Source: a virus (Duplodnaviria > Caudoviricetes). Taken from it: a stretch of DNA of 61,277 nucleotides. The DNA lies in the IMG/VR virus record IMGVR_UViG_3300027533_000023, positions 1 through 61,277 of that record; one strand, written 5' to 3'. Position 1 is the first letter of the stretch, and each line of letters starts with the position of its first letter. Below the pieces are notes generated by a model. It saw only the letters and a program-made list of their open reading frames with translations, did no database searches and was not told the origin of the DNA. This document shows positions 1-61,277 of the stretch, in pieces. The translations under genes were made by a program, and so were the position numbers.

Positions 1-105
1 CTTCATCGCGTCTGCATGCTCAACCATCTTTTTATAGAAGTGGTGTCGTACCCCATCTTTAAAGTACCCCTTAAGTTCAGCATCAGTGAAAATTAGCTTT
101 GGCAT
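1..105 (-). CDS. Probable N-terminus of portal protein (partial, runs off left edge)
   Basis: ATG at 105, just after the stop of ORF 108..998; reads MPKLIFTDAELKGYFKDGVRHHFYKKMVEHADAMK to base 1; the portal frame at the right edge lacks its start. Confidence 0.65.
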   Translation of the reverse strand, partial: MPKLIFTDAELKGYFKDGVRHHFYKKMVEHADAMK

Positions 106-107
106 TG

Positions 108-998
108 TTATATTTTATTTCGTTCTACGGACATAAATTCTTTTTTGCTGTGCAACCCAAAAACGTGCTGCCGGCCTTGTTTTTTAAGTGATATACTCGT
201 AACCTTATCGTATAACCTCTTTACACTCGGTAAAGAGTGATTGCTACCGAAACTCAGTAAATACCATTGCTGTAATTCTCCTATCTGCGGCACTCTATCC
301 TGGTGCAGTTTGTGCCAGTATGCCGGTGTCCACTTTACCCTGTGTGGGTCTATCTCATTTATCGCGCTACTGATATTTATACTTAGCTCATCCGGCACAT
401 GCGCCCCAAACTTCCTTATTGTCTTAAGGTTAGGGTTTGCGTGAATCTTTTGGCAGTCTTTAAAGAACTTATTTATTTGTTCAGTTTTATTAAAGTAAAT
501 AACCTCACTGCGCCACTGGTACATGATCCCTTCAGTAAGGTTATAAGTCGTTAGTATCTCTTTAAGGTCTGCCCAGAAATAATAATCTTTACGCTCGTTA
601 GTATGGTTATCAGTTGTTATATCGTACCACCCTTCTGTTATACCAGTATAGTCACAGTCTTTCAGCTCATCGAATAATTGTGTAGGAGTGCGAAATGGTA
701 GCCACAACATATCCACGTCTAAATATAAAGTTTGCTTAAAAGGCGAAAGCTCGTTAATATAAAGTTTAGGTGTAAACCCTCCGCTTGCTTTCTCTGGCAG
801 CGGAATCTCTATATCGAAGACAGACCGCTGAGCAATACTTAGGTGGGTTAAACTCTTATCATCTCTCACGATAGCAATAGGAAAATCCTCTACGCCTTTT
901 ATCGTACTCGCTAAATTATAGGCCAGCCGACCATAATACGCATGTGAGGTTGCTACCATCAAAATCCCACGTTCTCTATTTGTTTTGTTTTCTTCCAT
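108..998 (-). CDS. GT-A fold glycosyltransferase (GT8/nucleotide-diphospho-sugar transferase-like)
   Basis: N-terminal GILMVAT strand, KLYINELSPFKQTLYLDVD (DxD) motif, later DEL motif. Confidence 0.7.
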   Translation of the reverse strand: MEENKTNRERGILMVATSHAYYGRLAYNLASTIKGVEDFPIAIVRDDKSLTHLSIAQRSVFDIEIPLPEKASGGFTPKLYINELSPFKQTLYLDVDMLWLPFRTPTQLFDELKDCDYTGITEGWYDITTDNHTNERKDYYFWADLKEILTTYNLTEGIMYQWRSEVIYFNKTEQINKFFKDCQKIHANPNLKTIRKFGAHVPDELSINISSAINEIDPHRVKWTPAYWHKLHQDRVPQIGELQQWYLLSFGSNHSLPSVKRLYDKVTSISLKKQGRQHVFGLHSKKEFMSVERNKI

Positions 999-1681
999 TT
1001 TTCTTTTACAGAATTTGAAATTTTAAGCCTTGTTTCAATAGAAACTACTTTACCCTTGTGTACGCCACTCATTATTTCCTTGTGCCTATCAGACATTTTT
1101 CTACCAGTAAGAGATTTAATTAAAGCAGCTTTTGTGTTTGGGTGAATCGGTTTGCCTGTTTTCTTGCCTTTTTTAGGAGAAACAAAACCTGTCTTTCCTT
1201 TATTCCATGGTACTCTATTTTTAAATTTTTCTAATGTCTCTATAGAGAACTTTCGACCTTTATTAGAAGCTGCTATTTTATCTTTTATATACTGAGACAT
1301 TGGGTTCGTTTTGTAGTCATGCCTATATACTCCTTTGAGCCAACTTTTAACTTCCGGCCTCTTTTTGCCTTTCCAATAACCAGCATATCCAATAACGCCA
1401 TCACCTCCATTAGTTAAATTTATTAGCCCTCCCAAACCCTGATCTCTACGCCCAAATTCTTTAATATATTCAACTTCTAACAAACAAGCCTCATCCCAAA
1501 ACAAATCTTTGTGTATAATTTCTACTAAATATGCATACTTATTTATGTAGTCTTTCCAAAGAGTTGATCTTTTGTTTTTTTCAAAAGGGCGCCTTATAGT
1601 ACCCATACCTACATAAAAAACCTTTCCTGTATCAGCAAACTTGTGGAAATACACACAATATTTTTTTCCTCTTTCTAACAT
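959..1681 (-). CDS. GIY-YIG homing endonuclease with NUMOD3-like DNA-binding repeats
   Basis: YCVY...FYVGMG...R, helix E, NLTNGGDG; C-terminal repeats such as KGRKFSIETLEK and KGKVVSIETRLKIS. Confidence 0.88.
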   Translation of the reverse strand: MLERGKKYCVYFHKFADTGKVFYVGMGTIRRPFEKNKRSTLWKDYINKYAYLVEIIHKDLFWDEACLLEVEYIKEFGRRDQGLGGLINLTNGGDGVIGYAGYWKGKKRPEVKSWLKGVYRHDYKTNPMSQYIKDKIAASNKGRKFSIETLEKFKNRVPWNKGKTGFVSPKKGKKTGKPIHPNTKAALIKSLTGRKMSDRHKEIMSGVHKGKVVSIETRLKISNSVKEKWKKTKQIENVGF

Positions 1682-2832
1682 GGGCTGTCATAAGTTATTT
1701 GGTCAGCACCAATAATACTTACTGGGCTGCCAGGTGAATTTTGTAATGCACAGATAGTCCTCGGGCGGAATGGGAATAGGCTTGTTGTCTTTACCTGATT
1801 ATTACAGGCTATATAGCTAACATCACGCCGACCTGTAGTTCCTAAGTACTCTATTGTATACCTGCCACAATCTTCATCCAGCGCCAGCGTATCCACGTGA
1901 ATATCTACCCACTCGCTATAATCATCAGTATCACAGAAGCTACGTACACTGAATATATATCCTGTCGCTGGGTCTAAAATAGTATCTGTTCCAGCTGTAA
2001 GAGTCAGAACTGTCCCGCTATCTACAATCGTAGCTGGGTCAACTTCTGTTGCTATCTTCCACTCATAACCGTTAGCAGGTGCTGGTGTTGGTGCTGTCCA
2101 GCTTACACTTACCACGTTATAATCAACGGCTGAAAGTACTAATGCTGTTGGCTCTAGACAAGCAGCCTCGCTACCTTCCAGATTTCCGAATACATCTGCT
2201 TCGTCATAGGCTCCAGAGCTAGTACAAGTAACTCGGTAGGTTATTAACTTCACACTATTACGCTGGAAAAATAACGGCTTAGTCATGATCGTTAAAATAC
2301 CAGTAAGAACATCTATTTCGGCAGTATCTATAAATACCGCGTTGGCGTAGGTAATTTCAACTTCTATAGGTGTACAGTTAATCGTATCATTAGCGAATAA
2401 GTCGATCGTATATTCTGTACTCTGCTCTATCTGGTCAGGAAAAGTATCGTCAACTAACGCTAGCTGACTAGCCTCTTCACAGGTTTGACAGTTACTATTA
2501 GTAGCCGCAAAAGGAGTAACAGCCATCTTATAACCTGCCTTAGCGTATGGATAATCAAGAAACTCTGACCAGTCAATATCATAATCACCTTCTGTACTTG
2601 CACCGCCGAAGTACTTATCACCTTCGAAGTTTACCGTATCATGGCTTAAGGCTATCTTTAGCCGCTGGTGGATCCACTCAGGGTATAGATCAGTTTCACC
2701 AGTATAAACTTTACTGATCACAATACTCTGCACCTTTCTGCTACCGTCTGCCAGCTTGAATATGTTACTCTCAGAAGGAAACTGCGGTTTGCTTAAGTAG
2801 GTTCGAAGTCGTATACGGTTTAAAAAAGGCAT
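1675..2832 (-). CDS. Tail tip/structural protein with C-terminal fibronectin type III domain
   Basis: PTALVL...VSWTAP...GYE...LDPATGYIFSVRS FN3 pattern; downstream of tape measure. Confidence 0.65.
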   Translation of the reverse strand: MPFLNRIRLRTYLSKPQFPSESNIFKLADGSRKVQSIVISKVYTGETDLYPEWIHQRLKIALSHDTVNFEGDKYFGGASTEGDYDIDWSEFLDYPYAKAGYKMAVTPFAATNSNCQTCEEASQLALVDDTFPDQIEQSTEYTIDLFANDTINCTPIEVEITYANAVFIDTAEIDVLTGILTIMTKPLFFQRNSVKLITYRVTCTSSGAYDEADVFGNLEGSEAACLEPTALVLSAVDYNVVSVSWTAPTPAPANGYEWKIATEVDPATIVDSGTVLTLTAGTDTILDPATGYIFSVRSFCDTDDYSEWVDIHVDTLALDEDCGRYTIEYLGTTGRRDVSYIACNNQVKTTSLFPFRPRTICALQNSPGSPVSIIGADQITYDSPC

Positions 2833-2838
2833 TTTAAA

Positions 2839-3633
2839 TTATTTTATAAATATTACCCCACTGGCGTTACCACCGAAATCAAAAGACAAGCTAGTCGGTG
2901 GGAAGGCGTCCATTTTCACTTCTACCTCACTCCTGACCAACTCCCCACCTGTATCGTAAATCCATACCTGTACTGTAGGTGTATCCCCGTACATATCTGT
3001 CATTCCCTGTGTATAAGGAAGGACTAAAGACGACATATTACTAAATGTTATTCTTGATGGTGTACAGTTAGCACCTGTAGGTGGTGGGTTTGGTGGCTCC
3101 CCTCCTGTTCCTCCACCAGGAACTGAATCAGGAGAGCTATAACAGTAGTTAAACCCAAAGGCGTTATCATTACTACCGTATTCGATAACAGTAGTAAAGC
3201 ACCCATCACCAACTCTTTCGAACCTATTAGAACTATATGAAAAATCTTCACCGAGCGCGTTAAGAAGAATAACAACTTTAAAGCACTGCCCAATAGTAAC
3301 TACATCCATGAATCCTGGAAAACCATGTGTCCAGTTACATAACAAATCGGTATCGCTTATCCTGAATCTTTCTACCTGCTCTATGAACTCCAATATTACT
3401 TCCTCAGTTAGTTCATCCTCGCTAGTATCTACTAGCCCAACAGTTATCCCGGTATTACCAAACTCAGCCAGCTCGTCAATTTCCTCCTCAGTACCCTGTA
3501 TCACAAACTGGAACGCCACATCATCATCCTGATAGACTGGTAAGGTAGCCCGTACTGTCCCGAAAATACAGTGCTCTACATCCTGAGTTGCGAATTGCAC
3601 AAATGATCCTGATGGTGCTATTATTGTTGCCAT
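2839..3633 (-). CDS. Tail-associated structural protein
   Basis: Position in tail-tip cluster; acidic beta-rich; Pro/Gly linker before a small C-terminal domain. Confidence 0.55.
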   Translation of the reverse strand: MATIIAPSGSFVQFATQDVEHCIFGTVRATLPVYQDDDVAFQFVIQGTEEEIDELAEFGNTGITVGLVDTSEDELTEEVILEFIEQVERFRISDTDLLCNWTHGFPGFMDVVTIGQCFKVVILLNALGEDFSYSSNRFERVGDGCFTTVIEYGSNDNAFGFNYCYSSPDSVPGGGTGGEPPNPPPTGANCTPSRITFSNMSSLVLPYTQGMTDMYGDTPTVQVWIYDTGGELVRSEVEVKMDAFPPTSLSFDFGGNASGVIFIK

Positions 3634-3634
3634 T

Positions 3635-5854
3635 TTATTGTTGCCACTTAATTTTTAAATTAAAGTCTGCTTCCCCCTTGTCAGGGCTATACTGAACGGT
3701 ATCTATATATCCTTTTATCCACTCAAAGGTTCCACACTGTACTTTTACATACCCGTACGGATTTAGTTTTAACGCTTTATACTGTGCTACACTTATCGGG
3801 TATTTAAAAGAAACTGTCTTTGGTCTCCACAAAGGCTGGTACTCTGGGCCGACGAAATCATTCTTACCTAAATCGCTATTTTCTGCCTTTACTCCGTTCT
3901 CTAACTTACAAGTTGGGTCTGTAAGCTCCCCTGCTGCCCTGAAATTGCCAGTACCGCTGGTAAAAAATAATTTCTTTTCTGTATCTCCAACGTGGGCATA
4001 CCCTGCAGTGATAGTCTTAAACCACCGCATCAGGTTGTAATAAGGTCTTATCCGCCAGTTATAAATCGTTGTCGGACTGTATAGATCCGTAGCTCCAGTA
4101 ATACCACCCTGCTCTATATCGAATTGATAGGTATTACGAACTAAACAGAAAATAAATATTTCATTATCGTAAGATGTATCAGCTCCGCCAGTAGCTGCGA
4201 AGCTCTGCTGACGGGTTATTTCGGCCGCGTAGCTACCAGCGATCAGCTTGCTCATAATATTCAGCTCGTTCCTTACGTTATTAAGAGAAGTACGGTACTC
4301 TCTATTAGAATTTACTTCGTCTAAGCCTTTAACCTGCTCTACTTCCCACTTCTCATATCCTACCCTTATTCTACTATAAAAATCTTCAATAATATTCTTT
4401 ACTAACCCGTTTGGTGCCATGGGTAGTTCCAAAATCTGTTCTTCACGATAGAAGTACTTGACATCTTCAACCCTTAGCTGGTCAAAACCTGGCAGATCAG
4501 GGTTAGGCTCTATACCAAATCCGATATTATCAATAGCATTAAGACCATCAAATAAGTCTTTAGGACTGGCGAACATTTTAGCATCTACTGCGTTCCTGAG
4601 TTGTAACCCACTATCGAATGCGCGTAAACCACCACAGCCGTCTGTAGCATACGCATAGGGCTGGCTATCTGTGCGCCCGTAGTATTCACTTCTAACTTTT
4701 AGACAACCTTCTGTAACAGCTTCTACCACCCTGGAGAGTGCCTCGTGAACTAAGTAGATTTTAGCATCTGTCTCTGGGCATTGCCGGTTAGCTTCAATAA
4801 ACACTTCTGTCTCTGGGTAGAATAAGACATTATTTGAATTAGCTCCTAACTGAAATTGATAAGTATAAAAATACGCCCAGATACCTTCGCCCATTTCTAA
4901 TGTAGTAATACCCTCTAATGTAACATCAAACTCTTCATCTAATGTTTCCCCCTCTAATCCTCCCTGACTTACATAAGGAAATTCATGGGTTGCTAATTCA
5001 GTTAATCCGTTTGTTGGCGAACCAGGCAAATACCCTAATGGATTTTCCTCGCCTTCTAATATTGTACCTTTTACAATACGTATCCACGCGCTACCTGATG
5101 GATTATCAATATAAAAATGCCCTTTAAACCGAAAACGATAAGTAAAATTTCCATTAAAACAATCAATAGTTTCTTCCAGTAAGATTATAGGAGTTACTAG
5201 AGCTTGAGCATTATTAACATTACTCGAGCCTATATACACAGACGGCTCTAAGTTTGAAGTAACAATAGACTCATCAACTTTTCTGGAATAAGTCGGGCGC
5301 GTATAAACCTGAAAACTTTCTATTATATTATCAGCATATATTATCGAATCACTTTCTAAACTAACAAATCCTTTAGCACCGACCTGGATAGCTTTACTCG
5401 GCATATTAACAGTTATCCCAGCGCTAGCGTAATCCTCTAATACAGTTACCTTGTCGAACGCAAGTAGACTATCCATATCCACCTTCTGATCGAAACGGTT
5501 TCTAAATAACATCGTACAGTTACTCTGCTCTATCGGGATATTCACCTTACAGTTAGCACCACATTGTCTTTCTAGCTTAGCCATATCGAATTTCCCTGAG
5601 ATAAGTGTGCTGAATTCTTCCTCTTCATCACAGCGTATATCTGCCCTGAAAGTTACTACTGCCTGCAAACCTAGCGCGTCATCTTTCTCCATCAGATAAG
5701 CTCCAGCCAGCCCAGATAGTGACAAACTTCCTACGCTAGCCTCGAAGAAAACACCGTGGTACTGGTCATCTCTCTTAAGCCCGAGAATAAGATCCGTAAA
5801 CGACTCTGGCTGGTCGAACTCGACATTATCAATATAAAAGCGCCACTCGATCAT
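3635..5854 (-). CDS. Tail tip/hub protein
   Basis: 739 aa, directly downstream of and overlapping the tape measure gene. Confidence 0.6.
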   Translation of the reverse strand: MIEWRFYIDNVEFDQPESFTDLILGLKRDDQYHGVFFEASVGSLSLSGLAGAYLMEKDDALGLQAVVTFRADIRCDEEEEFSTLISGKFDMAKLERQCGANCKVNIPIEQSNCTMLFRNRFDQKVDMDSLLAFDKVTVLEDYASAGITVNMPSKAIQVGAKGFVSLESDSIIYADNIIESFQVYTRPTYSRKVDESIVTSNLEPSVYIGSSNVNNAQALVTPIILLEETIDCFNGNFTYRFRFKGHFYIDNPSGSAWIRIVKGTILEGEENPLGYLPGSPTNGLTELATHEFPYVSQGGLEGETLDEEFDVTLEGITTLEMGEGIWAYFYTYQFQLGANSNNVLFYPETEVFIEANRQCPETDAKIYLVHEALSRVVEAVTEGCLKVRSEYYGRTDSQPYAYATDGCGGLRAFDSGLQLRNAVDAKMFASPKDLFDGLNAIDNIGFGIEPNPDLPGFDQLRVEDVKYFYREEQILELPMAPNGLVKNIIEDFYSRIRVGYEKWEVEQVKGLDEVNSNREYRTSLNNVRNELNIMSKLIAGSYAAEITRQQSFAATGGADTSYDNEIFIFCLVRNTYQFDIEQGGITGATDLYSPTTIYNWRIRPYYNLMRWFKTITAGYAHVGDTEKKLFFTSGTGNFRAAGELTDPTCKLENGVKAENSDLGKNDFVGPEYQPLWRPKTVSFKYPISVAQYKALKLNPYGYVKVQCGTFEWIKGYIDTVQYSPDKGEADFNLKIKWQQ

Positions 5855-8800
5855 TTAAAAGTATATCTGCTATTAAAATAATTTATCTTATTCATTCCCT
5901 CCTGGGTATGTATTCCGTCAGCATCCACATTAATCGTTACATCTTTGCTATTCTTACTTATCTCTTTACCGAGTTTTTTATAGTCGAAGACAAACTTGCC
6001 ACCTTTATCTTTTATCATCATTAACTCCTTATTTACTCTATGCCCGTTCTTGCCAAGCATAGCTGCAGTTTCTTGAGGATTATAGACAATATCTTTCTTA
6101 CCTACCCACGTTATCGTTGGCTTGTTAGTAAGCATCATCTTACCATTACGCTCTATAAGCTCAGGTGCAAACTCTCCTACACTAGCAAAACCTTCGTAAT
6201 TATCTCCCTTCTTTTTACCTCTATAAAACTTCGGTATTGGGCGGGCAGCTATTAACGCAATCTGTGCAGCTCCAATAGCAGCAGCAAAGGCAATTAAGAC
6301 TGGGTTAGGAATGGCTTTAGCGATACCGGCGGCCGTACTGATAACTGCGTTAAATAAAGCAAGCTGCTTATCTCTCTCTGCTGCCTGCTTTTTAATTTTC
6401 CTTTCCTCTGCATCTATCTTCTTTGCTCTTGCGATAGCCTCTTTTTCAGTAATACTTCCACTTTCCTGAGCCTGTTTTAATGCTTCCCTCATACCAGCTA
6501 TACGCTGCTGATCCTGTTCGTTAGCAATATCATTAAGACCACCTATAATTCCACCTATTGCCTGTAGCTGCTGTGCAGCAAACTCAATAATCTCTTTTAT
6601 ATGTTGCCCACGTAAATCTTTTTCGTCTTGTAATGCTTTTTCTGTTACTGCTTTCTTATCATCCTGTAATTTTTTATACTCAGCTAGTTCTTTTTCATTT
6701 AACTGACCTGCCACATCTTTAATATCATCAAGCGCACCTATACGGGTATCTATTGCCGCAATATCCATCTCTGCTAATTCATGTATAGCAGCCGCACGAA
6801 TATCTATACTCTCTCTTTCGTTAGCAGCTATTTTCTGAAGTCTTCGGCTTAGTACTCCATTATCAGCTGCTGCGTTAGCAATTTCAAGCTCTGCAACTTC
6901 CCGAATCCGGTTTATCTTAAGATTCAAAATATCCTCTTCAGACTTCGCCCATATCGCATCTATCTTCTCTGCGTTACCCTCTGCAGCTGCTATCTCTATT
7001 CCTGCTGCGTAGTTTATATTATCTATCTGCAGCTGTAATTTTTGATCCTCGGAAGTTTGGCGTAAAGCCAGCTCAGCATTATTTTTATCTATCTCTGCCT
7101 CAAATTCTGCCTTAGTAAATAATAAAGAATACTCTTTAGTAAGTTTAAGCTGATCCTGCAGCCCCTTTTCTTTTATATTTAGTTTTTCCTGTTCGGTTAG
7201 TTTAGTATTAGTCAAATCGATTGCAATCTGCTTATCAATTAACTCTTGTTTTAAACGTAGCTCTTCGCGTGATCCTTCCTTAACATTCACTAATTGATTT
7301 TCAATATTAGCTGCTTGTGCTTCTAATTTCCTCCTATTAAAATCTGCTTGTAGTTGCTCCTGTTCCTTCTGAGCATTAATAAGAATTGTCCTACGCTGTT
7401 CTTCCAGTAACCCATCAGCAGCCGCTTCCTGCTGAGCACGGGCAGCGATTAAAGATTTTTGCAAATTGAGTTGCTTCTCACTACCTTCTTTTGCTACTAA
7501 AAGTGAGTTTTCGATAGTAGAAACACGTGCAGCAACTTCCTCTTTATTTAGTGTTTTCCTAAGTGCAAACTCTTTATTTATTATCTCTGACGACCTCTTG
7601 CTCCTACTTTCTTCAAGCTGACGCAATTGATCATCCAACTGTTTTCTCTGATCTTTATCAGCTTTTGTAGTTTGAGATTTTATAAGAGTAAGCCTATTAA
7701 TATTTTCTTCCTCTAATGTTTGTTGTTGTTTAAGGCTTTCCAGTTCCTGCTTATCTATTTCAGACTGTACAGCTCCCTTATTTTTTAAATCTTCAATAGC
7801 GTTTTTATTACGCTGTGCCTCATCATCTAACCTAGCTTGAGCACCCTCCTGACCTTCTTTTAATGCAGCAGTTAAGATAGAGGTTTGCTGTGCTGCCTTT
7901 GCTGCGCTAGCTCCGTATGTATTTAGTAAAGTAATTAACCCCGCAAGTGCGACAGCTACAATACCAATAGGATTAGCAGCCATAACAGCGTTTAATACTC
8001 TTTGTGCTGCAGCTGCCGCATATCTAACGATAATACTTTTAGATTCTAATGCGTTAGTAAGAACTATCTGGGCATTTTCTATTTTCCGTAGTGTAGTCTG
8101 TACTAAAATAGCAGCAGCAGATTCTTTCTGTAGTAAGTTTTGTATTGATTGCAACCCCTGTAGGATAGCCATCGCAGCGTTTACCTTTAATAAGGTTTTC
8201 TGTAATTCCTCACTCTCGTCTCCGAATAAAGCAGCTGTACCCTGGGCAATAGCAAATGCTCCGGTTACACCCTGTGCTACACCTACAAGCCCCTCAAGAG
8301 TACGAGTATCACTACCGACAGTTTTAATAGTATCAGCGGCATCCTTCATCGCATCTTCTAATGCTCCAGCCTTTTCTGTAAGTTCGTCAAACTCTTTACC
8401 GAAATTAGTTCCGTTCGCTATCGCCCGCTGTATTTCTTCTCTTAATCCTCGTAACTCGGCCTTTACTGATAATATTTTCTTACTGGCTCTCTCACTACCT
8501 TCACCTACCTGTCTGAGTGGATCTTCTGTTGATTCAACTTCTAATACATTTCGTATATCTATCTCTATCTGCTTAATTAGCTTTTGATCTTCTATTAACT
8601 GCTTCTCTAACTGCTTGAAAGCTCCTACGCCAGCCCCACTACTCTTCATTGCCTCCAGCTTCTGCATCGTCTGGGCAATACGGGTAGCGGTTTTAACAAG
8701 CTCTGCCTGAAGATTCTGAAATGCGGTATTGCCCTTCAGGCTATCTAATTTAGCTTTAAACTGATCAATACCTACTCCCGATTTCTTTAGTTCCGCTATA

Positions 8801-9069
8801 ATTCCCTGCTCAAAATCCTGAACGAACTTACTACTAACCTGCTTACTAGCTACCGCTAGCCCTTCAAGCGATTTCTTAACAGGGGATAGGTTATTATTAA
8901 CATTCTTTAACGCAGTAGCCTGAGCGTTCAGCTGTGTATTAGTAGCCTTAAAAGATTCTGCTAACTTCTTATCTATGTTGCCGGATTTCTCCAGCACAGA
9001 TAGTGTAGATTCTAGCTGGGAGGGGTCAGCGATGAACTCAATGAATACCTGTTCGGTTGTAAGCGGCAT
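5851..9069 (-). CDS. Tail tape measure protein
   Basis: 1072 aa, Ala/Gln/Lys/Glu-rich helical, MAANPIGIVAV motif, hydrophobic segments, preceded by frameshifted chaperone pair. Confidence 0.92.
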   Translation of the reverse strand: MPLTTEQVFIEFIADPSQLESTLSVLEKSGNIDKKLAESFKATNTQLNAQATALKNVNNNLSPVKKSLEGLAVASKQVSSKFVQDFEQGIIAELKKSGVGIDQFKAKLDSLKGNTAFQNLQAELVKTATRIAQTMQKLEAMKSSGAGVGAFKQLEKQLIEDQKLIKQIEIDIRNVLEVESTEDPLRQVGEGSERASKKILSVKAELRGLREEIQRAIANGTNFGKEFDELTEKAGALEDAMKDAADTIKTVGSDTRTLEGLVGVAQGVTGAFAIAQGTAALFGDESEELQKTLLKVNAAMAILQGLQSIQNLLQKESAAAILVQTTLRKIENAQIVLTNALESKSIIVRYAAAAAQRVLNAVMAANPIGIVAVALAGLITLLNTYGASAAKAAQQTSILTAALKEGQEGAQARLDDEAQRNKNAIEDLKNKGAVQSEIDKQELESLKQQQTLEEENINRLTLIKSQTTKADKDQRKQLDDQLRQLEESRSKRSSEIINKEFALRKTLNKEEVAARVSTIENSLLVAKEGSEKQLNLQKSLIAARAQQEAAADGLLEEQRRTILINAQKEQEQLQADFNRRKLEAQAANIENQLVNVKEGSREELRLKQELIDKQIAIDLTNTKLTEQEKLNIKEKGLQDQLKLTKEYSLLFTKAEFEAEIDKNNAELALRQTSEDQKLQLQIDNINYAAGIEIAAAEGNAEKIDAIWAKSEEDILNLKINRIREVAELEIANAAADNGVLSRRLQKIAANERESIDIRAAAIHELAEMDIAAIDTRIGALDDIKDVAGQLNEKELAEYKKLQDDKKAVTEKALQDEKDLRGQHIKEIIEFAAQQLQAIGGIIGGLNDIANEQDQQRIAGMREALKQAQESGSITEKEAIARAKKIDAEERKIKKQAAERDKQLALFNAVISTAAGIAKAIPNPVLIAFAAAIGAAQIALIAARPIPKFYRGKKKGDNYEGFASVGEFAPELIERNGKMMLTNKPTITWVGKKDIVYNPQETAAMLGKNGHRVNKELMMIKDKGGKFVFDYKKLGKEISKNSKDVTINVDADGIHTQEGMNKINYFNSRYTFK

Positions 9070-9352
9070 TATTTTCTTTTAGGCGTTTCATTTGTTCAAG
9101 TTTATTATCGAGCATCCGGTAATACTCAATCAGTGGGATTTTTAAATACTCTTGCACTTTAACCGGATCATTCTCTGCTAACAGGTATATCTGCTGCTCC
9201 CTTTCCTCTACTCCTTTACCGACAATATATCTGTAAGAACCTTGTGGTGTATTTTGTCTATCTCCTTTGCCACCTGAAAATATATTTGTGAATTTTCCTC
9301 TGGCATAGTCAAAGACGGAATCAAGTTTTTTAACGGCGTCTTCAAAAAAAAA
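9038..9352 (-). CDS. Tail assembly chaperone -1 frameshift extension (gpGT-like)
   Basis: The overlapping ORF 9038..9379 is the -1 frame entered at the T9 run (A9 at 9344-9352 on +). Confidence 0.75.
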   Translation of the reverse strand, partial: FFFEDAVKKLDSVFDYARGKFTNIFSGGKGDRQNTPQGSYRYIVGKGVEEREQQIYLLAENDPVKVQEYLKIPLIEYYRMLDNKLEQMKRLKENNAAYNRTGIH

Positions 9353-9795
9353 TCGAGAGTACCTCCAGCCTCTTTCCATATTTTAATCTTCTTTTCTGCG
9401 TACTCAAAATCGTAATTAAATCTACTCTCGCTATCGTCAAAAAATACTACACTCGCTAGCTTATAAATAAAGTCAGGTAAGGGCATAAGTTCCAACCGTT
9501 CCTTAAGATTACTATTTAACTGTGCGATATAGGTACACTCTTTAATACTTAGTTTTTTAAGATCAAGAATTTTATCCATCGCTCTCGTATGCAGCTCCAG
9601 GTATTCCCTTGTACATCTCATATTCATTTCCTCATAGACAGCTAGTGCTGCCATCTGCCTGCCTGTAGGTACTTCAAACTGGCTATCAAACATAAAGTAC
9701 GGCTTACCTCCTAACCTGAACGCCTCAACTTCGCGGTACTTGTTGTTAATTAAGCGCGTTCGTAACTTCCGCTGGAATAAACTTTTTAATTGCAT
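9208..9795 (-). CDS. Tail assembly chaperone (gpG-like)
   Basis: Upstream of tape measure; contains 9-T slippery run (GAT TTT TTT TTG). Confidence 0.75.
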   Translation of the reverse strand: MQLKSLFQRKLRTRLINNKYREVEAFRLGGKPYFMFDSQFEVPTGRQMAALAVYEEMNMRCTREYLELHTRAMDKILDLKKLSIKECTYIAQLNSNLKERLELMPLPDFIYKLASVVFFDDSESRFNYDFEYAEKKIKIWKEAGGTLDFFLKTPLKNLIPSLTMPEENSQIYFQVAKEIDKIHHKVLTDILSVKE

Positions 9796-9985
9796 CTTCT
9801 AACTCTGTTTCTGGCATCGCTACTGTTATCGCTTTGCCGTGGTTTTTTAATCGTACTTTCTTCTCTCTTTTACTCCAATATACTACATACGTCCCCTTCT
9901 TATATTTATCCGTTTTCGGCCCCATGCAGGTACACCGTCCACTGTATCTAAATCCATATAAGAGTAATATTTCAGCTACTGTCAT
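9746..9985 (-). CDS. Hypothetical protein
   Basis: Translationally coupled ORF in operon. Confidence 0.55.
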   Translation of the reverse strand: MTVAEILLLYGFRYSGRCTCMGPKTDKYKKGTYVVYWSKREKKVRLKNHGKAITVAMPETELEDAIKKFIPAEVTNALN

Positions 9986-10191
9986 GATTTATTTTTTTCC
10001 CAATCAGCATCGAACCAAGTATCTGGTATACTTCTCAGGTATTCAAAAAATCCTTTTTCTATATGCTCAGGCACGTCATTATTCTTGCAATAATCTTCCC
10101 ACAATATCCCTAGCCCTCCTTTAGAAAGCACCTCCTTCAGCTTCTCTCGGACCATGTCCCACTGTATCTCAAAACTAACCGAGGTCGACAT
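9982..10191 (-). CDS. Hypothetical protein
   Basis: Coupled ORF in operon. Confidence 0.55.
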   Translation of the reverse strand: MSTSVSFEIQWDMVREKLKEVLSKGGLGILWEDYCKNNDVPEHIEKGFFEYLRSIPDTWFDADWEKNKS

Positions 10192-10390
10192 TTTTTTCTG
10201 TATTTACTGCGTTTAGATAATGTTTCATAAAGTCTATTACTATAACATAAGCGTCAGGATCAGTAAGAGATAATCTCGGGCCGCTTCTTTGGTTATAAAA
10301 ATGAAATGCTTTTATCCAATCAGAAGTCGGTTGTTTAGTAGACCTTACTATCCGAGAGTATAAAAGCTCCATCTCTAATAACTTTGTCAT
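10175..10390 (-). CDS. Hypothetical protein, paralog of 10387..10611
   Basis: Shared DWxKAFxFYN motif. Confidence 0.6.
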   Translation of the reverse strand: MTKLLEMELLYSRIVRSTKQPTSDWIKAFHFYNQRSGPRLSLTDPDAYVIVIDFMKHYLNAVNTEKNVDLG

Positions 10391-10611
10391 TCTGCTGGTT
10401 CAGATTCGTTAATAAAACTTTTCATATACCATAATACTTTTCTATAACATGGGCGGCAACCTTGATGTAAATCACGTTCATCCGGATGCCCATAATTATA
10501 AAAGTCAAAAGCCTTCTGCCAATCCTTACTAGGATATATCCGAGTAAAGCCAGCTCTACTGTGCTCGTCAACCAATTTTATAAATAATTTTTCTATTTCT
10601 TCTTTACTCAT
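10387..10611 (-). CDS. Hypothetical protein with CxxC
   Basis: DWQKAFDFYN...GCRPCYRKV. Confidence 0.6.
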   Translation of the reverse strand: MSKEEIEKLFIKLVDEHSRAGFTRIYPSKDWQKAFDFYNYGHPDERDLHQGCRPCYRKVLWYMKSFINESEPAE

Positions 10612-10901
10612 TTATCCGGTTCTAGTTTATTAATAGTTGCGTTTATCCCCATCGCGACAATAACTGTTATTAACCACTCCTGCCAATGCTGCCCCCAGAA
10701 TAGCCAGTATATAGCACTACCCCACCAGAATGTCATACAGACGTTACAGGAGTATAATGGCGGCTGTAAGTACTCCGGTATATACTTATCTCCATACTTA
10801 GTAACAAAGCCGAAAATCTCACCTTCTTGCATCGTATACCATATAGATAATACCGTCATCGCTATAATAAATGCCTTTCCTATAAGAGCTATCTCTACCA
10901 T
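10608..10901 (-). CDS. Small membrane protein (DUF1360-like)
   Basis: Hydrophobic segments and LYSCNVCMTFWW (CxxC-x-x-FW) motif. Confidence 0.6.
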   Translation of the reverse strand: MVEIALIGKAFIIAMTVLSIWYTMQEGEIFGFVTKYGDKYIPEYLQPPLYSCNVCMTFWWGSAIYWLFWGQHWQEWLITVIVAMGINATINKLEPDK

Positions 10902-11047
10902 TTTGTGAATTTTAATATTGGCGTTAAGATCATAGGCAAAAATATTGCTAGCGTTAACGCTACTACAATACAGATAACGATGATCATTATCTGGTCAAAA
11001 GTAAATTTTGGCTTTGGTTGTTCGGGTAGTTTTTTAACAATCGGCAT
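10895..11047 (-). CDS. Small single-TM protein (not in ORF track)
   Basis: MPIVKKLPEQPKPKFTFDQIMIIVICIVVALTLAIFLPMILTPILKFTKW fills the operon gap. Confidence 0.55.
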   Translation of the reverse strand: MPIVKKLPEQPKPKFTFDQIMIIVICIVVALTLAIFLPMILTPILKFTKW

Positions 11048-11066
11048 AGGGGTTAAATTTATAGGG

Positions 11067-11495
11067 TTATACAATTTTAATTATTCCTGTTGCTAGCCCT
11101 CCATGGTCTACATAAATCCTTGTCGGCACCGGCTGCCCGTAAATACTAATCCTGCTCAACGCTCCCAGAATCTGAAAACCTTCTAATCCTAAGTAATAAT
11201 ACACCCACACTGTCGGAGAATTACCATGCTGCAGATAAAGACTTGGTGTATAGGTTATATCGCTGAATAGCTGATTAGTAAAATGAATTACTGTCGGCTC
11301 TACGCAACATATTTCCTGACCTTCTATACATTCTGTCCCATATAATCCTGTTCCGTAGTTCTCAGGTACTATAAAGTCATCACTGTCATCTTCTACAATA
11401 AGCGGATTTGGAACAGCTAGTGTGTCTGTTTCGTGTGCGATGTACTCGATAGAGAGGTCTTCGCAAAACGGTCCGCTTATTGAGTCGATGGGCAT
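11067..11495 (-). CDS. Structural protein; C-terminal domain paralogous to 2839..3633
   Basis: Shared C-x(1-2)-P...FxN...YT...GxxPTV...PT...DxGGxAxGxIxI pattern. Confidence 0.6.
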   Translation of the reverse strand: MPIDSISGPFCEDLSIEYIAHETDTLAVPNPLIVEDDSDDFIVPENYGTGLYGTECIEGQEICCVEPTVIHFTNQLFSDITYTPSLYLQHGNSPTVWVYYYLGLEGFQILGALSRISIYGQPVPTRIYVDHGGLATGIIKIV

Positions 11496-11497
11496 CT

Positions 11498-11647
11498 TTA
11501 TACGTCCTCAGGTTTTGTCATCATCAGTTTTTTTATTTCCTCGTTTAGCTGGCTAGATTTCTGCTGCCAGAATTGTGCGTTAGCAAGAGCGTCATACGCC
11601 TGTACTTTTAGTTCGTTTAGTTGCACTTTTTTTTGTTCTTCAGTCAT
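11498..11647 (-). CDS. Small coiled-coil protein, possible tail fibre chaperone (not in ORF track)
   Basis: MTEEQKKVQLNELKVQAYDALANAQFWQQKSSQLNEEIKKLMMTKPEDV, directly after a fibre gene. Confidence 0.55.
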   Translation of the reverse strand: MTEEQKKVQLNELKVQAYDALANAQFWQQKSSQLNEEIKKLMMTKPEDV

Positions 11648-11663
11648 ATATTATAATTAAAAA

Positions 11664-13517
11664 TTAGAATGCTGCCCATGCTACCTTTACCCACGTTCCG
11701 GATATTTTTCTATACCACAAAAAGTTATTATCCATAGTAAGTGAACCTAATGGCTTTGCTGCATCAGTTGAATTAGCTGGGGTAAAGGTGTCTATAATAT
11801 GTAATGTTCCTACTGTAATACCAACCCCACCTGTAGCCGCCAAAACTATATTATCATCCTCTGCTTTTATCTGAGTTGGCACACCCGCAACCTGTACTAC
11901 TAAATCAATGGCGTTATCTGTTATACTTAAGTCTGCACGATCGCTAGTACCTGCATCTAATACAGCTCCCATAGCCGCCGTTATACCTGATAACCAAAAA
12001 TATCTAACTGGATCAGCAAAGGTTTCATCACCATGAAAAGCATAAACCCCATCGGTGGTACTCATTTTAACAGCGCCCTTAGTACCGAAATAATCTATAT
12101 CACCAACTCTGAAAGTAGCAATTTTAGATATATCACCAGTATCAGTAGTTTGTACTTTGAAAGCTGCCTTTTGAAATTCTATTTCTTCATCAGTAACCCC
12201 TGTATTAATATTAAATGTAAAAGTAGATAGTGCAAAAGTTCTATTTTCAGCAGCAGTATCGTCTTCAGTAGCAAACCCAAACCTTGTTGAAGCTCCACCA
12301 CCTAAGTCGTCTAAATCTACTTCGATAACATTCCCAGAAGCATCCACGGCTAGTGCAAAAGTCGGTGTCCCAGTAAAAGTACCTGAGCCGTATGTATGTG
12401 CAGTAAGCTGACCAGTACCATTAAGCGTCAGCTGCTTGGTCATATTCGTCTCTCTACTAGTCCAAAACTCAAAGTTAGATGTAAAACTTACTAGTAATGG
12501 ATCAGCCCATGCAGTAGCTATTCTACTTGCTGTAATACCTCCACCAGATGCTCTTGTTAAAGACACATCTACGCTAGCAGCAAATCCAACATCTGGAGTA
12601 TCGCTTGTACTTCTTGTAATAAGAACTACAGTTGCACGGTCATTAGTTCCAGTGCCAGAAGTATCAAATTGGCCACCACGGCCACCGTCACTAGCACTTC
12701 CCTGAACAGCGTTACCAGTCGTAGAAACTCCTTGAAGAGCTGTAGCATTTCCAGTTACATAAAATTGCCCTGCTGGGCTATCTATGGAAGTAGCAGTAAT
12801 TGCCCCTCCAGAACCTGTATTTGCGACTCTTAGCACTCCATACCCATCGTTAATAGTTCCAAAGAGAGAAAGATAAAATGTATCTGTATCTATAAGAGTA
12901 GCTTCTATTAGAAAACCACCTAGCCTTCCAATATTTGTATATGGCGGACTATATAACCCATTTTCTAATTCCATGGTTCCCCCACCGCCTGCACCGTATG
13001 TAAGAGCACCAGTTATACTATCGTAGTAGACTATACTGCCTGTTGTAGCTGCAACAAGATTAGGTATTAGCACATTACCAGAAGTATTATTTATTGATAT
13101 CTGAGTATCAGAAACTAATACCTGCGAAACTGTTACTCCTGATACCGCAACTATCATCTCAGCAAAATCTGCGTATGCATTTATATCAGTTCTATTATTA
13201 GCGTCTGTTGCCGAGCCTATACTTGTCGCTGCATTTGTCATAAACAGATACCTTACCGGAGCAGCAAAAGTAGAATCACCGTTATATAAAGCGAGAGAAA
13301 AAGTATCTGGCATTGTAAACACTCTATCTTCTGCTGCAGTATCATCCTCACCAGAAAAGCCAAACCTGGTAACTGTACCATCTTCACCTTCAAAATCACT
13401 AGCTAGTATCCTGTAATTCACCCATGGGTTATCCTCTTCAACCGGTACGATAATCGGTATATAAGCCCCAGTGAGGTCACCCACATAAGGGGTCATCGCC
13501 GATATCTTAACTGGCAT
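11664..13517 (-). CDS. Tail fibre-like protein with internal duplication
   Basis: Gly/Thr/Ala-rich; MPVKISAM start; C-terminal MDNNFLWYRKISGTWVKVAW fibre-type end; duplicated TRFGFxxEDDTAAExRxF. Confidence 0.75.
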   Translation of the reverse strand: MPVKISAMTPYVGDLTGAYIPIIVPVEEDNPWVNYRILASDFEGEDGTVTRFGFSGEDDTAAEDRVFTMPDTFSLALYNGDSTFAAPVRYLFMTNAATSIGSATDANNRTDINAYADFAEMIVAVSGVTVSQVLVSDTQISINNTSGNVLIPNLVAATTGSIVYYDSITGALTYGAGGGGTMELENGLYSPPYTNIGRLGGFLIEATLIDTDTFYLSLFGTINDGYGVLRVANTGSGGAITATSIDSPAGQFYVTGNATALQGVSTTGNAVQGSASDGGRGGQFDTSGTGTNDRATVVLITRSTSDTPDVGFAASVDVSLTRASGGGITASRIATAWADPLLVSFTSNFEFWTSRETNMTKQLTLNGTGQLTAHTYGSGTFTGTPTFALAVDASGNVIEVDLDDLGGGASTRFGFATEDDTAAENRTFALSTFTFNINTGVTDEEIEFQKAAFKVQTTDTGDISKIATFRVGDIDYFGTKGAVKMSTTDGVYAFHGDETFADPVRYFWLSGITAAMGAVLDAGTSDRADLSITDNAIDLVVQVAGVPTQIKAEDDNIVLAATGGVGITVGTLHIIDTFTPANSTDAAKPLGSLTMDNNFLWYRKISGTWVKVAWAAF

Positions 13518-13532
13518 ATTTAATATTTTTTA

Positions 13533-15515
13533 TCATTGTTTCAATAATACTTTAGAGCTATAAGCCGGTATCGTTACTGATGTCGTATAGGTCACATTCT
13601 TAACGTCTTTATAGGTATCAGCTCCTAAGAGAACTACCTTAGCCACTGCTGTCTCATTATATTCAAATCTTATATCTGTTATCGCCGCGACAAACGCTAA
13701 TGCTTTAGACGAGCCTACGTCATTACTCGTCGCTGTTTTCCAGGTAGCTAAACTATAATAATTGAATACGCTACTGTTAACACTTGTTACTAAAAAAGGT
13801 GCGTTAGGAGCTACCGAAGGAGAGGTCGCGTCATCTATCGGTCTCGTATACCAGTTATTAGTGAAAGTTCCCATCGTAGGATAGTAAGCTACTGCTGTTC
13901 CTGTAGTATTTGTCCTGTGTATCCTTTGTGTTATTGCTTTGGCAACATAGATATTATTAGTGAATGTATTATTCGTAGTTAATAATCCTCCTGAGCCATT
14001 AGCCTGCAGGACAATAGTATTATCAGCATCGTAGAAGGTGTTACCGAAAATATTATTATTCTTAGCTCCTGAGTTAAGATACATACACGAATACCCAAAC
14101 CCTGCTGCTGAATTACTGTCTACCTGTACACCAGCAGAATTATTATCCAAGTAAATAGCGTGCGATAATCCATAGGTCTGAGTTGTACCCGCTACTGAAG
14201 GGCGTGAATAGAGAATAGTGTTTTTTGTTACCCTCGTTCCTGTATTCGTGAAGTTATAGGTATAAATTCCGCCACCATCCATCTTCGTCATATTAAAGTA
14301 GGTGATAAAGTTATACCTGATCGTATTGGTAAGCCCTGCGAAGAAAATAGGTATATATCCTGTGCTATCTATTGTATTCTTCTCTATTAAAGCCCCTGTC
14401 GCCTGTACCCTGATAGCCATCATCTGACCGTCCCCACCTCTACCCATCCCTGGCTGCATAGCTGTATTATCAAAAGTATTATTTTGGATAAGCGAGCTGG
14501 TAAATTCCTCCCTTAGTAGAATCGCGTTATTATTAGTATGGTTAAATGTATTGTTGAGGAATTTAAAGTTAGCTGAAGATGAACCTCCGTTAGCACCTCC
14601 CCATATCCCATCCATCCCAGCGAAGTCAAACTGGCAATTCTGGATAGTGATATTAGCACTTGACATAATCGTAAAATGATCCTTATTAGAACCAGTAAAC
14701 TTCATATCCTGTATTGTTATATTACCCCTGTTTGACGGTATCCTGACTAATGTATCTATCGTCGTTACCTGGGCGTCAGAAGGTGCGCATGCAGCAAATA
14801 TCCTTAACTTCTTAGTCGTCGGGTTAAAGTACCACTCATTAGGCTGGTCTAATGTTCTTGGGTCGTTCTGGATAAATAGCCCGTAACCTGATATCCCTGT
14901 ATAGCTTGTAGGATTAGGTGTATTAGTATGAGTTAGTACCGTTCCTGAATGGGCAGTTACCGTATTCATATCGGTCACCCAGTGGTGTAGCCTCATCACT
15001 GCTGTAGCTCCTGTCCAGTTAGTAGTAGATGACGGTAGACCCGAAACTGTCTTGGTCGTTAGTGTAGGCGCTGTATAGGTAAGATATCCGGTATTTGGGT
15101 ATCTACCCATTGGAATATTCACCCCGTTAATAACGACCATATTCACCGTAGTAAGTGTTGTAACAGCTACTGAGCTTTCCCATATATTAGACCCTACAAG
15201 TTGCCACCCTGTTATCGTTTGAAAACCTGTGATAATAGGATTAGCGCCTGTCCCGTAAGCTCCTATTACTATCGGATTACCAACACCACCAGCTTTGTTC
15301 AGGTACATATTGCCGTAGAAAACATCACCCCTGTTAAAGAGGATTATATCACCAGCTACCCTGGCAGGAAATATCGAGTTAAATTTCGCTAGTGTTTTCC
15401 ATGGAGAACCTGCGGACGTTCCAGTGTTAGCATCATTACCTCCAGCAGCAAAGTAAAAAGTAGCAGCCTGAGCTTTTAATGATAAAAAAAGAAATATTAA
15501 TAGTATATACTTCAT
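13533..15515 (-). CDS. Right-handed parallel beta-helix protein with N-terminal signal peptide (depolymerase-like)
   Basis: MKYILLIFLFLSLKAQA signal; GNDANTGTS...PWKTL, GRYPN, DGGGIY, IYLD motifs and Asn-ladder repeats. Confidence 0.8.
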   Translation of the reverse strand: MKYILLIFLFLSLKAQAATFYFAAGGNDANTGTSAGSPWKTLAKFNSIFPARVAGDIILFNRGDVFYGNMYLNKAGGVGNPIVIGAYGTGANPIITGFQTITGWQLVGSNIWESSVAVTTLTTVNMVVINGVNIPMGRYPNTGYLTYTAPTLTTKTVSGLPSSTTNWTGATAVMRLHHWVTDMNTVTAHSGTVLTHTNTPNPTSYTGISGYGLFIQNDPRTLDQPNEWYFNPTTKKLRIFAACAPSDAQVTTIDTLVRIPSNRGNITIQDMKFTGSNKDHFTIMSSANITIQNCQFDFAGMDGIWGGANGGSSSANFKFLNNTFNHTNNNAILLREEFTSSLIQNNTFDNTAMQPGMGRGGDGQMMAIRVQATGALIEKNTIDSTGYIPIFFAGLTNTIRYNFITYFNMTKMDGGGIYTYNFTNTGTRVTKNTILYSRPSVAGTTQTYGLSHAIYLDNNSAGVQVDSNSAAGFGYSCMYLNSGAKNNNIFGNTFYDADNTIVLQANGSGGLLTTNNTFTNNIYVAKAITQRIHRTNTTGTAVAYYPTMGTFTNNWYTRPIDDATSPSVAPNAPFLVTSVNSSVFNYYSLATWKTATSNDVGSSKALAFVAAITDIRFEYNETAVAKVVLLGADTYKDVKNVTYTTSVTIPAYSSKVLLKQ

Positions 15516-15521
15516 AAATTT

Positions 15522-18500
15522 TTAATATAATGCTAAGTAAAATTTAACTGCACTTCCTGATAATGAACTCATGTTAATAGAAGACGCCAAAGCAGTACTG
15601 CTAAGTACCCCAAACATTTTAACATTAGCTGTTATATCTGCAACGTTATGATTAGCACTACCAATAGCTGTTGAACCGATGTTAGGCGCTGTAACCTGTG
15701 CTGAGTTATTATAGATCAAAGCCACATAGTAAATACCTTTTGTAGCTGCATAAGTTCCTGTAAATGCTATTGTTCGCATAGATGCTCCTGCCTGTTTCCA
15801 GTTATTGCCGTCGTTGGCAGAAATAGCTACCCTCGTTAACGTACTTCCCGAAAAACTATATAATGCAACTGCATTCTCATTATCTGCTGTGAAATTTCCT
15901 GCTGTAGAAGAGTAAAATACTACCCCTGTTATAGTAGCTGTTGGAACTTCGATAGCACCTACCCAAACCTGCCCATCTGTTAATGCGGTATTTGTACCCA
16001 TACTACCTCTTGTAACCCCATACGGTTCTGCGATAATAGTTGAACCTAAAGTCCGCATCAACCGCACACTATCAGAATACCGATCATCTACATACGCAGT
16101 TGTTGCGATCTTCGTAGAATTATCGTTAGCCGCCTGTGTAGGTGCTGTTGGTGAGCCTGTTAGGGCAGGAGAAATAGAAAAAACTAATGATCCTGCTGTT
16201 CCTGTCTCATCTGTTATAGCTGCTAATAAATTTGCACTCGATGGAGTAGCTAAGAAAGTGCCTACTCCTGTTCCTGGTGTTATCCCTGCCCACGTAGTAA
16301 GATCAGAATCTAATGGCTGATATGCTGCTGAAGCTGCACCAGTAGTTAAGTAGGTAGATGTATCAAGGGTAATATTACCACTAGCATCACTTACAAGAAG
16401 TCCTGCAGTATAAGCAGCTAATTGTAAAGTTCGGTTTGCCTTAAAGAGCGCTGCCTGCCCTGTATCAGTGTGGATTTCTACTATTCCGGCAGTTGCCTGA
16501 ATCTTAATATCCCCGACACTAGCAGTAAGGTTAAAATTTGTTAATCCGCTACCGCCCATTAGCATATCTATACTTGCCCCATTAGCGTATATATCAAAAT
16601 TACAGGTTGGCCCACCACCACCGATTTCTCCATAACCACCAGAACTATCTCCAGAGAGTAAATAAGCAAATCCTGTAGAACTCTGAGCGTTAATTTCAAC
16701 CTCTGTGCCTTCCAGGGTAAAATCAGCTTGTTCAGCATTAGCGTGTGTTGTTCCGTATAGACTTAAAGAAAGAGCAGCAGCACCATCTGTAAGACCAGAC
16801 AGGTGACTTGATCCTGCTGTATTATAGTTTTCGAAAATAATTTCAGTACGTCCCGTATGATCCTTGCTTGCAGCAATCTCATTAGTAATAACGTTAAATC
16901 TTGTTGAAGTTAATGTAGCTACCCCCTCTTTAAGTAGTTTGCCTGTTATACTATCAAAGAGAGCAAGTGAATTATCAGTAGCTGAGGCTGGCCCAACTAC
17001 ATCACCGGAACCACTTGCATTTGTCTCCCATGTAGCATCCCCGTCAGCATCCGAGGTTAGTACCTTGCCAGCTCCAGGTGATCCTCCTGTTATCTTTACT
17101 GTTGCAAACGTAGCTAACATTGCTACATTTAACGGTCCGGCGAAATTAGACTTGGCAGCTGTCTGGCTATCAATAGCGAAATCTCCAGCTGCAGCTCCTG
17201 AAGTGCTAGGAATCATGATCGCCTTATTCGTAGTTGCTCCAGTAGCTGTAAAGTAACCTGCCCTATTTTCTCCTGCCCCACTACCTGCTACATCGACTAG
17301 CAGCCCGAAATTTGTTCCTGTAGCTCTTGTGTTGTCTATATAGGCTGTAATATTCTTATCGCCATTACGTACATCTAACCAGCCCAAAGGCGCATCCTCT
17401 GCAGCTCCACTCATCAGCGGCTTATAGAATTGGCTCTTAGTATCAAATACCTTAAAAGAAGTAATAGAGTTAGTAATAAAAGAATGTGGGGTATCCCCTA
17501 AGTTAGTATACTCTGTAGCTGAGGTACTAGCCTTCAGATGCATAATATCCGCAGCAGCACTTGTCCTGAACCACAACTTGGCGAAAGTAGCATCACCATT
17601 CAGGTAAACATCTTTCGGTGCTTCTATCCACCCTAAATCCCTGAAGTCAGCATATATATCTGTTGGTATTGATCCTATCTTCTCAAACTTAAGAGCGTCA
17701 CTAGTAGCGGAAATCTGAAAGTAATTGCTCGCCTCTGGGTTAGTCGAAAACTTGATAGAATCTGTTCCCAAATCCTGCACAATAGCATTACCCTCTTTAT
17801 AAATAATAGCTAACGGCTCAGCTATCCTGCCACCCTGACTAGCGATAGTCCGAGTAGTTTCTACAGTAATATTATTAGCGTCTATATACGCTGTGATCTT
17901 ATCTGCGTAAGCATAACCTCCGCCAGTTCCTAAGTTACCCCAACAAAAATATTTACCGACGTCTGTAGGGAAAAAAGTGTTGATAGGATCATTCACTGTC
18001 GTGCCTGTCTGGCTAGCATCATAGTCTCTTACGTTATTCCAGCCTATAATTAAATCACCCTGGTTATTAAGCCTCATCTTCTCACTGTTCGGCCACACTG
18101 GGCCGAGCTCAAACCTGATAAAGCCGTTTGGTATATCTGAAAATACAGGCGCATAAGGGAGAGTTGCCCCAACAAAGTTATTATTACCGATTATCGTTCC
18201 AGCACTACCGGCTAAGGAATATAATTGAAATGTATTAGCATACCCGTATGTAGCATTATAGTCTTTATCGTGCTTAACAATAGCACCACCTTCAAAGTTA
18301 AAGTCATCATCATCATTCTCTGCTTTCCACTCTGCCAAAGCAAAGCTCTGTGTACTAGGTACAAAAGTTGATCTGATCAGAAGTTTAAGGCGGTCATCAG
18401 CAATAGTCTGTGTAGTACCGATCTTAATAGCCTCAGGAATAGTCAGCGTGCCTGTATTGCTAAGTATAGCAAGACTGTCTTTTAGTAGCTTGCCTGTAAT

Positions 18501-18791
18501 ACCGTCGAATCTTACTACTGCGTTATCAGTAGATGAGGCTGGGCCGGTTACATCTCCAGCACCATCGAGTGCAGTATCTATATAATTTATAAGATCCGTC
18601 TGGTCGGTAATATCACCGGTAATAGTTCCCCATTCTCCAGCTCCATCAGCTCCGGGTGGTCCAGGCTCTCCTTGCTCTCCCTGAGCACCAGGTGGACCAG
18701 TTAGTATTATTTGAGTAACTACTAACCTAAATGCGTTTTCCCCTATCGCGTAGACCTTATAAAGTGGCGGGGCTTGGGTTATTACATTCAT
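15522..18791 (-). CDS. Long tail fibre protein with short collagen-like segment
   Basis: GPPGAQGEQGEPGPPGADG; twice GDVxGPASxTDN; PALTGSPTAPT...TKIATTAYV fibre motif. Confidence 0.85.
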   Translation of the reverse strand: MNVITQAPPLYKVYAIGENAFRLVVTQIILTGPPGAQGEQGEPGPPGADGAGEWGTITGDITDQTDLINYIDTALDGAGDVTGPASSTDNAVVRFDGITGKLLKDSLAILSNTGTLTIPEAIKIGTTQTIADDRLKLLIRSTFVPSTQSFALAEWKAENDDDDFNFEGGAIVKHDKDYNATYGYANTFQLYSLAGSAGTIIGNNNFVGATLPYAPVFSDIPNGFIRFELGPVWPNSEKMRLNNQGDLIIGWNNVRDYDASQTGTTVNDPINTFFPTDVGKYFCWGNLGTGGGYAYADKITAYIDANNITVETTRTIASQGGRIAEPLAIIYKEGNAIVQDLGTDSIKFSTNPEASNYFQISATSDALKFEKIGSIPTDIYADFRDLGWIEAPKDVYLNGDATFAKLWFRTSAAADIMHLKASTSATEYTNLGDTPHSFITNSITSFKVFDTKSQFYKPLMSGAAEDAPLGWLDVRNGDKNITAYIDNTRATGTNFGLLVDVAGSGAGENRAGYFTATGATTNKAIMIPSTSGAAAGDFAIDSQTAAKSNFAGPLNVAMLATFATVKITGGSPGAGKVLTSDADGDATWETNASGSGDVVGPASATDNSLALFDSITGKLLKEGVATLTSTRFNVITNEIAASKDHTGRTEIIFENYNTAGSSHLSGLTDGAAALSLSLYGTTHANAEQADFTLEGTEVEINAQSSTGFAYLLSGDSSGGYGEIGGGGPTCNFDIYANGASIDMLMGGSGLTNFNLTASVGDIKIQATAGIVEIHTDTGQAALFKANRTLQLAAYTAGLLVSDASGNITLDTSTYLTTGAASAAYQPLDSDLTTWAGITPGTGVGTFLATPSSANLLAAITDETGTAGSLVFSISPALTGSPTAPTQAANDNSTKIATTAYVDDRYSDSVRLMRTLGSTIIAEPYGVTRGSMGTNTALTDGQVWVGAIEVPTATITGVVFYSSTAGNFTADNENAVALYSFSGSTLTRVAISANDGNNWKQAGASMRTIAFTGTYAATKGIYYVALIYNNSAQVTAPNIGSTAIGSANHNVADITANVKMFGVLSSTALASSINMSSLSGSAVKFYLALY

Positions 18792-19189
18792 GATGGGATA
18801 CGGCTTTGGGATGCTACAATGTCAACTACTGTCTTAAGAACTATATTAGCTGTATCAGCATCTATATCCTGCCGTACATCACCGTAATAGGTGCGTCTTT
18901 TAAGCCCATGTGTCTTTGGGATAAATAAGGATATTGTCCACCCGCTAAGTTCCTCTCCATCTACATCTAAAGTATCGGCAACTACCTCTAAGCCATCGCC
19001 TTGCGCGATAGTCATGATAGGGCAATCCCCCCTTTCGTCAGTAGCTAGTGTAAATAAAAAAACGCCGTCAGATAAGTCTAACGGTGCTGGGTAAAATACA
19101 CTAAATTGAATAGAGGTATCGATCTGGGCAATTACGGGTATACAGGGTGCATTATCGTAATTAAGAACGCAGTTATTGGTACAAGCCAT
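18788..19189 (-). CDS. Fibre adaptor / baseplate-upper-like protein
   Basis: Immediately upstream of the fibre; beta-sandwich-like pattern with TYYGDV. Confidence 0.5.
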   Translation of the reverse strand: MACTNNCVLNYDNAPCIPVIAQIDTSIQFSVFYPAPLDLSDGVFLFTLATDERGDCPIMTIAQGDGLEVVADTLDVDGEELSGWTISLFIPKTHGLKRRTYYGDVRQDIDADTANIVLKTVVDIVASQSRIPS

Positions 19190-19279
19190 ACACCTTATAA
19201 GGTAAAACTGTTAAAAGGGGGTGTATTATGAAGCTCCATTTAGCCTCATCGGGTGACGTGGCAGCCTATTCTCTCACAG

Positions 19280-19290
19280 ATATAAATTTA
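19280..19290 (-). promoter_or_regulatory. Putative late promoter element TAAATTTATAT
   Basis: Identical 11-mer upstream of both structural operons (also 48941-48951). Confidence 0.45.
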
Positions 19291-19331
19291 ATAACTTTTT
19301 TAATACTTAATTAAAATATTTATATTTAACC

Positions 19332-19423
19332 TGTTATTGGTTGATTTAAATTGCTGTTTTCTGTATTTTCTAGGTCTATTAAGGTTTAATGGGGAGCTGC
19401 TCAATAAAATGGGCAGCTTTTTT
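19332..19423 (+). ncRNA. Putative small RNA, array unit 1
   Basis: TATATTTA box at 19321-19328, U-rich body, terminator AGCTGCTCA-ATAAAA-TGGGCAGCT followed by a T-run. Confidence 0.5.
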
Positions 19424-19458
19424 ATTTTTTTATCTAATTTATTATATTAGCTTAGTAC

Positions 19459-19555
19459 TTCATAAATACTTTCTATTCTAGTTCTACCATCTCCGGTAGA
19501 CCGATCAAAACGATTCAAAACACAGTACCGAGCCCTATTTCTATAGGGCTTTTTT
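19459..19555 (+). ncRNA. Putative small RNA, array unit 2
   Basis: TATATTAGCTTAG box, TCTACC..GGTAGA hairpin, AAAACAC, terminator AGCCCTAT-TTCT-ATAGGGCT followed by a T-run. Confidence 0.55.
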
Positions 19556-19578
19556 ATTTTATTATACTAACTTAGTAC

Positions 19579-19647
19579 CAAGGGACTACTAATATGGTAG
19601 TTTTGCATTGAAGAAAACACGAGCCTCGTTTCCACGGGGCTTTTTTT
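19579..19647 (+). ncRNA. Putative small RNA, array unit 3
   Basis: TATACTAACTTAG box, ACTACT..GGTAGT hairpin, AAAACAC, terminator GCCTCGT-TTCC-ACGGGGC-T7. Confidence 0.55.
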
Positions 19648-19658
19648 AAATCCCCTTT

Positions 19659-19811
19659 ATGACTGATACAGAACTGCAACAAGCTATCTTAAGATTGAAA
19701 GCTAAGTACTTAACTCCTGAGCGGCTTAAGGAGGAATTAGCTAAATTATACCCCCACCTACCTCCTGAGGACATAGATAATATCGCTAAATCTATGCAGA
19801 GGAAAAAATAA
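19659..19811 (+). CDS. Small hypothetical protein (50 aa, not in ORF track)
   Basis: MTDTELQQAILRLKAKYLTPERLKEELAKLYPHLPPEDIDNIAKSMQRKK. Confidence 0.5.
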   Translation: MTDTELQQAILRLKAKYLTPERLKEELAKLYPHLPPEDIDNIAKSMQRKK

Positions 19812-19832
19812 TTACGAGAATTATTATAAAAA

Positions 19833-19866
19833 ATTAGGTTAGTATATTATTTTATACTTATCTTTA
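19833..19866 (+). promoter_or_regulatory. Phage promoter: ATTAGGTTAGTATA + -7 box TATCTTTA
   Basis: One of six copies of the motif, upstream of + strand small genes. Confidence 0.75.
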
Positions 19867-19884
19867 GTTTTTAATAAGAAATAT

Positions 19885-20061
19885 ATGAAACTTGTTTTTG
19901 GATCAAAAGAGAAAGGCGCAAAGATTCAGTTTACAGAAACGTGGGGATACAGAGTAACTGATTATATAAACACCAAAGATGGTCGCCCAACTTCGACTAT
20001 TTATACAACTTTACAAGACGCACAAGCTAAATACTCTGAAATATTAAATACTAAAAAATGA
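19885..20061 (+). CDS. Small hypothetical protein (58 aa)
   Basis: First ORF after promoter; ATGA overlap with the next ORF. Confidence 0.55.
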   Translation: MKLVFGSKEKGAKIQFTETWGYRVTDYINTKDGRPTSTIYTTLQDAQAKYSEILNTKK

Positions 20062-20213
20062 AACGCTTTATTCTTTTCCTAATTATCCTCTCTCTCTTCG
20101 CCTCTTGTGTACCTGCGCGTGAGGGGTTTGTACGTAGGCAGACTACAGGCTCGGCTTATAACAAGCACGGAGAATACAGGGAACGTACTTCAATACCGAC
20201 ATTAGGAAGATAA
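20058..20213 (+). CDS. Small lipoprotein (51 aa)
   Basis: MKRFILFLIILSLFAS-C lipoprotein signal. Confidence 0.6.
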   Translation: MKRFILFLIILSLFASCVPAREGFVRRQTTGSAYNKHGEYRERTSIPTLGR

Positions 20214-20231
20214 ACTTTAAACCTTAATAAA

Positions 20232-20459
20232 ATGACAACCGAAACAATCAACCAAAAGTACCAGGACGAAGAAACGCTGATCGAGTACGAAACAAGGGCA
20301 GCATTAATGGTGATGAGGCAATATGGCGGAGGATTTAATGACCTTACATATAGCCTTATTCGCAATGCTCCCAAGATGCGAGACACGCTCTTGGTTCTCT
20401 TAAATAACGTTAAGATGTCAGATTCCATGCAGCAATTAATAGTAGACTCAATAAAATAG
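20232..20459 (+). CDS. Hypothetical protein
   Basis: A-rich start context, operon position. Confidence 0.6.
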   Translation: MTTETINQKYQDEETLIEYETRAALMVMRQYGGGFNDLTYSLIRNAPKMRDTLLVLLNNVKMSDSMQQLIVDSIK

Positions 20460-20464
20460 ATTTT

Positions 20465-20770
20465 ATGAACCAGACAGAGATTTTTCAGAACAGCCCATTC
20501 CTTCGCCTACATGCACAGATTGAGGGTTCTGATCCTGAAACGGAAAGAGATCATTTAGCTATAAAAGACTTGATGAAGAAGCGGGATCAAATGTGTAGTG
20601 ACCTTACAATCGGCAAGGGCATCAATCCTGAAAGTGTAGAGAAGATGAAAGCGATATGCGAAAAGCTAATCTCTATTGTATCATATCAAGTTGGCGCACC
20701 GAGTATCTTATCACAAGTAATTGAATTATCGGCAGAAGCCAAAGAAGCATTAAAAGCCGCTAAACTATAA
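20465..20770 (+). CDS. Hypothetical protein
   Basis: Operon position. Confidence 0.6.
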   Translation: MNQTEIFQNSPFLRLHAQIEGSDPETERDHLAIKDLMKKRDQMCSDLTIGKGINPESVEKMKAICEKLISIVSYQVGAPSILSQVIELSAEAKEALKAAKL

Positions 20771-20796
20771 CCGATAACCTGTAATACACATATACA

Positions 20797-20982
20797 ATGA
20801 GAACTTACTTAGGATACTTCTTCCACACCTTCAGAAACTATACCGAAGACAAGCAGTACAAACTTATTGAGGCAGAAAATAGAGAGAAAGCAGTTGAAAA
20901 GTTTAAAGCGTTTTTGAGTGAGAATGAGGAAGATGGAAACATTCCGGAAAGTTGCACTTTTTACGTAGATGAAATTCTATAA
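20797..20982 (+). CDS. Hypothetical protein
   Basis: IEAENREKAVEKF small phage protein pattern. Confidence 0.55.
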   Translation: MRTYLGYFFHTFRNYTEDKQYKLIEAENREKAVEKFKAFLSENEEDGNIPESCTFYVDEIL

Positions 20983-21167
20983 CATGAGAAATATATTTTG
21001 GAATCTCGGCTGCCTTTACGGGCATATTATTAACTTCTTTAAAGCGTTTATATGAAAGAGTTTTTTAATCCTGTTTGCGTTCCGTTTTGGGTAATTTGGC
21101 TTATGTGTACATTACTTGGAACCTTTATAGGAATTGTATTAGCTAACTTATTAATAAAACTAAAACG

Positions 21168-21668
21168 ATGAAACAGCTATTTATTATCGCCTTATCAGCT
21201 CTCCTACTCTCCTGCCAGAAGGAAGTACTCCAACCATCTATTACTTCTCAGGTCGCATCAAACGCCGTTTTAAGGGCTAAGGGCAGCGAGGATTTACCCA
21301 TTGAGTATTTACTCTACAACGATTGCACCGCCGAGTGGGTAGTGGTAGAAATCGTTATAGCGTACAAATTCAACTACTTTACTACAAAGGATGACTTTCA
21401 TGCTAATGCTACCTATGGTATTAAAGGAATTGCAATAGGGCAGACCTCAGGCAATATCTATAAGCTAACCGGCAAGACCTTAGATATTGAGAAGTTCAAG
21501 AACTACCAAACAACCGAGAACCAAGTGTTCAGGGTAACAACTACCCTTACCTTTAAAACTCCTGACGGTCAGGACTGGGTAACTACAGGAACACGGATCC
21601 GTAGGATACTAGCCGACGGGACTATTGTAACAGATATAGAATCGCAAACAGCTTACTGCAAAAATTAG
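21168..21668 (+). CDS. Lipoprotein, beta-rich
   Basis: MKQLFIIALSALLLS-CQKE Bacteroidota-type lipoprotein signal. Confidence 0.75.
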   Translation: MKQLFIIALSALLLSCQKEVLQPSITSQVASNAVLRAKGSEDLPIEYLLYNDCTAEWVVVEIVIAYKFNYFTTKDDFHANATYGIKGIAIGQTSGNIYKLTGKTLDIEKFKNYQTTENQVFRVTTTLTFKTPDGQDWVTTGTRIRRILADGTIVTDIESQTAYCKN

Positions 21669-21672
21669 AAAC

Positions 21673-21706
21673 AAAAAAAGCCCTGCTATTGGTAGTAGCT
21701 AGGGCT
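21673..21706 (-). terminator. Intrinsic terminator, probably bidirectional
   Basis: AGCCCT-(A)-GCTA...TAGC-AGGGCT stem followed by a T-run on -, between convergent genes. Confidence 0.75.
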
Positions 21707-21813
21707 AAAGAGTACATCTACTTGGGATCAATAGGCTCGAAACCTGATCCAAGTTGAATAAACTTTAATTTTGCCGTGCTTAAAGTTAATGAATTAAAGA
21801 TATAAAAAAACAA

Positions 21814-23151
21814 TCAAAACTTCATAATTGACTTGTGGAAGGTATTTAAGTAGTACCTCCAGTGGTCAAGGTGGTCAGCTCTTTTCTTCGGGTTAGAGCG
21901 ATCACCTTTGTCTATATCCCCCATCTCGTCTACACTCACATACTGGCAATCAAAAATTAAGTCTTTAGCCCCCTCAGGATCAAACGCTACATCCATCTTC
22001 TTAAAAGCCGCGTTTACCAGCACTCTATTCTCTTTTACAATAGGGTTCACTGTAGGCACCCTTATCTGCCTGTCTGTGAGCTGTAGTTCGTTTTTAATGA
22101 TAGTATAGTAGTTCATATCATCGTGAACCATGGCGCTGCTATTGCGTCCTGTAGCGTCTCCAGTCACCACATATAAATACTCGGTTGGCGGGTACCAAAC
22201 CTTTATCTCTGTACACAGCTTATAAATATCACTATTCGGCAGCTTAAAAGCCTTCGGGCATATGATATGGTTACCCCAGTGCTGGTATACCCCGCACGTT
22301 ATCGGGTTTACGTTAAAGTCAAAGCTCAGGTAAAGCTCCATGCTCCTGTTTACCGTTACTGCTCTTTTATGCTTAGCAAGGTCAAAGGCAAAGGCGTACG
22401 GATCTCCTACTTTCCTATTACCCCACTTACCTAAAGTAAACACCTGGTAATAGTACGGATCCAGCTCAGACAGGTATTCAAGAAAAGCTCTCCGCACATC
22501 TGTACACCATGGATTGTCGTGGTAGGTAGTATGCGTACTCTGGTACATAAACTCAATCGTTACCTCACCAACCTGTACTGGCCAGGTATTAGTAAAGGTG
22601 CTGTAAATATCTCCCTTATACGGCTCGTAGAACGTCTTATACAGCCAGAAATCTTCGTAGTTGCTATCGCTCTCAGGGTTATAGGTAAACCACGTCTTCA
22701 CCCGTCCTATATTCGTTCTCAGGGTACTCATCAGGACAATAAAGTCATCCATATCTAACTGGTTGCCTTCCTCTACCCATGCGTGGCTAATATTACTCAG
22801 TGACTTTATCTTCCCTGGCTCGTCAAATCCTTTAGCGATAAACTTGTTGCCGTTTATATTACATCTTATCTCTAACGGGGAAATATTGAAGGTAAAGAGG
22901 TGATCAATCTTCCAGTATTCTGCTACATCTTTAATCGTTTGCCACTGGCTCTCCTTAATCGTGTTGAATACCTTTCTTGCCAGTACACAGCGGAAGTATT
23001 TAGACCTGAGACAGTCAACAAGAAGTTTACTAGCTACATACCGGCTTTTGCCAGAATCACGGCCGCCGTATAGGAAGTCGATATCATTATTGTTAATATG
23101 GAGATGCCTGTAGCAGGGTAGAAATGCCTCTTTAGGCAGATTAATAGTCAT
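21814..23151 (-). CDS. terL: Terminase large subunit, PBSX family
   Basis: Walker A YGGRDSGKS, Walker B WVEE, TYNP motif III, nuclease FDFN and DHLD. Confidence 0.95.
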   Translation of the reverse strand: MTINLPKEAFLPCYRHLHINNNDIDFLYGGRDSGKSRYVASKLLVDCLRSKYFRCVLARKVFNTIKESQWQTIKDVAEYWKIDHLFTFNISPLEIRCNINGNKFIAKGFDEPGKIKSLSNISHAWVEEGNQLDMDDFIVLMSTLRTNIGRVKTWFTYNPESDSNYEDFWLYKTFYEPYKGDIYSTFTNTWPVQVGEVTIEFMYQSTHTTYHDNPWCTDVRRAFLEYLSELDPYYYQVFTLGKWGNRKVGDPYAFAFDLAKHKRAVTVNRSMELYLSFDFNVNPITCGVYQHWGNHIICPKAFKLPNSDIYKLCTEIKVWYPPTEYLYVVTGDATGRNSSAMVHDDMNYYTIIKNELQLTDRQIRVPTVNPIVKENRVLVNAAFKKMDVAFDPEGAKDLIFDCQYVSVDEMGDIDKGDRSNPKKRADHLDHWRYYLNTFHKSIMKF

Positions 23152-23387
23152 TTAACTTTCCAGATTGGAATACTACTATTTGCAACGAGCTTAATATCTT
23201 CACTTGGTGTATAGATTTGATAAGAATTAAAAGCTCCAAACTGATAACTCAACTTATCTGGAAAAGTTATAATAGACCCGTCATCCAGATATATTGTTTC
23301 TGGTCCGTTAGCTATCTTTAGGAACTCAATCTTAGTTACTCTCCCAAAGATAGCTTCGCAAAGTTCACTACTTTCTACCTTATCCAT
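23148..23387 (-). CDS. Hypothetical protein
   Basis: Coupled ORF between terS and terL. Confidence 0.55.
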   Translation of the reverse strand: MDKVESSELCEAIFGRVTKIEFLKIANGPETIYLDDGSIITFPDKLSYQFGAFNSYQIYTPSEDIKLVANSSIPIWKVK

Positions 23388-23646
23388 TTTCTTCTTCTGG
23401 AGTTTCTGCTGCTATTGTTTCTACCTTGGATGCGAGAGCTTCTGCCTGTGCGCTTATCTCATCTACATCTGCCTGGCTCATCCCTGGCTGGATAGCATCT
23501 TTAATCCTGCGTATATCGTCAGCTACGTTAGTAAGCCCATCTTGGATACGGGTAAAAGCTGCGAGTATTGTCGATTTGTCTGGCATTTTATTTAGTTTAT
23601 AAACGATTAATAATAAAAGAATTGTATTGATAATAGGATAAAACAT
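23380..23646 (-). CDS. Small protein, N-terminal hydrophobic segment plus coiled coil
   Basis: IINTILLLLIVY followed by amphipathic helices. Confidence 0.55.
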   Translation of the reverse strand: MFYPIINTILLLLIVYKLNKMPDKSTILAAFTRIQDGLTNVADDIRRIKDAIQPGMSQADVDEISAQAEALASKVETIAAETPEEENG

Positions 23647-24122
23647 TACCCGTTTACTACTTTGCCCTGTATAGGTATTACGTTATCGTTCTCACCCTCT
23701 ATATTCACATTAATCACTGTACCAGTTCCTATCTCCTCAGTTACCTGCTTAGGCATTCCCAATGCTCTATTCATAAAAGCGTTATAAGCAAATGTGTCTT
23801 TTTGTTCTACTGCTTTACTAATCTGTCCAAAGTGCATCATCATCTCATGAGTCAACTCGTCTATTGGTGCCCCATAATACTCAGTAGCTTTTTGAGCTAA
23901 CTCTTCATTTCCTTTAGGATTAAACCGCAAGTTTAGAATCGCCTTAGCTAATTCTATACCTTGTTTCTTCCTTAGCTTGCCAGCATTCTGCTGGGCAACA
24001 GTAGGTAAAGGGTTCCTCGGATCTCCCCACGGGATACCATCCTTAACTCCGTTTAGTTTACCTTTCATAACACGAGGTATTTTTGGAGTGTTTTCTTTTT
24101 TTTGTTCTAACTCTTTGCTCAT
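23646..24122 (-). CDS. terS: Terminase small subunit (putative)
   Basis: Upstream of terL; KAVEQKDTFAYNAFMNRALGMPKQ helical motif typical of TerS. Confidence 0.7.
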   Translation of the reverse strand: MSKELEQKKENTPKIPRVMKGKLNGVKDGIPWGDPRNPLPTVAQQNAGKLRKKQGIELAKAILNLRFNPKGNEELAQKATEYYGAPIDELTHEMMMHFGQISKAVEQKDTFAYNAFMNRALGMPKQVTEEIGTGTVINVNIEGENDNVIPIQGKVVNG

Positions 24123-24197
24123 AACTTAATTATAGTAAATATAAATATTATTTTTTGTTCTTAGTCTGATTTACTTTTTATCGTTGTTTACATCCCC

Positions 24198-24818
24198 CTA
24201 GGGGAACTGTAATAGGTATTCGGATTTACGATTATGCCAACTTGTAAGCCCTTTTATTGGTACAGGTTTCCCGCCTGTGAAAACATTGTAATCGGTTTCT
24301 CCCATATAGTCTATCGTCTTTTCTATCTGCTCTCTTGTTGCGCCTTTGGATTCCAGTTCGTTAATTTTATGCCTTAACTGTGTTTCTGTATGTCGTGAAG
24401 TATTCGCCATTTGCGTTAGTTCATCCTTTAGCTGCTGTATCTGAATTTTTTGTATCAGCAAGGTCATGCCATCTTTCCACTTCTTTTTGCGTATCCAATC
24501 AGAACAAAATTGAAATTTCTCCCGTAGCTGCTGTATCTCCTTTTTTAAAGATTCAACTTCCATTTCTGCTGCCTGAAGTGTATCGTGAGTATCGGAATAA
24601 TACCCTTTCCATTTTTCTATCTCTGCATCTTTGGAGGATAGGAGTTGAAGTATTCGTGCTTTAGCATCATAATAAGCAGTTGTGCCGCCTATGATTGGCG
24701 AATCAAAAAGAATTTCGTTTACGCTTTCTTCGTTATTCATACATCTGTTTTTGAATCCTTCGGGGATAATGAGGGGAAATGTGTAGCATAGATTTTGTGA
24801 GCTGCTATGTTTGCCCAC
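24198..24818 (-). CDS. Hypothetical coiled-coil protein (true start probably near 24740)
   Basis: Coiled-coil heptads; annotated start overlaps the upstream gene. Confidence 0.55.
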   Translation of the reverse strand: MGKHSSSQNLCYTFPLIIPEGFKNRCMNNEESVNEILFDSPIIGGTTAYYDAKARILQLLSSKDAEIEKWKGYYSDTHDTLQAAEMEVESLKKEIQQLREKFQFCSDWIRKKKWKDGMTLLIQKIQIQQLKDELTQMANTSRHTETQLRHKINELESKGATREQIEKTIDYMGETDYNVFTGGKPVPIKGLTSWHNRKSEYLLQFP

Positions 24819-25645
24819 TCATTAGGCAATAGGGTGTGATGTTTTTTGTACTCATCCTCAATTCTCATGCGGATTGATTTTATTCTCTGTTCTTTATCCT
24901 CCACGCTTATCCACTTCTGCTCTCCTTTTTCCAGTTCGGAAATCCGGGATTCCAATGCCCATATTTTACCTTGAAGAATACCCTCTAAGGTAGGATCGCC
25001 CCCCTGCTCTCCTTCCCCTGCTGCTGATGAAGGGAGCCTGTGTTTACATCTATGTGTTATTATCTGCTCACATTCACACTCTGGATATTCACACCCTTTT
25101 GGATATTCGTAAGGGTCTGCTGCTGATAAATGGAGGCGGGATTTTCGTCTACCGCATGTTATGTAGGCATCAACTATCCATTCCCATGTGGTTGTAGTTA
25201 TATCAAGACAGTTGTTAGCGTAAGCCTCCGCTTCTTTCTGCAACTGTTTATCTGTTAGCTCTGATAGTACATGAATATTACTATCATCCAAACTATTACC
25301 GAAAGCGGGATTATCATCTGTTGGCTCCTTCTCTGCTTGCCCTGTACTACTTGATACTTTTATTTTATCTCCATTACAAGTTTTACACAATTCATAATCA
25401 GTTTGACGATACCCCGTTGAAATAAGTCCTGTTCCATTACAGTCAGGACATATATCATTTTTATCTGGTGTACCGCTTGATAGGGCGGCTATGTAGCCTT
25501 CGCGTAGATTATTTACTTTTGTTCTTGCTGCTTTGTACCCTTCAAGCCCAAGTCCCATAGGGTCGTCACTAAACATACGTCTGTCGGGCATTGGAAAAGC
25601 CTTTTTGGCTTCCGCTTCCCATGCTTGTTGCTCTGTGTTACTCAT
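24737..25645 (-). CDS. Mosaic hypothetical protein with DnaJ-type zinc finger
   Basis: CPDCNGTG...CKTCNG; KWISVED motif. Confidence 0.6.
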   Translation of the reverse strand: MSNTEQQAWEAEAKKAFPMPDRRMFSDDPMGLGLEGYKAARTKVNNLREGYIAALSSGTPDKNDICPDCNGTGLISTGYRQTDYELCKTCNGDKIKVSSSTGQAEKEPTDDNPAFGNSLDDSNIHVLSELTDKQLQKEAEAYANNCLDITTTTWEWIVDAYITCGRRKSRLHLSAADPYEYPKGCEYPECECEQIITHRCKHRLPSSAAGEGEQGGDPTLEGILQGKIWALESRISELEKGEQKWISVEDKEQRIKSIRMRIEDEYKKHHTLLPNEWANIAAHKIYATHFPSLSPKDSKTDV

Positions 25646-25663
25646 ATCTTTTTTATTTTCCTA

Positions 25664-25843
25664 TTATACCTTCCGATATTTATATAGCTTAGTCTTAAAG
25701 GTTGTCGTACAGTACATATCGTATAGATATTCCTGCTCAGCCATAATAAACGCAAGCCCATAGTACTCTTTCAGATAAATAACCTCAGGCATCTCAATCG
25801 GAAGTGGTATAATAGTCGGATATTTAGTCTCGTTATTTTCCAT
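25664..25843 (-). CDS. Small hypothetical protein (59 aa, not in ORF track)
   Basis: First ORF downstream of the promoter motif at 25877-25890. Confidence 0.5.
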   Translation of the reverse strand: MENNETKYPTIIPLPIEMPEVIYLKEYYGLAFIMAEQEYLYDMYCTTTFKTKLYKYRKV

Positions 25844-25857
25844 TTTAAAAGTTTAAA

Positions 25858-25890
25858 TAAAACTACTATAATTATTTATATTAACCTAAT
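25858..25890 (-). promoter_or_regulatory. Phage promoter ATTAGGTTAATATA-N11-TAGTTTTA
   Basis: Repeated motif with fixed spacing. Confidence 0.72.
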
Positions 25891-25906
25891 AAATTATTAT
25901 TTTATT

Positions 25907-26188
25907 TTAGTAGCTCATTTCTCTAGCCCATGCCTCCATATCAAACATCCCATCTATCACCTTTGCCTGTTTTTTATATTTCCCCGTCACCTTGTATTTT
26001 CTCAATGGGTTTACTATCTTGTTCTTAGGGTCATCTTGGGCGTGCCTGATCGTTACCTTTGTCACTCCCATTATTTTAGCTATGTCTTTCATATACATAT
26101 CCTTACTTAACCTCCTTATCTTGTTTATTTCTCTTTTAGTTAGGTATCTGGCAGTACGTCTCATGTTTCTTTTACTTATTTTTAACAC
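25907..26188 (-). CDS. HTH DNA-binding protein
   Basis: LTKREINKIRRL...MKDIAKIMGVTKVTI helix-turn-helix. Confidence 0.7.
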   Translation of the reverse strand: MLKISKRNMRRTARYLTKREINKIRRLSKDMYMKDIAKIMGVTKVTIRHAQDDPKNKIVNPLRKYKVTGKYKKQAKVIDGMFDMEAWAREMSY

Positions 26189-26819
26189 CAGTATATTCCG
26201 TCGCTTTTACTTTTACTACATTAAAGCAGAAACGCCACACACTCTTAAGGTTCATTTCGCTTACCAGTTCTATTTTACGCCAATGGCATAAACCGAAAAG
26301 AGCAATTTTCTCTATTATTTGTTGTTTTGAAGGATTAGGATGCCCGTAATAAGCTACTAGATGTGTCTTAGTTATTCCATTAAGGATATTAACATTTGGT
26401 TTGGGAAAAGTTATAAACAAGAATCCACTATCAATTAATAAAAATATATCAGGCATAAATCTGCTTGGGAATCCATAACTATCTATATCAATAACATTAT
26501 ACTTCTTCTTCTCAGAAATAAGTCGATGGAAAACTATAAAGCTGTCGCCTGTTTTACAATATTTCTTATCAAACTTTTCAGAGTTTCCGTATTTATTATA
26601 AGTACTTGTAATATTACCCTTACCAGCAAATAATTCTAATATTTTTAATTCCTTTAAGCCTTGTAGTACATGGTCTATTTGAATAGATTTTTCAAATGGA
26701 TGATGAAGTGTATCAGTATTATATGCCTGCTTAGTTCTGATAATATCATGCCTTATCGCCCTATATGTTTTATCAGTATTTATTTTTGGTATCTCATCAT
26801 CTATTAAAAATAACTGCAT
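26172..26819 (-). CDS. SAM-dependent methyltransferase (amino-MTase-like)
   Basis: ILELFAGKG motif I and VIDIDSYGFP motif-IV-like sequence. Confidence 0.7.
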   Translation of the reverse strand: MQLFLIDDEIPKINTDKTYRAIRHDIIRTKQAYNTDTLHHPFEKSIQIDHVLQGLKELKILELFAGKGNITSTYNKYGNSEKFDKKYCKTGDSFIVFHRLISEKKKYNVIDIDSYGFPSRFMPDIFLLIDSGFLFITFPKPNVNILNGITKTHLVAYYGHPNPSKQQIIEKIALFGLCHWRKIELVSEMNLKSVWRFCFNVVKVKATEYTGVKNK

Positions 26820-27229
26820 CAGGTTTCTTTTATTATTATTCCGTATATTTTCTTCATCAGTCTTCGCTTCTTTAAGTATACTTTTGTTTTGGCTCCCTTA
26901 GCATCCTCAACTACCAGCTCTCCAGCCTTTGTTACGTATCTAAAATCAGCGTAGTACTTCAGGCTGTGTGTACCACCCTCGTTAAGCTCATACGGCACTT
27001 GGCGTTCCAGAAAGCCTATCTCACCAGCCTTAACCATTAGCTTTAACTTTACCCACCTCTTAGCCTCTCTTTTACTGTGGAAGATTATACCGTCTACTAT
27101 TGACTTTTTATTGCCATATTTACTATGCTTAGCCGGTATCGCCTGCTCAGGTTTCTTATCAGTAAATCCTCGGATCTTACCTGTAGTCAGCTTTTTATTT
27201 ACCTCTTCAATAGTCCAGTTCGTCTTCAT
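26819..27229 (-). CDS. DUF1064-family PD-(D/E)XK endonuclease
   Basis: SKYGNKK...DGIIFHSKREA...YYADFRY...VEDAKG. Confidence 0.88.
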   Translation of the reverse strand: MKTNWTIEEVNKKLTTGKIRGFTDKKPEQAIPAKHSKYGNKKSIVDGIIFHSKREAKRWVKLKLMVKAGEIGFLERQVPYELNEGGTHSLKYYADFRYVTKAGELVVEDAKGAKTKVYLKKRRLMKKIYGIIIKET

Positions 27230-27449
27230 CCTTACTAATTAAAAACCTGAATAATTTAGAGGCTACCCAAACTAATCCCATCGTTACAAATAAAAGAGCT
27301 ATCCACCATAAAAATGTTAACCAAAGACCGTACTTAATAACAGATACTACTAGCGCAAAAACACAAGCTGAAAACCCTAGCGCGTAAGCTAAATATTTTA
27401 ATATTTTCTTCATATCCTTAAGTTTAAAATGGCATTGCTTCCTCTTCAT
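27207..27449 (-). CDS. Small two-TM membrane protein
   Basis: Two hydrophobic helices. Confidence 0.55.
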   Translation of the reverse strand: MKRKQCHFKLKDMKKILKYLAYALGFSACVFALVVSVIKYGLWLTFLWWIALLFVTMGLVWVASKLFRFLISKDEDELDY

Positions 27450-28824
27450 CCTTAACTGGTGGCAGTGGTGACCATTTAGCTGTTGGCGAACCTAATACCT
27501 CGCTGAATGTCATTGTCTCTGCGTCATAATCTAACTTAATTTTAAAAGGTGCGCCGTCTCTCCACTTTACTGCTAAAAGATCAGCTTCACGCTCTGTACT
27601 TTGCCCGTTTTCGTTTACCTCAATACCAGCCATCCAGTCTCGGTGTAGCATAAGGACTATATCAGCATCCTGCTCCAGGCTACCGCTTTCCCTTAAGTCG
27701 CTTAACTTAGGATACCTGTCTTTACCAGTTCTTTTACTACTCTCGCGGCTTAGCTGAGCTAACGCAATAACTACCTTGTCCAGCTCACTTGCCAAGAGCT
27801 TACAACCCCTGCTTATCTTACTAATTTCCTGCTCCCGATTATAGTTTTTATTGCTATACGTTTCAACTAGTTGTATGTAGTCTACCATCAACACCCATTT
27901 ATCAATTCCTTTCTGCTTGAAGATCGCTGCTAGCTTATGAGCTTTCGCCCTTATCTCGTTAATATCCACCTTCGTTTTATCGCTAACATAGATCGGCAAC
28001 TTGGCCGTATGATTACTAATATGGTTAAAGAATCTCGATCGTTGGGTTTCTTCAGTAAACAGGTTACGATAGATAGTTTGGAAAGAAATAGCAGTATCGC
28101 CTGAAGCGATTCTGGCCGCTATCCTGACGTTATCTGTTTCCAGTGATATAATTCCCACCCCAATACCTTTGGCAGCCATGGCGAGGCCTATGCGAGCCAT
28201 TAGCGCTGTTTTACCGACACTTGGTCTCGCGCCGATGATCACAAACTGATTTCCGCTGAATCCCCCGTTTATCATATCAGCACCCCGGAATCCGGTCGTA
28301 ATAAACTCCTGCTCACCGTCTGATATCCTACCCTGATGCTCAAGCAAACTCATCATCAGTTCCTCCATCGACACCCACTCTTTTTTGTTCGTCCTTCCCT
28401 GTAGAGCTTGCAATTTCTTACTTACATTTTCTACCTGCACCCGTATATCGGTAAGTGGATCCAGCGAACTGAACACGTTTTCCAATTCCCGCTTTCTCCA
28501 CATATCGCTCACAATATGGCAGTGATACTCCAGGTGAGCTGTACTAACTACGCTGTTCGTAAGCGTTGTCAGATACCATCCTATTTGTCCTGCGTGTAAA
28601 GTCTCTCCATCAGCAACCATTTTGTTCGCTACCGTAAGGAGGTCTATAGGCTCTGCCTGGTCAAACATCTTCAACATAGCCCCGTAAACCTTCTGGTTAT
28701 CCTCTTTGTAAAAATGGGTACGATCAACAATTCCATAAGCTCTCCCAAAGGCACTGGTTTCTAAAAGGCACGACCCTAAAATAGCTGCCTCAATTTCTTT
28801 GTTATAGTGTAAATCCGGTATCAT
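27424..28824 (-). CDS. dnaB: Replicative DNA helicase
   Basis: GARPSVGKT, VDYIQL, LAQLSR, LSDLRESGSLEQDAD. Confidence 0.97.
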   Translation of the reverse strand: MIPDLHYNKEIEAAILGSCLLETSAFGRAYGIVDRTHFYKEDNQKVYGAMLKMFDQAEPIDLLTVANKMVADGETLHAGQIGWYLTTLTNSVVSTAHLEYHCHIVSDMWRKRELENVFSSLDPLTDIRVQVENVSKKLQALQGRTNKKEWVSMEELMMSLLEHQGRISDGEQEFITTGFRGADMINGGFSGNQFVIIGARPSVGKTALMARIGLAMAAKGIGVGIISLETDNVRIAARIASGDTAISFQTIYRNLFTEETQRSRFFNHISNHTAKLPIYVSDKTKVDINEIRAKAHKLAAIFKQKGIDKWVLMVDYIQLVETYSNKNYNREQEISKISRGCKLLASELDKVVIALAQLSRESSKRTGKDRYPKLSDLRESGSLEQDADIVLMLHRDWMAGIEVNENGQSTEREADLLAVKWRDGAPFKIKLDYDAETMTFSEVLGSPTAKWSPLPPVKDEEEAMPF

Positions 28825-29597
28825 TCCTGATATTTATACGTTATATCTACAATTCTTTTACTTTCTGCATCTTGTACTCCTTCGCTGTTTAAACCCTTTT
28901 GTTTATCCCACTCAATCCTGTTTGCTGCCCATTTAAGAAACATCCTATATGCGCTTTTATGCTTCTTAGTCAAATCCGGCCGGTCGTCCATCTCAATAAG
29001 AATTTTTTGGACAAATTTATTAGGGTACTTACTTTTTATTTTTAAAAATTCTTCAATAGTAAAAGAGCTTTTCATTTTATGAACCTCAGGTGCATGAGCT
29101 ACCATCCACTGCTGGTACTTAGAAAAAGCAGCTACATCCTCATCACTAAAAATATTTTCTTTGTTACTCTCTCTATTATTTAATTCGTTATTTGTTTGTA
29201 ATCGTTCTGAAATCGTTCTGAAATCGTTCTGAAATCGTTTGAGGGTCGGTGTTGTATTATAACTATCATAATTACAGACTATTAACCGGGTCGTTTTTTT
29301 TAAGTTTTCTGTTCGAATCATTGAATCATTTTCTAACATTTCAAAAAACCTCTTTACTTTGCCTACATCTACCCGCCACATACGTGCCCAAGTCCACAAA
29401 CTATTTAAACTTTGCCCGCGCTTACAATCCATTAATTCAAAGCCAATAGGCACCTTTCGATCAGAATGATTACATTCCATTAGTATATTTAACCACCACT
29501 TTAATTTAATAGGATCTTGCCATATCCAGTGGTCCTGAATACGCCTATGTAATAAAATAAATCCAGAATCCCGTTTTACTACTTTAGCCTTTGGCAT
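28821..29597 (-). CDS. Replication initiator protein (lambda O-like)
   Basis: GFILLHRRIQDHWIW N-terminus, NYDSY, internal iterons, upstream of dnaB. Confidence 0.85.
   Translation of the reverse strand: MPKAKVVKRDSGFILLHRRIQDHWIWQDPIKLKWWLNILMECNHSDRKVPIGFELMDCKRGQSLNSLWTWARMWRVDVGKVKRFFEMLENDSMIRTENLKKTTRLIVCNYDSYNTTPTLKRFQNDFRTISERLQTNNELNNRESNKENIFSDEDVAAFSKYQQWMVAHAPEVHKMKSSFTIEEFLKIKSKYPNKFVQKILIEMDDRPDLTKKHKSAYRMFLKWAANRIEWDKQKGLNSEGVQDAESKRIVDITYKYQE
29200..29242. repeat. Replication origin iterons: 4 tandem AATCGTTCTGA (last one degenerate)
   Basis: Three perfect 11-mers plus AATCGTTTGA within the initiator gene, next to an AT-rich tract. Confidence 0.85.
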
Positions 29598-29878
29598 GTG
29601 GTTAATGGTAAGAAATTTATGTATTGTTCACGCAGCCAGGTATTTTTACGTAATGAGCGCACTCCTTTCCTACTTATATAAAACCTGTCTTTTATTTTCT
29701 TTAGAACTTCTTGATGACCATATACCATCCTGACTGAAGAAAAATCTCTATCAGATAAACGTTTTAACGGTCTTAGCTGGGTATCGTATAGTGTATATTG
29801 TCTATTAGCTGTTGGAGTTATCGTAATAAATCCTCCGTTTAATAGCTGCTTATAAATATACTTTTGATTAGAGGTCAT
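29579..29878 (-). CDS. Hypothetical protein
   Basis: Basic ORF in replication operon. Confidence 0.55.
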   Translation of the reverse strand: MTSNQKYIYKQLLNGGFITITPTANRQYTLYDTQLRPLKRLSDRDFSSVRMVYGHQEVLKKIKDRFYISRKGVRSLRKNTWLREQYINFLPLTTCQRLK

Positions 29879-29888
29879 ACTGGCGGTA

Positions 29889-30647
29889 TTAAAAAAGTGA
29901 GATTTGAGGTGAGGTTATCCTGCTCCAATGTATTTTAACGTCTACCCGCCCGTTTTCTTTTTTGTACTTCTGGCAAATATCTTCACCCCACATTTTAACC
30001 ATAGCGTCACAGCATAAGTCTTCTTTGCCTAAATCATAAAAAATATCCTTAAGGCCACCCGAATTGCTACCAATAGCTGGAGCGCCGAAAGCATAGAGCG
30101 TAGTACGGACAGATTTTCCGCCATTTTTGATAATTTGCATAACAAAATCTCTATCCTCTTTCCCGTTTACTTCTTGGCGATATCGCAAGCCTCGGGTCTT
30201 ACTATTGTCTACAAAAACTGCAACTTCGCAGTAAGTATTAATCGAAATCGGATTAGTAGCGCTCCAAGCGATTTGTTGGTAATCCAAAGCCCCGATAGCG
30301 GCTCCGTGTTGGCTAAATTGTGATTCTGCTTTACATAGAACACTGATATCCCCTTTGACCATTCTAGCGTCTTCACGGAAATATAACGCAGTAAGGTCAT
30401 CATCAAACATCCAATATTTTTTAATTCCAAGATTTTCAGTATGCTCTTTGATGTGGTTTCTCGCATACGATATCCCTTGGTCGCTTTGTGGCAGCAAAAG
30501 AATATCCAAGTCACCGTAGGCCGAAATATATTTATTGGCCTCTTGGGGCTCCAGAACGATTGTAAAAGGAACCCCCCAATTAATAAGTAACTTAACAAAA
30601 GAACAATTGTTAACACGATTTTTGCTTGGTATAAATATTTTTTCCAT
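29889..30647 (-). CDS. GREB1/TET-associated GT-A glycosyltransferase
   Basis: IFIPSKNR, GISYARN, WMFDDD, KEDRDF, SNSGG motifs; directly downstream of the TET/JBP gene. Confidence 0.85.
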   Translation of the reverse strand: MEKIFIPSKNRVNNCSFVKLLINWGVPFTIVLEPQEANKYISAYGDLDILLLPQSDQGISYARNHIKEHTENLGIKKYWMFDDDLTALYFREDARMVKGDISVLCKAESQFSQHGAAIGALDYQQIAWSATNPISINTYCEVAVFVDNSKTRGLRYRQEVNGKEDRDFVMQIIKNGGKSVRTTLYAFGAPAIGSNSGGLKDIFYDLGKEDLCCDAMVKMWGEDICQKYKKENGRVDVKIHWSRITSPQISLF

Positions 30648-30657
30648 AAATATTATT

Positions 30658-31533
30658 TTATAACCTCATAAAGCCACCCTGGTCACGCTTTACCCTAGCT
30701 AGTTCTTCTGTAGGTGTCCCACACTTCAACATATATTCACGATAATAAAGGACAAAAGCTATACGTAAATCACCACGCTCAACGTCAAAATCTATATAGG
30801 GCGTGTTCCCATGCCACTTATGCACATCAACAAATAGGATATCTGTATTTTGTAAGTCAAACGCGATACGGTACTGTGGTAATGTAAAGTAGCTGCCTTT
30901 CCATGACCCTTCACGATATATAACAAGGTTCCCGAACCCCTGTGGTAAATCACCGCTATCCTTATGTACTGCGGTAACAAAGTTACGGTTAACGGTTACG
31001 GTTGTAAAGCTGGTATCTGCAATACGGAAGTTCTGGTTCGTAGCGTTAGCGAAGTTCTTTTGTATCTTGTAGTACTCAGGACATAGTTCCTGGTACCATT
31101 TATCAACCTCTTCCACAAACGGTATACCGGCTGTAAATTTATCAAAATAGTCACGAGCGAAGGCCGTTTTCCTACAATAACGAATCATTGCTGAAGGATC
31201 CATAAACCCTACGTTGCCGCTTTGCACAAATTCACCAACAGTGGTGTTAGCAACAGAACCATCAGAACGTATGCGTTTGCGGCTTGCCCCACTAGCCGCA
31301 CCCCGACCTTCAGTCCATTGGATGCTATCTTTAAAACTTTCATAGCCGAGCTTTAATTTATCAATCGGGAAAATACCTTTACGGAATTTAGCCATTAACA
31401 CACCCGCCGTATCGTATACGTCAACATCTTCTGTAAACAAGCGGTCGTAAGAATCTTCACTCAAAAAGGAGATTTTGAGAGACTCCGCCTGTTGATCTGT
31501 CATTTGTTTTTTTGCGATTACTTTTTCTATCAT
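30658..31533 (-). CDS. TET/JBP-family 2OG-Fe(II) dioxygenase
   Basis: FTTVTVNRN...TAVHKDSGD (HxD)...DVHKWHGNT (H)...RIAFVLYYRE (R). Confidence 0.9.
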   Translation of the reverse strand: MIEKVIAKKQMTDQQAESLKISFLSEDSYDRLFTEDVDVYDTAGVLMAKFRKGIFPIDKLKLGYESFKDSIQWTEGRGAASGASRKRIRSDGSVANTTVGEFVQSGNVGFMDPSAMIRYCRKTAFARDYFDKFTAGIPFVEEVDKWYQELCPEYYKIQKNFANATNQNFRIADTSFTTVTVNRNFVTAVHKDSGDLPQGFGNLVIYREGSWKGSYFTLPQYRIAFDLQNTDILFVDVHKWHGNTPYIDFDVERGDLRIAFVLYYREYMLKCGTPTEELARVKRDQGGFMRL

Positions 31534-31993
31534 ACGGCATATTATTAAACGGTTCTATTTTTTGAGGACTATCTTCAGGCCTTACAACAGCTTCGCCAGT
31601 AACCAAACACACATCCAAACAATTAATGCATATAGGGTAAGTACAATGTGCGCATTCTGGAGGTAAGTTAGAAGCGGTAAAGTCGTTTGCGCAAATATCA
31701 TTATTAAGTTCATCGACATGAACTTCGGCAAGAATATCGTGCGCTTGATCAACGGTAATTGGTATTGTCTCAGCTTTAATGGTTGAAAAACTATTACGAA
31801 GCAAATCTAACAACATATCACTGATATTACCTTTTTCTGGAGCTTCATTCCCGTAAATGCTGATCATAGCCTTTTTACTTAGTTTCTTAAATTCTTCACA
31901 ATCTGGTTTGCTAAAGTATAGTAATATTTGCCGAATTTCTGTATCGTCAACGCCTTCAGTGTTTTTTTCAAAATCATAATCAAATAACTGCAC
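31457..31993 (-). CDS. TET-operon upstream protein with Cys cluster
   Basis: Overlaps the TET start; IRQILLYF strand plus helices; CAHC...CINC...C. Confidence 0.55.
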   Translation of the reverse strand: MQLFDYDFEKNTEGVDDTEIRQILLYFSKPDCEEFKKLSKKAMISIYGNEAPEKGNISDMLLDLLRNSFSTIKAETIPITVDQAHDILAEVHVDELNNDICANDFTASNLPPECAHCTYPICINCLDVCLVTGEAVVRPEDSPQKIEPFNNMPYDRKSNRKKTNDRSTGGVSQNLLFE

Positions 31994-32408
31994 AACCGTT
32001 CTTTTTTATAGGGTTATCAAATATTATTTCAAATATTATACTGCCATCCTCATAAGTATCCTTAGTTCTCTTAATTGCGTAGCTTTCTTTTATTTTTGCT
32101 GCGCTCTTAGCTAATAGCATAGTATTTAGGGCAGCACTAAAAATATGAAAGCCAGCATTTTTCCTTGTGGTATGTGCTCGGCGTAAAGGGAAACCAGTAG
32201 GTAAAGAGTTTACAAAAAAATACCACCTATCCTTGTCTGTAAAGAAGTGGGCATATACATCTTCCGTGAGATGCATCTCCAAGGCTGCTGGGTAGTTAAG
32301 AAATAAAATTGCGTAGTCTCTGAAAACTAAAAGTGGTTTGTTTGATTTTTGTCGGTAGGCAATTACCTCGCTGTTATTGCGGTTGATAAGTTCTAAAATC
32401 CTAGTCAT
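31980..32408 (-). CDS. Hypothetical protein
   Basis: Operon position. Confidence 0.55.
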   Translation of the reverse strand: MTRILELINRNNSEVIAYRQKSNKPLLVFRDYAILFLNYPAALEMHLTEDVYAHFFTDKDRWYFFVNSLPTGFPLRRAHTTRKNAGFHIFSAALNTMLLAKSAAKIKESYAIKRTKDTYEDGSIIFEIIFDNPIKKNGCAVI

Positions 32409-32429
32409 ATATAAAGGTCTACTTGGTTA

Positions 32430-32759
32430 CTAGCTTCGTAATTCTCTCAGGTCAATAAAACTTTCTAAATGTGGGTAGTCACGAACAAACAACCGGGCGT
32501 ATCTGGATCCAAAGGCATCGTTGATCTTAAAAGTCTTCAGAGGAAGTGTGGGAGTATCTAAAGGGTTCGGGTCGTATGTCTTCAGGTAGATTTCCCACCT
32601 GATAACATTCATAATAAGTTTAAAAGATACTTTCTTTTTGCCAATCTTAATAGCTTTGAAGGCAAGTTTTTTAAACCATACGTAAACTTCTGGGTTAACA
32701 GTGTGGTATTCAAGAAAGGCGTCCTGAATACTTTTGCCGGTTGCTGCGTGGTAGTTCAT
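32430..32759 (-). CDS. Phage hypothetical protein
   Basis: FLEYHTVNPEVY...IRWE...FKIND...YARLF pattern seen in phage small proteins. Confidence 0.65.
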   Translation of the reverse strand: MNYHAATGKSIQDAFLEYHTVNPEVYVWFKKLAFKAIKIGKKKVSFKLIMNVIRWEIYLKTYDPNPLDTPTLPLKTFKINDAFGSRYARLFVRDYPHLESFIDLRELRS

Positions 32760-32765
32760 AGAAAA

Positions 32766-33059
32766 TTAGTTTATTTCTGTACCAGCTTTCCAAATCTTAT
32801 ATCCATCTTGATTAATATAATTATCAGGCACTTCTACCCATTTCCATTCTATTCCATCTCTGTGCTTAGCAGGTTTTTCACTTCCCCTTGTTACGCAATA
32901 GTATGCTTCGGTAAAAGCATATACTGGAATAGAAGTATGCCCTGTGTGGTAACGATAATAGTTTACATCTGCTAAATCAAGTGATAAGTGCGCAGCTAAT
33001 GCATCTCTCCGGCTTTTTATATTTTTCGAAACTAGCATAGATAAAAGTTTATTTAGCAT
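32766..33059 (-). CDS. Hypothetical protein
   Basis: Operon position. Confidence 0.55.
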   Translation of the reverse strand: MLNKLLSMLVSKNIKSRRDALAAHLSLDLADVNYYRYHTGHTSIPVYAFTEAYYCVTRGSEKPAKHRDGIEWKWVEVPDNYINQDGYKIWKAGTEIN

Positions 33060-33297
33060 TTTTAATAAGCTCGTCTACCCCTAATTTCCACGCATCTTCA
33101 TAGCTTAAATTCAGTTTATTAGACGCGTTCTTAGATAATTTTTCGTACGTCCATCTATCCCAATATTTAGCACCTACCTCAATATTAAACATCTCGATTT
33201 TATAGCTAATTTCATCGTGCTGTTTCCAATCAAAAGGTGTATCTGCATTCTTACCTACTTCTAAATTTCTTTTAAGACTTGCTGCTGACTGTTTCAT
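33049..33297 (-). CDS. Hypothetical protein
   Basis: First ORF after promoter motif. Confidence 0.6.
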   Translation of the reverse strand: MKQSAASLKRNLEVGKNADTPFDWKQHDEISYKIEMFNIEVGAKYWDRWTYEKLSKNASNKLNLSYEDAWKLGVDELIKNAK

Positions 33298-33311
33298 GTT
33301 ATAAGTTTTTG

Positions 33312-33344
33312 TAAACTTACTATAATTAATTATACTAACCTAAT
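33312..33344 (-). promoter_or_regulatory. Phage promoter ATTAGGTTAGTATA-N11-TAAGTTTA
   Basis: Repeated motif with fixed spacing. Confidence 0.75.
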
Positions 33345-33356
33345 ATTTTATAATAA

Positions 33357-33758
33357 TTATTTTTCGCGCTTATAATTTATCTCGTGTTTGCTTTTCTTAA
33401 AGCCTAATTTCTTTGCCCACGTTGGGTTATCCTCTATATAGGTATTGCAAGGGTTACAGGCTCTAATCATCTTCTTTTTATCGGTGTAGTTCTTGCCTAT
33501 TCTCCCAACAATATGGTGAGGATACGTAGGTCTGTTAACGCATACAGGACTTTTGATCTGGCAGTCATCCTCTTTACTCTTAAGTTCTTTACTTACTTTT
33601 TTATAGACCTTTTTTTCTGCTTTACGTGTAGTGCTCTCTTTAGGTATCCGATATGGCTTTTCTTCTTCTTCGGGTTTATCCTTGTCTCCTGAGTGTAGCC
33701 TGCGGCAGAACCGGCCAAAGTTTGGACAGTCTGAATATGGGCACTTTAGATAGCTCAT
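33357..33758 (-). CDS. HNH-like endonuclease
   Basis: CQIKSPVC...HHIVGR...CNPCN beta-beta-alpha-metal pattern. Confidence 0.7.
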   Translation of the reverse strand: MSYLKCPYSDCPNFGRFCRRLHSGDKDKPEEEEKPYRIPKESTTRKAEKKVYKKVSKELKSKEDDCQIKSPVCVNRPTYPHHIVGRIGKNYTDKKKMIRACNPCNTYIEDNPTWAKKLGFKKSKHEINYKREK

Positions 33759-33955
33759 TTTTTAGGTAGGAGATTAAAGGCTTGGCGTAATTTATTTGCA
33801 TCATTATAAAGCTCTCTCGCCCTAGTTTCGTGCTTTAAAGCCTCATCGACCTTATCGTCAATCAACTTTTGGGTTATATCCCGTATTTTACTAACAATAT
33901 TATCCAGATTGTGAAGGTCTACTGCGTTTTTGATTTCCTTTATAGTTTTTGCCAT
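33755..33955 (-). CDS. Hypothetical protein
   Basis: Coupled ORF. Confidence 0.55.
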   Translation of the reverse strand: MAKTIKEIKNAVDLHNLDNIVSKIRDITQKLIDDKVDEALKHETRARELYNDANKLRQAFNLLPKK

Positions 33956-34368
33956 TACTGTACTGAATTATGGTAGTTAATAGTTCGCATTTCTTCTTTT
34001 AGAGCACTTATACAGGTACGTAAAGTATCTAACGTGTGAACGATTGTGCGGCTGGTTCTCTCGCAGATGTCATAGGCGTAGTGTTCCTCCTTACAAAGCG
34101 CGTTCACATAGTCCTTAGCCAGGCTAGGGCTAAAGTACTTCTGCTCTCCATAAAGCCTGACCATCTTCTCGTAGGCTTTTACTTTAGCGTCATTTAATTG
34201 AGCCTTCGCCACCGCCATCTGCGAGTTGACGAAGGCTAATAACTGACATAATTTACCTACTTGGTCTATAAGCCAGGGGATGCTCTGGCTGTTTACATAG
34301 CCGTCAGCTGAGTTTTCAAGGAAATTACTTGCCTGTTCTATTCGTGTTATTTGTAGTTCAAGTTTCAC
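33955..34368 (-). CDS. Helical protein, possible recombination mediator
   Basis: Coiled coil with LRTCISALKEE C-terminus; near the SSB-like gene. Confidence 0.45.
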   Translation of the reverse strand: MKLELQITRIEQASNFLENSADGYVNSQSIPWLIDQVGKLCQLLAFVNSQMAVAKAQLNDAKVKAYEKMVRLYGEQKYFSPSLAKDYVNALCKEEHYAYDICERTSRTIVHTLDTLRTCISALKEEMRTINYHNSVQ

Positions 34369-34619
34369 GCTAATTCCATTAAAGGTTCTGGATACATTAA
34401 TGGTATCCCACCCACGTTAGGTATATCTGCCGGCATCTGCCTAGCCGCCTCTTCGATAATAGTTAACCACATCTGTCCACCTAAAATATCTTTTATTGCT
34501 AATCCGTAATTACGGGCAGCTTCAGTTAGTACATAGTATTCTAACTTGAACTTAGGTGTTAAACATGCTTTACAGCGGCTAGTATATTCATCTTGAATTT
34601 GTTCTATATTCAGGCTCAT
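34365..34619 (-). CDS. Hypothetical protein
   Basis: Coupled ORF. Confidence 0.55.
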   Translation of the reverse strand: MSLNIEQIQDEYTSRCKACLTPKFKLEYYVLTEAARNYGLAIKDILGGQMWLTIIEEAARQMPADIPNVGGIPLMYPEPLMELA

Positions 34620-34620
34620 A

Positions 34621-35271
34621 TTATGAAGGTTTTTTAGCTTTAAAACTTACGGCTACAAAGTTCGTTGTAGGTGCTGAAACACATTCTACCAGTACATCAC
34701 CAGTCTCTTTTTCAATTACTGGTCCACCTGCTCTTACTGCAGCTTGTATTTTTTTCTCCTGATCCTTAATCCTGTCTAATGTAGACTTAATGCTGTCGTT
34801 AAGAGCTTGCCAAGTCGGATCTTCAGCGTACATATACTTCTTACGGTAACCGGCAGTAATAGTAGCACCCATGATCTTCGCCCCTTCCTTCCCGTATTTA
34901 GCTACCTCATTTTCAACCATCAGTTTTACATTTGGGTCTTTAGCCGCCACAGTAAGAGCTTGCTCCAGTAGTTTCTTTTTAACCATAAATACTAACGGAT
35001 CTACTTCTCCGTTCATAATATTCGTGATCAGCCGTTGTGCCAGCTGGAAGGCGGTATTATCCACCAACTCCAGACTCTCCCCTCCGAGGTTCATAAGGGT
35101 TCCGGTTTCTTCCGGCTTAATCGTATTCAGGTCGATAACTGGGAGTAGATTAGATTTCTCAAAAGCCTCATACATTTCCTGCTGTTCTTCATTCATTTTT
35201 CGGATAGCAGCCTCATCTATCATAGGCTCCATCTGCCTCATTTCTTCAAAAATTTCTTTATTGCGTTTCAT
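34621..35271 (-). CDS. Hypothetical early protein
   Basis: 216 aa ORF in recombination region. Confidence 0.6.
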   Translation of the reverse strand: MKRNKEIFEEMRQMEPMIDEAAIRKMNEEQQEMYEAFEKSNLLPVIDLNTIKPEETGTLMNLGGESLELVDNTAFQLAQRLITNIMNGEVDPLVFMVKKKLLEQALTVAAKDPNVKLMVENEVAKYGKEGAKIMGATITAGYRKKYMYAEDPTWQALNDSIKSTLDRIKDQEKKIQAAVRAGGPVIEKETGDVLVECVSAPTTNFVAVSFKAKKPS

Positions 35272-35280
35272 AAAATATTT

Positions 35281-35520
35281 TTAATATATATACTGAAAAT
35301 ACTCACTTGCCTGTGAGGCTGTTATAGAAAATTTATACTTACCATTTTCAAAATCTTTATTTTGCTTATCAGTCATCCAGTCAAAATCCTTCCCATCAGC
35401 TCTACGGCTCATCGTTCTCTTTCTTTCACCATTTATAATATGCCAAACTGTATATCCATTACAATTAGATAAATCGTTAGCGTGAATCTCAATCTGTAAA
35501 TTTTTATTAGGATTAAACAT
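35281..35520 (-). CDS. Hypothetical protein
   Basis: First ORF after promoter motif, AAACCTTTTAT-ATG start context. Confidence 0.6.
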   Translation of the reverse strand: MFNPNKNLQIEIHANDLSNCNGYTVWHIINGERKRTMSRRADGKDFDWMTDKQNKDFENGKYKFSITASQASEYFQYIY

Positions 35521-35537
35521 ATAAAAGGTTTGAAATG

Positions 35538-35570
35538 CTAAGTTATACTAATTTTATATACTAACCTAAT
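35538..35570 (-). promoter_or_regulatory. Phage promoter ATTAGGTTAGTATA-N11-TAACTTAG
   Basis: Repeated motif with fixed spacing. Confidence 0.75.
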
Positions 35571-35600
35571 TTATTATAATCTTTTTTTAAAATAGTTTAG

Positions 35601-35633
35601 AAAAAACTGGCAACCTGTAGAAACAGTTACCAG
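35601..35633 (-). terminator. Intrinsic terminator with TTCT loop
   Basis: CTGGTAACTGT-TTCT-ACAGGTTGCCAG-T6. Confidence 0.8.
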
Positions 35634-35682
35634 ACCTTAAACCTTATCCTATGAAAGCTATCCTTTCGGAATTAGCTAGTTT

Positions 35683-35788
35683 AGCTGCTGCCGGGTGGAG
35701 GGAGTGCTTAAGCGCCCAAGGCATACTCTAACACCAGTCACCATTTGCCCGGTACTAACCCCCTTGGTGTCGACCACCCGCAGCAGCT
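35683..35788 (-). ncRNA. Putative structured RNA downstream of the SSB-like gene
   Basis: GC-rich island closed by AGCTGCTGCGGGTGG/CCACCCGGCAGCAGCT, with inner helices; strand not certain. Confidence 0.55.
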
Positions 35789-36417
35789 TAGAACGGCAGA
35801 TCATCAACAACTTCTGCGTCCGGTATATGTTCCTGAATATTAGTATTATTAGGTTCCATCATCTTCTGGTATTCTGGACTGCTCTTTATATCATTCTGGA
35901 TAAAATCAGGCAATCTATCAAACACCTGCTGGTTCCAGTTATCAAACTCTAACCTTAAGATTGGATTAATCTGCTTTGGTGCTTCATAACCTTTCATTAA
36001 GGTAGTGATACCAGCAATACGCTCATACATTTTACTTCCGTCTTTACTCGGCTTGTGGAGAATATTTAGCATACAAGGAACTCCAAGAAGATTTGTAATA
36101 TCGAAGTTTTTTGCTTCCTCTTCAGTAAAGGCTTTACCTCTCCAGCTCTCCAGGTCTTTCCTTAGGTTAGCTTTTTCATGGAGTGATAGCGTATAGGTTT
36201 TACTGATCACCATCGGTTCCTCTCCCCTTTCTTCTTTAAATACTCTTAGTTCTGTTGGTAGCTCCCAACCCAACCGTACCTTATACTGAAGTTTAGGCTC
36301 TCCCTTGTATTCCTCTTTAACAGTTCCGATTTCGATCATCTGGAAACATCGGGCTACATAATTCCCGGCAGGTATTAACTCGCGCGGGGTGCTGTTTGTC
36401 TTTGAAGTAATTGCCAT
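35788..36417 (-). CDS. Single-stranded DNA-binding protein-like
   Basis: IPAGNYVARC OB-like start; acidic DDLPF C-terminus. Confidence 0.7.
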   Translation of the reverse strand: MAITSKTNSTPRELIPAGNYVARCFQMIEIGTVKEEYKGEPKLQYKVRLGWELPTELRVFKEERGEEPMVISKTYTLSLHEKANLRKDLESWRGKAFTEEEAKNFDITNLLGVPCMLNILHKPSKDGSKMYERIAGITTLMKGYEAPKQINPILRLEFDNWNQQVFDRLPDFIQNDIKSSPEYQKMMEPNNTNIQEHIPDAEVVDDLPF

Positions 36418-36429
36418 TTTATTTAAAGT

Positions 36430-36708
36430 TTAATAGTGTATCTGTCGTCTGTATAGCTCCCGTTCCTGCTTAGCGATCACAGCACCCAGGCTGGCCACAT
36501 ACCTGTCGCCGAAGTAAGCATCACCAAATCTTTCTTCATATTCCTCAGCCAGTACTGCGTACTGGTAAAGCCTATCTACATCAGTAGTACTTTCGATCAG
36601 GCTGCGTAGCTGGTCGTATCTTCTTTGGGCATGTGTCTTGCTGGCTACTTTCTTCCACATATAGTGGTAGTAGATCCGTCTGTATAGATTAAGAGTAAAT
36701 GTTCTCAT
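36430..36708 (-). CDS. Hypothetical protein
   Basis: Operon position. Confidence 0.55.
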   Translation of the reverse strand: MRTFTLNLYRRIYYHYMWKKVASKTHAQRRYDQLRSLIESTTDVDRLYQYAVLAEEYEERFGDAYFGDRYVASLGAVIAKQERELYRRQIHY

Positions 36709-36824
36709 CTTTAGTCCAGTATTTAGGTATGTTTTTAATGCGGGTGCGAAAGATAATAGCGATAACGAGTACCGCTACTAATACAGCAGATCCAATAAAT
36801 AATTCTATCATAGGTTTATAGTTT

Positions 36825-37046
36825 TTAAACAGTTTCTTTTTCTCCCAGCAGGATTTGACCTTCTGTTAACCCGCTTTCTTCACTGATAATCTTTACAGCG
36901 TCTGGTGTAGTAAGGCGAACATCTACAGGAGTTTTACCTAACCAAAGAGCAAGCGTCTGGCTACTCTTATCGAATTTCAACATAAGCCGAGCGAGTATGC
37001 GGTTGTTACCCTTAATAGCCGCGACAGCTTTTCTACTAATAGTCAT
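36825..37046 (-). CDS. Cro-like HTH regulator (putative)
   Basis: 73 aa; LARLMLKFDKSSQTLALWL HTH-like; own promoter with TATATTTG. Confidence 0.55.
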   Translation of the reverse strand: MTISRKAVAAIKGNNRILARLMLKFDKSSQTLALWLGKTPVDVRLTTPDAVKIISEESGLTEGQILLGEKETV

Positions 37047-37077
37047 AATTTCAATTTTTAGAGTACTTTATATTAAG

Positions 37078-37110
37078 CAAATATAATATTATTTATTAGT
37101 ATAAGCTAAT
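37078..37110 (-). promoter_or_regulatory. Promoter: degenerate ATTAGCTTATACTA-N11-TATATTTG
   Basis: Perfect Bacteroidota -7 box at the same spacing as the other copies. Confidence 0.65.
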
Positions 37111-37123
37111 TTTTTATATTCTT

Positions 37124-37315
37124 TTAATGTTCATACTGTTGTATATAATCGGTTAATGAACTTTGTGGTGCTTGCAAATAAGTTTGAATAATTCCATTTA
37201 TTTCGACTTGAATATCTTTTTTAGTCGGATCAACGATTGAGCCAACAGCAATTAAATAAGCCTTAATTCCCTGAACCTGAGCTTTGCTTAATTCGATAGT
37301 AATTTTCATGATCAA
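37124..37315 (-). CDS. Hypothetical protein
   Basis: Early operon. Confidence 0.55.
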   Translation of the reverse strand: MIMKITIELSKAQVQGIKAYLIAVGSIVDPTKKDIQVEINGIIQTYLQAPQSSLTDYIQQYEH

Positions 37316-37569
37316 AGATTTTCAAATTGTTTAAGAATTTCCTCTGCACTTAGCTGACGGGTTGGAAAGTAGAACTGCACATCAGGCTCAGGGTCAGTAG
37401 TAGGATTATAGACTACCAGGAACGGAGTGCCGCCTTTGCTCTTTCTACGCATCTCCCATTCTACACCACGTATATTTGCTTGGAAAGAATTTACTATATA
37501 AGATTCACGTAGAATCTTTTTATTTAGCTCTATGGCTTTACGGCGGTTATCGTTAGTTAGATTTTCCAT
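37312..37569 (-). CDS. Hypothetical protein
   Basis: Early operon. Confidence 0.55.
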   Translation of the reverse strand: MENLTNDNRRKAIELNKKILRESYIVNSFQANIRGVEWEMRRKSKGGTPFLVVYNPTTDPEPDVQFYFPTRQLSAEEILKQFENL

Positions 37570-37576
37570 TATTAAG

Positions 37577-37732
37577 TTATTTAACTGCTATATAATATTT
37601 TTTATACTCAGCTGGGAGAGCCTTAAACTCGGCTTCAGTCAGATAATTAGAAATTCCGAAAGTTGGAGCTTTAATATTATCGCTGATAATAACCTGAAAA
37701 GGGAGAACGTACTTGATAGTTGACTGTGACAT
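37577..37732 (-). CDS. Small hypothetical protein (51 aa, not in ORF track)
   Basis: AAACCTTTTAT-ATG start right after the promoter. Confidence 0.5.
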   Translation of the reverse strand: MSQSTIKYVLPFQVIISDNIKAPTFGISNYLTEAEFKALPAEYKKYYIAVK

Positions 37733-37757
37733 ATAAAAGGTTTTTGTGTTTGAAAAA

Positions 37758-37790
37758 CAAAGATAATATAATTATTTATACTAACCTAAT
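37758..37790 (-). promoter_or_regulatory. Phage promoter ATTAGGTTAGTATA-N11-TATCTTTG
   Basis: Repeated motif with a consensus Bacteroidota -7 box. Confidence 0.8.
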
Positions 37791-37828
37791 TTTTTATAAT
37801 AAATCTTAAAATTATTTTTACAGGCACT

Positions 37829-37854
37829 AAAAAAGCCGCCTAATCAGGGCGGCT
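37829..37854 (-). terminator. Intrinsic terminator ending the head/lysis operon
   Basis: AGCCGCC-CTGATTA-GGCGGCT followed by a T-run. Confidence 0.85.
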
Positions 37855-37882
37855 ATATGCTTAAACAGAAACCAAAAAAAGG

Positions 37883-38950
37883 CTACTTATACGGCCCCTT
37901 TGTAATAGTTACAGCTATAGCAAAATCAATAGTTATCAGGAACTGGTTAGAGACGTTTTTGCGGATATACAAATTTACGATACTATCCCCAGATGCAGCT
38001 TTTATTCTCTCAGTAGAACTATCTACGTAAGTAATAAGAACGGAACAGTTTGCCCCTGGTGCTATATTAAAATCCTTTATTAAGATATTTTGCGGTACCT
38101 CTACCGGGTATTCTGGCATTGTAGTAGCTCCGTAAACCAAAGTCGGATCCTTATAAATACTCGTCCGTGGGTTTGCCAGCATCCACTGAAAGATATTCAT
38201 CTTTATATCAGGGTTGCCGCTTGTCAGCTGCCCAGTTGTGATAATCTTGAAATTACCTCCTGAGTAGTACATTGGTCTGGAGGTAATTCTGTTAAGTACC
38301 GCATTGTGAGAAGTAGCGCAATCCCACTCTGTATTAGGGAAAACGCTTTTAAGAACATGAGCATCAGCATCTATTGCCTTAACACTGGAATACATAGTAG
38401 TAATTACATCCGGAGTTGTATTACTACAAAGGTCATTAACTGCTGTTACCCCCCATACCTTTACTTCATTAGTTACTAATATTTGCCACAGTGTAGGATC
38501 ATCATCGTCAGCGAAAGATAAGAAATTACCGCTAGCACTCATTATCCATCCTGCTATTTGAGACGCGAAAGTATTATCCGTAAAAGCATATCTTCCAGCT
38601 CCATAACTACCAAGAGAGTGACCTAATACCCATATCTTATTCGTTAGCCCTAAGGCTGCATATTTCTTCTTTGCCCACGATAAGCCAAACTGGTATTCCT
38701 GAAGCTCATAGTTATTATTAGTATTGATAAAAACAAGTATAAACCCATATATATCAGCTCCAGCTTTTAGACCTCCCCACCCTGGCCATCCAGACGATTC
38801 TTTACACCCAGCAAGATCGCCGATATTACGCTCACCAATACCATGGCCAACAATTATTACCCCCTTAGGAGTTACCGAAGGATATACTTCAGTAAGTCCT
38901 TTAGTTTGATCTGGTGTTTTATTCTTATAGTAGTACGTAGTAGTAGCCAT
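37883..38950 (-). CDS. Alpha/beta-hydrolase (esterase/peptidase-like)
   Basis: HGIGE oxyanion motif, GHSLG nucleophile elbow, later D and H candidates. Confidence 0.75.
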   Translation of the reverse strand: MATTTYYYKNKTPDQTKGLTEVYPSVTPKGVIIVGHGIGERNIGDLAGCKESSGWPGWGGLKAGADIYGFILVFINTNNNYELQEYQFGLSWAKKKYAALGLTNKIWVLGHSLGSYGAGRYAFTDNTFASQIAGWIMSASGNFLSFADDDDPTLWQILVTNEVKVWGVTAVNDLCSNTTPDVITTMYSSVKAIDADAHVLKSVFPNTEWDCATSHNAVLNRITSRPMYYSGGNFKIITTGQLTSGNPDIKMNIFQWMLANPRTSIYKDPTLVYGATTMPEYPVEVPQNILIKDFNIAPGANCSVLITYVDSSTERIKAASGDSIVNLYIRKNVSNQFLITIDFAIAVTITKGPYK

Positions 38951-38952
38951 AA

Positions 38953-39504
38953 TTATATAGTTGAACGTGGGTGAATAAATCCTAAAAAGTTTAATCCTTT
39001 TGGCGACGGAGGATTGCCGTATGATCTTATCTTTCGAGCTACAATATAACCCTCTCGCCCACCTTCATCATTCGTATTGCCGTCTACTGTCCTGACTTTC
39101 TTATCTTCTAAAGTTTCCACAACAATACAGCCGTGCCCTTCCCACTTTTTTGGGTCTACTCCATGCTTAAAGCACATAATTGCTCCGACTTCTGGGGTAT
39201 TATTAACCTCCCATCCTTCAGCACCTTTGAAATTATAGTATGTACTTAAGGCAGACGCGCTGATCAGTTTGTCGATTGCTACAAACAGTGGGTGAGTTTT
39301 GCCGTACGCTTCCTTCCAGACAAGCTCACAGAAGTAAAGGCACCACGAGTGGGTAGTTTGAAAACCCATTGCAACCATCTTCTTTTGGAACTCTGGGTTA
39401 GTAAATCCTTTATTACCTGGTATCTCTGTCTGCCCGATATAGGTCTGAGCTAGCTGACCGATCTTTTCTCCGAGAGTAGTTACTGGGGTTGTTCCTAATA
39501 TCAT
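38953..39504 (-). CDS. Endolysin, CHAP domain
   Basis: SWCLYFC catalytic Cys, GHGCIV His, TVDGNTN. Confidence 0.88.
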   Translation of the reverse strand: MILGTTPVTTLGEKIGQLAQTYIGQTEIPGNKGFTNPEFQKKMVAMGFQTTHSWCLYFCELVWKEAYGKTHPLFVAIDKLISASALSTYYNFKGAEGWEVNNTPEVGAIMCFKHGVDPKKWEGHGCIVVETLEDKKVRTVDGNTNDEGGREGYIVARKIRSYGNPPSPKGLNFLGFIHPRSTI

Positions 39505-39854
39505 TTTTTAATATCTTTTAGTGCCGCTTCGTAGGCGAGATGCCAATTAACCTGTTCCTTTAGTTTATCAATTTCCGCCTCTAATACATCTAACTCTTCA
39601 TCGAAATCTTTTTGCATCTTCTCATAATCACTTTTATTAGTACTATACTGGCGGGTAACCTGTTCTTTAAGTTCCTTATGTGCCGATGTATTAGCGTCAA
39701 TCTGAATCCACGTTTTTGAGCCAGCGAAGATGATACCGATAAAGCTAAGAGCACCGATAACAATTTTAGCTAATGGCTCAATAGACTTTGTCGCCCGTGA
39801 GATTTCACCTTCAGGTGCGTTTGGTTGGTTTACTATAACAGCCTTATTGTCCAT
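39501..39854 (-). CDS. Single-TM coiled-coil protein (lysis accessory)
   Basis: IVIGALSFIGIIFAG TM followed by coiled coil. Confidence 0.55.
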   Translation of the reverse strand: MDNKAVIVNQPNAPEGEISRATKSIEPLAKIVIGALSFIGIIFAGSKTWIQIDANTSAHKELKEQVTRQYSTNKSDYEKMQKDFDEELDVLEAEIDKLKEQVNWHLAYEAALKDIKK

Positions 39855-39856
39855 AA

Positions 39857-40441
39857 CTAAACTTTTAGCTTACCAACACCATATCCTATCGCTCCAAGTA
39901 ATAACCCTCCAGCTATAACCCACCCAATCGCTGCACCGCGCTTTTTAGACTTCGCTACGGCTTTATCTTTCTCTTCCGTTAACTTAGCTTGTTCTGCTGC
40001 ACATACCCGTAATTGCGTCTCTAATTGGCTTACAATACGTGTATCGGTAACTCGTACCTCCTTAGTAATAGTTTCTTTTATTGTCGGTGGGCGGTATTTT
40101 CTTAAAAAGTTCCGGATAATCTTAATAGAATCAGCTGGCTTAGTTATATAAACTACAGAATCTGAACCTATAAAATTAGCGGAGGTATCGTCTGCTTCAT
40201 AAAGCTCAATTAATCCGGTTAGTATAGAATCATAAGACGCTACCATACTAGTATACGCAGCACTATCGACAGTAGAACTTAATAGAGCGGCAGTATCTAC
40301 CTTAAACGGGTACTGGCTTAAGCATTTCTGGCTGAGCAGCACACTTTCCTTCTGGTCTACAAAAGGATCAGCTGCTACCTTCTGGTACGCCTTATAGGTA
40401 GAACAGCTAACGAAGATGAGTAATAGGGGTAAATATTTCAT
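39857..40441 (-). CDS. Spanin, unimolecular topology
   Basis: N-terminal lipobox LIFVS-C and C-terminal TM AAIGWVIAGGLLLGAIGYGV. Confidence 0.7.
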   Translation of the reverse strand: MKYLPLLLIFVSCSTYKAYQKVAADPFVDQKESVLLSQKCLSQYPFKVDTAALLSSTVDSAAYTSMVASYDSILTGLIELYEADDTSANFIGSDSVVYITKPADSIKIIRNFLRKYRPPTIKETITKEVRVTDTRIVSQLETQLRVCAAEQAKLTEEKDKAVAKSKKRGAAIGWVIAGGLLLGAIGYGVGKLKV

Positions 40442-40737
40442 TTAACTACTGTTGGCGGCGTTACATCGGTAATGTCAATGCCGAATAATTTACTTATAGC
40501 ATGTACCAAACCAGTGGCCATACCCGCATAGGAAAGTATCTGTACCTTTATATGATCCGGAATAGTAGGTACGTTGATAATAACGATATTTACTACTACT
40601 GCCGCGTATAGTACGACACGGAAAACATTTTTCGCTAGCTGCGGTGTAGGATTAGTAATTTGCCCAATACCAAATTTAACCGAACCAGTTGCCTGCGTAA
40701 CGGTTGCTGGAGTAGATGTTGAAGAACCTGTTGCCAT
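40438..40737 (-). CDS. Holin (putative)
   Basis: 99 aa, two TM helices, in lysis cassette. Confidence 0.65.
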   Translation of the reverse strand: MATGSSTSTPATVTQATGSVKFGIGQITNPTPQLAKNVFRVVLYAAVVVNIVIINVPTIPDHIKVQILSYAGMATGLVHAISKLFGIDITDVTPPTVVK

Positions 40738-40748
40738 AATGTTTGAGT

Positions 40749-41009
40749 TTAAGATTTCTTTTCTAATAAATATTGCATTAAAAATTCTGCTCTTTTCTTT
40801 GCCTCTTCAGCTGCCAGTAAGTTATTCTTAATGTTATTTTCGTTTGTTGATACCCTATTTTTTAAATCGTTTATTTCTTTTTGTACGTCCTCTGTAATAG
40901 TTTTCTTTAAACTATCTCTCATCGCCCTAAACGCCCACAGCAATAGTCCACCTATCACTGTCATACACGCTGGTATGAATATTTCCCATGGTACGTTTTT
41001 CATTTCCAA
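40749..41009 (-). CDS. Single-TM coiled-coil protein (holin/antiholin-like)
   Basis: IFIPACMTVIGGLLLWAF TM followed by coiled coil. Confidence 0.55.
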   Translation of the reverse strand: MEMKNVPWEIFIPACMTVIGGLLLWAFRAMRDSLKKTITEDVQKEINDLKNRVSTNENNIKNNLLAAEEAKKRAEFLMQYLLEKKS

Positions 41010-41012
41010 AAC

Positions 41013-41473
41013 CTAGCTTTTAAGGAACTCTTGTGCCTTAACAACGAATTCCATATTGTGTTTAATATTTCCTAAGCACTGTACAACTACCTTTACTAAT
41101 TCATGCATCGCCTCCGGCATATTCTTATCCACATAGCCCTCTGGCCGAAACTTGATAATCTGTTTTAATGTTGGTGGGTGGTTAGTCCCAGAATAGAATA
41201 CAATCTGGATTTCTGGGAACATACTTCTTAATATCTCCATTACATCTAAACCCTGTAACTGAGAGCCTTCGAGCTTTTCATCTATAATACACAGGTGGAC
41301 ATTAATATTCAGCGAATCAATAAAAAGCTGGCTGTCAGTATAGAACTCCACGTTTGGTAGCCCGTGATTACAAAAACCTGCCGAAGTAATTCATTCATAT
41401 CCTTATCATCATCCAATACCCTTGTATTTAGACCAGTAAAAACATTTACTTTGTTAGTAATAACGTCAGTCAT
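41013..41473 (-). CDS. Stand-alone CheY-like receiver domain split by a -1 frameshift
   Basis: Frame 0 from ATG 41473 gives RVLDDD; the -1 frame gives CIIDEKL (phospho-Asp), FYSG and YVDK; junction at G GTT TTT (41378-41372). Confidence 0.8.
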
Positions 41474-41506
41474 TCATCAAAATTTTACGGTTAAATAATA
41501 ACCGAT

Positions 41507-43159
41507 TTAGGGTGATGGGGTATAACTTGTTCCTGTTGTCATAGCTCTCCACGTAGATCCGTCGCTAACTGCAGCAACAACTTCGTTTTGAGCTAATGTT
41601 GCTTTTCCTGTTATATTAAACAAGGTTGCGTTACTAGCATTTAAATTTTTAATATTAATTGTTACGTTTACGTTTGAAGATGCCGAACCCATTGTTAGCA
41701 CCATCGGGCTGTTATTAAGCAAAAGCCAGCCCTCTATATCTGCAGCAACTGTAGTATACGTTGCCTGAGCTACTGTACGGGTAACTTTAGGAACAGCCTC
41801 GTTTACACATTTTATATTAGCAGGTAAAGCGTCTCTGGTAGCCTTAGCGAGATTAGGGCGTACCTCCATATTGATAACTCCGTTCCCATCTATCTTACCC
41901 CTGTTCCCGACATAGGCTATACTGCCTGGGCCAAGCCACACATGCTGATCTATCGTTCCGTCAATACCCATCCCGCCAGTCATCCACTGAGTAGCTAATA
42001 CCCCTAATCCTGTCCATCTCGGGCCGCGGACGTAGTTAGGAGAAACGCTCCTACATACTATTGCCAGTGCAGGATTACCTAGTAAGCCAGTAGTAACGCC
42101 ACCCTCCTGGATAATCTCAAACTCGGTTTCTGTAATGTCCCCGTTAGCTTGTACGATACTATCTACAAGCTCAGACATGAACTTAAACTTGTTAGACCTA
42201 AATGCTCCGTTATATATCTCTCCGTTAGGTGCAGCGCTACTGTAACCGTCTATCTTCAGGCACAGCCCACCGGTTATTCGACCAGTGCCGTTATCCCATC
42301 CTGTAAATACATTTTTATCGCACCATCCTACCCCGTCGGTACTTCTTAAAGAGATACCGATTGAGTTATTATGAAAGCGCATAAAAGCGATTGTATTTTC
42401 CTGTGATCCCCCACCGCCTCCACCTAAGATTTCTACTGCTTTAAAAAAACCTTCTATCCACTTTACCTTAACGTGCATATTATTCACATTAATACTGATC
42501 GTTATTCCTACACCAGTGAAAGATGACCACTGTGGTGACGTTCCGTTTGCCCTTGTTACTGCACTATTAGATGGGATATTTACCCTGCCTATCAGCTTAC
42601 CTGTTATGATAACACTATGCGCGCGGTCTTGCCCTCCTGCACTATTAAAAACAAGATAATTACCTCCGTTAGTATAGACATTTCCAACCTGTATATAAAT
42701 AACGTCTTTTGTGTCTATTGTAATACAACCTTCAACTAGCCAGTTCCCTGGACCGACGAACATAATACCACCTCTCGGTACAGCTGAAAGACAGGCTAAA
42801 AACGCTGCTCGTTGGTTAGTACCTGTTACTGTAGAACCGCTTAACGGAACGCTTACATTAGGCACAGCACCGTAGTCGCGGACGTTATAGACTTCCATCT
42901 TATTTCCTGATCCTAGCTCAAGCCCTGCGATAGCGTTCTGCAGATAGTATTCTGTAATGAGATTAGTAAGAGCATTACTACCGTTTGCGCTATCTACTAT
43001 CCCAACAACTCTTTTAGTAGTTCCTGGCGTTCCGTTAGTAAGTGTAAACCCAGTAAAGTATCCTTCTTTAACTACCCCTGCACCTATGATAACTATTAGA
43101 ATTAACGCACCAAATTTTCGTTTCCAAAGCCATGAGGCTATATTAATAACTCGGTTCAT
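41507..43159 (-). CDS. Tailspike-like beta-helix protein (pectate-lyase-3-like N-motif) with N-terminal hydrophobic segment
   Basis: VYNVRDYGAV...AAFLAC...GPGNW motif; fibre-type C-terminus SDGSTWR. Confidence 0.75.
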   Translation of the reverse strand: MNRVINIASWLWKRKFGALILIVIIGAGVVKEGYFTGFTLTNGTPGTTKRVVGIVDSANGSNALTNLITEYYLQNAIAGLELGSGNKMEVYNVRDYGAVPNVSVPLSGSTVTGTNQRAAFLACLSAVPRGGIMFVGPGNWLVEGCITIDTKDVIYIQVGNVYTNGGNYLVFNSAGGQDRAHSVIITGKLIGRVNIPSNSAVTRANGTSPQWSSFTGVGITISINVNNMHVKVKWIEGFFKAVEILGGGGGGSQENTIAFMRFHNNSIGISLRSTDGVGWCDKNVFTGWDNGTGRITGGLCLKIDGYSSAAPNGEIYNGAFRSNKFKFMSELVDSIVQANGDITETEFEIIQEGGVTTGLLGNPALAIVCRSVSPNYVRGPRWTGLGVLATQWMTGGMGIDGTIDQHVWLGPGSIAYVGNRGKIDGNGVINMEVRPNLAKATRDALPANIKCVNEAVPKVTRTVAQATYTTVAADIEGWLLLNNSPMVLTMGSASSNVNVTINIKNLNASNATLFNITGKATLAQNEVVAAVSDGSTWRAMTTGTSYTPSP

Positions 43160-44079
43160 TCGTGTATAGGTTTATAGATGATGCGTATCTCGGTAGAAGA
43201 TGTTACCCCAGAGAATTGTACAGGTGTAGATGCGTCCAGGTAAGCTCCAACGTCAAAGATGACAAAGTCAGCAGCAGCTGTTACAGGTGTAGCTGGAAAA
43301 TATTTATCATCATCAGCAGCTATACCTATTTTAAAGGCTAAGAGGCTACTGACTGGGCGTACTAATATATAATCAATCATCGACTCCATACTGACTGTTA
43401 TTGTAGCTGTACCTGATAGAGTACCACTGACAGTATTCAGTTCCTCTGATCCGCTGATACCATTGATAGTAAATGTTGAATCTGTAACTGTAAAGGTGAT
43501 ATTCGCACCTTCAATAAATTTAAGCGCAGTATATAAGCTATCATTAACCTTTATAATTATCGAATCGCCAATAGAGCTAGTATGCTGGATTTGAGTTTTA
43601 CCTGCAGTACTCCCGATTGGCCAGTTAATTAGAATAGAATCTATACGGTTACCAAGAGAATCTGTTGTCTCACGGGTAGGTATCAGTGTAAGATTTACTC
43701 GTCGCTTATCTGCTACCGATCCATCGCCGATAATAGTAGAATCGTCAAATGCGTTATTTAGGAGAGCTACCGTCTCATCAATCATTTCCTGTACTTCTGA
43801 TTCACTTAAGCCAGAGGAACCAGCACCGACAGAAAAAGTATCTAACCCAATAACTAATGTGGTATCGTTAATCTTATACGGTCTCAGGAATTTTGTTTTA
43901 CCACCGCCGTAGTTAGTAAGTAAACCGCCTGTAGTATCCTTCGTTCGATTAAGCAGAACAAGCTCTCCATAACCGTTATTCTTATAGATTTTTACGGTAT
44001 CAGCTCTTAGCTGAAGTACACTTTGGCCAGTAGCACTCAGGGTGCCAACTAGCAGGGCAAATAGGAGTATTTTTCTCAT
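43156..44079 (-). CDS. Structural/decoration-like protein with signal peptide (start revised to 44079)
   Basis: MRKILLFALLVGTLSATG-Q signal peptide; the ORF-track start overlaps the upstream gene and terminator. Confidence 0.65.
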   Translation of the reverse strand: MRKILLFALLVGTLSATGQSVLQLRADTVKIYKNNGYGELVLLNRTKDTTGGLLTNYGGGKTKFLRPYKINDTTLVIGLDTFSVGAGSSGLSESEVQEMIDETVALLNNAFDDSTIIGDGSVADKRRVNLTLIPTRETTDSLGNRIDSILINWPIGSTAGKTQIQHTSSIGDSIIIKVNDSLYTALKFIEGANITFTVTDSTFTINGISGSEELNTVSGTLSGTATITVSMESMIDYILVRPVSSLLAFKIGIAADDDKYFPATPVTAAADFVIFDVGAYLDASTPVQFSGVTSSTEIRIIYKPIHE

Positions 44080-44082
44080 AAT

Positions 44083-44111
44083 AAAAAGCCGGAAGTTATT
44101 AGCCTCCGGCT
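44083..44111 (-). terminator. Intrinsic terminator after tail tube gene
   Basis: AGCCGGA...TCCGGCT followed by a T-run. Confidence 0.65.
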
Positions 44112-44117
44112 CGTTTT

Positions 44118-44660
44118 TTAAGCTACTGTGAAACATTCGCCAAAGATGCCGGCAGGGATATCACCAGGCGTAACCAAGTCTGGTCCAGCCCACTTAACGG
44201 TAACATCCCACACCACATCGTCTGTCAAGTTTTCAGTGATCGGGTTTTTCGGGATAACGCTCACCGCATCGTCGCTCATGTGCAGCTGACTAGAGGTAAC
44301 GAACGCTACTCGGAACGCTCGGCTATTTTTTAGCGCGTTGTAATAGTCTCCATTCTGTTTGTAGTTCGGATCTTTGAAGTTCAGTACGAAGTTATAGCCA
44401 GTCAGGTTAGTAGACTGACGTCCGTAACCTGCACTTTCTACTTCGCTACCTCCATCAAAACTACCCAGAACTTCAGGGATGAGGATAATATCCTCTGCGT
44501 TCAAGCCCGTCTGCCACTCTGTTGGGTCAGTCGGATCTACAAACTCAAAACTTGTGCGGATAAAGGCGATACCACTCACCCTGGCTTTTTCTTTGGCCTC
44601 GCAAGGATCGCAAAGATGAGCCGGAACAAGTACGTCGCAACCGCTCGGGTAATAAATCAT
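44118..44660 (-). CDS. Major tail (tube) protein (putative)
   Basis: 180 aa acidic beta-rich protein after the neck genes, followed by a terminator. Confidence 0.65.
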   Translation of the reverse strand: MIYYPSGCDVLVPAHLCDPCEAKEKARVSGIAFIRTSFEFVDPTDPTEWQTGLNAEDIILIPEVLGSFDGGSEVESAGYGRQSTNLTGYNFVLNFKDPNYKQNGDYYNALKNSRAFRVAFVTSSQLHMSDDAVSVIPKNPITENLTDDVVWDVTVKWAGPDLVTPGDIPAGIFGECFTVA

Positions 44661-44672
44661 GTTTAACTTTTT

Positions 44673-45239
44673 TTAATTTGTTTCTTCAGGACAATTAATG
44701 AAGCAATCTTTTTCGAAGGCTGCTTCCACGGTGTAATTAATCTGGAAAAGGTTATGCTCAGGCGGTAGTCTATAGCTCTCGCTATATTCCTGTGCCCAAA
44801 CAGTTTCATCATTCAGGACTGCACTAGTAATTTGAAAAATAATTTGTTTATACGGTTCTAAGGTCTGCCCGTTTTGTTGTAATAGGATATTAGGAATAGA
44901 GGCTTGCAGGTAGGTAAATAATTCATCTACAGTCCAGGCTAGTCTCTTACGGTTTAAGAAAATAATCATCTGGCACCCGTAGCTATTAACGATAACACCT
45001 AAGCCCCTACCGTAGCCCTCTTTTGCTTTATAACTAACGTTTAAGGTATTTAGCTTATGATATAAGATAACGCTGTATTTATCGTCTACAGCGACGCTCA
45101 TACCTTCCTTAATCCCATATACTACTGGTTGTTTCTTTTCACTTCTTAACGCACTGATAGCGACGCCGTTTATAGAGGAACCAGTTATTACTGGAATCTT
45201 CTTATTGATCTCGGTTATAATATCGTTAATCGAAGGCAT
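44673..45239 (-). CDS. Tail terminator/neck protein (putative)
   Basis: Synteny. Confidence 0.55.
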   Translation of the reverse strand: MPSINDIITEINKKIPVITGSSINGVAISALRSEKKQPVVYGIKEGMSVAVDDKYSVILYHKLNTLNVSYKAKEGYGRGLGVIVNSYGCQMIIFLNRKRLAWTVDELFTYLQASIPNILLQQNGQTLEPYKQIIFQITSAVLNDETVWAQEYSESYRLPPEHNLFQINYTVEAAFEKDCFINCPEETN

Positions 45240-45774
45240 CGTGTACTAATTGTGTTAAGCGTGCGCCAGCCTGCTCTCTTTCCTGCTCTGTAAGGGCGAA
45301 AATCTTTTTAGTATAGGTTTCTTCTACCCATCCTGCCTTGTCGGAATTATGGCTATTTAAAAAGCCTATACCGTAACCTTTAGAAGTAGCTATCACTGAC
45401 CAGTCGTTTTCCAGTTGTCTTGTCAGGCTAACTACCACCCGCGTATCCCCGCTTCGGTTATACTTAGGACGAGCCTTACCTGCGTTAGCACCTCTGGTAG
45501 TCGTTCCGGAATCTTTAGTCTTTCCTTTATTAGCTCCTTTAGTTACTTTCGCTGAATTACCGTACTGTCCTGTACGGACTTTCATATAACTCTCTGAGTA
45601 AGTTCCTATCTGCGCTCCTTTACTGTCCATCCCTTTCTGGTGGATCCGCTCAGTCATGACAGGGATCATCTCTACTGCTAACGGTCTTAATAAATACTCC
45701 TTATCAGTGAGCATATTCATCTTTTTAGCTAAGCTGGCCATTACCTGACTGATATTTGTCTTTATCGTTATCAT
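45226..45774 (-). CDS. Tail completion / virion morphogenesis protein
   Basis: RIHQKGMDSKG...IGTYS...VVSLTRQL...IFALTEQE pattern; synteny. Confidence 0.65.
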   Translation of the reverse strand: MITIKTNISQVMASLAKKMNMLTDKEYLLRPLAVEMIPVMTERIHQKGMDSKGAQIGTYSESYMKVRTGQYGNSAKVTKGANKGKTKDSGTTTRGANAGKARPKYNRSGDTRVVVSLTRQLENDWSVIATSKGYGIGFLNSHNSDKAGWVEETYTKKIFALTEQEREQAGARLTQLVHDAFD

Positions 45775-46292
45775 GGTAGATATACTACACTCTCAGGGTT
45801 CCCGCCACCGCAACATAGTTCGCAGCTTGTAACATCCAGGAGCAGTACAGCTTGTTTTAAAAAGGTTTCATATTCCGTCTGATATAGTTCTTTAAGCTCC
45901 TTAGCATCTTCTCGGTTTACAGTAGTGTACTTATTCAGGCGTGAAGTATATAGCCTTTCGAACATAATATACACCCCTAAGAGGTACATCCACGCGCTAG
46001 TGAGTAGCTCCATATTATCCTCATCACAAATGATAGCTTCGTAGTCACACTCCTTATCTATCTGGTAACAGCCGTTTATAGAAGTTTTGATATCTAACTG
46101 GAAACGGATAGCAGCATTACGCTGTACATCTGCCCACACACCTTCCCAGTCTTGCTGTTCATCCTCAGATAGTGCGTCTATATTCTCCCACGTAATGCCG
46201 AAAAGAGTATTAATATACTGTCCGCTGGGGCTGCTGTTATAGACCCCTACGCAGTTATTAAGACCAACATAATCCATGTAGCAGCTTAGCAT
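45771..46292 (-). CDS. Head-tail adaptor (putative)
   Basis: Directly after the major capsid gene; helical. Confidence 0.6.
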   Translation of the reverse strand: MLSCYMDYVGLNNCVGVYNSSPSGQYINTLFGITWENIDALSEDEQQDWEGVWADVQRNAAIRFQLDIKTSINGCYQIDKECDYEAIICDEDNMELLTSAWMYLLGVYIMFERLYTSRLNKYTTVNREDAKELKELYQTEYETFLKQAVLLLDVTSCELCCGGGNPESVVYLP

Positions 46293-46327
46293 AAAAAAAA
46301 ATTTATAGGGAGTTTTTAGGCTCCCTA
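46293..46327 (-). terminator. Terminator/attenuator after major capsid gene
   Basis: TAGGGAG-CCTAAAAA-CTCCCTA followed by a T-run. Confidence 0.65.
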
Positions 46328-46331
46328 ATGA

Positions 46332-47474
46332 TTATGGATATGCGTAAGCTCCTGCGCTGGATGTAGTATTCGTAAAGAAGTACTTCAACGTGCCGTTAGT
46401 ACCTTCAAGTTCATCACCAGAAGGGTATTGGTCATCCGGCTGTACCCAAAGAGCGAACTTCTTAGAGAGAATAAACTGCCAGCCCCTGTTTACTTCTGTA
46501 GGAACATCAGCTACATCGATAGTAGTAGGACAGTCAACATATCTCATCTGAAGATCAAATACCAGGTCTTTCAGGCAATCTTCGGCGTTACAACCGAAGG
46601 CTGAAACTGGCATCGGGATAGTAGCAAAGTAGCTTGAGCCTCTCGGGCCAGCAAAGTTGCCACCGTATTGGTTAAAGCCTAAGAACTTAACGGATCCTGG
46701 AGCGAATAAACCAGCTGTATTTTCTCCCCATATACTCTGAGAGTGTTTATCGAAGAAGAATTTAGGAACACCAAGGCGTCCTGTATCGATACCTGCTGCG
46801 TTACAGCAAGCTGCTCCGTTAGCAATATCCCAAGCTGCTAGCAGACCACCGCCGACCATGCAAGGCTCTCCGCAGATTTCGTTTTCCTGGATGTCTCTCA
46901 TCATCTCTACGATACCGTTATCAAGTATTACCTGATCGCCGTTTCTTGAGATGTTGATTACCTTGCCGGTAGAACTTCCTGTGGTTACGTTGTCGCCAAA
47001 CTGGGAACCAGCGGAGGTAACAACAGCCTTATTAATTTCACTCATAAGGATATTAGCATGCTCTAAGAGGATACTGTAATGCTCATTCATGATGCTCGGA
47101 ACAGCTGCTCCAGCAGAGCGTAGCTGGCTAGCTTCGTCGCAGTACTTACGGATTTCCTCATCGCTAAGGAACCAGCTTGTACTTTTAAAACTAAGGTTGG
47201 GAAGTGTCCATTCCTCATAACCCGGAATACGATTTATTTCGCAGTTATCAACAGACTGTACATCTGAAGATGTTGGACGTTTACGATACTTAACAGTCAG
47301 TGTTTTAAAGTGACCGTTACTTTGGTTGCCATCGTTTATTGGAGATACCGTGCTGTTCTGACAGCAGAAGGTCATAGCCAAAAAACCGGCAACGTGCATT
47401 TTATTAGCCGCAGCGTTTCCAGCAGCAATATCATCGATATGCCTGAGTAGCGCGGGGCAATAGCCGTTAGCCAT
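46332..47474 (-). CDS. Major capsid protein (putative)
   Basis: 380 aa, after the scaffold gene, followed by a terminator and neck genes. Confidence 0.8.
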   Translation of the reverse strand: MANGYCPALLRHIDDIAAGNAAANKMHVAGFLAMTFCCQNSTVSPINDGNQSNGHFKTLTVKYRKRPTSSDVQSVDNCEINRIPGYEEWTLPNLSFKSTSWFLSDEEIRKYCDEASQLRSAGAAVPSIMNEHYSILLEHANILMSEINKAVVTSAGSQFGDNVTTGSSTGKVINISRNGDQVILDNGIVEMMRDIQENEICGEPCMVGGGLLAAWDIANGAACCNAAGIDTGRLGVPKFFFDKHSQSIWGENTAGLFAPGSVKFLGFNQYGGNFAGPRGSSYFATIPMPVSAFGCNAEDCLKDLVFDLQMRYVDCPTTIDVADVPTEVNRGWQFILSKKFALWVQPDDQYPSGDELEGTNGTLKYFFTNTTSSAGAYAYP

Positions 47475-47524
47475 TGTAAAAAAGATTTTGGAATTTAAGA
47501 GAACCTTTGTATTGGCTTATAGCC

Positions 47525-48442
47525 CTACATTACGGGTTGCTTTTCTGCACGCTCCAAGTCTGCCAAGGATTTCTGCGTGAGGCTCCGTAAAGTTGGGTCT
47601 TTAACGTTGTTCGTATTCTGAGCACCGTTAGTCCCCGCGATCACATTTGTATTATCCGCTGTTTTAGGAGGTGTGGGATCAGTCACCTTAAGAATTTTGT
47701 TTTGGGACAGGGTTGTATCAATGAGAATTTTCGGATCCCATGGGCGATTGTCGTCCCCAAAGACGTTAGCACCATCCTTACGGATTAGCTTTAAACGCCC
47801 ACTATCGTCCAATGTAAGCTCCGCATTTTTGTCCTGAAGAGTTTTATCGATAAGCGACCTGAGAGCAGCCTTACGAGCTACTTTAGGCATCGCATCAAAT
47901 ATTGTTGGATACTCAGCTAACATAGAATCTATTTCTATATCACGCCTTGCATTAAATTCTTTAGTCTGATATTCTCTTCGAACATTTTCTACTGCATCCT
48001 TCTCTTGCCTTAGCTCACCCTGCAGTTTCTCAATCTCTGCCTGAAAGGTTTGCTTTTCAGTGTTGTTAACACTCTGCATCTTTTTATTATATAGTTCCTC
48101 CAACTTACCGATCAGTATCCTTTGCCTCTTTGGGGTACTCTTTTCATTTCTTACTACTGCTTTCACATCGTCCGACAGTTTAAGATCGTCCATCAGTTTA
48201 TCCAGCTCTGCATTCACGCCATTAAGCGCGCTAGCTACATAGTGCCATTTAATCTGTGGGTGCTCGTTCTTAGCTTCAGTAATAGATAAAAGGCTGCTGT
48301 CAATAGAATTAGCCAGCTGGTCTGGTATCGGTATCTTCTGTAAGTCAGGTACAGTTAAGAAGGTCTTTAACTCTTCGTCATCAACATCTATACCTGCTTT
48401 GATAGCTAACTTATTAATGTATTCACCGAGATAGATAGGCAT
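47525..48442 (-). CDS. Capsid scaffolding protein (putative)
   Basis: Charged coiled coil, low-complexity C-terminus, upstream of the capsid gene. Confidence 0.7.
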   Translation of the reverse strand: MPIYLGEYINKLAIKAGIDVDDEELKTFLTVPDLQKIPIPDQLANSIDSSLLSITEAKNEHPQIKWHYVASALNGVNAELDKLMDDLKLSDDVKAVVRNEKSTPKRQRILIGKLEELYNKKMQSVNNTEKQTFQAEIEKLQGELRQEKDAVENVRREYQTKEFNARRDIEIDSMLAEYPTIFDAMPKVARKAALRSLIDKTLQDKNAELTLDDSGRLKLIRKDGANVFGDDNRPWDPKILIDTTLSQNKILKVTDPTPPKTADNTNVIAGTNGAQNTNNVKDPTLRSLTQKSLADLERAEKQPVM

Positions 48443-48443
48443 A

Positions 48444-48509
48444 TTATTTTTTGGGTTTTGGGCGGGGTTTACCGCAGCCTCTACAATAGATTAAATTATT
48501 TGTTTTCAT
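48444..48509 (-). CDS. 21-aa micropeptide with CxxC (not in ORF track)
   Basis: MKTNNLIYCRGCGKPRPKPKK; ATGA overlap with the upstream stop; own stop 1 nt before the scaffold ATG. Confidence 0.5.
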   Translation of the reverse strand: MKTNNLIYCRGCGKPRPKPKK

Positions 48510-48916
48510 GCATTTTGCATTTCTTCCTTAGTGCGCCGATGTCTTTTCTGTTTAACTACTTCTTTAGCCTTCTTAGGCTGTTTAACTTCAACCTCTTCAT
48601 GTGCGTCATTATCTACTACCTGAACAGGCTGAACTCTTATAGGTGTAGGTATTCCAGGCTGCGGGTTTACTCTCTTAACTCTTTGTGGTCTAGCTATAAA
48701 AGGCTGAGCCTCTGTATTGACTATACCAACAGTTTCAATAATATGTCGTAATTGAATTGGGCGTACTAAGTTCTCTTTTTCAAGAGCCGTACGTGCACTC
48801 AACTCGAAATGGCTTTCCTTATATATTACCTGGAGATTACTGTCATATTTAAGACTTTTACCATCAGTAGTACGTGGTGTGAGAACTCTTAAATACGGCC
48901 CTTTAAAATGACTCAT
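48506..48916 (-). CDS. Hypothetical basic protein, first gene of head operon
   Basis: KRHRRTKEEM C-terminal motif. Confidence 0.6.
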   Translation of the reverse strand: MSHFKGPYLRVLTPRTTDGKSLKYDSNLQVIYKESHFELSARTALEKENLVRPIQLRHIIETVGIVNTEAQPFIARPQRVKRVNPQPGIPTPIRVQPVQVVDNDAHEEVEVKQPKKAKEVVKQKRHRRTKEEMQNA

Positions 48917-48940
48917 AAGCGGTTAGTGACTCTTTATAGA

Positions 48941-48951
48941 ATATAAATTTA
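48941..48951 (-). promoter_or_regulatory. Putative late promoter element TAAATTTATAT
   Basis: Same 11-mer as 19280-19290. Confidence 0.45.
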
Positions 48952-49010
48952 TTTTATTTTTTTAATCCGTAAATAATATAAAATATCTTTTATATCTTTA
49001 ATATATCTGC

Positions 49011-49172
49011 ATGGAAAAACATACTTTATTACTTAAAGACATACCTGAAGATATTTATCTGTATCTATTAAAAGAGCAGAACCGATTGAAGGAAAAGAAC
49101 AAGATTAGCCAATACAGTCTCGAACGTACTCTTTACGGAATACTTCGCTGTATAATTAAACCTAAGAAATGA
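49011..49172 (+). CDS. Ribbon-helix-helix-like regulator (53 aa, not in ORF track)
   Basis: HTLLLKDIPEDIYLYLLKEQ...YSLERTLYGILR; ATGA-coupled to the GT2 gene. Confidence 0.6.
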   Translation: MEKHTLLLKDIPEDIYLYLLKEQNRLKEKNKISQYSLERTLYGILRCIIKPKK

Positions 49173-49867
49173 GAACTATTACCCTAGCTATTACTAACTA
49201 TAATCGTTTCGAACTACTGGTTAAGAGTTTTGAACAAGTACTTAATGACGAGCGTATAGATGAAATTATAATAGTAGATGACCATAGTAAAAAAGAAATT
49301 TTAGATAAAATAGTTGCTGAATTTAATAGTCATCCGAAAGTTTATATATATAGTAATCCAAGAACATTAGGAGTTTATAAAAACAAGCACGAATCTGTAG
49401 AACTATCAAGCAACGAATGGGTTATTGTCTTTGACTCTGATAATATTATAGATACAAATTATATTGACGCTCTCTATAAAATAAAAGAATGGCAACCAAA
49501 AACGGTTTACTGCCCTGACTTCGCCAAGCCTAAGTTTGATTATCGACATTTTGCAGGTAAACTTATCTATCGTAGTACAGCAGCCAGTTTTTTTAAGCTA
49601 CCTCAGTTTGACTGCCTGATAAATACAATGAACTGCTTTGTAAATAGAGATGAGTACTTAAGGCACTTCGATCCAGAGACAGAACCATCCGCGGCTGATA
49701 GTGCTTACTTTAACTACCGATGGCTTATGGCTGGCAATTCGATGTATGTAGTTCCTGGATTGGAGTACGAGCATTTAGTTCACTCAGGCAGCCACTATGT
49801 ACAGAATATAGGTACTTCAAATAAGTTTCACACACAGATGATGAACGCTTTTAAAACAATGAAATGA
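49169..49867 (+). CDS. Glycosyltransferase family 2
   Basis: ITLAITNYNR, EIIIVDDHS, FDSDN. Confidence 0.9.
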   Translation: MRTITLAITNYNRFELLVKSFEQVLNDERIDEIIIVDDHSKKEILDKIVAEFNSHPKVYIYSNPRTLGVYKNKHESVELSSNEWVIVFDSDNIIDTNYIDALYKIKEWQPKTVYCPDFAKPKFDYRHFAGKLIYRSTAASFFKLPQFDCLINTMNCFVNRDEYLRHFDPETEPSAADSAYFNYRWLMAGNSMYVVPGLEYEHLVHSGSHYVQNIGTSNKFHTQMMNAFKTMK

Positions 49868-50964
49868 TAAAACGAGCTTTAGTACTCGGCGCCGGAGGGT
49901 TTATCGGTAGCCACATGGTAAAAAGATTAAAGGCTGAAGGCTACTGGGTGAGAGGCGTTGATATAAAAGAACCCGAGTTTAGCCCTACACAAGCAGATCA
50001 ATTTTTACTTCACGACTTAAGGAATATTTACGCGACTAATGATGCATTTAAAATAAAAGGCGGGTTTGATGAGGTTTACCAATTTGCTGCTGATATGGGT
50101 GGCGCTGGCTATATCTTCTCAGGAGAAAACGATGCTGAAGTATTTAATAACTCAATGCGTATAAACCTTAATACTGCTGAGGCTGCTGTTAACTACGGTG
50201 TTAAAAAGTTATTCTTTTCATCTTCTGCCTGTATATACCCACAGGAACTACAAGAAGATCCAAACAACCACGGCTTAAAAGAATCAGACGCCTATCCAGC
50301 TAATCCAGATTCGGCTTACGGCTGGGAGAAAATAGCGGCAGAACAATTATACGATGCTTACAGGAGAAACTATAATCTTGACGTAAGGATAGCCCGGTTT
50401 CACAATATTTACGGTCCAGAAGGGACATATCAAGGAGGGAGAGAAAAAGCGCCTGCAGCTATGTGTAGAAAGGCAGCAGAGGCTATTGACGGTGGATTTG
50501 TAGAAGTATGGGGTGATGGAAAGCAGACACGAAGTTTTTTATATATAGATGACTGTATTGAGGCAGTAAGAAAATTAATGTATGATATTGAAGGAGATTG
50601 GCAAATACCGCCACCTATTATGAATATCGGTAGCGAAGAAATGGTTAGTATTAATCATCTAGCAGAAATTGCTATTGGATTAAGCGGTAAAAAATTAAGA
50701 ATTAATAATATCTCTAGTAACAATTTAGGTGTACGTGGTAGAAGTAGTGATAATAAAACTATACGAAACTGGTTTCACTGGGAACCAAAGTTCAATCTTA
50801 TTAAAGGATTAGGAGAAACTTACGATTGGATCGCTCAACACTTACAGGGGTCATCTATTAAGGAATCATTACAAGAAAGATTTAAAGACTTAGTAGATGC
50901 CCAAGCCCTAAAAGGAACTTATAAACCATTTAATAATGAAAATACAAGTCAAACCCAGTATTAA
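49864..50964 (+). CDS. NAD-dependent epimerase, GDP-mannose 3,5-epimerase-like
   Basis: GAGGFIG, AADMGGAGYI, SSACIYP, YGWEK, GGREKAPAAMCRK. Confidence 0.88.
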   Translation: MIKRALVLGAGGFIGSHMVKRLKAEGYWVRGVDIKEPEFSPTQADQFLLHDLRNIYATNDAFKIKGGFDEVYQFAADMGGAGYIFSGENDAEVFNNSMRINLNTAEAAVNYGVKKLFFSSSACIYPQELQEDPNNHGLKESDAYPANPDSAYGWEKIAAEQLYDAYRRNYNLDVRIARFHNIYGPEGTYQGGREKAPAAMCRKAAEAIDGGFVEVWGDGKQTRSFLYIDDCIEAVRKLMYDIEGDWQIPPPIMNIGSEEMVSINHLAEIAIGLSGKKLRINNISSNNLGVRGRSSDNKTIRNWFHWEPKFNLIKGLGETYDWIAQHLQGSSIKESLQERFKDLVDAQALKGTYKPFNNENTSQTQY

Positions 50965-51163
50965 AAAGATCAACGGTAGAACCTTTAAACGTTGGGTAGT
51001 AAGAGCTATCGGGAATAACGGAAAGGTTATTAATACAAGTGAGATACTAAACAGTAAATCTGCTGTCTTGAAAAATATTAAAGCAGCTAGTAAAGTCTTT
51101 GCTGGTTCGATTAGTAAGGATGGTGCTAAAATAATGAATATCGAATTTCCAAAGGTATGGTAA
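50936..51163 (+). CDS. DUF1508/YegP-like small protein
   Basis: WVVRAIGNNGKVINTSE...SKSAVLKNI. Confidence 0.6.
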   Translation: MKIQVKPSIKKINGRTFKRWVVRAIGNNGKVINTSEILNSKSAVLKNIKAASKVFAGSISKDGAKIMNIEFPKVW

Positions 51164-51909
51164 CGTTCAAAAATATGGGGCGGCTAGGGAACTTTCTTTT
51201 CGAGGCTGCTGCTGCCTGGGCATATGCTCATAAGCATAAGCTAGAATTTACAGTACCTCATAAAACTAACGATCCATACTGGAACCCTCTATACTTACAG
51301 CACCTAGCTAAGCCGTTTCCTATTAACCAAAGCACTATTTATATTAACGAGCATAAGCATAGTTTTGTATCTATACCTTTTAATGAAAGTTGGCATCGTA
51401 AGAATATTTGCCTTGAAGGGTACTTCCAATCTGAGAAGTATTTTAACTGGTGCCGAGAGGAACTACTTGCGGCTTTTGGCTTTCAGTGGAACCCTCATAA
51501 TAACGTATCTATCCATGTACGTAGAGGCGATTATCTGAAGTACCCTCATAAGCACCCAATTATACCAGATAGCTATTATGAAAAAGCAATCGAATATTTT
51601 GTTGAAAAGGGGTTTAATACATTTTACGTATTTAGTGATGATACGGATTGGTGTATTGAATATTTTAAAGAGAAAAAATTTAACGCATACTTTATTATTA
51701 GAACAGGTGGTAATGAGATCGAAGATTTAGTTGGAATTAGTGAATGTGCTGGTGGACATATTAACTCATCATCAACTTTTGCGTGGTGGGGAGCGTGGTT
51801 AAACTGTAATCCTAATAAAATTGTAATTACTCCAAAGCTATGGTTTGTTCCAGGTCATAACAATTTAGATACTTCAGATATTATTCCGGAATCATGGATA
51901 AAAATATAA
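51157..51909 (+). CDS. Glycosyltransferase family 11 (alpha-1,2-fucosyltransferase-like)
   Basis: GRLGNFLF, GYFQSEKYF, SIHVRRGDY, FSDD, STFAWWGAWL. Confidence 0.93.
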   Translation: MVTFKNMGRLGNFLFEAAAAWAYAHKHKLEFTVPHKTNDPYWNPLYLQHLAKPFPINQSTIYINEHKHSFVSIPFNESWHRKNICLEGYFQSEKYFNWCREELLAAFGFQWNPHNNVSIHVRRGDYLKYPHKHPIIPDSYYEKAIEYFVEKGFNTFYVFSDDTDWCIEYFKEKKFNAYFIIRTGGNEIEDLVGISECAGGHINSSSTFAWWGAWLNCNPNKIVITPKLWFVPGHNNLDTSDIIPESWIKI

Positions 51910-52082
51910 AGAAAATATTGGTTATAAAAGAGTGTCCAGCAAAAGGAGTAATATGGGAGAAAGGAGAGGATGGATTATTTAGATGTGAAAAGAGACTACA
52001 CTTTGGAGTATTAGAAGAATGGCAAATACAACACGACTTAAATCATAATTACATACAAGTTATAGAATATGAATATAAATAA
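51894..52082 (+). CDS. Hypothetical protein
   Basis: Coupled ORF. Confidence 0.5.
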   Translation: MDKNIKKILVIKECPAKGVIWEKGEDGLFRCEKRLHFGVLEEWQIQHDLNHNYIQVIEYEYK

Positions 52083-52097
52083 CCCCTCGATCTATAT

Positions 52098-52676
52098 ATG
52101 ACAGATTTCTGGCAAACCATCCCCCACACAATGTTCGACTTCATGCAGTTCTATAACGATATGGCAGCGACACTTCCTAACCCTTGTAATATAGCTGAGG
52201 TTGGTGTGGCGGATGGTGCCAGTGCTATCTTCTTAGCTGAGCGACTAAGAGACTTGGGGAAAGAATACAGGCTGCGGATGATTGATAACTTAGCATACGG
52301 GCAGGTCGAGCAGCTAAACACAATTATCCACAATGTATCCGAAAGTGGGTGTGCATGGAATATAGATATAATGCCGTACGATAGCCTTAATGCCAGCCTT
52401 AAGTTCCCTGATAACTATTTCGATCTTGTCTTTATAGATTCAGGGCATACCTATGAGCTTACAAAGGCAGAAATACGCTTGTGGATACGTAAGGTAAAAG
52501 ATGGTGGAATACTAGCTGGACATGATTATAACAGTGCTGAAAATCCTGGAGTAAAACAAGCTATTGACGAGCTAATACCATTTCAAAATTTACATGGGAA
52601 TTTACGTATAATATCTACAGAAAAAGGATACGATATCTGGAAAATAATAAAAGGGCCGTTTGCGCACATATTATGA
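52098..52676 (+). CDS. Class I SAM methyltransferase (Methyltransf_24-like)
   Basis: EVGVADGAS, FIDSGHTYE, GGILAGHDY. Confidence 0.88.
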   Translation: MTDFWQTIPHTMFDFMQFYNDMAATLPNPCNIAEVGVADGASAIFLAERLRDLGKEYRLRMIDNLAYGQVEQLNTIIHNVSESGCAWNIDIMPYDSLNASLKFPDNYFDLVFIDSGHTYELTKAEIRLWIRKVKDGGILAGHDYNSAENPGVKQAIDELIPFQNLHGNLRIISTEKGYDIWKIIKGPFAHIL

Positions 52677-53467
52677 TTGAAAACCTCTTTGCGGCTTATA
52701 TAAATCTTGACCACCGTTTAGATAGAAAACTACACATGGAAAAGGAACTCGCTAAGGCTGGCGTAGAGGCTGTAAGGATACGCGGTATGTTACCAAAGGA
52801 ATATACAGGTGATGAATCTAAAGTAGCTGTAATGCGAGCCAGAACGCCCGGAGCTATCGGTTGCCACTACTCTCAGGTAAAAGTTATGGAAATGGCTTTA
52901 CTACATGAGCAAAACGCTTTCGTTATGGAGGATGATTTGGTGTTTTGTAATGACTTTCAAAAGAGATTACAATATATAGACGCTTTTACCAAAACTCACG
53001 ATTGGGATATTATCTGGTTAGGAGGTACTTTCCACGTAAATCCTCCACACTGGCATAAAGAGAAAAACCCTGACCTGCCGGATACAAAGATGAGGCGCGA
53101 TGCCCAGCTAACAGACGACCCAAGAATGATTAGAACTTACGGCGCATTCTGTACTTACGCCTATATTGTAAACTATAATTCTATTGCGTTAGTCTTATCT
53201 CTATTAGATTCTATTGTGCATGAAAGTATGGGTATAGATTGGGCAATGATTAAGCTGCAGCCGCAGTTATCTACCTTTGCCTTTGTTCCTGGCTGTATCA
53301 AGCAGATGGATAACCCTAGTGATATCGGCAAGCCTGATAGAAACGGAAAGAAAGCCTTTACCTATTTTAGCCATTTTGCTAAGTCAACTGGTCCGTATTG
53401 GTGGGCAAAGCACATGGAGGAATTTAATCCGCTAACGTTCAACTGGGCCGAGGCTCGCAACAAATGA
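52673..53467 (+). CDS. Glycosyltransferase family 25
   Basis: YINLDHRLDR, GAIGCHYS, VMEDD, AYIV, IDW. Confidence 0.88.
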   Translation: MIENLFAAYINLDHRLDRKLHMEKELAKAGVEAVRIRGMLPKEYTGDESKVAVMRARTPGAIGCHYSQVKVMEMALLHEQNAFVMEDDLVFCNDFQKRLQYIDAFTKTHDWDIIWLGGTFHVNPPHWHKEKNPDLPDTKMRRDAQLTDDPRMIRTYGAFCTYAYIVNYNSIALVLSLLDSIVHESMGIDWAMIKLQPQLSTFAFVPGCIKQMDNPSDIGKPDRNGKKAFTYFSHFAKSTGPYWWAKHMEEFNPLTFNWAEARNK

Positions 53468-53688
53468 GATTCAAGTGGTATAAAACACAGGCTATTCTCT
53501 CAAATACAGAAGTAAATGAACTATTAATACAGCTGCAAAAGTATGTTACAATATTTTGGGTTGAAACGCATGAAGAGGGGCCAGTTTCTTACCGGTGTTT
53601 TCGTATACATTATTACTATCATAAGGAACTAATCAAGGGAGGTAATACGTTTATTTTTATTAAAGACGTAAAGACTGTAAAGAAATGA
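53464..53688 (+). CDS. Hypothetical protein
   Basis: Coupled ORF. Confidence 0.5.
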   Translation: MRFKWYKTQAILSNTEVNELLIQLQKYVTIFWVETHEEGPVSYRCFRIHYYYHKELIKGGNTFIFIKDVKTVKK

Positions 53689-53765
53689 GATTAGATCATC
53701 CATTACTTATATTAATTGCATTACTACTTATAGTATATATCTTTTCAATTAAGAAAAAATGAGCT

Positions 53766-53966
53766 ATGGAAATTCCTGCATCATTGCGACCTTACGAATA
53801 TAAAGGAGAGAAATATTTAACCTTACAATCGTGCAGGGTTAAGCATATGGGTAAATTTGTTGACGGTATTATTTACTTCAGGGCGGATGATAGATTTAAC
53901 GATAATAGCCGACAATTATATGTCAGAACATGGACAGATTTCTATAAAAACTTTAAAGAATTATGA
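53766..53966 (+). CDS. DUF1653-like small protein
   Basis: YKGEKY...IIYF...LYVRTWTDFYKNF. Confidence 0.55.
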   Translation: MEIPASLRPYEYKGEKYLTLQSCRVKHMGKFVDGIIYFRADDRFNDNSRQLYVRTWTDFYKNFKEL

Positions 53967-54673
53967 AATTAGAAGAAACTTTAAACGGTGGTTACAACGG
54001 CTTATACGGCGAAGTAGTTACCTATGACATTTACCGACTTAAGAAGATACCTTTTAAACCAGATATTATTTTCGACTTCGGTGCTAATATCGGGGTGTTT
54101 ACTCGTTATGCTCGTACTCTTTTTCCTGACGCGTTGATTGTATCTGTTGAGCCACACCCAGCAAATGTGGCTCTTTTTAAACACTTCACTAACGACCATA
54201 ATAATATCCTGATAGAAAAAGCTATCGGCAGGGGTAAGATGTGGCACAACTTAGGTGCTGTTAACGGCTCTGGAGAATCGTATGTATCTTCTGGCTTAGG
54301 CTTTGAAAACGATATGATGAGAAACGCAGCTGATATGTCACTAGGTATAGAAGATACTATGATTGAATGTGTAATGCCTGATACTATTATTTACCAATTC
54401 TGGAAACCAGGAATGAAAGCTATCTGGAAATGTGATATAGAAGGAGGAGAAAATGTCATCTACGGCGATAAGAGCAGTATGGAAGCAATTAGCCAGATGG
54501 ACTATATCACTATGGAAGTACACTGGTATGCCCTTACTGGAGGATTAGCTTATGACGAGGTAAAAGCAGCTACCTTAAAAGCTATTGACGAACTAAAAGA
54601 AACGCACAATACAGAACTCGATAATGTAACTTTTTGGGCACTAAAAAAAGAATATGGAACTCAAATACCGTAG
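53963..54673 (+). CDS. FkbM-family methyltransferase
   Basis: FDFGANIGVF, VEPHP, KCDIEGGE, EVH. Confidence 0.88.
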   Translation: MKLEETLNGGYNGLYGEVVTYDIYRLKKIPFKPDIIFDFGANIGVFTRYARTLFPDALIVSVEPHPANVALFKHFTNDHNNILIEKAIGRGKMWHNLGAVNGSGESYVSSGLGFENDMMRNAADMSLGIEDTMIECVMPDTIIYQFWKPGMKAIWKCDIEGGENVIYGDKSSMEAISQMDYITMEVHWYALTGGLAYDEVKAATLKAIDELKETHNTELDNVTFWALKKEYGTQIP

Positions 54674-55196
54674 ACAACTACCTGAATTTTTAATATCGCT
54701 AAATATGCTTGGTGACGGGGTCGAGGTCGGCGTAGCTGAAGGCAACTTCTCAGCCGACCTTTTAAGGGAAGGAATACCACGACTGTATATGGTAGATATC
54801 TGGAATCAGATGAAAAAAGCTAAAGGCGATGCCAGTAACCCGCAAAGATGGCACGATGACAACTACCACAAGGCAAGACTACAAACAAAACCGTTTGGCG
54901 ATAGGGCTATTTTCCTACAGGGGTTTTCAGAAGATATGGCTTTTCTTGTTCCTGACAATTCGCTCTCGCTCGTCTATCTTGACGGCGACCATTCTTACAA
55001 CGGTGTGTGGACGGATCTTGTAGCCTGGTTCCCGAAGTTAAAAGTTGGTGGAGTATTAGCTGGCCATGACTTCTTAGCGCCTGAATACGGCGTTAAACAG
55101 GCTGTAGAAGATTTCTGCAGGGGTAGGTTTGAAGTACATCTAATTCCTGAAGACAAAAATGAAGACGCTGGCTTTTATTTCTTAAAAACTCAATAA
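54654..55196 (+). CDS. Class I SAM methyltransferase (Methyltransf_24-like)
   Basis: EVGVAEG, YLDGDHSY, GGVLAGHDF. Confidence 0.88.
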   Translation: MELKYRRQLPEFLISLNMLGDGVEVGVAEGNFSADLLREGIPRLYMVDIWNQMKKAKGDASNPQRWHDDNYHKARLQTKPFGDRAIFLQGFSEDMAFLVPDNSLSLVYLDGDHSYNGVWTDLVAWFPKLKVGGVLAGHDFLAPEYGVKQAVEDFCRGRFEVHLIPEDKNEDAGFYFLKTQ

Positions 55197-55450
55197 TGGA
55201 AAAGGTAGTAAAATCTAATGCTAGATACGGTACTGTCTCAGTTATAGAAGACGGTAAAGACTTTAATACAAGATACCGCATTACAGCTACTACTGATAAC
55301 GGGAGTTGTGCTTATATTAAAACAACTGGCAATAATGAAGCAGCAATGCGTTGTATAAAAGAGGCAGAAGATGCTTTAGTTATAGAACTAAATAAGCCGA
55401 TTATACCAATAACTTTTTGGGATAAATTAAAAGAACTTGGATTCAAATAA
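55196..55450 (+). CDS. Hypothetical protein
   Basis: Coupled ORF. Confidence 0.5.
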   Translation: MEKVVKSNARYGTVSVIEDGKDFNTRYRITATTDNGSCAYIKTTGNNEAAMRCIKEAEDALVIELNKPIIPITFWDKLKELGFK

Positions 55451-55455
55451 TTAAT

Positions 55456-56112
55456 ATGCTTATACCCCTAAAAGACCTGATCAGAAAATATAAATTTCAC
55501 CCTAAAGGAGTAGTCCACATCGGTGCTAATACAGGACAGGAGGCAGACGACTACCTTAAAGAGAATATCCACAGCAGCTTTTGGGTAGAGGCTATCCCTG
55601 AGGTATTTAAGAAGCTCCAGCAGCACCTTAGTAAAAAGAACTTTTTACAGTGTACTATTTCTAATACCCTCCTGAGTAATGTAGACGGCAAAGAGGTTAC
55701 TTTTCACATCGCAAGCAATGACGGGCAAAGCTCCAGTATGTTCGAGTTTGGCACCCACACAAAAGAGCACCCGACAGTAAAGTTCACCCACGATATTACC
55801 CTTAAGACAAAACGCTTTGATACATTAATCAGGGAGTTACTAGCTAACGATAACCCATTAGAACTAAAGATGAATGAATACGATTTTTTGAATATAGACG
55901 TGCAGGGTGCAGAGCTATTAGTAATGGAAGGTATGGGCAACCTGATTAAGAAGTTCAAATGGATATATCTGGAGGTAAATGAAAAAGAACTTTACAAGGG
56001 AATACCGCTGATAGGTGAAATAGATACTTTTCTATACAAAAGAGGCTTCGAGAGAAAAGAAACAAGTATGACAAACTTTGGATGGGGGGATGCATTTTAT
56101 ATTAAATTCTGA
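55456..56112 (+). CDS. FkbM-family methyltransferase
   Basis: VHIGANTGQE, QSSS, IDVQGAELLV, ELYKG, WGDAFY. Confidence 0.9.
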   Translation: MLIPLKDLIRKYKFHPKGVVHIGANTGQEADDYLKENIHSSFWVEAIPEVFKKLQQHLSKKNFLQCTISNTLLSNVDGKEVTFHIASNDGQSSSMFEFGTHTKEHPTVKFTHDITLKTKRFDTLIRELLANDNPLELKMNEYDFLNIDVQGAELLVMEGMGNLIKKFKWIYLEVNEKELYKGIPLIGEIDTFLYKRGFERKETSMTNFGWGDAFYIKF

Positions 56113-56115
56113 TGT

Positions 56116-56511
56116 ATGAATCAAGTCGAATATGCTATTATGAAATTTGGCTTATTACCTTATAAACTTGGTGAAATAATTAAATCACCGGTAGCGTTCA
56201 ATTACGGATCTACAATAAAGGTTTTTAGATACAGTGGCGGTAGAAATAATGGCTCTTGGGGAGTAACAGTTAAGGCTGGAATGATTGATTATGCAGGCAA
56301 TGAAATAATGAAGTATCCTATGACAATAAAAAAAAGAGATGATATTAACCTAATAGAGTTTACTAAAAAATTAGATGTACTATTTCCTACAAATAATACA
56401 GCACAGCTTCAGTATGTCCTAGATTTAAAAAGGCTAGCTCAATACGAAGAAGAAATTAAGGAAATATGGAAGCCGCATGAAAAGAAAAAGAAAGGATTAA
56501 AGAACGAATGA
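56116..56511 (+). CDS. Hypothetical protein
   Basis: Operon position. Confidence 0.55.
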   Translation: MNQVEYAIMKFGLLPYKLGEIIKSPVAFNYGSTIKVFRYSGGRNNGSWGVTVKAGMIDYAGNEIMKYPMTIKKRDDINLIEFTKKLDVLFPTNNTAQLQYVLDLKRLAQYEEEIKEIWKPHEKKKKGLKNE

Positions 56512-57128
56512 AACTAGCTTTTATCATACCGTACAGAGATAGGGCAGCCCACTTAGGAGAGTTTATGCCTCACTACCGGCGCAGATTCAAGGCTGCTAGT
56601 TTCTACGTGATCGAACAGGAAAACGGTAAGCCTTTTAACCGTGCTATGTTATTAAATATTGGCTTCTTAGAATTTTACGATAAGTTTGACTATTTCGCCG
56701 CCCATGATGTAGATATGCTTTGTGATAGGGGCGATTATAGCTACTGCCCTAATCCAACCCAACTTGCTACTAAGGTACAGCAGTTCAAATACCGTATGCC
56801 GTTCCCTGAATACTTTGGCGGGGTAACACTATTCAACAATCATGACTTTATAGAGTGCAACGGGTACTCTAATAACTTCTGGGGCTACGGTGGAGAGGAT
56901 AATGAGATGTATTTTAATGTGCTCTCTAAGGGGCTTAAAATAACGTACAGGGACGGTTGGTATCACTCGCTTTATCACCCACCTTCATTTCCTGGTGGCG
57001 TAGATTGGGAAAAGATGAAACTGGCTAAGGAACCAAGATCAAAAAATGACGGGTTAGGGAAATGCAAATACGCGATATTGAAGACTGAAGATGTAAACGG
57101 ATATACTAAATTAACTGTAAGATTATGA
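56508..57128 (+). CDS. Glycosyltransferase family 7 (beta-1,4-galactosyltransferase-like)
   Basis: IIPYRDR, FNRAMLLNIG, HDVD, GGV, NGYSNNFWGYGGED. Confidence 0.92.
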   Translation: MKLAFIIPYRDRAAHLGEFMPHYRRRFKAASFYVIEQENGKPFNRAMLLNIGFLEFYDKFDYFAAHDVDMLCDRGDYSYCPNPTQLATKVQQFKYRMPFPEYFGGVTLFNNHDFIECNGYSNNFWGYGGEDNEMYFNVLSKGLKITYRDGWYHSLYHPPSFPGGVDWEKMKLAKEPRSKNDGLGKCKYAILKTEDVNGYTKLTVRL

Positions 57129-57134
57129 AAATAA

Positions 57135-57167
57135 ATTAGGTTAATATAAATAATTATACTATCTTTG
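57135..57167 (+). promoter_or_regulatory. Phage promoter ATTAGGTTAATATA-N11-TATCTTTG
   Basis: Repeated motif with a consensus -7 box. Confidence 0.8.
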
Positions 57168-57185
57168 TATAATAAAACCTTTTAT

Positions 57186-57407
57186 ATGACTACTAAAAAT
57201 TTAAGACTATTAATGGAAAATATCTGGCAGGTAACTAAGGATATTGACCTTAACTACTCAGAGTATGATGAGCAAGAAACTGGTAAAGGCTGGTACTTCC
57301 AAAAATACCCTGGTGGGTTTACAACAGATTGTTTTAAGTCTGATTCAATAGCTCTTAAAGCCTTTAGTGATGGTAAATTAAAATTTAACGAAAGAGTAAG
57401 AAAGTAA
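57186..57407 (+). CDS. Hypothetical protein (start revised to ATG 57186)
   Basis: AAACCTTTTAT-ATG start after the promoter. Confidence 0.6.
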   Translation: MTTKNLRLLMENIWQVTKDIDLNYSEYDEQETGKGWYFQKYPGGFTTDCFKSDSIALKAFSDGKLKFNERVRK

Positions 57408-57413
57408 AGTACT

Positions 57414-57641
57414 ATGACAAAGCCAATACTATTCCAATTCCACCCTTCTACTGACCTACCTGCTTCTGACGGGCTGAAGATGGCGCTTTTCAAACTCTCA
57501 AAAGATGATCAGTTTATTGGCTATGATTGGGGCTTTGCTAACTTCAGATCAGGAGCATTTGAGGTATTAGAATATGAAGGAAAGTTTTGCAAGGTAGTAG
57601 GATGGGCAGAGCTACCTAACCCGCAGCTATTATTGGGCTAA
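57414..57641 (+). CDS. Hypothetical protein
   Basis: VVGWAELP DUF551-like ending. Confidence 0.55.
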   Translation: MTKPILFQFHPSTDLPASDGLKMALFKLSKDDQFIGYDWGFANFRSGAFEVLEYEGKFCKVVGWAELPNPQLLLG

Positions 57642-57706
57642 AAATAAATTTTTTACTTTAACAAAAAATAACTATAACTTTATAAGTTAATTTTTAATAC
57701 TAAATT

Positions 57707-57913
57707 ATGGCTAATAATGATGTAAATAGCTATCTTGAAAAGACTGGGCAAACTCTAAAAGAGCTATACGAAGGTGCTGGCCAGTATAGCACAACCTTTA
57801 TACACGATCTTGTTAAGCAAGCATTAGAAAATAATAAAAAGTTAGTATGGATACCTGACCCTAAGTCTCCACCTCTATCAGGGCTTTTGCTTTACCGTTT
57901 TGAGGATTTCTGA
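57707..57913 (+). CDS. Small hypothetical protein, convergent with MuF gene
   Basis: Own AT-rich promoter with TAACTTTA; overlaps the MuF 3' end. Confidence 0.5.
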   Translation: MANNDVNSYLEKTGQTLKELYEGAGQYSTTFIHDLVKQALENNKKLVWIPDPKSPPLSGLLLYRFEDF

Positions 57914-59578
57914 AATTCCTTCTTTTAGCTCATCAGCTATCTTCCGCATCTCTGGGTGAACATCAAAGTATTTGTTATTGCTTTTCATAAAAACTAATTC
58001 CATCCCGTGGGCAAACAGCTCTGCGTCTGAGCCGAAGTTTCTAGCCTGTTTAAAGTATTGCTGCGAATGCCCCCAACCATATAGCCCATCAGTTAAGGCA
58101 GCTAAAGTATCTGCCACCGTAACCAACTTTTGATGCTCATCATAATCTGTATCCTTTAACTTATATCGTATTTCTTCCAAGGCTTCTTCTATCTGCCGGC
58201 TAAGTCGTGGTGTAGCTAATCTCGCCCGTAGTTTATCCCGCATCTGAACAAACTGTGCATTACGAGGATTTGCTGAAGTTTCTGTACCTGTAATTATCTT
58301 ATTTTCAATATGGATAGCATGACCCACCTCATGTATTAATATTTTCTCCTTCCAATATGGACTCTTTTCTTTATTATAACTATGTATATTAACAGTCCTA
58401 TCAGGTATACTAAAGTGTGACGGCCCTGTACTACTTCTATCGAAAATTATTTCTATAGGTGCTGCTCCACTTTGCGGAGTAGGTAAATAATCAAAAACTT
58501 CTGTTGGTGTAGCAATACCAGTATCCTGCATTTCTTTTAATGCCTTTCTACTTCCAAATTCAATATCCTTACGCACCTGACTTTTAATAGTAGTAGTTTC
58601 TTTAGGCAGTGGCGCTTCAGCTTTCTCTACTCTCTGCTGAGCTGTCCACCTTACATACGCAGGTGTTGCAGATACCTTCATCTTTATATCTTCCGGCACA
58701 ATACTCCCGTTTACTGGTCTAATCTGGTGCCCGCAATTATATCCTCCCCTCCTGACAAAAAAGTTTGATGGATCCGTACCAGGAATCATCCCGTTTGGTA
58801 GCCCTGTCTTACTGTAAATAGGTACCGGCACTCTCTCTCCTTTCTTATTCACATACGTCAATCCTTCAGCTCTCAGAATTGCTGGTATCTCACTCACATG
58901 AAAGTATTTAATATCAGTCATAGCGTCACAGAATGGTCTGGTAGTTTCTATATCTGTGTTGTCGTATTTAAACCACTCATATCCGAGATCGTTACTAACA
59001 ACCTGCGTATATTGGGCGTTATATTGATTCAGGCTATCGTTAGTGATCTGTTTAGCATACTTCTCTAATCCTCCAGCACCTTCTTGGGTAGTTACCAGCT
59101 GCTGTCTCATCTGCTCAGCTAAATCAGCATAACTTCCACCACCAGTAATATTTGTTCGTAATACATCGGTGAGCTTATCCACGATATTAACTCCTATACC
59201 TGCATCAGTCAGCTTACCGACTACGTCCTCAACAGTAGATTTTTTAATCGCGTCTAATAACTTTGGCGGTTTATATGCTCCCTCTACCGATTTCCAATAT
59301 TGATTTTGTAAGGCAGTGACCTCGTTAAATGACTTCGCAAACTCTTTTACATCAGCTTTATACTCTGGCGTGAGTATAATCTTCAGCATCTTATTCTTAA
59401 TATTCGCTATCGTGCTGATATTCTTAGCGTTTACCTTTAGTTTACCGTTATCTACCTGCAGTTTCTGTAGTTCCTCCTGCATAGCGTCATACATACCCTT
59501 TTGAGTAGATGGTATAGAGCGCTGAAAGGAGATAACCGCGCTATTAATTTTATCGAGTATATCATCAAAACTTGGCAT
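57878..59578 (-). CDS. Minor capsid / MuF-like protein with C-terminal zincin-like metallopeptidase domain
   Basis: After portal; TRPFC...GGYNCGH MuF motifs; HEVGH...ELFA zincin motif. Confidence 0.8.
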   Translation of the reverse strand: MPSFDDILDKINSAVISFQRSIPSTQKGMYDAMQEELQKLQVDNGKLKVNAKNISTIANIKNKMLKIILTPEYKADVKEFAKSFNEVTALQNQYWKSVEGAYKPPKLLDAIKKSTVEDVVGKLTDAGIGVNIVDKLTDVLRTNITGGGSYADLAEQMRQQLVTTQEGAGGLEKYAKQITNDSLNQYNAQYTQVVSNDLGYEWFKYDNTDIETTRPFCDAMTDIKYFHVSEIPAILRAEGLTYVNKKGERVPVPIYSKTGLPNGMIPGTDPSNFFVRRGGYNCGHQIRPVNGSIVPEDIKMKVSATPAYVRWTAQQRVEKAEAPLPKETTTIKSQVRKDIEFGSRKALKEMQDTGIATPTEVFDYLPTPQSGAAPIEIIFDRSSTGPSHFSIPDRTVNIHSYNKEKSPYWKEKILIHEVGHAIHIENKIITGTETSANPRNAQFVQMRDKLRARLATPRLSRQIEEALEEIRYKLKDTDYDEHQKLVTVADTLAALTDGLYGWGHSQQYFKQARNFGSDAELFAHGMELVFMKSNNKYFDVHPEMRKIADELKEGISEILKTVKQKP

Positions 59579-61277
59579 TAGATAACCTCAGCTTTTTCTA
59601 CCCCGTTAGTTTTATTGCCCTGTTCTTCCAGAGGCTCACCATTCGGCCCAAGACCGGTATCAGCTACTACATTACGGACGATAGCTGCAGCCTCGTCTTG
59701 CGCCGTTATCTGTGCCTTAGCGTATTCTCTCATCTTCTTTTTTTGTTCTGAAATAGGCTTATCAATAAAAGTCGGATCTTCCTCGATAGCCTGCTGTACA
59801 AATTCCTGAATATTACTACTGATAATATACGTCTCCAGAGTAATACCCTTATTGCTCAATCTGGTCATCTTCTCATCTTCAGTAATATTAGGCAGTGGAT
59901 CAAGCTCAAAAACCAAGGTCAACCGTTCCTTAACTGCAGGGTTTGTATTAAACTTCTTGCCAGCATATTCTATCTCTAGAGCGTTTTTAATTACAGGGTT
60001 CAAACCTTTTGCGCTGTCAAGCTCTGTAAGCAGGTGTGCAGAGCTTAGCATATCGTATTTTTCCGGAACATTTATCATTGGTATGATATTATCCTCTATA
60101 TCCTGAAGGCTGTAGAGCGTCTTATAACGATACAGGGCGATAAGCCTATATACGTGATCCATAACCCGTACGATATCCTCGGCTATTGCGTGGACGGTAT
60201 TATTCAGCTCATCTTTATCTACCTCCTTCGCCTTACCACTTTCGTTAAGTGGCACCTGGTCAAGAAACTGGAAATTCAGGCTACTTAGGGCACTGTAAAT
60301 ATGGGCTGCAACACCTTCCTCCTGAATCCTCACAATATCTGTATCCTTGTCGATATATCCTGGAGGCGGCGGGTACTTACCGGCGTCAGCGCTCAGGCTG
60401 CCGTTAGGCTTAAGGAGTATCTTACTATACGGACCAGCGACAGTATAGCCATGCCCCTGACAAGTAGTACAGGTTACGTTACAAACTTCCGTAGGCTCTC
60501 CATCTATCGGATTAGTTGTCGGAACTCTACGCATTCCCAACCCCTTACAGTCAGCACATTCACTATTTGTGTATTCATAACGCTCTGGGTAGATATGCAG
60601 AACCTTTGCAGCCTGCAAATCTGAGTATTCCCTTATAGCTTCGTCCAGCTCTGGCAGCATAGGAGCTAACCGGCTATAATGCAAGTACACATTACCCTCT
60701 GCCTTACCTACTTGAGCGCCTATACGGAAAACAGGCAGCTCACCAAGACCGTGTGGCCAGTCTAGCTTGATAGCTAAATCACCTTTACTGTTTACCTGAT
60801 CGTATTTCGTGATCTTCTCTGTAGTCACTATAAAAAAGCTCTCCCCTTTCTCTGTCCTGCCGTTAGCAAGATATTTACTACCTAATGGGTTTCTCAGTAC
60901 AGCATAATCTTCTGGAACATAGTCTAACGTATCACAACTATCGAAAACTGCCGGATAAGGGCGAAGGTAATTCTCGGGGTCGACAATTGTTTCTAAAGGG
61001 AAAACAAAAACAACGCCGTTAGGGTCTTCAGCGTACTTCTTAAGCAAGACCTGGAAGACCCAGTTTGTCATAGAGGTAAAATCAGGGAAGTTCTCTTCAG
61101 TATATTCCGGTAGTGTCTCACCTTCCCTGATTAATGTAGTCTTATCCTTGTCCTCATTATGAAGTATTGCCCAGTCGCTACTGCGACGGATCTTACTGAG
61201 GCTTAATAATACCTTGCCAAAGACGGGTTGCGTTTTAGGTATAAAGATTGTCTTACGATAATCCTGTACTTCCTGTG
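59578..61277 (-). CDS. Portal protein (partial; frame open to window edge)
   Basis: Upstream of MuF; ESGKAKEVD portal-like motif; no stop between 61071 and 61277. Confidence 0.8.
   Translation of the reverse strand, partial: QEVQDYRKTIFIPKTQPVFGKVLLSLSKIRRSSDWAILHNEDKDKTTLIREGETLPEYTEENFPDFTSMTNWVFQVLLKKYAEDPNGVVFVFPLETIVDPENYLRPYPAVFDSCDTLDYVPEDYAVLRNPLGSKYLANGRTEKGESFFIVTTEKITKYDQVNSKGDLAIKLDWPHGLGELPVFRIGAQVGKAEGNVYLHYSRLAPMLPELDEAIREYSDLQAAKVLHIYPERYEYTNSECADCKGLGMRRVPTTNPIDGEPTEVCNVTCTTCQGHGYTVAGPYSKILLKPNGSLSADAGKYPPPPGYIDKDTDIVRIQEEGVAAHIYSALSSLNFQFLDQVPLNESGKAKEVDKDELNNTVHAIAEDIVRVMDHVYRLIALYRYKTLYSLQDIEDNIIPMINVPEKYDMLSSAHLLTELDSAKGLNPVIKNALEIEYAGKKFNTNPAVKERLTLVFELDPLPNITEDEKMTRLSNKGITLETYIISSNIQEFVQQAIEEDPTFIDKPISEQKKKMREYAKAQITAQDEAAAIVRNVVADTGLGPNGEPLEEQGNKTNGVEKAEVI

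Follow-up and report, generated by a model that had tools for sequence, protein, structure and literature searches.

Short phage RNAs that carry their own promoter and intrinsic terminator are exemplified by oop of phage lambda and sar of P22. Both are cis-antisense to an overlapping gene. In phages that infect Bacteroidota, sRNAs are almost undescribed, and a term search of a 2025 review of phage-derived sRNAs found none of the strings "Bacteroid", "tandem" and "array".

GibS of Bacteroides is described in passages of PMC7366714 as combining meta-stable hairpins with a single-stranded 5' part and a linear region, and as having a Rho-independent terminator. The same passages give TAnnTTTG as the consensus for sigma-ABfr and state that, for Flavobacterium johnsoniae, a -33 element could not be identified (PMC7366714). 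A copy of FopS is reported to occur in a phage (passages of PMC7366714 and PMC11697453). According to excerpts of PMC2839356, PeSLs combine strong promoters with terminating stem-loops, belong to hyperplastic regions and drive shuffling. In CracrVA1, as presented in excerpts of bioRxiv 10.1101/2024.10.29.618823, a native promoter precedes one repeat-like hairpin, which is followed by a spacer-like stretch of about 21 nt and a rho-independent terminator; the same excerpts report that Cracr arrays exist.

Here, we analyze a phage locus which, with a probability that we put at roughly 0.5, would specify small structured RNAs that are transcribed independently and belong to a new, lineage-restricted family. 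This reading is derived from the sequence.

Genomic context and relatives

The window (the whole stretch of DNA that was analyzed) is a near-complete phage genome of 61,277 bp, and the host of this phage is probably a member of the Bacteroidota. Among isolates, its TerL best matches that of Pseudanabaena phage Pan5 (47% over 64% of the query); the matches to Flavobacterium phages are at 24-26%. About 5.5% of the genome is intergenic. The region 19300-19650 lies inside the largest and most AT-rich intergenic gap, and the terminase gene is 2.2 kb away from this gap. All genes called from 108 to 19189 are on the minus strand. The last of these in coordinate order (18788..19189), which codes for a 133-aa protein, is the first gene of the tail-fibre operon. 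The 5' leader of this operon forms the left border of the gap (Table 1).

A metagenome scan for relatives returned L013, which has only 187 nt of the gap, and L014, which is the sole relative found to cover the array. The operon leader is nearly identical across the window, L013 and L014. In its consensus fold, there are an 8-bp hairpin and another one close to the start, the latter with one compensatory change. Homologues of the 133-aa protein (P0005-P0008) are 51-64% identical. In IMG/VR, no relative was retrieved via the 133-aa protein, a 1089-aa protein, TerL or an alignment. There, the pattern of a whole unit and that of a hairpin plus terminator each gave 0 matches, and none of the 11 matches to the box motif is followed by a hairpin and a terminator. 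Among 50,697 phage records, blastn found no match to the gap; relaxing the threshold to E <= 10 gave only matches to terminators or T-runs, with E-values of at least 0.2. Three DNA runs are near-identical to the window where they cover it, with no indel or joint in the array, and of these only X22 spans 19212-19574, X19 and X23 having no contig over 19242-19643. One metatranscriptome run contains a fraction of 0.07 of the sampled words, and its single contig covers only 18918-19186, outside the array.

Three gene-less units

The initial annotation described three head-to-tail units, each with a strong terminator, and this description is borne out for 19300-19650, where the units are on the plus strand and the terminators are intrinsic. 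It also holds that there is no gene-sized ORF: the sole ATG ORFs of at least 15 aa in 19190-19658 have 28 and 30 aa. We considered that these could be small coding ORFs inside the units but rejected this, as neither frame nor length is maintained in the relatives. On the minus strand, there is no ORF of at least 40 aa in 19190-19645. A 42-aa minus-strand ORF (19646..19774) sits beneath the conserved plus-strand 50-aa gene. ARAGORN finds no tRNA or tmRNA gene in the whole window, and no Rfam family reaches its gathering score there. The 14 Rfam matches at E <= 10 in 19150-19700 are driven by the terminators and are far under the cut-offs; RF04319 (FopS/GibS) is not among them. The features of the gap and its borders are listed in Table 1.

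Table 1. Features of the array and its borders (window coordinates).
Feature	Position	Strand	Remarks
5' leader of the tail-fibre operon, conserved	19190..19290	-	left gap border, outside the array
Unit 1, promoter-like -7 box TATATTTA	19321-19328	+	fits TAnnTTTr; kept in window, L013 and L014
Unit 1, body	19334..19390	+	U-rich conserved core, then TAAGGTTTAA just 5' of the terminator; predicted start
Unit 1, intrinsic terminator and T-run	19391..19428	+	consensus scan 19391-19422; 13 pairs, loop 6
Unit 2, promoter core TATATTAGCTTAG (TATAT-TAGCTTAG)	19443-19455	+	aligns with the -7 core of six gene promoters
Unit 2, internal hairpin	19483..19500	+	6-bp stem, 6-nt loop
Unit 2, A-rich linker	19501..19529	+	predicted to be mostly single-stranded
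Unit 2, intrinsic terminator and T-run	19530..19556	+	consensus scan 19530-19551; 9 pairs, loop 4
Unit 3, promoter core TATACTAACTTAG (TATAC-TAACTTAG)	19563-19575	+	aligns with the -7 core of six gene promoters
Unit 3, internal hairpin, ACTACT / GGTAGT	19585..19601	+	fold and motif search
Unit 3, intrinsic terminator and T-run	19621..19648	+	consensus scan 19621-19642
50-aa ORFan gene, without own promoter	19659..19811	+	ATG is 11 nt past the T-run of unit 3
First full phage promoter (ATTAGGTTAGTATA and -7 box)	19833..19872	+	right locus border; 0 mismatches at 19833

Promoter-like boxes and terminators

A -7-type box had been claimed for each of the three units, and all three were located (Table 1). 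The core TATAy-TAnCTTAG is common to unit 2, unit 3 and the phage's own promoters. Its TAnCTTAG part differs at one position from the sigma-ABfr consensus. The five copies of the unit-2/3 type in the two genomes have the boxes TAGCTTAG, TAACTTAG, TAACTTAG, TATCTTAG and TACCTTAG; there is no change at the fixed positions, and all four bases are present at n, which is free. TA.CTTAG has 13 matches in the genome, the three intergenic ones being unit 2, unit 3 and one gene promoter, and for the extended box motif, five of the six genome matches are intergenic. The TAACTTAG box of unit 3 also serves the gene promoter at 35545(-). The upstream element ATTAGGTTAGTATA is present in 6/6 gene promoters and absent from units 2 and 3, so that the array promoters may be weak or may need another factor. 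The idea that the box of these units is a leftward, inverted copy of the promoter upstream element was rejected because there is no -7 box after it on the minus strand.

Eight strong terminators were found genome-wide, four per strand, and the array supplies three of the four on the plus strand. There is no plus-strand gene upstream for 19 kb, and the array terminators can thus only serve transcripts born inside the gap. By the consensus scan, they represent three of the six sites found in 17000-22000, where the shuffle mean is 3.3. Units 2 and 3 have a common GAGCC...GGGC terminator, and the shared helix is paired in 45/45 cells with two pairs changed on both sides, which is matched by 8 of 500 shuffles. 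Between the window and L014, four stem pairs of the unit 1 terminator are altered on both sides and the L014 copy folds alike; the unit 2 terminator is identical; that of unit 3 has one compensatory and one wobble change. Of the expected covariation among homologs, the part that concerns the terminator stems was thus found, and covariation outside the terminators is nearly nil because only one relative covers the array.

Hairpins, linkers and their conservation

Folding energies of units 1, 2 and 3 correspond to z-scores of -3.26, -4.96 and -2.59, with 1, 0 and 3 of 200 shuffles being as good. All seven units of the window and L014 fold as a hairpin plus terminator (z from -2.6 to -5.0). The scaffold attributed to units 2 and 3 was confirmed with respect to the repeats, the CTAC/GTAG hairpin and the terminator. 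The repeats are a 29-nt direct repeat (83%; 19430-19458 and 19550-19578) and a 27-nt repeat that spans the terminator (78%; 19529-19555 and 19620-19646). The AAAACAC and GAGCC blocks, also counted as scaffold, are partly plain terminator, since they are also found 5' of the ordinary operon-end terminator at 44112(-). CTACY-N4-7-RGTAG occurs at only two genome sites (19484 and 19586; shuffled mean 0.67).

In the flanking genes, 24 of the 62 fourfold sites differ between the window and L014 (39%). The variable segments and linkers differ at about this silent-site level and have indels, as expected of an unconstrained linker. The unit 2 linker has diverged in this way, with the short blocks GATTCA and AAACACAG kept. 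The segment between hairpin and terminator measures 19 nt (unit 3) and 29 nt (unit 2) in the window, and 21 nt (unit 3) and 31 nt (unit 2) in L014. Conservation far exceeds that of silent sites in three elements: the 18-nt hairpin of unit 2, a 9-nt block in the 5' part of that unit and most of the unit 1 body. The unit 2 hairpin is identical in L014 at 18/18 positions despite diverged flanks, and hairpin and terminator together are identical over 44 nt. In the unit 3 hairpin, the stem is kept (T-G is replaced by C-G) and the loop is different. A DNA palindrome would explain the conservation of a hairpin equally well. The unit 1 body has conserved blocks in L014 and partly in L013; one-base indels exclude that it is coding. 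When the 5' segments of the five unit-2/3-type copies were compared among themselves, no common block was found. The number of units is three in the window and four in L014; the latter either conserves the boxes, hairpins and terminators or shows covariation in them. In its extra unit, the hairpin is different and there is no spacer-like part.

Genes downstream of the array

The 50-aa gene lacks a promoter of its own and is thus reached only by read-through of the unit 3 terminator. Compared with L014, its 51 codons show 4 non-synonymous and 9 synonymous differences. Among 5.8 billion proteins, the only near-identical one is P0009 (98%), and no PHROGs or Pfam family was found for the 50-aa protein or the neighbouring small proteins. 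The promoter at 19833..19872 heads the remaining small genes of the plus strand and is conserved in L014. In L014, the place of the 58-aa gene that follows it is taken by an ORF of the same length that is unrelated (no alignment at E <= 100), and the gene following a small lipoprotein gene also differs there.

Proposed function

We propose that the locus is a tandem row of independent small units, each making a short structured noncoding RNA of about 70-100 nt, if transcription starts a few bases past each box. Two types of RNA would be made. Unit 1 represents one of them, and units 2 and 3 and the extra L014 unit are probably paralogues of the other. RNAs of this second type would be transcribed from a host-type -7 core that lacks the phage upstream element and would consist of a short 5' segment, the CTAC/GTAG hairpin, an A-rich single-stranded linker and the strong terminator. 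Unequal exchange at the terminator-promoter junctions, which are repeated, may change the size of the array. The 50-aa gene may have unit 3 as its leader and attenuator, with the terminator setting the amount made.

The hairpins are conserved and the linkers are not, so that any action in trans would more likely proceed via structure or short seeds than via programmable guides. Structural action might consist in binding or titrating a host or phage protein, and the alternative would be short seeds that act on host mRNAs; both are more likely than programmable guides against phage start codons. The locus is a compact and clearly bounded candidate, with three to four mini-genes heading a variable ORFan cluster. 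Binding of the hairpins to a host factor or a Cas effector, if it occurs, would represent a new counter-defence or take-over device.

Alternative explanations

The initial annotation interpreted the units as RNAs with a constant scaffold and a variable guide that block translation starts. Of this model, separate promoter-to-terminator noncoding units are supported, and the blocking of start codons is not. The complementarities on which it was based exist exactly as described: the unit 2 12-mer at 19456-19467 recurs at 15508-15519, and 20217-20229 has the reverse complement of the unit 1 13-mer (19377-19389). The caution that the 12-mer may precede the transcript start was justified, as it begins 3 nt before the assumed start at 19459; for unit 2, a complement of 12 nt or longer was reached in 10/300 shuffles. 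For none of the units is the duplex energy against 95 phage start regions better than that of 100 dinucleotide shuffles (fractions at least as good for units 1, 2 and 3: 0.83, 0.89 and 0.12). By the length of the longest exact complement in the start regions, unit 1 is marginal (the 13-mer; 9/300 shuffles, uncorrected for three units), and unit 2 (a 9-mer; 220/300) and unit 3 (a 10-mer; 68/300) are ordinary. In its strongest form, the antisense model is restricted to unit 1 plus the 3' end of the SSB operon at 35601-35660(-). TAAGGTTTAA would then base-pair with the ORF 20232 leader; its pairing with the AAACCTT leaders of promoter-proximal genes would be weaker. This form gains from the position of the perfect 13-nt complement (-17 to -5 of ORF 20232), from AAACCTT in four gene leaders (20219, 57175, 37743(-) and 35531(-)) and from L014, which keeps the unit 1 segment and 11 of the 13 target bases. 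Of the three sites of the TAAGGTTTAA 10-mer on both strands of the genome, two are directly 5' of a terminator (19380(+) and 35646(-)), and the third is the complement at 20217-20226. However, when all mRNA sense sequence is considered, 17 of 100 shuffles have a match of at least 13 nt. The motif can also self-fold and is half palindromic (TTAA...TTAA), and a different gene is found behind the target site in L014. Pairing to the common AAACCTTTTATATG leaders is only 7 bp, and units 2 and 3 show no signal. We consider antisense pairing with phage translation starts to be improbable. Guides of another kind would be crRNA-like anti-CRISPR RNAs of the Cracr/Racr type, with units 2 and 3 consisting of a hairpin handle, a spacer-like segment of 19-31 nt and a terminator. 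They would load onto a type V (Cas12a-like) effector of the host and either titrate it or direct it to repress its own promoter, an assignment that we regard as quite improbable. Units 2 and 3 do share the anatomy of CracrVA1 as far as the excerpts describe it, the lengths of their segments between hairpin and terminator are in the range given above, and the TCTAC/GTAGA stem of unit 2 equals the Cas12a repeat stem in the passages of PMC11697453. In addition, the window and L014 have the same handle with different spacer-like parts, and the locus stands at the start of a variable cluster of small ORFans. Against this, the exact 18-nt hairpin has only five single matches, from unrelated taxa and not in arrays, among 185,579 species genomes, and two chance matches inside coding DNA in IMG/VR contigs. 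The loop has 6 nt and the bases flanking the stem are unlike the Cas12a repeat shown in the passages of PMC11697453, the outer pair of unit 3 is different, and the extra L014 unit has neither this hairpin nor a spacer-like part. Bacteroidota are not among the target phyla of the candidates in the excerpts of bioRxiv 10.1101/2024.10.29.618823. It is equally doubtful that units 2 and 3 specify crRNA-like guides that stand alone and are self-terminated, each having its own promoter, a 5' hairpin handle in imitation of a type V (Cas12a-like) repeat and a fast-evolving guide of 19-31 nt. Such guides would hijack the host effector so that it silences its own expression or a further host defence, or would be competitors of the host crRNAs. 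If true, this would extend Cracr-type counter-defence to Bacteroidota, with a new "one promoter per guide" layout.

It is also conceivable, though we consider it unlikely, that the terminator-promoter junction is what is repeated and selected, as in PeSL-like cassettes. Such junctions would insulate and attenuate transcription where a hyperplastic region begins and would mediate the shuffling of modules, and the short bodies would be by-products or emptied slots that have no action in trans. Consistent with this, the repeats cover exactly the terminator, the T-run and the box, the plus-strand cluster is hyperplastic (illustrated by the 58-aa gene and the gene after the lipoprotein gene), and the unit number differs between the two genomes. 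Linkers that evolve about like silent sites and the dependence of the 50-aa gene on read-through fit as well. However, PeSLs typically flank small ORFs, as stated in excerpts of PMC2839356, and no ORF is found between the junctions here; only the last junction precedes a gene (19659-19811). The body elements are conserved far above the silent-site level, and the other intergenic junctions of the phage lack this cassette. Finally, the elements might act as DNA, with the palindromes being operators for a dimeric regulator that controls the unit promoters, or the gap being a replication or packaging site. The CTACY-N5-6-RGTAG inverted repeat 9-27 bp after the boxes, the size and AT-richness of the gap and the nearby terminase gene would be in line with this. 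The palindrome is, however, found at no other promoter, and one copy pairs only through a T-G wobble, which suits RNA rather than DNA symmetry. The T-runs of the terminators are strand-specific, and a repeat search found no iteron-type short direct repeats beyond the unit repeats. A role at the DNA level is thus highly improbable.

Comparison with known systems

The array differs from the oop/sar type in that there is no gene opposite its units. With GibS/FopS of Bacteroides, as far as they are described in passages of PMC7366714 and PMC11697453, the predicted RNAs share a sigma-ABfr-type -7 promoter, a noncoding transcript of about 65-100 nt (here a prediction), single-stranded parts combined with hairpins, a Rho-independent terminator and the occurrence as multicopy paralogues. 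According to the same passages, FopS copies are dispersed and have a conserved 5' seed (R1/R1'), whereas in the array, the copies are head-to-tail, the 5' parts are least conserved and the internal hairpin is conserved.

Like the PeSLs of T4-type phages, as portrayed in the excerpts, the locus has a repeated promoter and terminator stem-loop among small ORFans, with copy number and content that shift between close relatives. PeSLs, however, have sigma-70 boxes and flank small ORFs, whereas the array has a Bacteroidota-type promoter and ORF-free slots with conserved hairpins. From the excerpts on Cracr (bioRxiv 10.1101/2024.10.29.618823) and Racr (PMC10651486), the similarities are an own promoter, one hairpin handle, a variable segment of 19-31 nt and a rho-independent terminator, as well as the arrangement of the units, which follow one another in an accessory region of the phage. 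In contrast to what these excerpts describe, the hairpins of the array are not alike, and the units are not part of one array transcript but have a promoter and a terminator each.

Location and anatomy of the array

The window (61,277 bp) represents a whole IMG/VR virus record with an estimated completeness of 98%. Every called gene from 108 to 19189 is on the - strand, and from 19659 to 21668 a short cluster of small ORFs occupies the + strand. The divergent gap between them (19190-19658) is the longest intergenic stretch in a crude gene map of the window, and the kilobase that holds it has a GC content of 0.34. The window has no tRNAs. Because Shine-Dalgarno motifs are absent ahead of start codons in the window and its promoters match the Bacteroidota -7 type, the host probably belongs to the Bacteroidota. 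Among phage isolates, the closest relative of the terminase large subunit (TerL) is from a Pseudanabaena phage (47% over part of the protein); Flavobacterium phages reach 24-26%.

The gap contains three tandem + strand units, each running from a promoter-like box to a terminator. The boxes are present as described in the initial annotation. A scan of the window detected only 8 strong terminators, 4 per strand, and the array supplies three of the four on the + strand. As no + strand gene lies upstream, these can only serve transcripts that originate within the gap. Two repeats are common to units 2 and 3, one of 29 nt spanning the box and one of 27 nt spanning the terminator, and these units are the only two sites in the genome with the hairpin CTACY-N4-7-RGTAG. 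Every unit folds better than its shuffled versions. Rfam returned no family at the gathering score and only terminator-driven noise at E <= 10.

Features of the window relevant to the array
Feature	Position	Strand	Remark
Beta-helix tailspike-like protein	13533..15515	-	
Terminase large subunit (TerL)	21814..23151	-	
Intrinsic terminators	19391-19422, 19530-19551, 19621-19642	+	one per unit
Six-copy gene promoter	19833(+), 57135(+), 37790(-), 35570(-), 33344(-), 25890(-)		each ahead of genes

Promoters

The phage has a promoter family consisting of ATTAGGTTA(G/A)TATA (a 14-nt upstream element), 11 nt ending in ATTATAn, and TAnnTT(T/A)(G/A), a Bacteroidota -7 box. An identical leader, AAACCTTTTATATG, follows three of the six copies. 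Units 2 and 3 have boxes that align with the downstream half of these promoters (TATAy-TAnCTTAG); where the upstream 14-mer would stand, they have the T-run belonging to the terminator before. In the genome, TA.CTTAG is matched 13 times, three of them between genes (unit 2, unit 3 and the gene promoter 35545(-)); for the extended core, five of six matches are intergenic. According to PMC7366714, the primary sigma factor of Bacteroidota has the -7 consensus TAnnTTTG, and attempts to identify the -33 element in Flavobacterium were unsuccessful. The predicted unit promoters are thus credible, although possibly weaker or differently timed.

Comparison with relatives

Relatives were found neither in the phage isolate collection nor in IMG/VR; the neighbouring 133-aa protein has homologues. 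A metagenome scan yielded two contigs, L014, which covers the whole locus, and L013, which reaches only the start of unit 1. Between the window and L014, 24 of 62 four-fold sites in the flanking genes differ, so that about 61% identity is expected for unconstrained sequence. Whole-unit identities are 75%, 69% and 66%. The core of unit 1 with its TAAGGTTTAA segment is nearly invariant, as are the unit 2 hairpin (18/18 identical) and terminator, while linkers and 5' segments carry many substitutions and indels. Four pairs of the unit 1 terminator stem are changed on both sides. In the terminator helix common to five copies of the unit 2/3 type, 45/45 cells are paired and two pairs are changed on both sides; the boxes of these copies follow the pattern TAnCTTAG, in which each of the four bases occurs at n. 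Between units 1 and 2, L014 carries an additional, fourth unit that has the same type of box and terminator, a different hairpin and no linker.

Proposed start-codon targeting

The initial annotation had proposed antisense RNAs with a constant scaffold and variable guides that block translation starts, and both complementarities on which it drew are present as written. Transcripts were predicted from a few bases past each box to the terminator, and their non-terminator parts were compared with 95 phage start regions (-35 to +20). The best duplex energies were no better than those of 100 dinucleotide shuffles. The longest perfect complements are ordinary for units 2 and 3; the 12-mer proposed for unit 2 begins upstream of the assumed RNA start, and a match of at least 12 nt occurs in 10/300 shuffles. 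For unit 1, the 13-mer is marginal (9/300 shuffles reach 13), and with all mRNA sense sequence as target, 13 nt is reached in 17/100 shuffles. A different gene lies behind its target site in L014. Against phage start regions, and judged by the refutation criterion that the initial annotation itself had set, the start-codon model thus fails for both unit 2 and unit 3 and is weak for unit 1.

The 10-mer TAAGGTTTAA of unit 1, a half-palindromic motif capable of self-folding, also precedes the terminator ending the SSB operon, 35646(-). The core of its complement, AAACCTT, is present in the leaders of four genes. The SSB-like operon-end terminator (35601-35660(-)) has a TTTCTA loop like those of the unit terminators, and an RNA derived from the 3' UTR of this operon could carry the segment found in unit 1.

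Neighbouring leader and gene cluster

The tail-fibre operon has a 5' leader (19190-19290(-)) that hardly varies between the window, L013 and L014, although silent sites in the flanking genes differ by 39%. Its fold comprises a hairpin of 8 bp and, close to the start codon, a small one with one compensatory change; a 28-aa + strand ORF across the leader is not conserved. The leader probably functions as a regulatory RNA. Within the 133-aa ORF that begins this operon, the coding strand has a terminator-like hairpin with a T-run (19065-19084(-)), which may be a chance feature or an internal attenuator. One metatranscriptome run contains a 269-nt contig (18918-19186) over the 133-aa gene only; this may reflect expression or carried-over DNA.

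On the other side, a conserved, promoterless 50-aa ORFan has its ATG 11 nt past the last array terminator. Its codon differences from L014 are 4 non-synonymous and 9 synonymous. Given this arrangement, unit 3 would have to double as its leader and attenuator. The next gene (58 aa, 19885-20061) is replaced in L014 by an unrelated 58-aa ORF (622-798, -), whereas the promoter on one side and the small lipoprotein-like gene on the other are conserved; the gene after the latter also differs. The + strand cluster after the array is a mosaic, hyperplastic ORFan cluster. A 51-aa ORF, 20058-20213(+), has a lipoprotein-type signal (a hydrophobic stretch ending in FASC), is kept in L014, and could encode a small membrane or exclusion protein.

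Interpretation

We put the probability that the units are real small RNAs at about 0.5. They form a tandem row with variable copy number, in which unit 3 would also act on the 50-aa gene. Selection acts on hairpins and terminators rather than linkers, which favours action through structure (a protein partner) or through short seeds that pair with RNAs of the host.

The junction repeats, the mosaic gene cluster and the unit copy change would also fit terminator-promoter cassettes that insulate a hyperplastic region and promote its shuffling, like the PeSLs described in PMC2839356. This is a rather unlikely reading, given that the slots between junctions are free of ORFs and the unit bodies are conserved. 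Improbable, too, are crRNA-like anti-CRISPR RNAs. CracrVA1 comprises a promoter, a repeat-like hairpin, a spacer-like part of ~21 nt and a terminator (bioRxiv 10.1101/2024.10.29.618823); the hairpin-to-terminator spacing here is 19-31 nt, and the unit 2 stem equals that of a Cas12a repeat printed in PMC11697453. Its loop and flanks, however, are unlike that repeat, and neither 185,579 species genomes nor IMG/VR contain the exact hairpin as a repeat. A role at the DNA level, as operators or as a site of replication or packaging, is highly improbable: a T-G wobble in the hairpin stem argues against it, as do the strand-specific terminator T-runs.

For small RNAs, the family would be new, judged by the lack of an Rfam match, and confined to one lineage. 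The units are not members of the GibS/FopS family (no Rfam match), but these intergenic sRNAs of Bacteroidota, as described in PMC7366714 and PMC11697453, likewise have a -7 promoter and a Rho-independent terminator together with hairpins and an A-rich single-stranded stretch. The kind of element is already known, be it as small RNA genes of phages or Bacteroidota or as promoter-terminator cassettes.

What the first reader, a model, noticed from the sequence alone, without database searches (positions are those of the whole stretch)
35601..35680. Fourth member of the TTCY-loop family: anti-start-codon segment before a terminator
Seen on -: a GAAA-tetraloop hairpin (AGCTAATTCC-GAAA-GGATAGCT), then TTCATAGGATAAGGTTTAAGG, then terminator CTGGTAACTGT-TTCT-ACAGGTTGCCAG-T6. 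The loop matches array units 2 and 3, and TAAGGTTTAA is shared with unit 1. The middle segment is the reverse complement of CCTTAAACCTTATCCTATGAA, which resembles this phage's start contexts (AAACCTTTTATATG; TTAAACCTTAATAAAATG). Inference: a 3'UTR-derived antisense RNA. Alternative: the + strand encodes a 26-aa peptide (35651-35731, MKAILSELASLAAAGWRECLSAQGIL) in a type I toxin-antitoxin-like sense/antisense pair.
Basis: partly seen in the sequence, partly recalled or inferred. Interest (0 to 1): 0.7.

Follow-up and report, generated by a model that had tools for sequence, protein, structure and literature searches.

The report
Phage copy of FopS-like small RNA
The stretch is a phage-borne copy of a small regulatory RNA family found in many Bacteroidota bacteria and their phages, related to the FopS RNAs of gut Bacteroides that block translation by pairing with start codons; here neither its transcript nor its targets have been shown.

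Summary
The sequence is as described. On the minus strand there is a GAAA hairpin (35656-35677), an unpaired 24-nt segment (35634-35657), and a terminator with a TTCT loop plus T6 (35601-35633).

The middle segment is not a chance resemblance. Its core TAGGATAAGGTTTAA recurs exactly, in the same layout (unpaired 5' segment, then terminator), in dozens of viral contigs and in Bacteroidota chromosomes.

A covariance model built without this phage finds 35603-35657(-) at 48.3 bits (E 5e-13). It hits 15 of 151 sampled Bacteroidota genomes, with up to 11 copies each. In 151 genomes of a control phylum it gives only 3 weak partial hits.

The closest known family is FopS (Rfam RF04319). FopS RNAs use an unpaired 5' seed containing an anti-start codon to repress susC-like mRNAs. 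This copy scores 17 bits against a 56-bit threshold, so it is a divergent relative, not a member by Rfam's rule.

The GAAA hairpin is missing in the closest relative. The phage's own start regions are not better targets than chance. The 26-aa peptide is not conserved.

No RNA data cover the site. An earlier follow-up on this same genome (array at 19300-19650) had already named FopS and GibS as closest known.

The parts
35634..35657 (-). Unpaired 5' seed CUUUCAUAGGAUAAGGUUUAAGGU. The core 15-mer TAGGATAAGGTTTAA lies at 35651-35637.
   Evidence: Unpaired in the folds. Identical in L032. The exact 15-mer recurs in family context in viral contigs and Bacteroidota genomes. It aligns to the 5' seed of the FopS consensus at 19 of 23 positions.
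35651..35653 (-). CAU, the anti-start codon inside the seed. On the + strand it is the ATG of the 26-aa ORF.
   Evidence: Read. The same CAU stands in the FopS consensus UUUUUCAU. FopS seeds pair next to start codons (PMC11697453 passages).
35607..35633 (-). Terminator hairpin: 11-nt and 12-nt arms with one bulged G, apex GU-UUCU-AC, loop at 35619-35622.
   Evidence: Two substitutions in L032 both keep pairing. Family-wide covariation of the stem.
35601..35606 (-). T6 tract of the intrinsic terminator.
35656..35677 (-). GAAA-tetraloop hairpin. It is present but is not part of the conserved unit.
   Evidence: Predicted. Its 5' arm and loop are absent from L032, which has an unrelated small hairpin at that place.
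35683..35787 (-). GC-rich structured element between the stop codon and the RNA module. Context only; it is an insertion or deletion relative to L032.
   Evidence: Absent in L032. A contig of run X19 has a different left junction at 35781. No Rfam match.
35788..36417 (-). Upstream 209-aa gene (phrog_862). Its 3'UTR carries the module.
35538..35569 (-). Phage promoter motif TTAGGTTAGTATA (35569-35557) and -7 box TAACTTAG (35545-35538) for the next gene (ATG at 35520). This shows that the terminator ends one transcription unit.
   Evidence: 15 matches with up to 2 mismatches against 5.1 expected, reached by 0 of 100 shuffles.
19380..19426 (+). Array unit 1, a partial relative: the 3' half of the seed (UAAGGUUUAAUGG) plus a terminator.
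   Evidence: R2 14.6 bits, E 0.013, model positions 12-55. R1 15.1 bits.
19524..19559 (+). Array unit 2 terminator with a UUCU apex. It matches only the terminator half of the model.
   Evidence: R1 16.7 bits. R2 14.6 bits, model positions 21-55.
19614..19647 (+). Array unit 3 terminator with a UUCC apex. Weak match to the terminator half only.
   Evidence: R1 10.5 bits, E 0.5. R2 9.8 bits, E 0.4.

Best explanation
Window 35601-35657 (minus strand) is a phage-borne member of a multicopy small-RNA family of Bacteroidota. The family layout is an unpaired, strongly conserved 5' seed (UUUCAUAGGAUAAGGUUUAA) followed directly by an intrinsic terminator, here with a GU-UUCU-AC apex.

Shown:
- family membership;
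- conservation of the seed;
- covariation in the stem;
- distribution of the family in phages and in Bacteroidota genomes.

Inferred by homology with FopS and GibS of Bacteroides thetaiotaomicron: the RNA is made as the 3' end of the upstream gene's transcript, possibly trimmed to about 57 nt. Its seed, including the anti-start codon CAU, pairs with translation initiation regions of host mRNAs, most likely those of secreted or outer-membrane proteins such as SusC-like transporters, and blocks their translation during infection.

Why a phage would do this is speculation. Possibilities are removal of a surface receptor or rewiring of nutrient uptake.
For: 1. Closest relative. L032 has a neighbouring protein 86% identical. 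It keeps the block from GCTTTCATAGG through the terminator, promoter and leader at 95.7% identity over 138 nt. The sequence upstream of the block and the gene downstream of it are replaced.

2. The 15-mer in phages. It is present in at least 118 viral stretches. Of 119 oriented matches, 24 are followed within 70 nt by a hairpin plus T-run. Model R2 finds 29 matches at E<=0.001 in the first 100 of those loci; 6 of these were training sequences and 2 are duplicates of training sequences.

3. The 15-mer in bacteria. Of 10 exact matches in 401 Bacteroidota genomes, 8 have the same context.

4. Leave-out test. Model R2, built without the window or L032, scores 35603-35657(-) at 48.3 bits, E 5.4e-13, over the full model.

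5. Stem covariation. 82.8% of cells are paired against 63.0 +/- 2.9 in shuffles (0 of 500 reach it). Seven of 9 pairs change on both sides. Slid controls give 32-56%.

6. Distribution. R2 hits 15 of 151 Bacteroidota genomes, up to 11 matches per genome. In 151 genomes of the control phylum (that of the Sphingopyxis genome G407) it hits 3, all partial and at most 29 bits.

7. Link to FopS. RF04319 aligns to 35597-35656(-) with 19 of 23 seed positions identical (17.1 bits). Bacterial loci with the identical 15-mer score 35-36 bits over the whole FopS model.

8. FopS mechanism, from passages of PMC11697453: an unpaired 5' seed plus terminator, pairing at the start codon of susC mRNAs, and one member that is 3'UTR-derived.

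9. Possible targets. In G069, which has 11 family copies, the best seed duplexes with 29 SusC-like start regions reach -21.1 kcal/mol, against -16.1 +/- 1.8 for shuffled seeds (0.5% reach it). The mean is -10.87 against -9.74 +/- 0.54 (2.5% reach it).
Against: - No transcript evidence. The two RNA runs that hold parts of this phage have contigs at 34600-34822 and 36599-36749 only.
- The raw count of exact 15-mers in 401 Bacteroidota genomes (10) is about the same as for the reversed control pattern (8). Only the contexts set the real matches apart.
- The Rfam FopS score is far below the gathering score: 17.1 against 56 bits.
- SusC start regions in G069 are not better targets overall than 68 other ORF starts in the same loci (Mann-Whitney p 0.37; at <=-14 kcal/mol, 4 of 29 against 9 of 68). 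Only the three strongest (<=-18) are all SusC, 3 of 29 against 0 of 68.
- G069 is not known to be this phage's host.
- No excess pairing with the phage's own start regions.
- Relative G001 has the motif but not the AAACCTT leaders.
- The copy could be a passive capture that now serves only as a terminator.
Confidence: 0.6

Rival explanations
1. The copy is a captured host small-RNA gene, or a conserved recombination linker, that now serves only as the terminator of the upstream gene. The seed is carried along without a function of its own.
For: - It sits exactly where a terminator is needed, between a gene and the next promoter.
- The whole block of terminator, promoter and leader is shared with L032 while the flanking genes differ, as at a mosaic junction.
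- There is no promoter of its own in the family register.
- No RNA evidence.
Against: - The seed is letter-perfect over 21 nt in L032 and over 15 nt in G001, whose neighbouring protein is only 61% identical. In G001 the hairpin differs completely.
- The same seed is kept in many independent phage loci with unrelated stems.
Confidence: 0.2
2. The seed acts within the phage. It pairs with the AAACCTT-N4-6-ATG leaders of phage genes, or with the upstream mRNA itself, to time phage gene expression.
For: - AAACCTT is followed by ATG 11-13 nt later at 5 phage gene starts.
- The best predicted duplex is with the start region of ORF 20232: 12 contiguous pairs, -15.8 kcal/mol.
Against: - Shuffled seeds do as well: minimum -15.4 +/- 1.9, with 43% reaching the observed value. 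Internal gene windows do too (51%).
- G001 keeps the seed without such leaders or the phage promoter motif.
- Three of the five leaders are copies of one promoter-leader module.
- An earlier follow-up on the array reached the same negative result.
Confidence: 0.1
3. The RNA acts as a decoy. By copying a host family's seed it titrates the host's RNA-binding protein (an RbpB-like RRM protein), or competes with host family members, rather than repressing mRNAs itself.
For: - FopS RNAs bind RbpB through their 5' portion, and RbpB counteracts them (PMC11697453 passages).
- The phage seed is identical to that of chromosomal copies.
Against: Nothing here tests protein binding. The layout is the same as that of the acting host RNAs.
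Confidence: 0.07
4. The + strand encodes a 26-aa peptide (35651-35731) in a type I toxin-antitoxin-like sense/antisense pair.
For: The ORF exists and its ATG has an AAACCTT-N5 context like real starts.
Against: - In L032 the ORF from the same ATG is 52 aa and shares only MKAI.
- In other family loci the sequence upstream of the seed is a promoter, a tRNA or a terminator, so no ORF can be conserved.
- About one such ATG is expected by chance among the 16 AAACCTT sites that are not gene starts. This is my estimate, made from the counts.
Confidence: 0.02

Closest known systems
FopS, the family of paralogous sRNAs of Bacteroides thetaiotaomicron (Rfam RF04319; PMC11697453)
   Same: - An unpaired conserved 5' seed followed directly by a Rho-independent terminator; FopS RNAs are about 65-70 nt.
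- The seed begins UUUCAU, which holds an anti-start codon, and continues ..AU.AG.UUUAAGGU. Nineteen of 23 aligned positions are identical.
- Multicopy in genomes: 14 copies in B. thetaiotaomicron, and up to 11 model matches per genome here.
- One FopS member is 3'UTR-derived.
- The authors saw the sequence in one Caudovirales phage.
   Different: - It scores 17.1 bits against a gathering score of 56. Even chromosomal relatives with the identical 15-mer reach only 35-36 bits.
- Four seed positions differ.
- The spacer between seed and hairpin is about 10 nt shorter.
- The terminator apex is GU-UUCU-AC rather than the FopS loop.
- It is found in environmental Bacteroidota and phages from freshwater sediment and groundwater, not in Bacteroidaceae.
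- Targets and RbpB binding are untested.
GibS sRNA of Bacteroides thetaiotaomicron (PMC7366714)
   Same: It has a long unpaired conserved 5' seed that pairs across start codons of its targets (passages). FopS shares its R1 seed.
   Different: GibS is about 145 nt, has a second seed (R2) and a special promoter. No GibS match was listed by Rfam at E<=1 on six related bacterial loci.
The three-unit small-RNA array of this same phage (19300-19650; earlier finding e1-6240307)
   Same: The UUCY terminator apex (units 2 and 3) and UAAGGUUUAA just before the terminator (unit 1).
   Different: The units have their own promoter boxes and match only part of the model (9.8-16.7 bits). The element studied here is the only full-length family member in the window.

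Membership tests
FopS (Rfam RF04319) | Score at or above Rfam's gathering score (56 bits). | tested here: not met
   17.1 bits at 35597-35656(-), E 0.71 for an 81-nt search. 15.5 bits in a 451-nt search. Nothing at the gathering score in the whole window.
FopS (Rfam RF04319) | An unpaired 5' stretch followed directly by a Rho-independent terminator; a small RNA of about 65-70 nt. | tested here: met
   24 unpaired nt, a 27-nt hairpin and T6, 57 nt in all. The FopS description comes from PMC11697453 passages.
FopS (Rfam RF04319) | The conserved R1' seed sequence at the 5' end. | tested here: inconclusive
   Nineteen of 23 aligned positions equal the Rfam consensus. I could not see the paper's own alignment (a figure) or its supplements.
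FopS (Rfam RF04319) | The seed pairs with translation initiation regions of susC-like mRNAs and represses them. | tested here: inconclusive
   In G069 the best duplexes exceed shuffled seeds (0.5% of shuffles reach the minimum, 2.5% the mean). There is no overall difference from other ORF starts (p 0.37). The host is unknown and no experiment was done.
FopS (Rfam RF04319) | Bound by the RRM protein RbpB. | not testable with these tools
   Known from CLIP-seq and gel shifts in B. thetaiotaomicron.
FopS (Rfam RF04319) | An own canonical Bacteroides promoter, or derivation from a 3'UTR (9 intergenic, 4 antisense and 1 3'UTR-derived member). | tested here: inconclusive
   No TAnnTT[TA][GA] box 10-28 nt upstream of TAGG in the window or in L032; 10 of 41 family loci have a strict one. 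The 3'UTR type is inferred, not shown.
Short-type UUUCAUAGG small-RNA family defined here (models R1, R2) | A full-length match to a model built without the sequence under test. | tested here: met
   R2: 48.3 bits, E 5.4e-13, model positions 1-55.
Short-type UUUCAUAGG small-RNA family defined here (models R1, R2) | A hairpin kept through compensatory changes. | tested here: met
   The two window-to-L032 changes in the 5' arm (U>C, A>G) both keep pairing.
Intrinsic (Rho-independent) terminator | A GC-containing hairpin followed at once by a T tract, at the end of a transcription unit. | tested here: met
   The next promoter motif lies 32 nt downstream of the T tract.
Type I toxin-antitoxin pair | A conserved small, usually hydrophobic, peptide ORF opposite an antisense RNA. 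| tested here: not met
   The window ORF is 26 aa and the L032 ORF is 52 aa. Only the first four residues are shared.

The most novel reading that the evidence does not exclude
Phages of environmental Bacteroidota routinely carry seed-identical copies of their hosts' multicopy FopS-like small RNAs. The copies sit in 3'UTRs, in tRNA arrays or as small genes with their own promoter. The phages use them in infection to take over the host's post-transcriptional control of outer-membrane and secreted proteins, for example to shut off SusC-like transporters that may serve as receptors. That would make trans-acting small RNAs a common phage tool in a phylum that lacks Hfq and ProQ.
Probability: 0.35. 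Interest if true: 0.72.

Novelty: new variant of a known kind. Interest (0 to 1): 0.55.

Why it matters
In the passages I read, FopS and GibS are described only in Bacteroides and Bacteroidaceae, with a single remark that the sequence occurs in one phage.

The results here suggest three things:
- A divergent branch of the same kind of RNA is multicopy in other Bacteroidota.
- Many uncultured phages carry it with a letter-perfect seed.
- It is built into phage genomes in at least three ways: in a 3'UTR, next to tRNAs, or with its own promoter.

If the RNA is made and acts like FopS, phages of this phylum would be reprogramming translation of host envelope proteins with borrowed regulatory RNAs. 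The exact seed gives a direct handle for target prediction once a host is known.

Tried and rejected
- Known RNA families. Rfam at gathering scores found nothing in the whole window. It found only tRNAs in 11 related viral loci. ARAGORN found no tRNA in the window.
- Distant relatives of the neighbouring gene. Thirty viral loci at 57% protein identity or less have no homologous intergenic region. A profile search gave 80 viral and 31 genome loci at 61% or less. Apart from L032, only L089 (record G001) matched the seed segment; the other short hits fell on the promoter or leader.
- A 19-nt exact pattern found nothing in viral contigs. The 15-mer was needed.
- RNA evidence. Runs X23 and X24 gave one contig each, outside 35521-35800, so they say nothing about expression. 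DNA runs X19 and X20 gave fragmentary cover.
The intermediate relatives P0003-P0007, at 72-83% identity, could therefore not be fetched. They would have been the best test of seed conservation against drift.
- GenBank phages. Neither the element nor a long-type relative found a real match; all hits had E of 0.2 or more. The one intergenic hit I looked at, in Halocynthia phage JM-2012, has no terminator after it and lies opposite to its neighbouring genes. I rejected it as chance.
- Five bacterial genomes that hold relatives of the neighbouring gene lack the 15-mer at up to 1 mismatch.
- Pfam on five bacterial proteins whose start regions match the seed complement gave one sub-threshold TonB_C hit and nothing else.
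- A self-cleaving ribozyme or tRNA-like element upstream that could set the 5' end: no Rfam match at E up to 10.
- Earlier findings of this scan: no look-alike stretch in other genomes.
Supplementary Fig. 5a of PMC11697453, on the distribution of FopS homologues and the phage, may bear on the novelty claim.
- Literature. Searches 'FopS + Bacteroides + sRNA' (7 papers) and 'phage-encoded + small RNA + Bacteroidota' (4 unrelated papers) showed no report of this wider family. I did not search further.

Rows left out. Alignment A3 used 14 of about 23 short or short-like loci. I left out L248, L228, L315, L232, L249, L199, L289, L306 and L209 because of extra hairpins, long spacers or unclear terminators. 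I also left out the duplicates L283 and L296. All long-type loci were left out. L378 was left out of the SusC test because its match starts at model position 94.

Full report
WHAT IS THERE

The window is a whole virus record of 61,277 bases, estimated 98% complete. The finding lies on the minus strand in a 267-nt gap. The gap separates a 209-aa gene (35788..36417, phrog_862, no Pfam match) from a 79-aa gene whose ATG is at 35520.

Reading 5' to 3' on the minus strand:
- stop codon of the 209-aa gene;
- a GC-rich element of about 105 nt (35683-35787);
- the GAAA hairpin (35656-35677);
- an unpaired segment (35634-35657);
- a hairpin with a TTCT loop (35607-35633) followed by T6 (35601-35606);
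- 32 nt further on, the phage's repeated promoter motif TTAGGTTAGTATA (35569-35557);
- a -7 box, TAACTTAG (35545-35538).

The folds agree with the description.

IS IT MORE THAN CHANCE WITHIN THE WINDOW?

- My scan found 19 hairpin+T-run candidates. Five have 4-nt loops, and three of those five are TTCY: this one and array units 2 and 3.
- TAAGGTTTAA occurs exactly three times against 0.64 expected (2 of 100 shuffles reach three). There is no excess when one mismatch is allowed.

Taken alone, these are modest, post-hoc signals.

RELATED SEQUENCES

Relatives of the neighbouring gene at 61% protein identity or less mostly have unrelated intergenic regions.

One metagenome contig, L032 (86% identical protein), is informative:
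- It lacks the GC-rich element, and it lacks the 5' arm and loop of the GAAA hairpin.
- From GCTTTCATAGG through the terminator, the promoter and the leader to the next ATG it is 95.7% identical over 138 nt.
- The next gene is a different gene.
- The two differences in the 5' arm of the terminator (U>C and A>G) both keep pairing.

A second relative, the 60-kb record G001 (61% identical protein), carries the exact 15-mer TAGGATAAGGTTTAA. It stands in the sense orientation in an intergenic gap, directly before an unrelated terminator-like hairpin, about 270 nt upstream of G001's copy of the same gene.

Many matches are coincidences inside genes, often the same gene seen repeatedly. The family context shows up as follows:
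- 24 of 119 oriented matches are followed within 70 nt by a hairpin and T-run.
- 29 matches in the first 100 loci reach E<=0.001 with model R2. Six were training sequences and two are duplicates of training sequences.

Two layouts appear:
- Short type: seed, 1-8 nt, then a terminator whose apex is usually GU-UUCU-AC or a near variant.
- Long type: seed, then TGGTTAATGGTATTTGATTAGTGC, then a terminator with various loops.

Members differ in what lies upstream:
- Many have a Bacteroidota -7 box. Ten of 41 have a strict TAnnTT[TA][GA] box 10-28 nt upstream of TAGG, and others have near matches.
- Some follow a tRNA gene (L247, L289, L322).
- Some follow a terminator or a stop codon (L248, G001).

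In 401 sampled Bacteroidota genomes the exact 15-mer occurs 10 times. That is no more than the reversed control pattern, which occurs 8 times. Yet 8 of the 10 have the family context, seven of the long type and one of the short type.

A search for the seed's complement turned up a paralogue present in all five genomes searched. Its sequence is UUUCAUAGGGUACGGAUUAAAAAC followed by GGGCC.GGGU-UUCU-ACCC.GGCCC, with one copy showing a GUCU loop. It has a variant seed and a TTCT-type apex.

STRUCTURE AND MODELS

An alignment of 14 short-type sequences (A3) has an invariant seed. TTCY loops occur in 10 of the 14: TTCT 9, TTCC 1, GTCY 2, other 2.

The hairpin covaries:
- 82.8% of cells are paired, against 63.0 +/- 2.9 in shuffles (0 of 500 reach it).
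- Seven of 9 pairs change on both sides.
- Slid controls give 32-56% paired.

The rows I left out are listed under Tried and rejected. I chose sequences by the distance between seed and terminator, not by loop.

Model R2, built from 12 sequences without the window and L032, finds 35603-35657(-) at 48.3 bits, E 5.4e-13, over the full model. The next hits in the window are:
- an ordinary terminator at 44080 (15.0 bits; one search shows no seed there);
- unit 1 (14.6 bits, model positions 12-55);
- unit 2 (14.6 bits, positions 21-55);
- unit 3 (9.8 bits).

So 'fourth member of the family' is right in a limited sense. The units share the terminator apex, or the 3' half of the seed. This element is the only full-length member in the window.

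R2 hits 15 of 151 sampled Bacteroidota genomes, with up to 11 matches in one genome. It hits 3 of 151 genomes of the phylum of a Sphingopyxis genome, all partial and at most 29 bits.

COMPARISON WITH KNOWN FAMILIES

The only Rfam family that aligns sensibly is FopS (RF04319).
- In the window it scores 17.1 bits, E 0.71, against a gathering score of 56. Nineteen of 23 seed positions are identical: UUUCAUAGGAUAAGGUUUAAGGU against UUUCAUgGUAUUAGAUUUAAGGU.
- In bacterial long-type loci that carry the identical 15-mer it scores 35-36 bits over the full model.

From passages of PMC11697453:
- FopS is a family of 14 paralogous RNAs of about 65-70 nt in B. thetaiotaomicron.
- Each has an unpaired 5' seed (R1') and a Rho-independent terminator.
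- The seed pairs next to the start codon of susC-like mRNAs and blocks translation.
- The RRM protein RbpB counteracts this.
- One member is 3'UTR-derived.
- The family is 'highly conserved within Bacteroidaceae', and the sequence was seen in one Caudovirales phage.

GibS has a related seed.

By Rfam's criterion the element is not a FopS member. By layout and seed similarity it is a divergent relative.

MECHANISM

Shown: membership in a conserved, structured, multicopy RNA family.

Inferred: that the RNA is transcribed as the 3' end of the upstream gene's mRNA, and that it acts in trans.

The seed's complement reads UUAAACCUUAUCCU-AUG-AAA, which looks like a start region with Lys codons.

- Against this phage's own 96 start regions the seed does no better than shuffled seeds. 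The minimum is -15.8 against -15.4 +/- 1.9, and 43% of shuffles reach it. It does no better than against internal gene windows either. This agrees with the earlier follow-up's remark on the array.
- In G069, a Bacteroidota genome with 11 family matches and at least 42 SusC-like genes over the family cut-off, I tested 29 SusC start regions. Three form strong duplexes (-21.1, -19.6 and -18.4 kcal/mol). Two of them (L377, L373) have a two-block pattern, UUAAACC..AUGAAA. The minimum and the mean exceed shuffled seeds; 0.5% and 2.5% of shuffles reach them.
- SusC starts are not better overall than 68 other ORF starts from the same loci (p 0.37). Only the extreme tail differs, 3 of 29 against 0 of 68.
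- Among 10 near-matches to the seed complement in five other genomes, five place their ATG at the start of an ORF of 150 aa or more, and several of those begin like signal peptides. Pfam adds nothing to this.

I rate this as suggestive only. The phage's host is unknown.

REJECTED PARTS

- The GAAA hairpin is not conserved.
- The 26-aa ORF is not conserved: it shares only MKAI with a 52-aa ORF in L032.

VERDICT

The element is a 3'UTR-embedded, phage-borne member of a FopS-like small-RNA family that is widespread in Bacteroidota and their phages. It is a new variant of a known kind, of moderate interest, with expression and targets still to be shown.

Noticed in passing
window 35683-35787 (-): The GC-rich structured element just upstream is an insertion or deletion. 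It is absent from L032. A contig of DNA run X19 joins it to the upstream gene through a different sequence of about 15 nt at 35781. No Rfam match and no blastn match in 194 loci.
   Followed up: partly
window 35531, 37743 (-), 57175 (+); also 20219 (+), 34632 (-): A leader motif AAACCTT lies 11-13 nt before the ATG of five genes. Three of them are the identical AAACCTTTTATATG just downstream of the repeated phage promoter. Several more distant relatives (L138, L141 and others) have TCAAACCTTT upstream of the homologous gene. What it does is unknown.
   Followed up: partly
window 35521-35657 compared with L032:747-883: The block of terminator, promoter and leader is 95.7% identical to L032. The neighbouring protein is 86% identical, and the downstream gene is replaced outright. 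It looks like a mosaic junction at a conserved regulatory block.
   Followed up: no
L334, L335, L338, L348, L349 (five bacterial genomes): A paralogous small-RNA-like locus is present in all 5 genomes searched. It has a variant seed (UUUCAUAGGGUACGGAUUAAAAAC) and a GGGU-UUCU-ACCC terminator apex, with one GUCU variant.
   Followed up: partly
L247:526-595, L289:5212-5276, L322:1495-1545: Family members lie directly after, or between, tRNA genes in two viral contigs and one bacterial genome. tRNA processing could therefore set their 5' ends. Only the L322 tRNA was confirmed by Rfam; the others I read from the sequence.
   Followed up: no
window 35614-35623 compared with 35648-35656 (-): The terminator apex and 3' arm (UUUCUACAG) resemble the start of the seed (UUUCAUAGG). 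The apex GU-UUCU-AC is kept across unrelated stems. I have no explanation for a conserved loop in a terminator; a protein contact is one guess.
   Followed up: no
L017, L022, L028 (downstream of the homologous gene): Three distant relatives also have GC-rich (51-53% GC) intergenic stretches of 124-220 nt right after the homologous gene, unrelated in sequence to the window's element.
   Followed up: no
P0064 (homologue of the 209-aa protein): One homologue of the upstream protein is named 'sRNA-binding carbon storage regulator CsrA' by JGI. This is probably a mis-annotation; I did not check it.
   Followed up: no
L196:8017-8180 (G001): In G001 the family copy is followed, about 60 nt later, by a second terminator-like hairpin and then by a 36-codon ORF before the homologous gene. 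R2 gives a second, weaker hit in G001 at L198:14390-14445(-), 19.7 bits.
   Followed up: no
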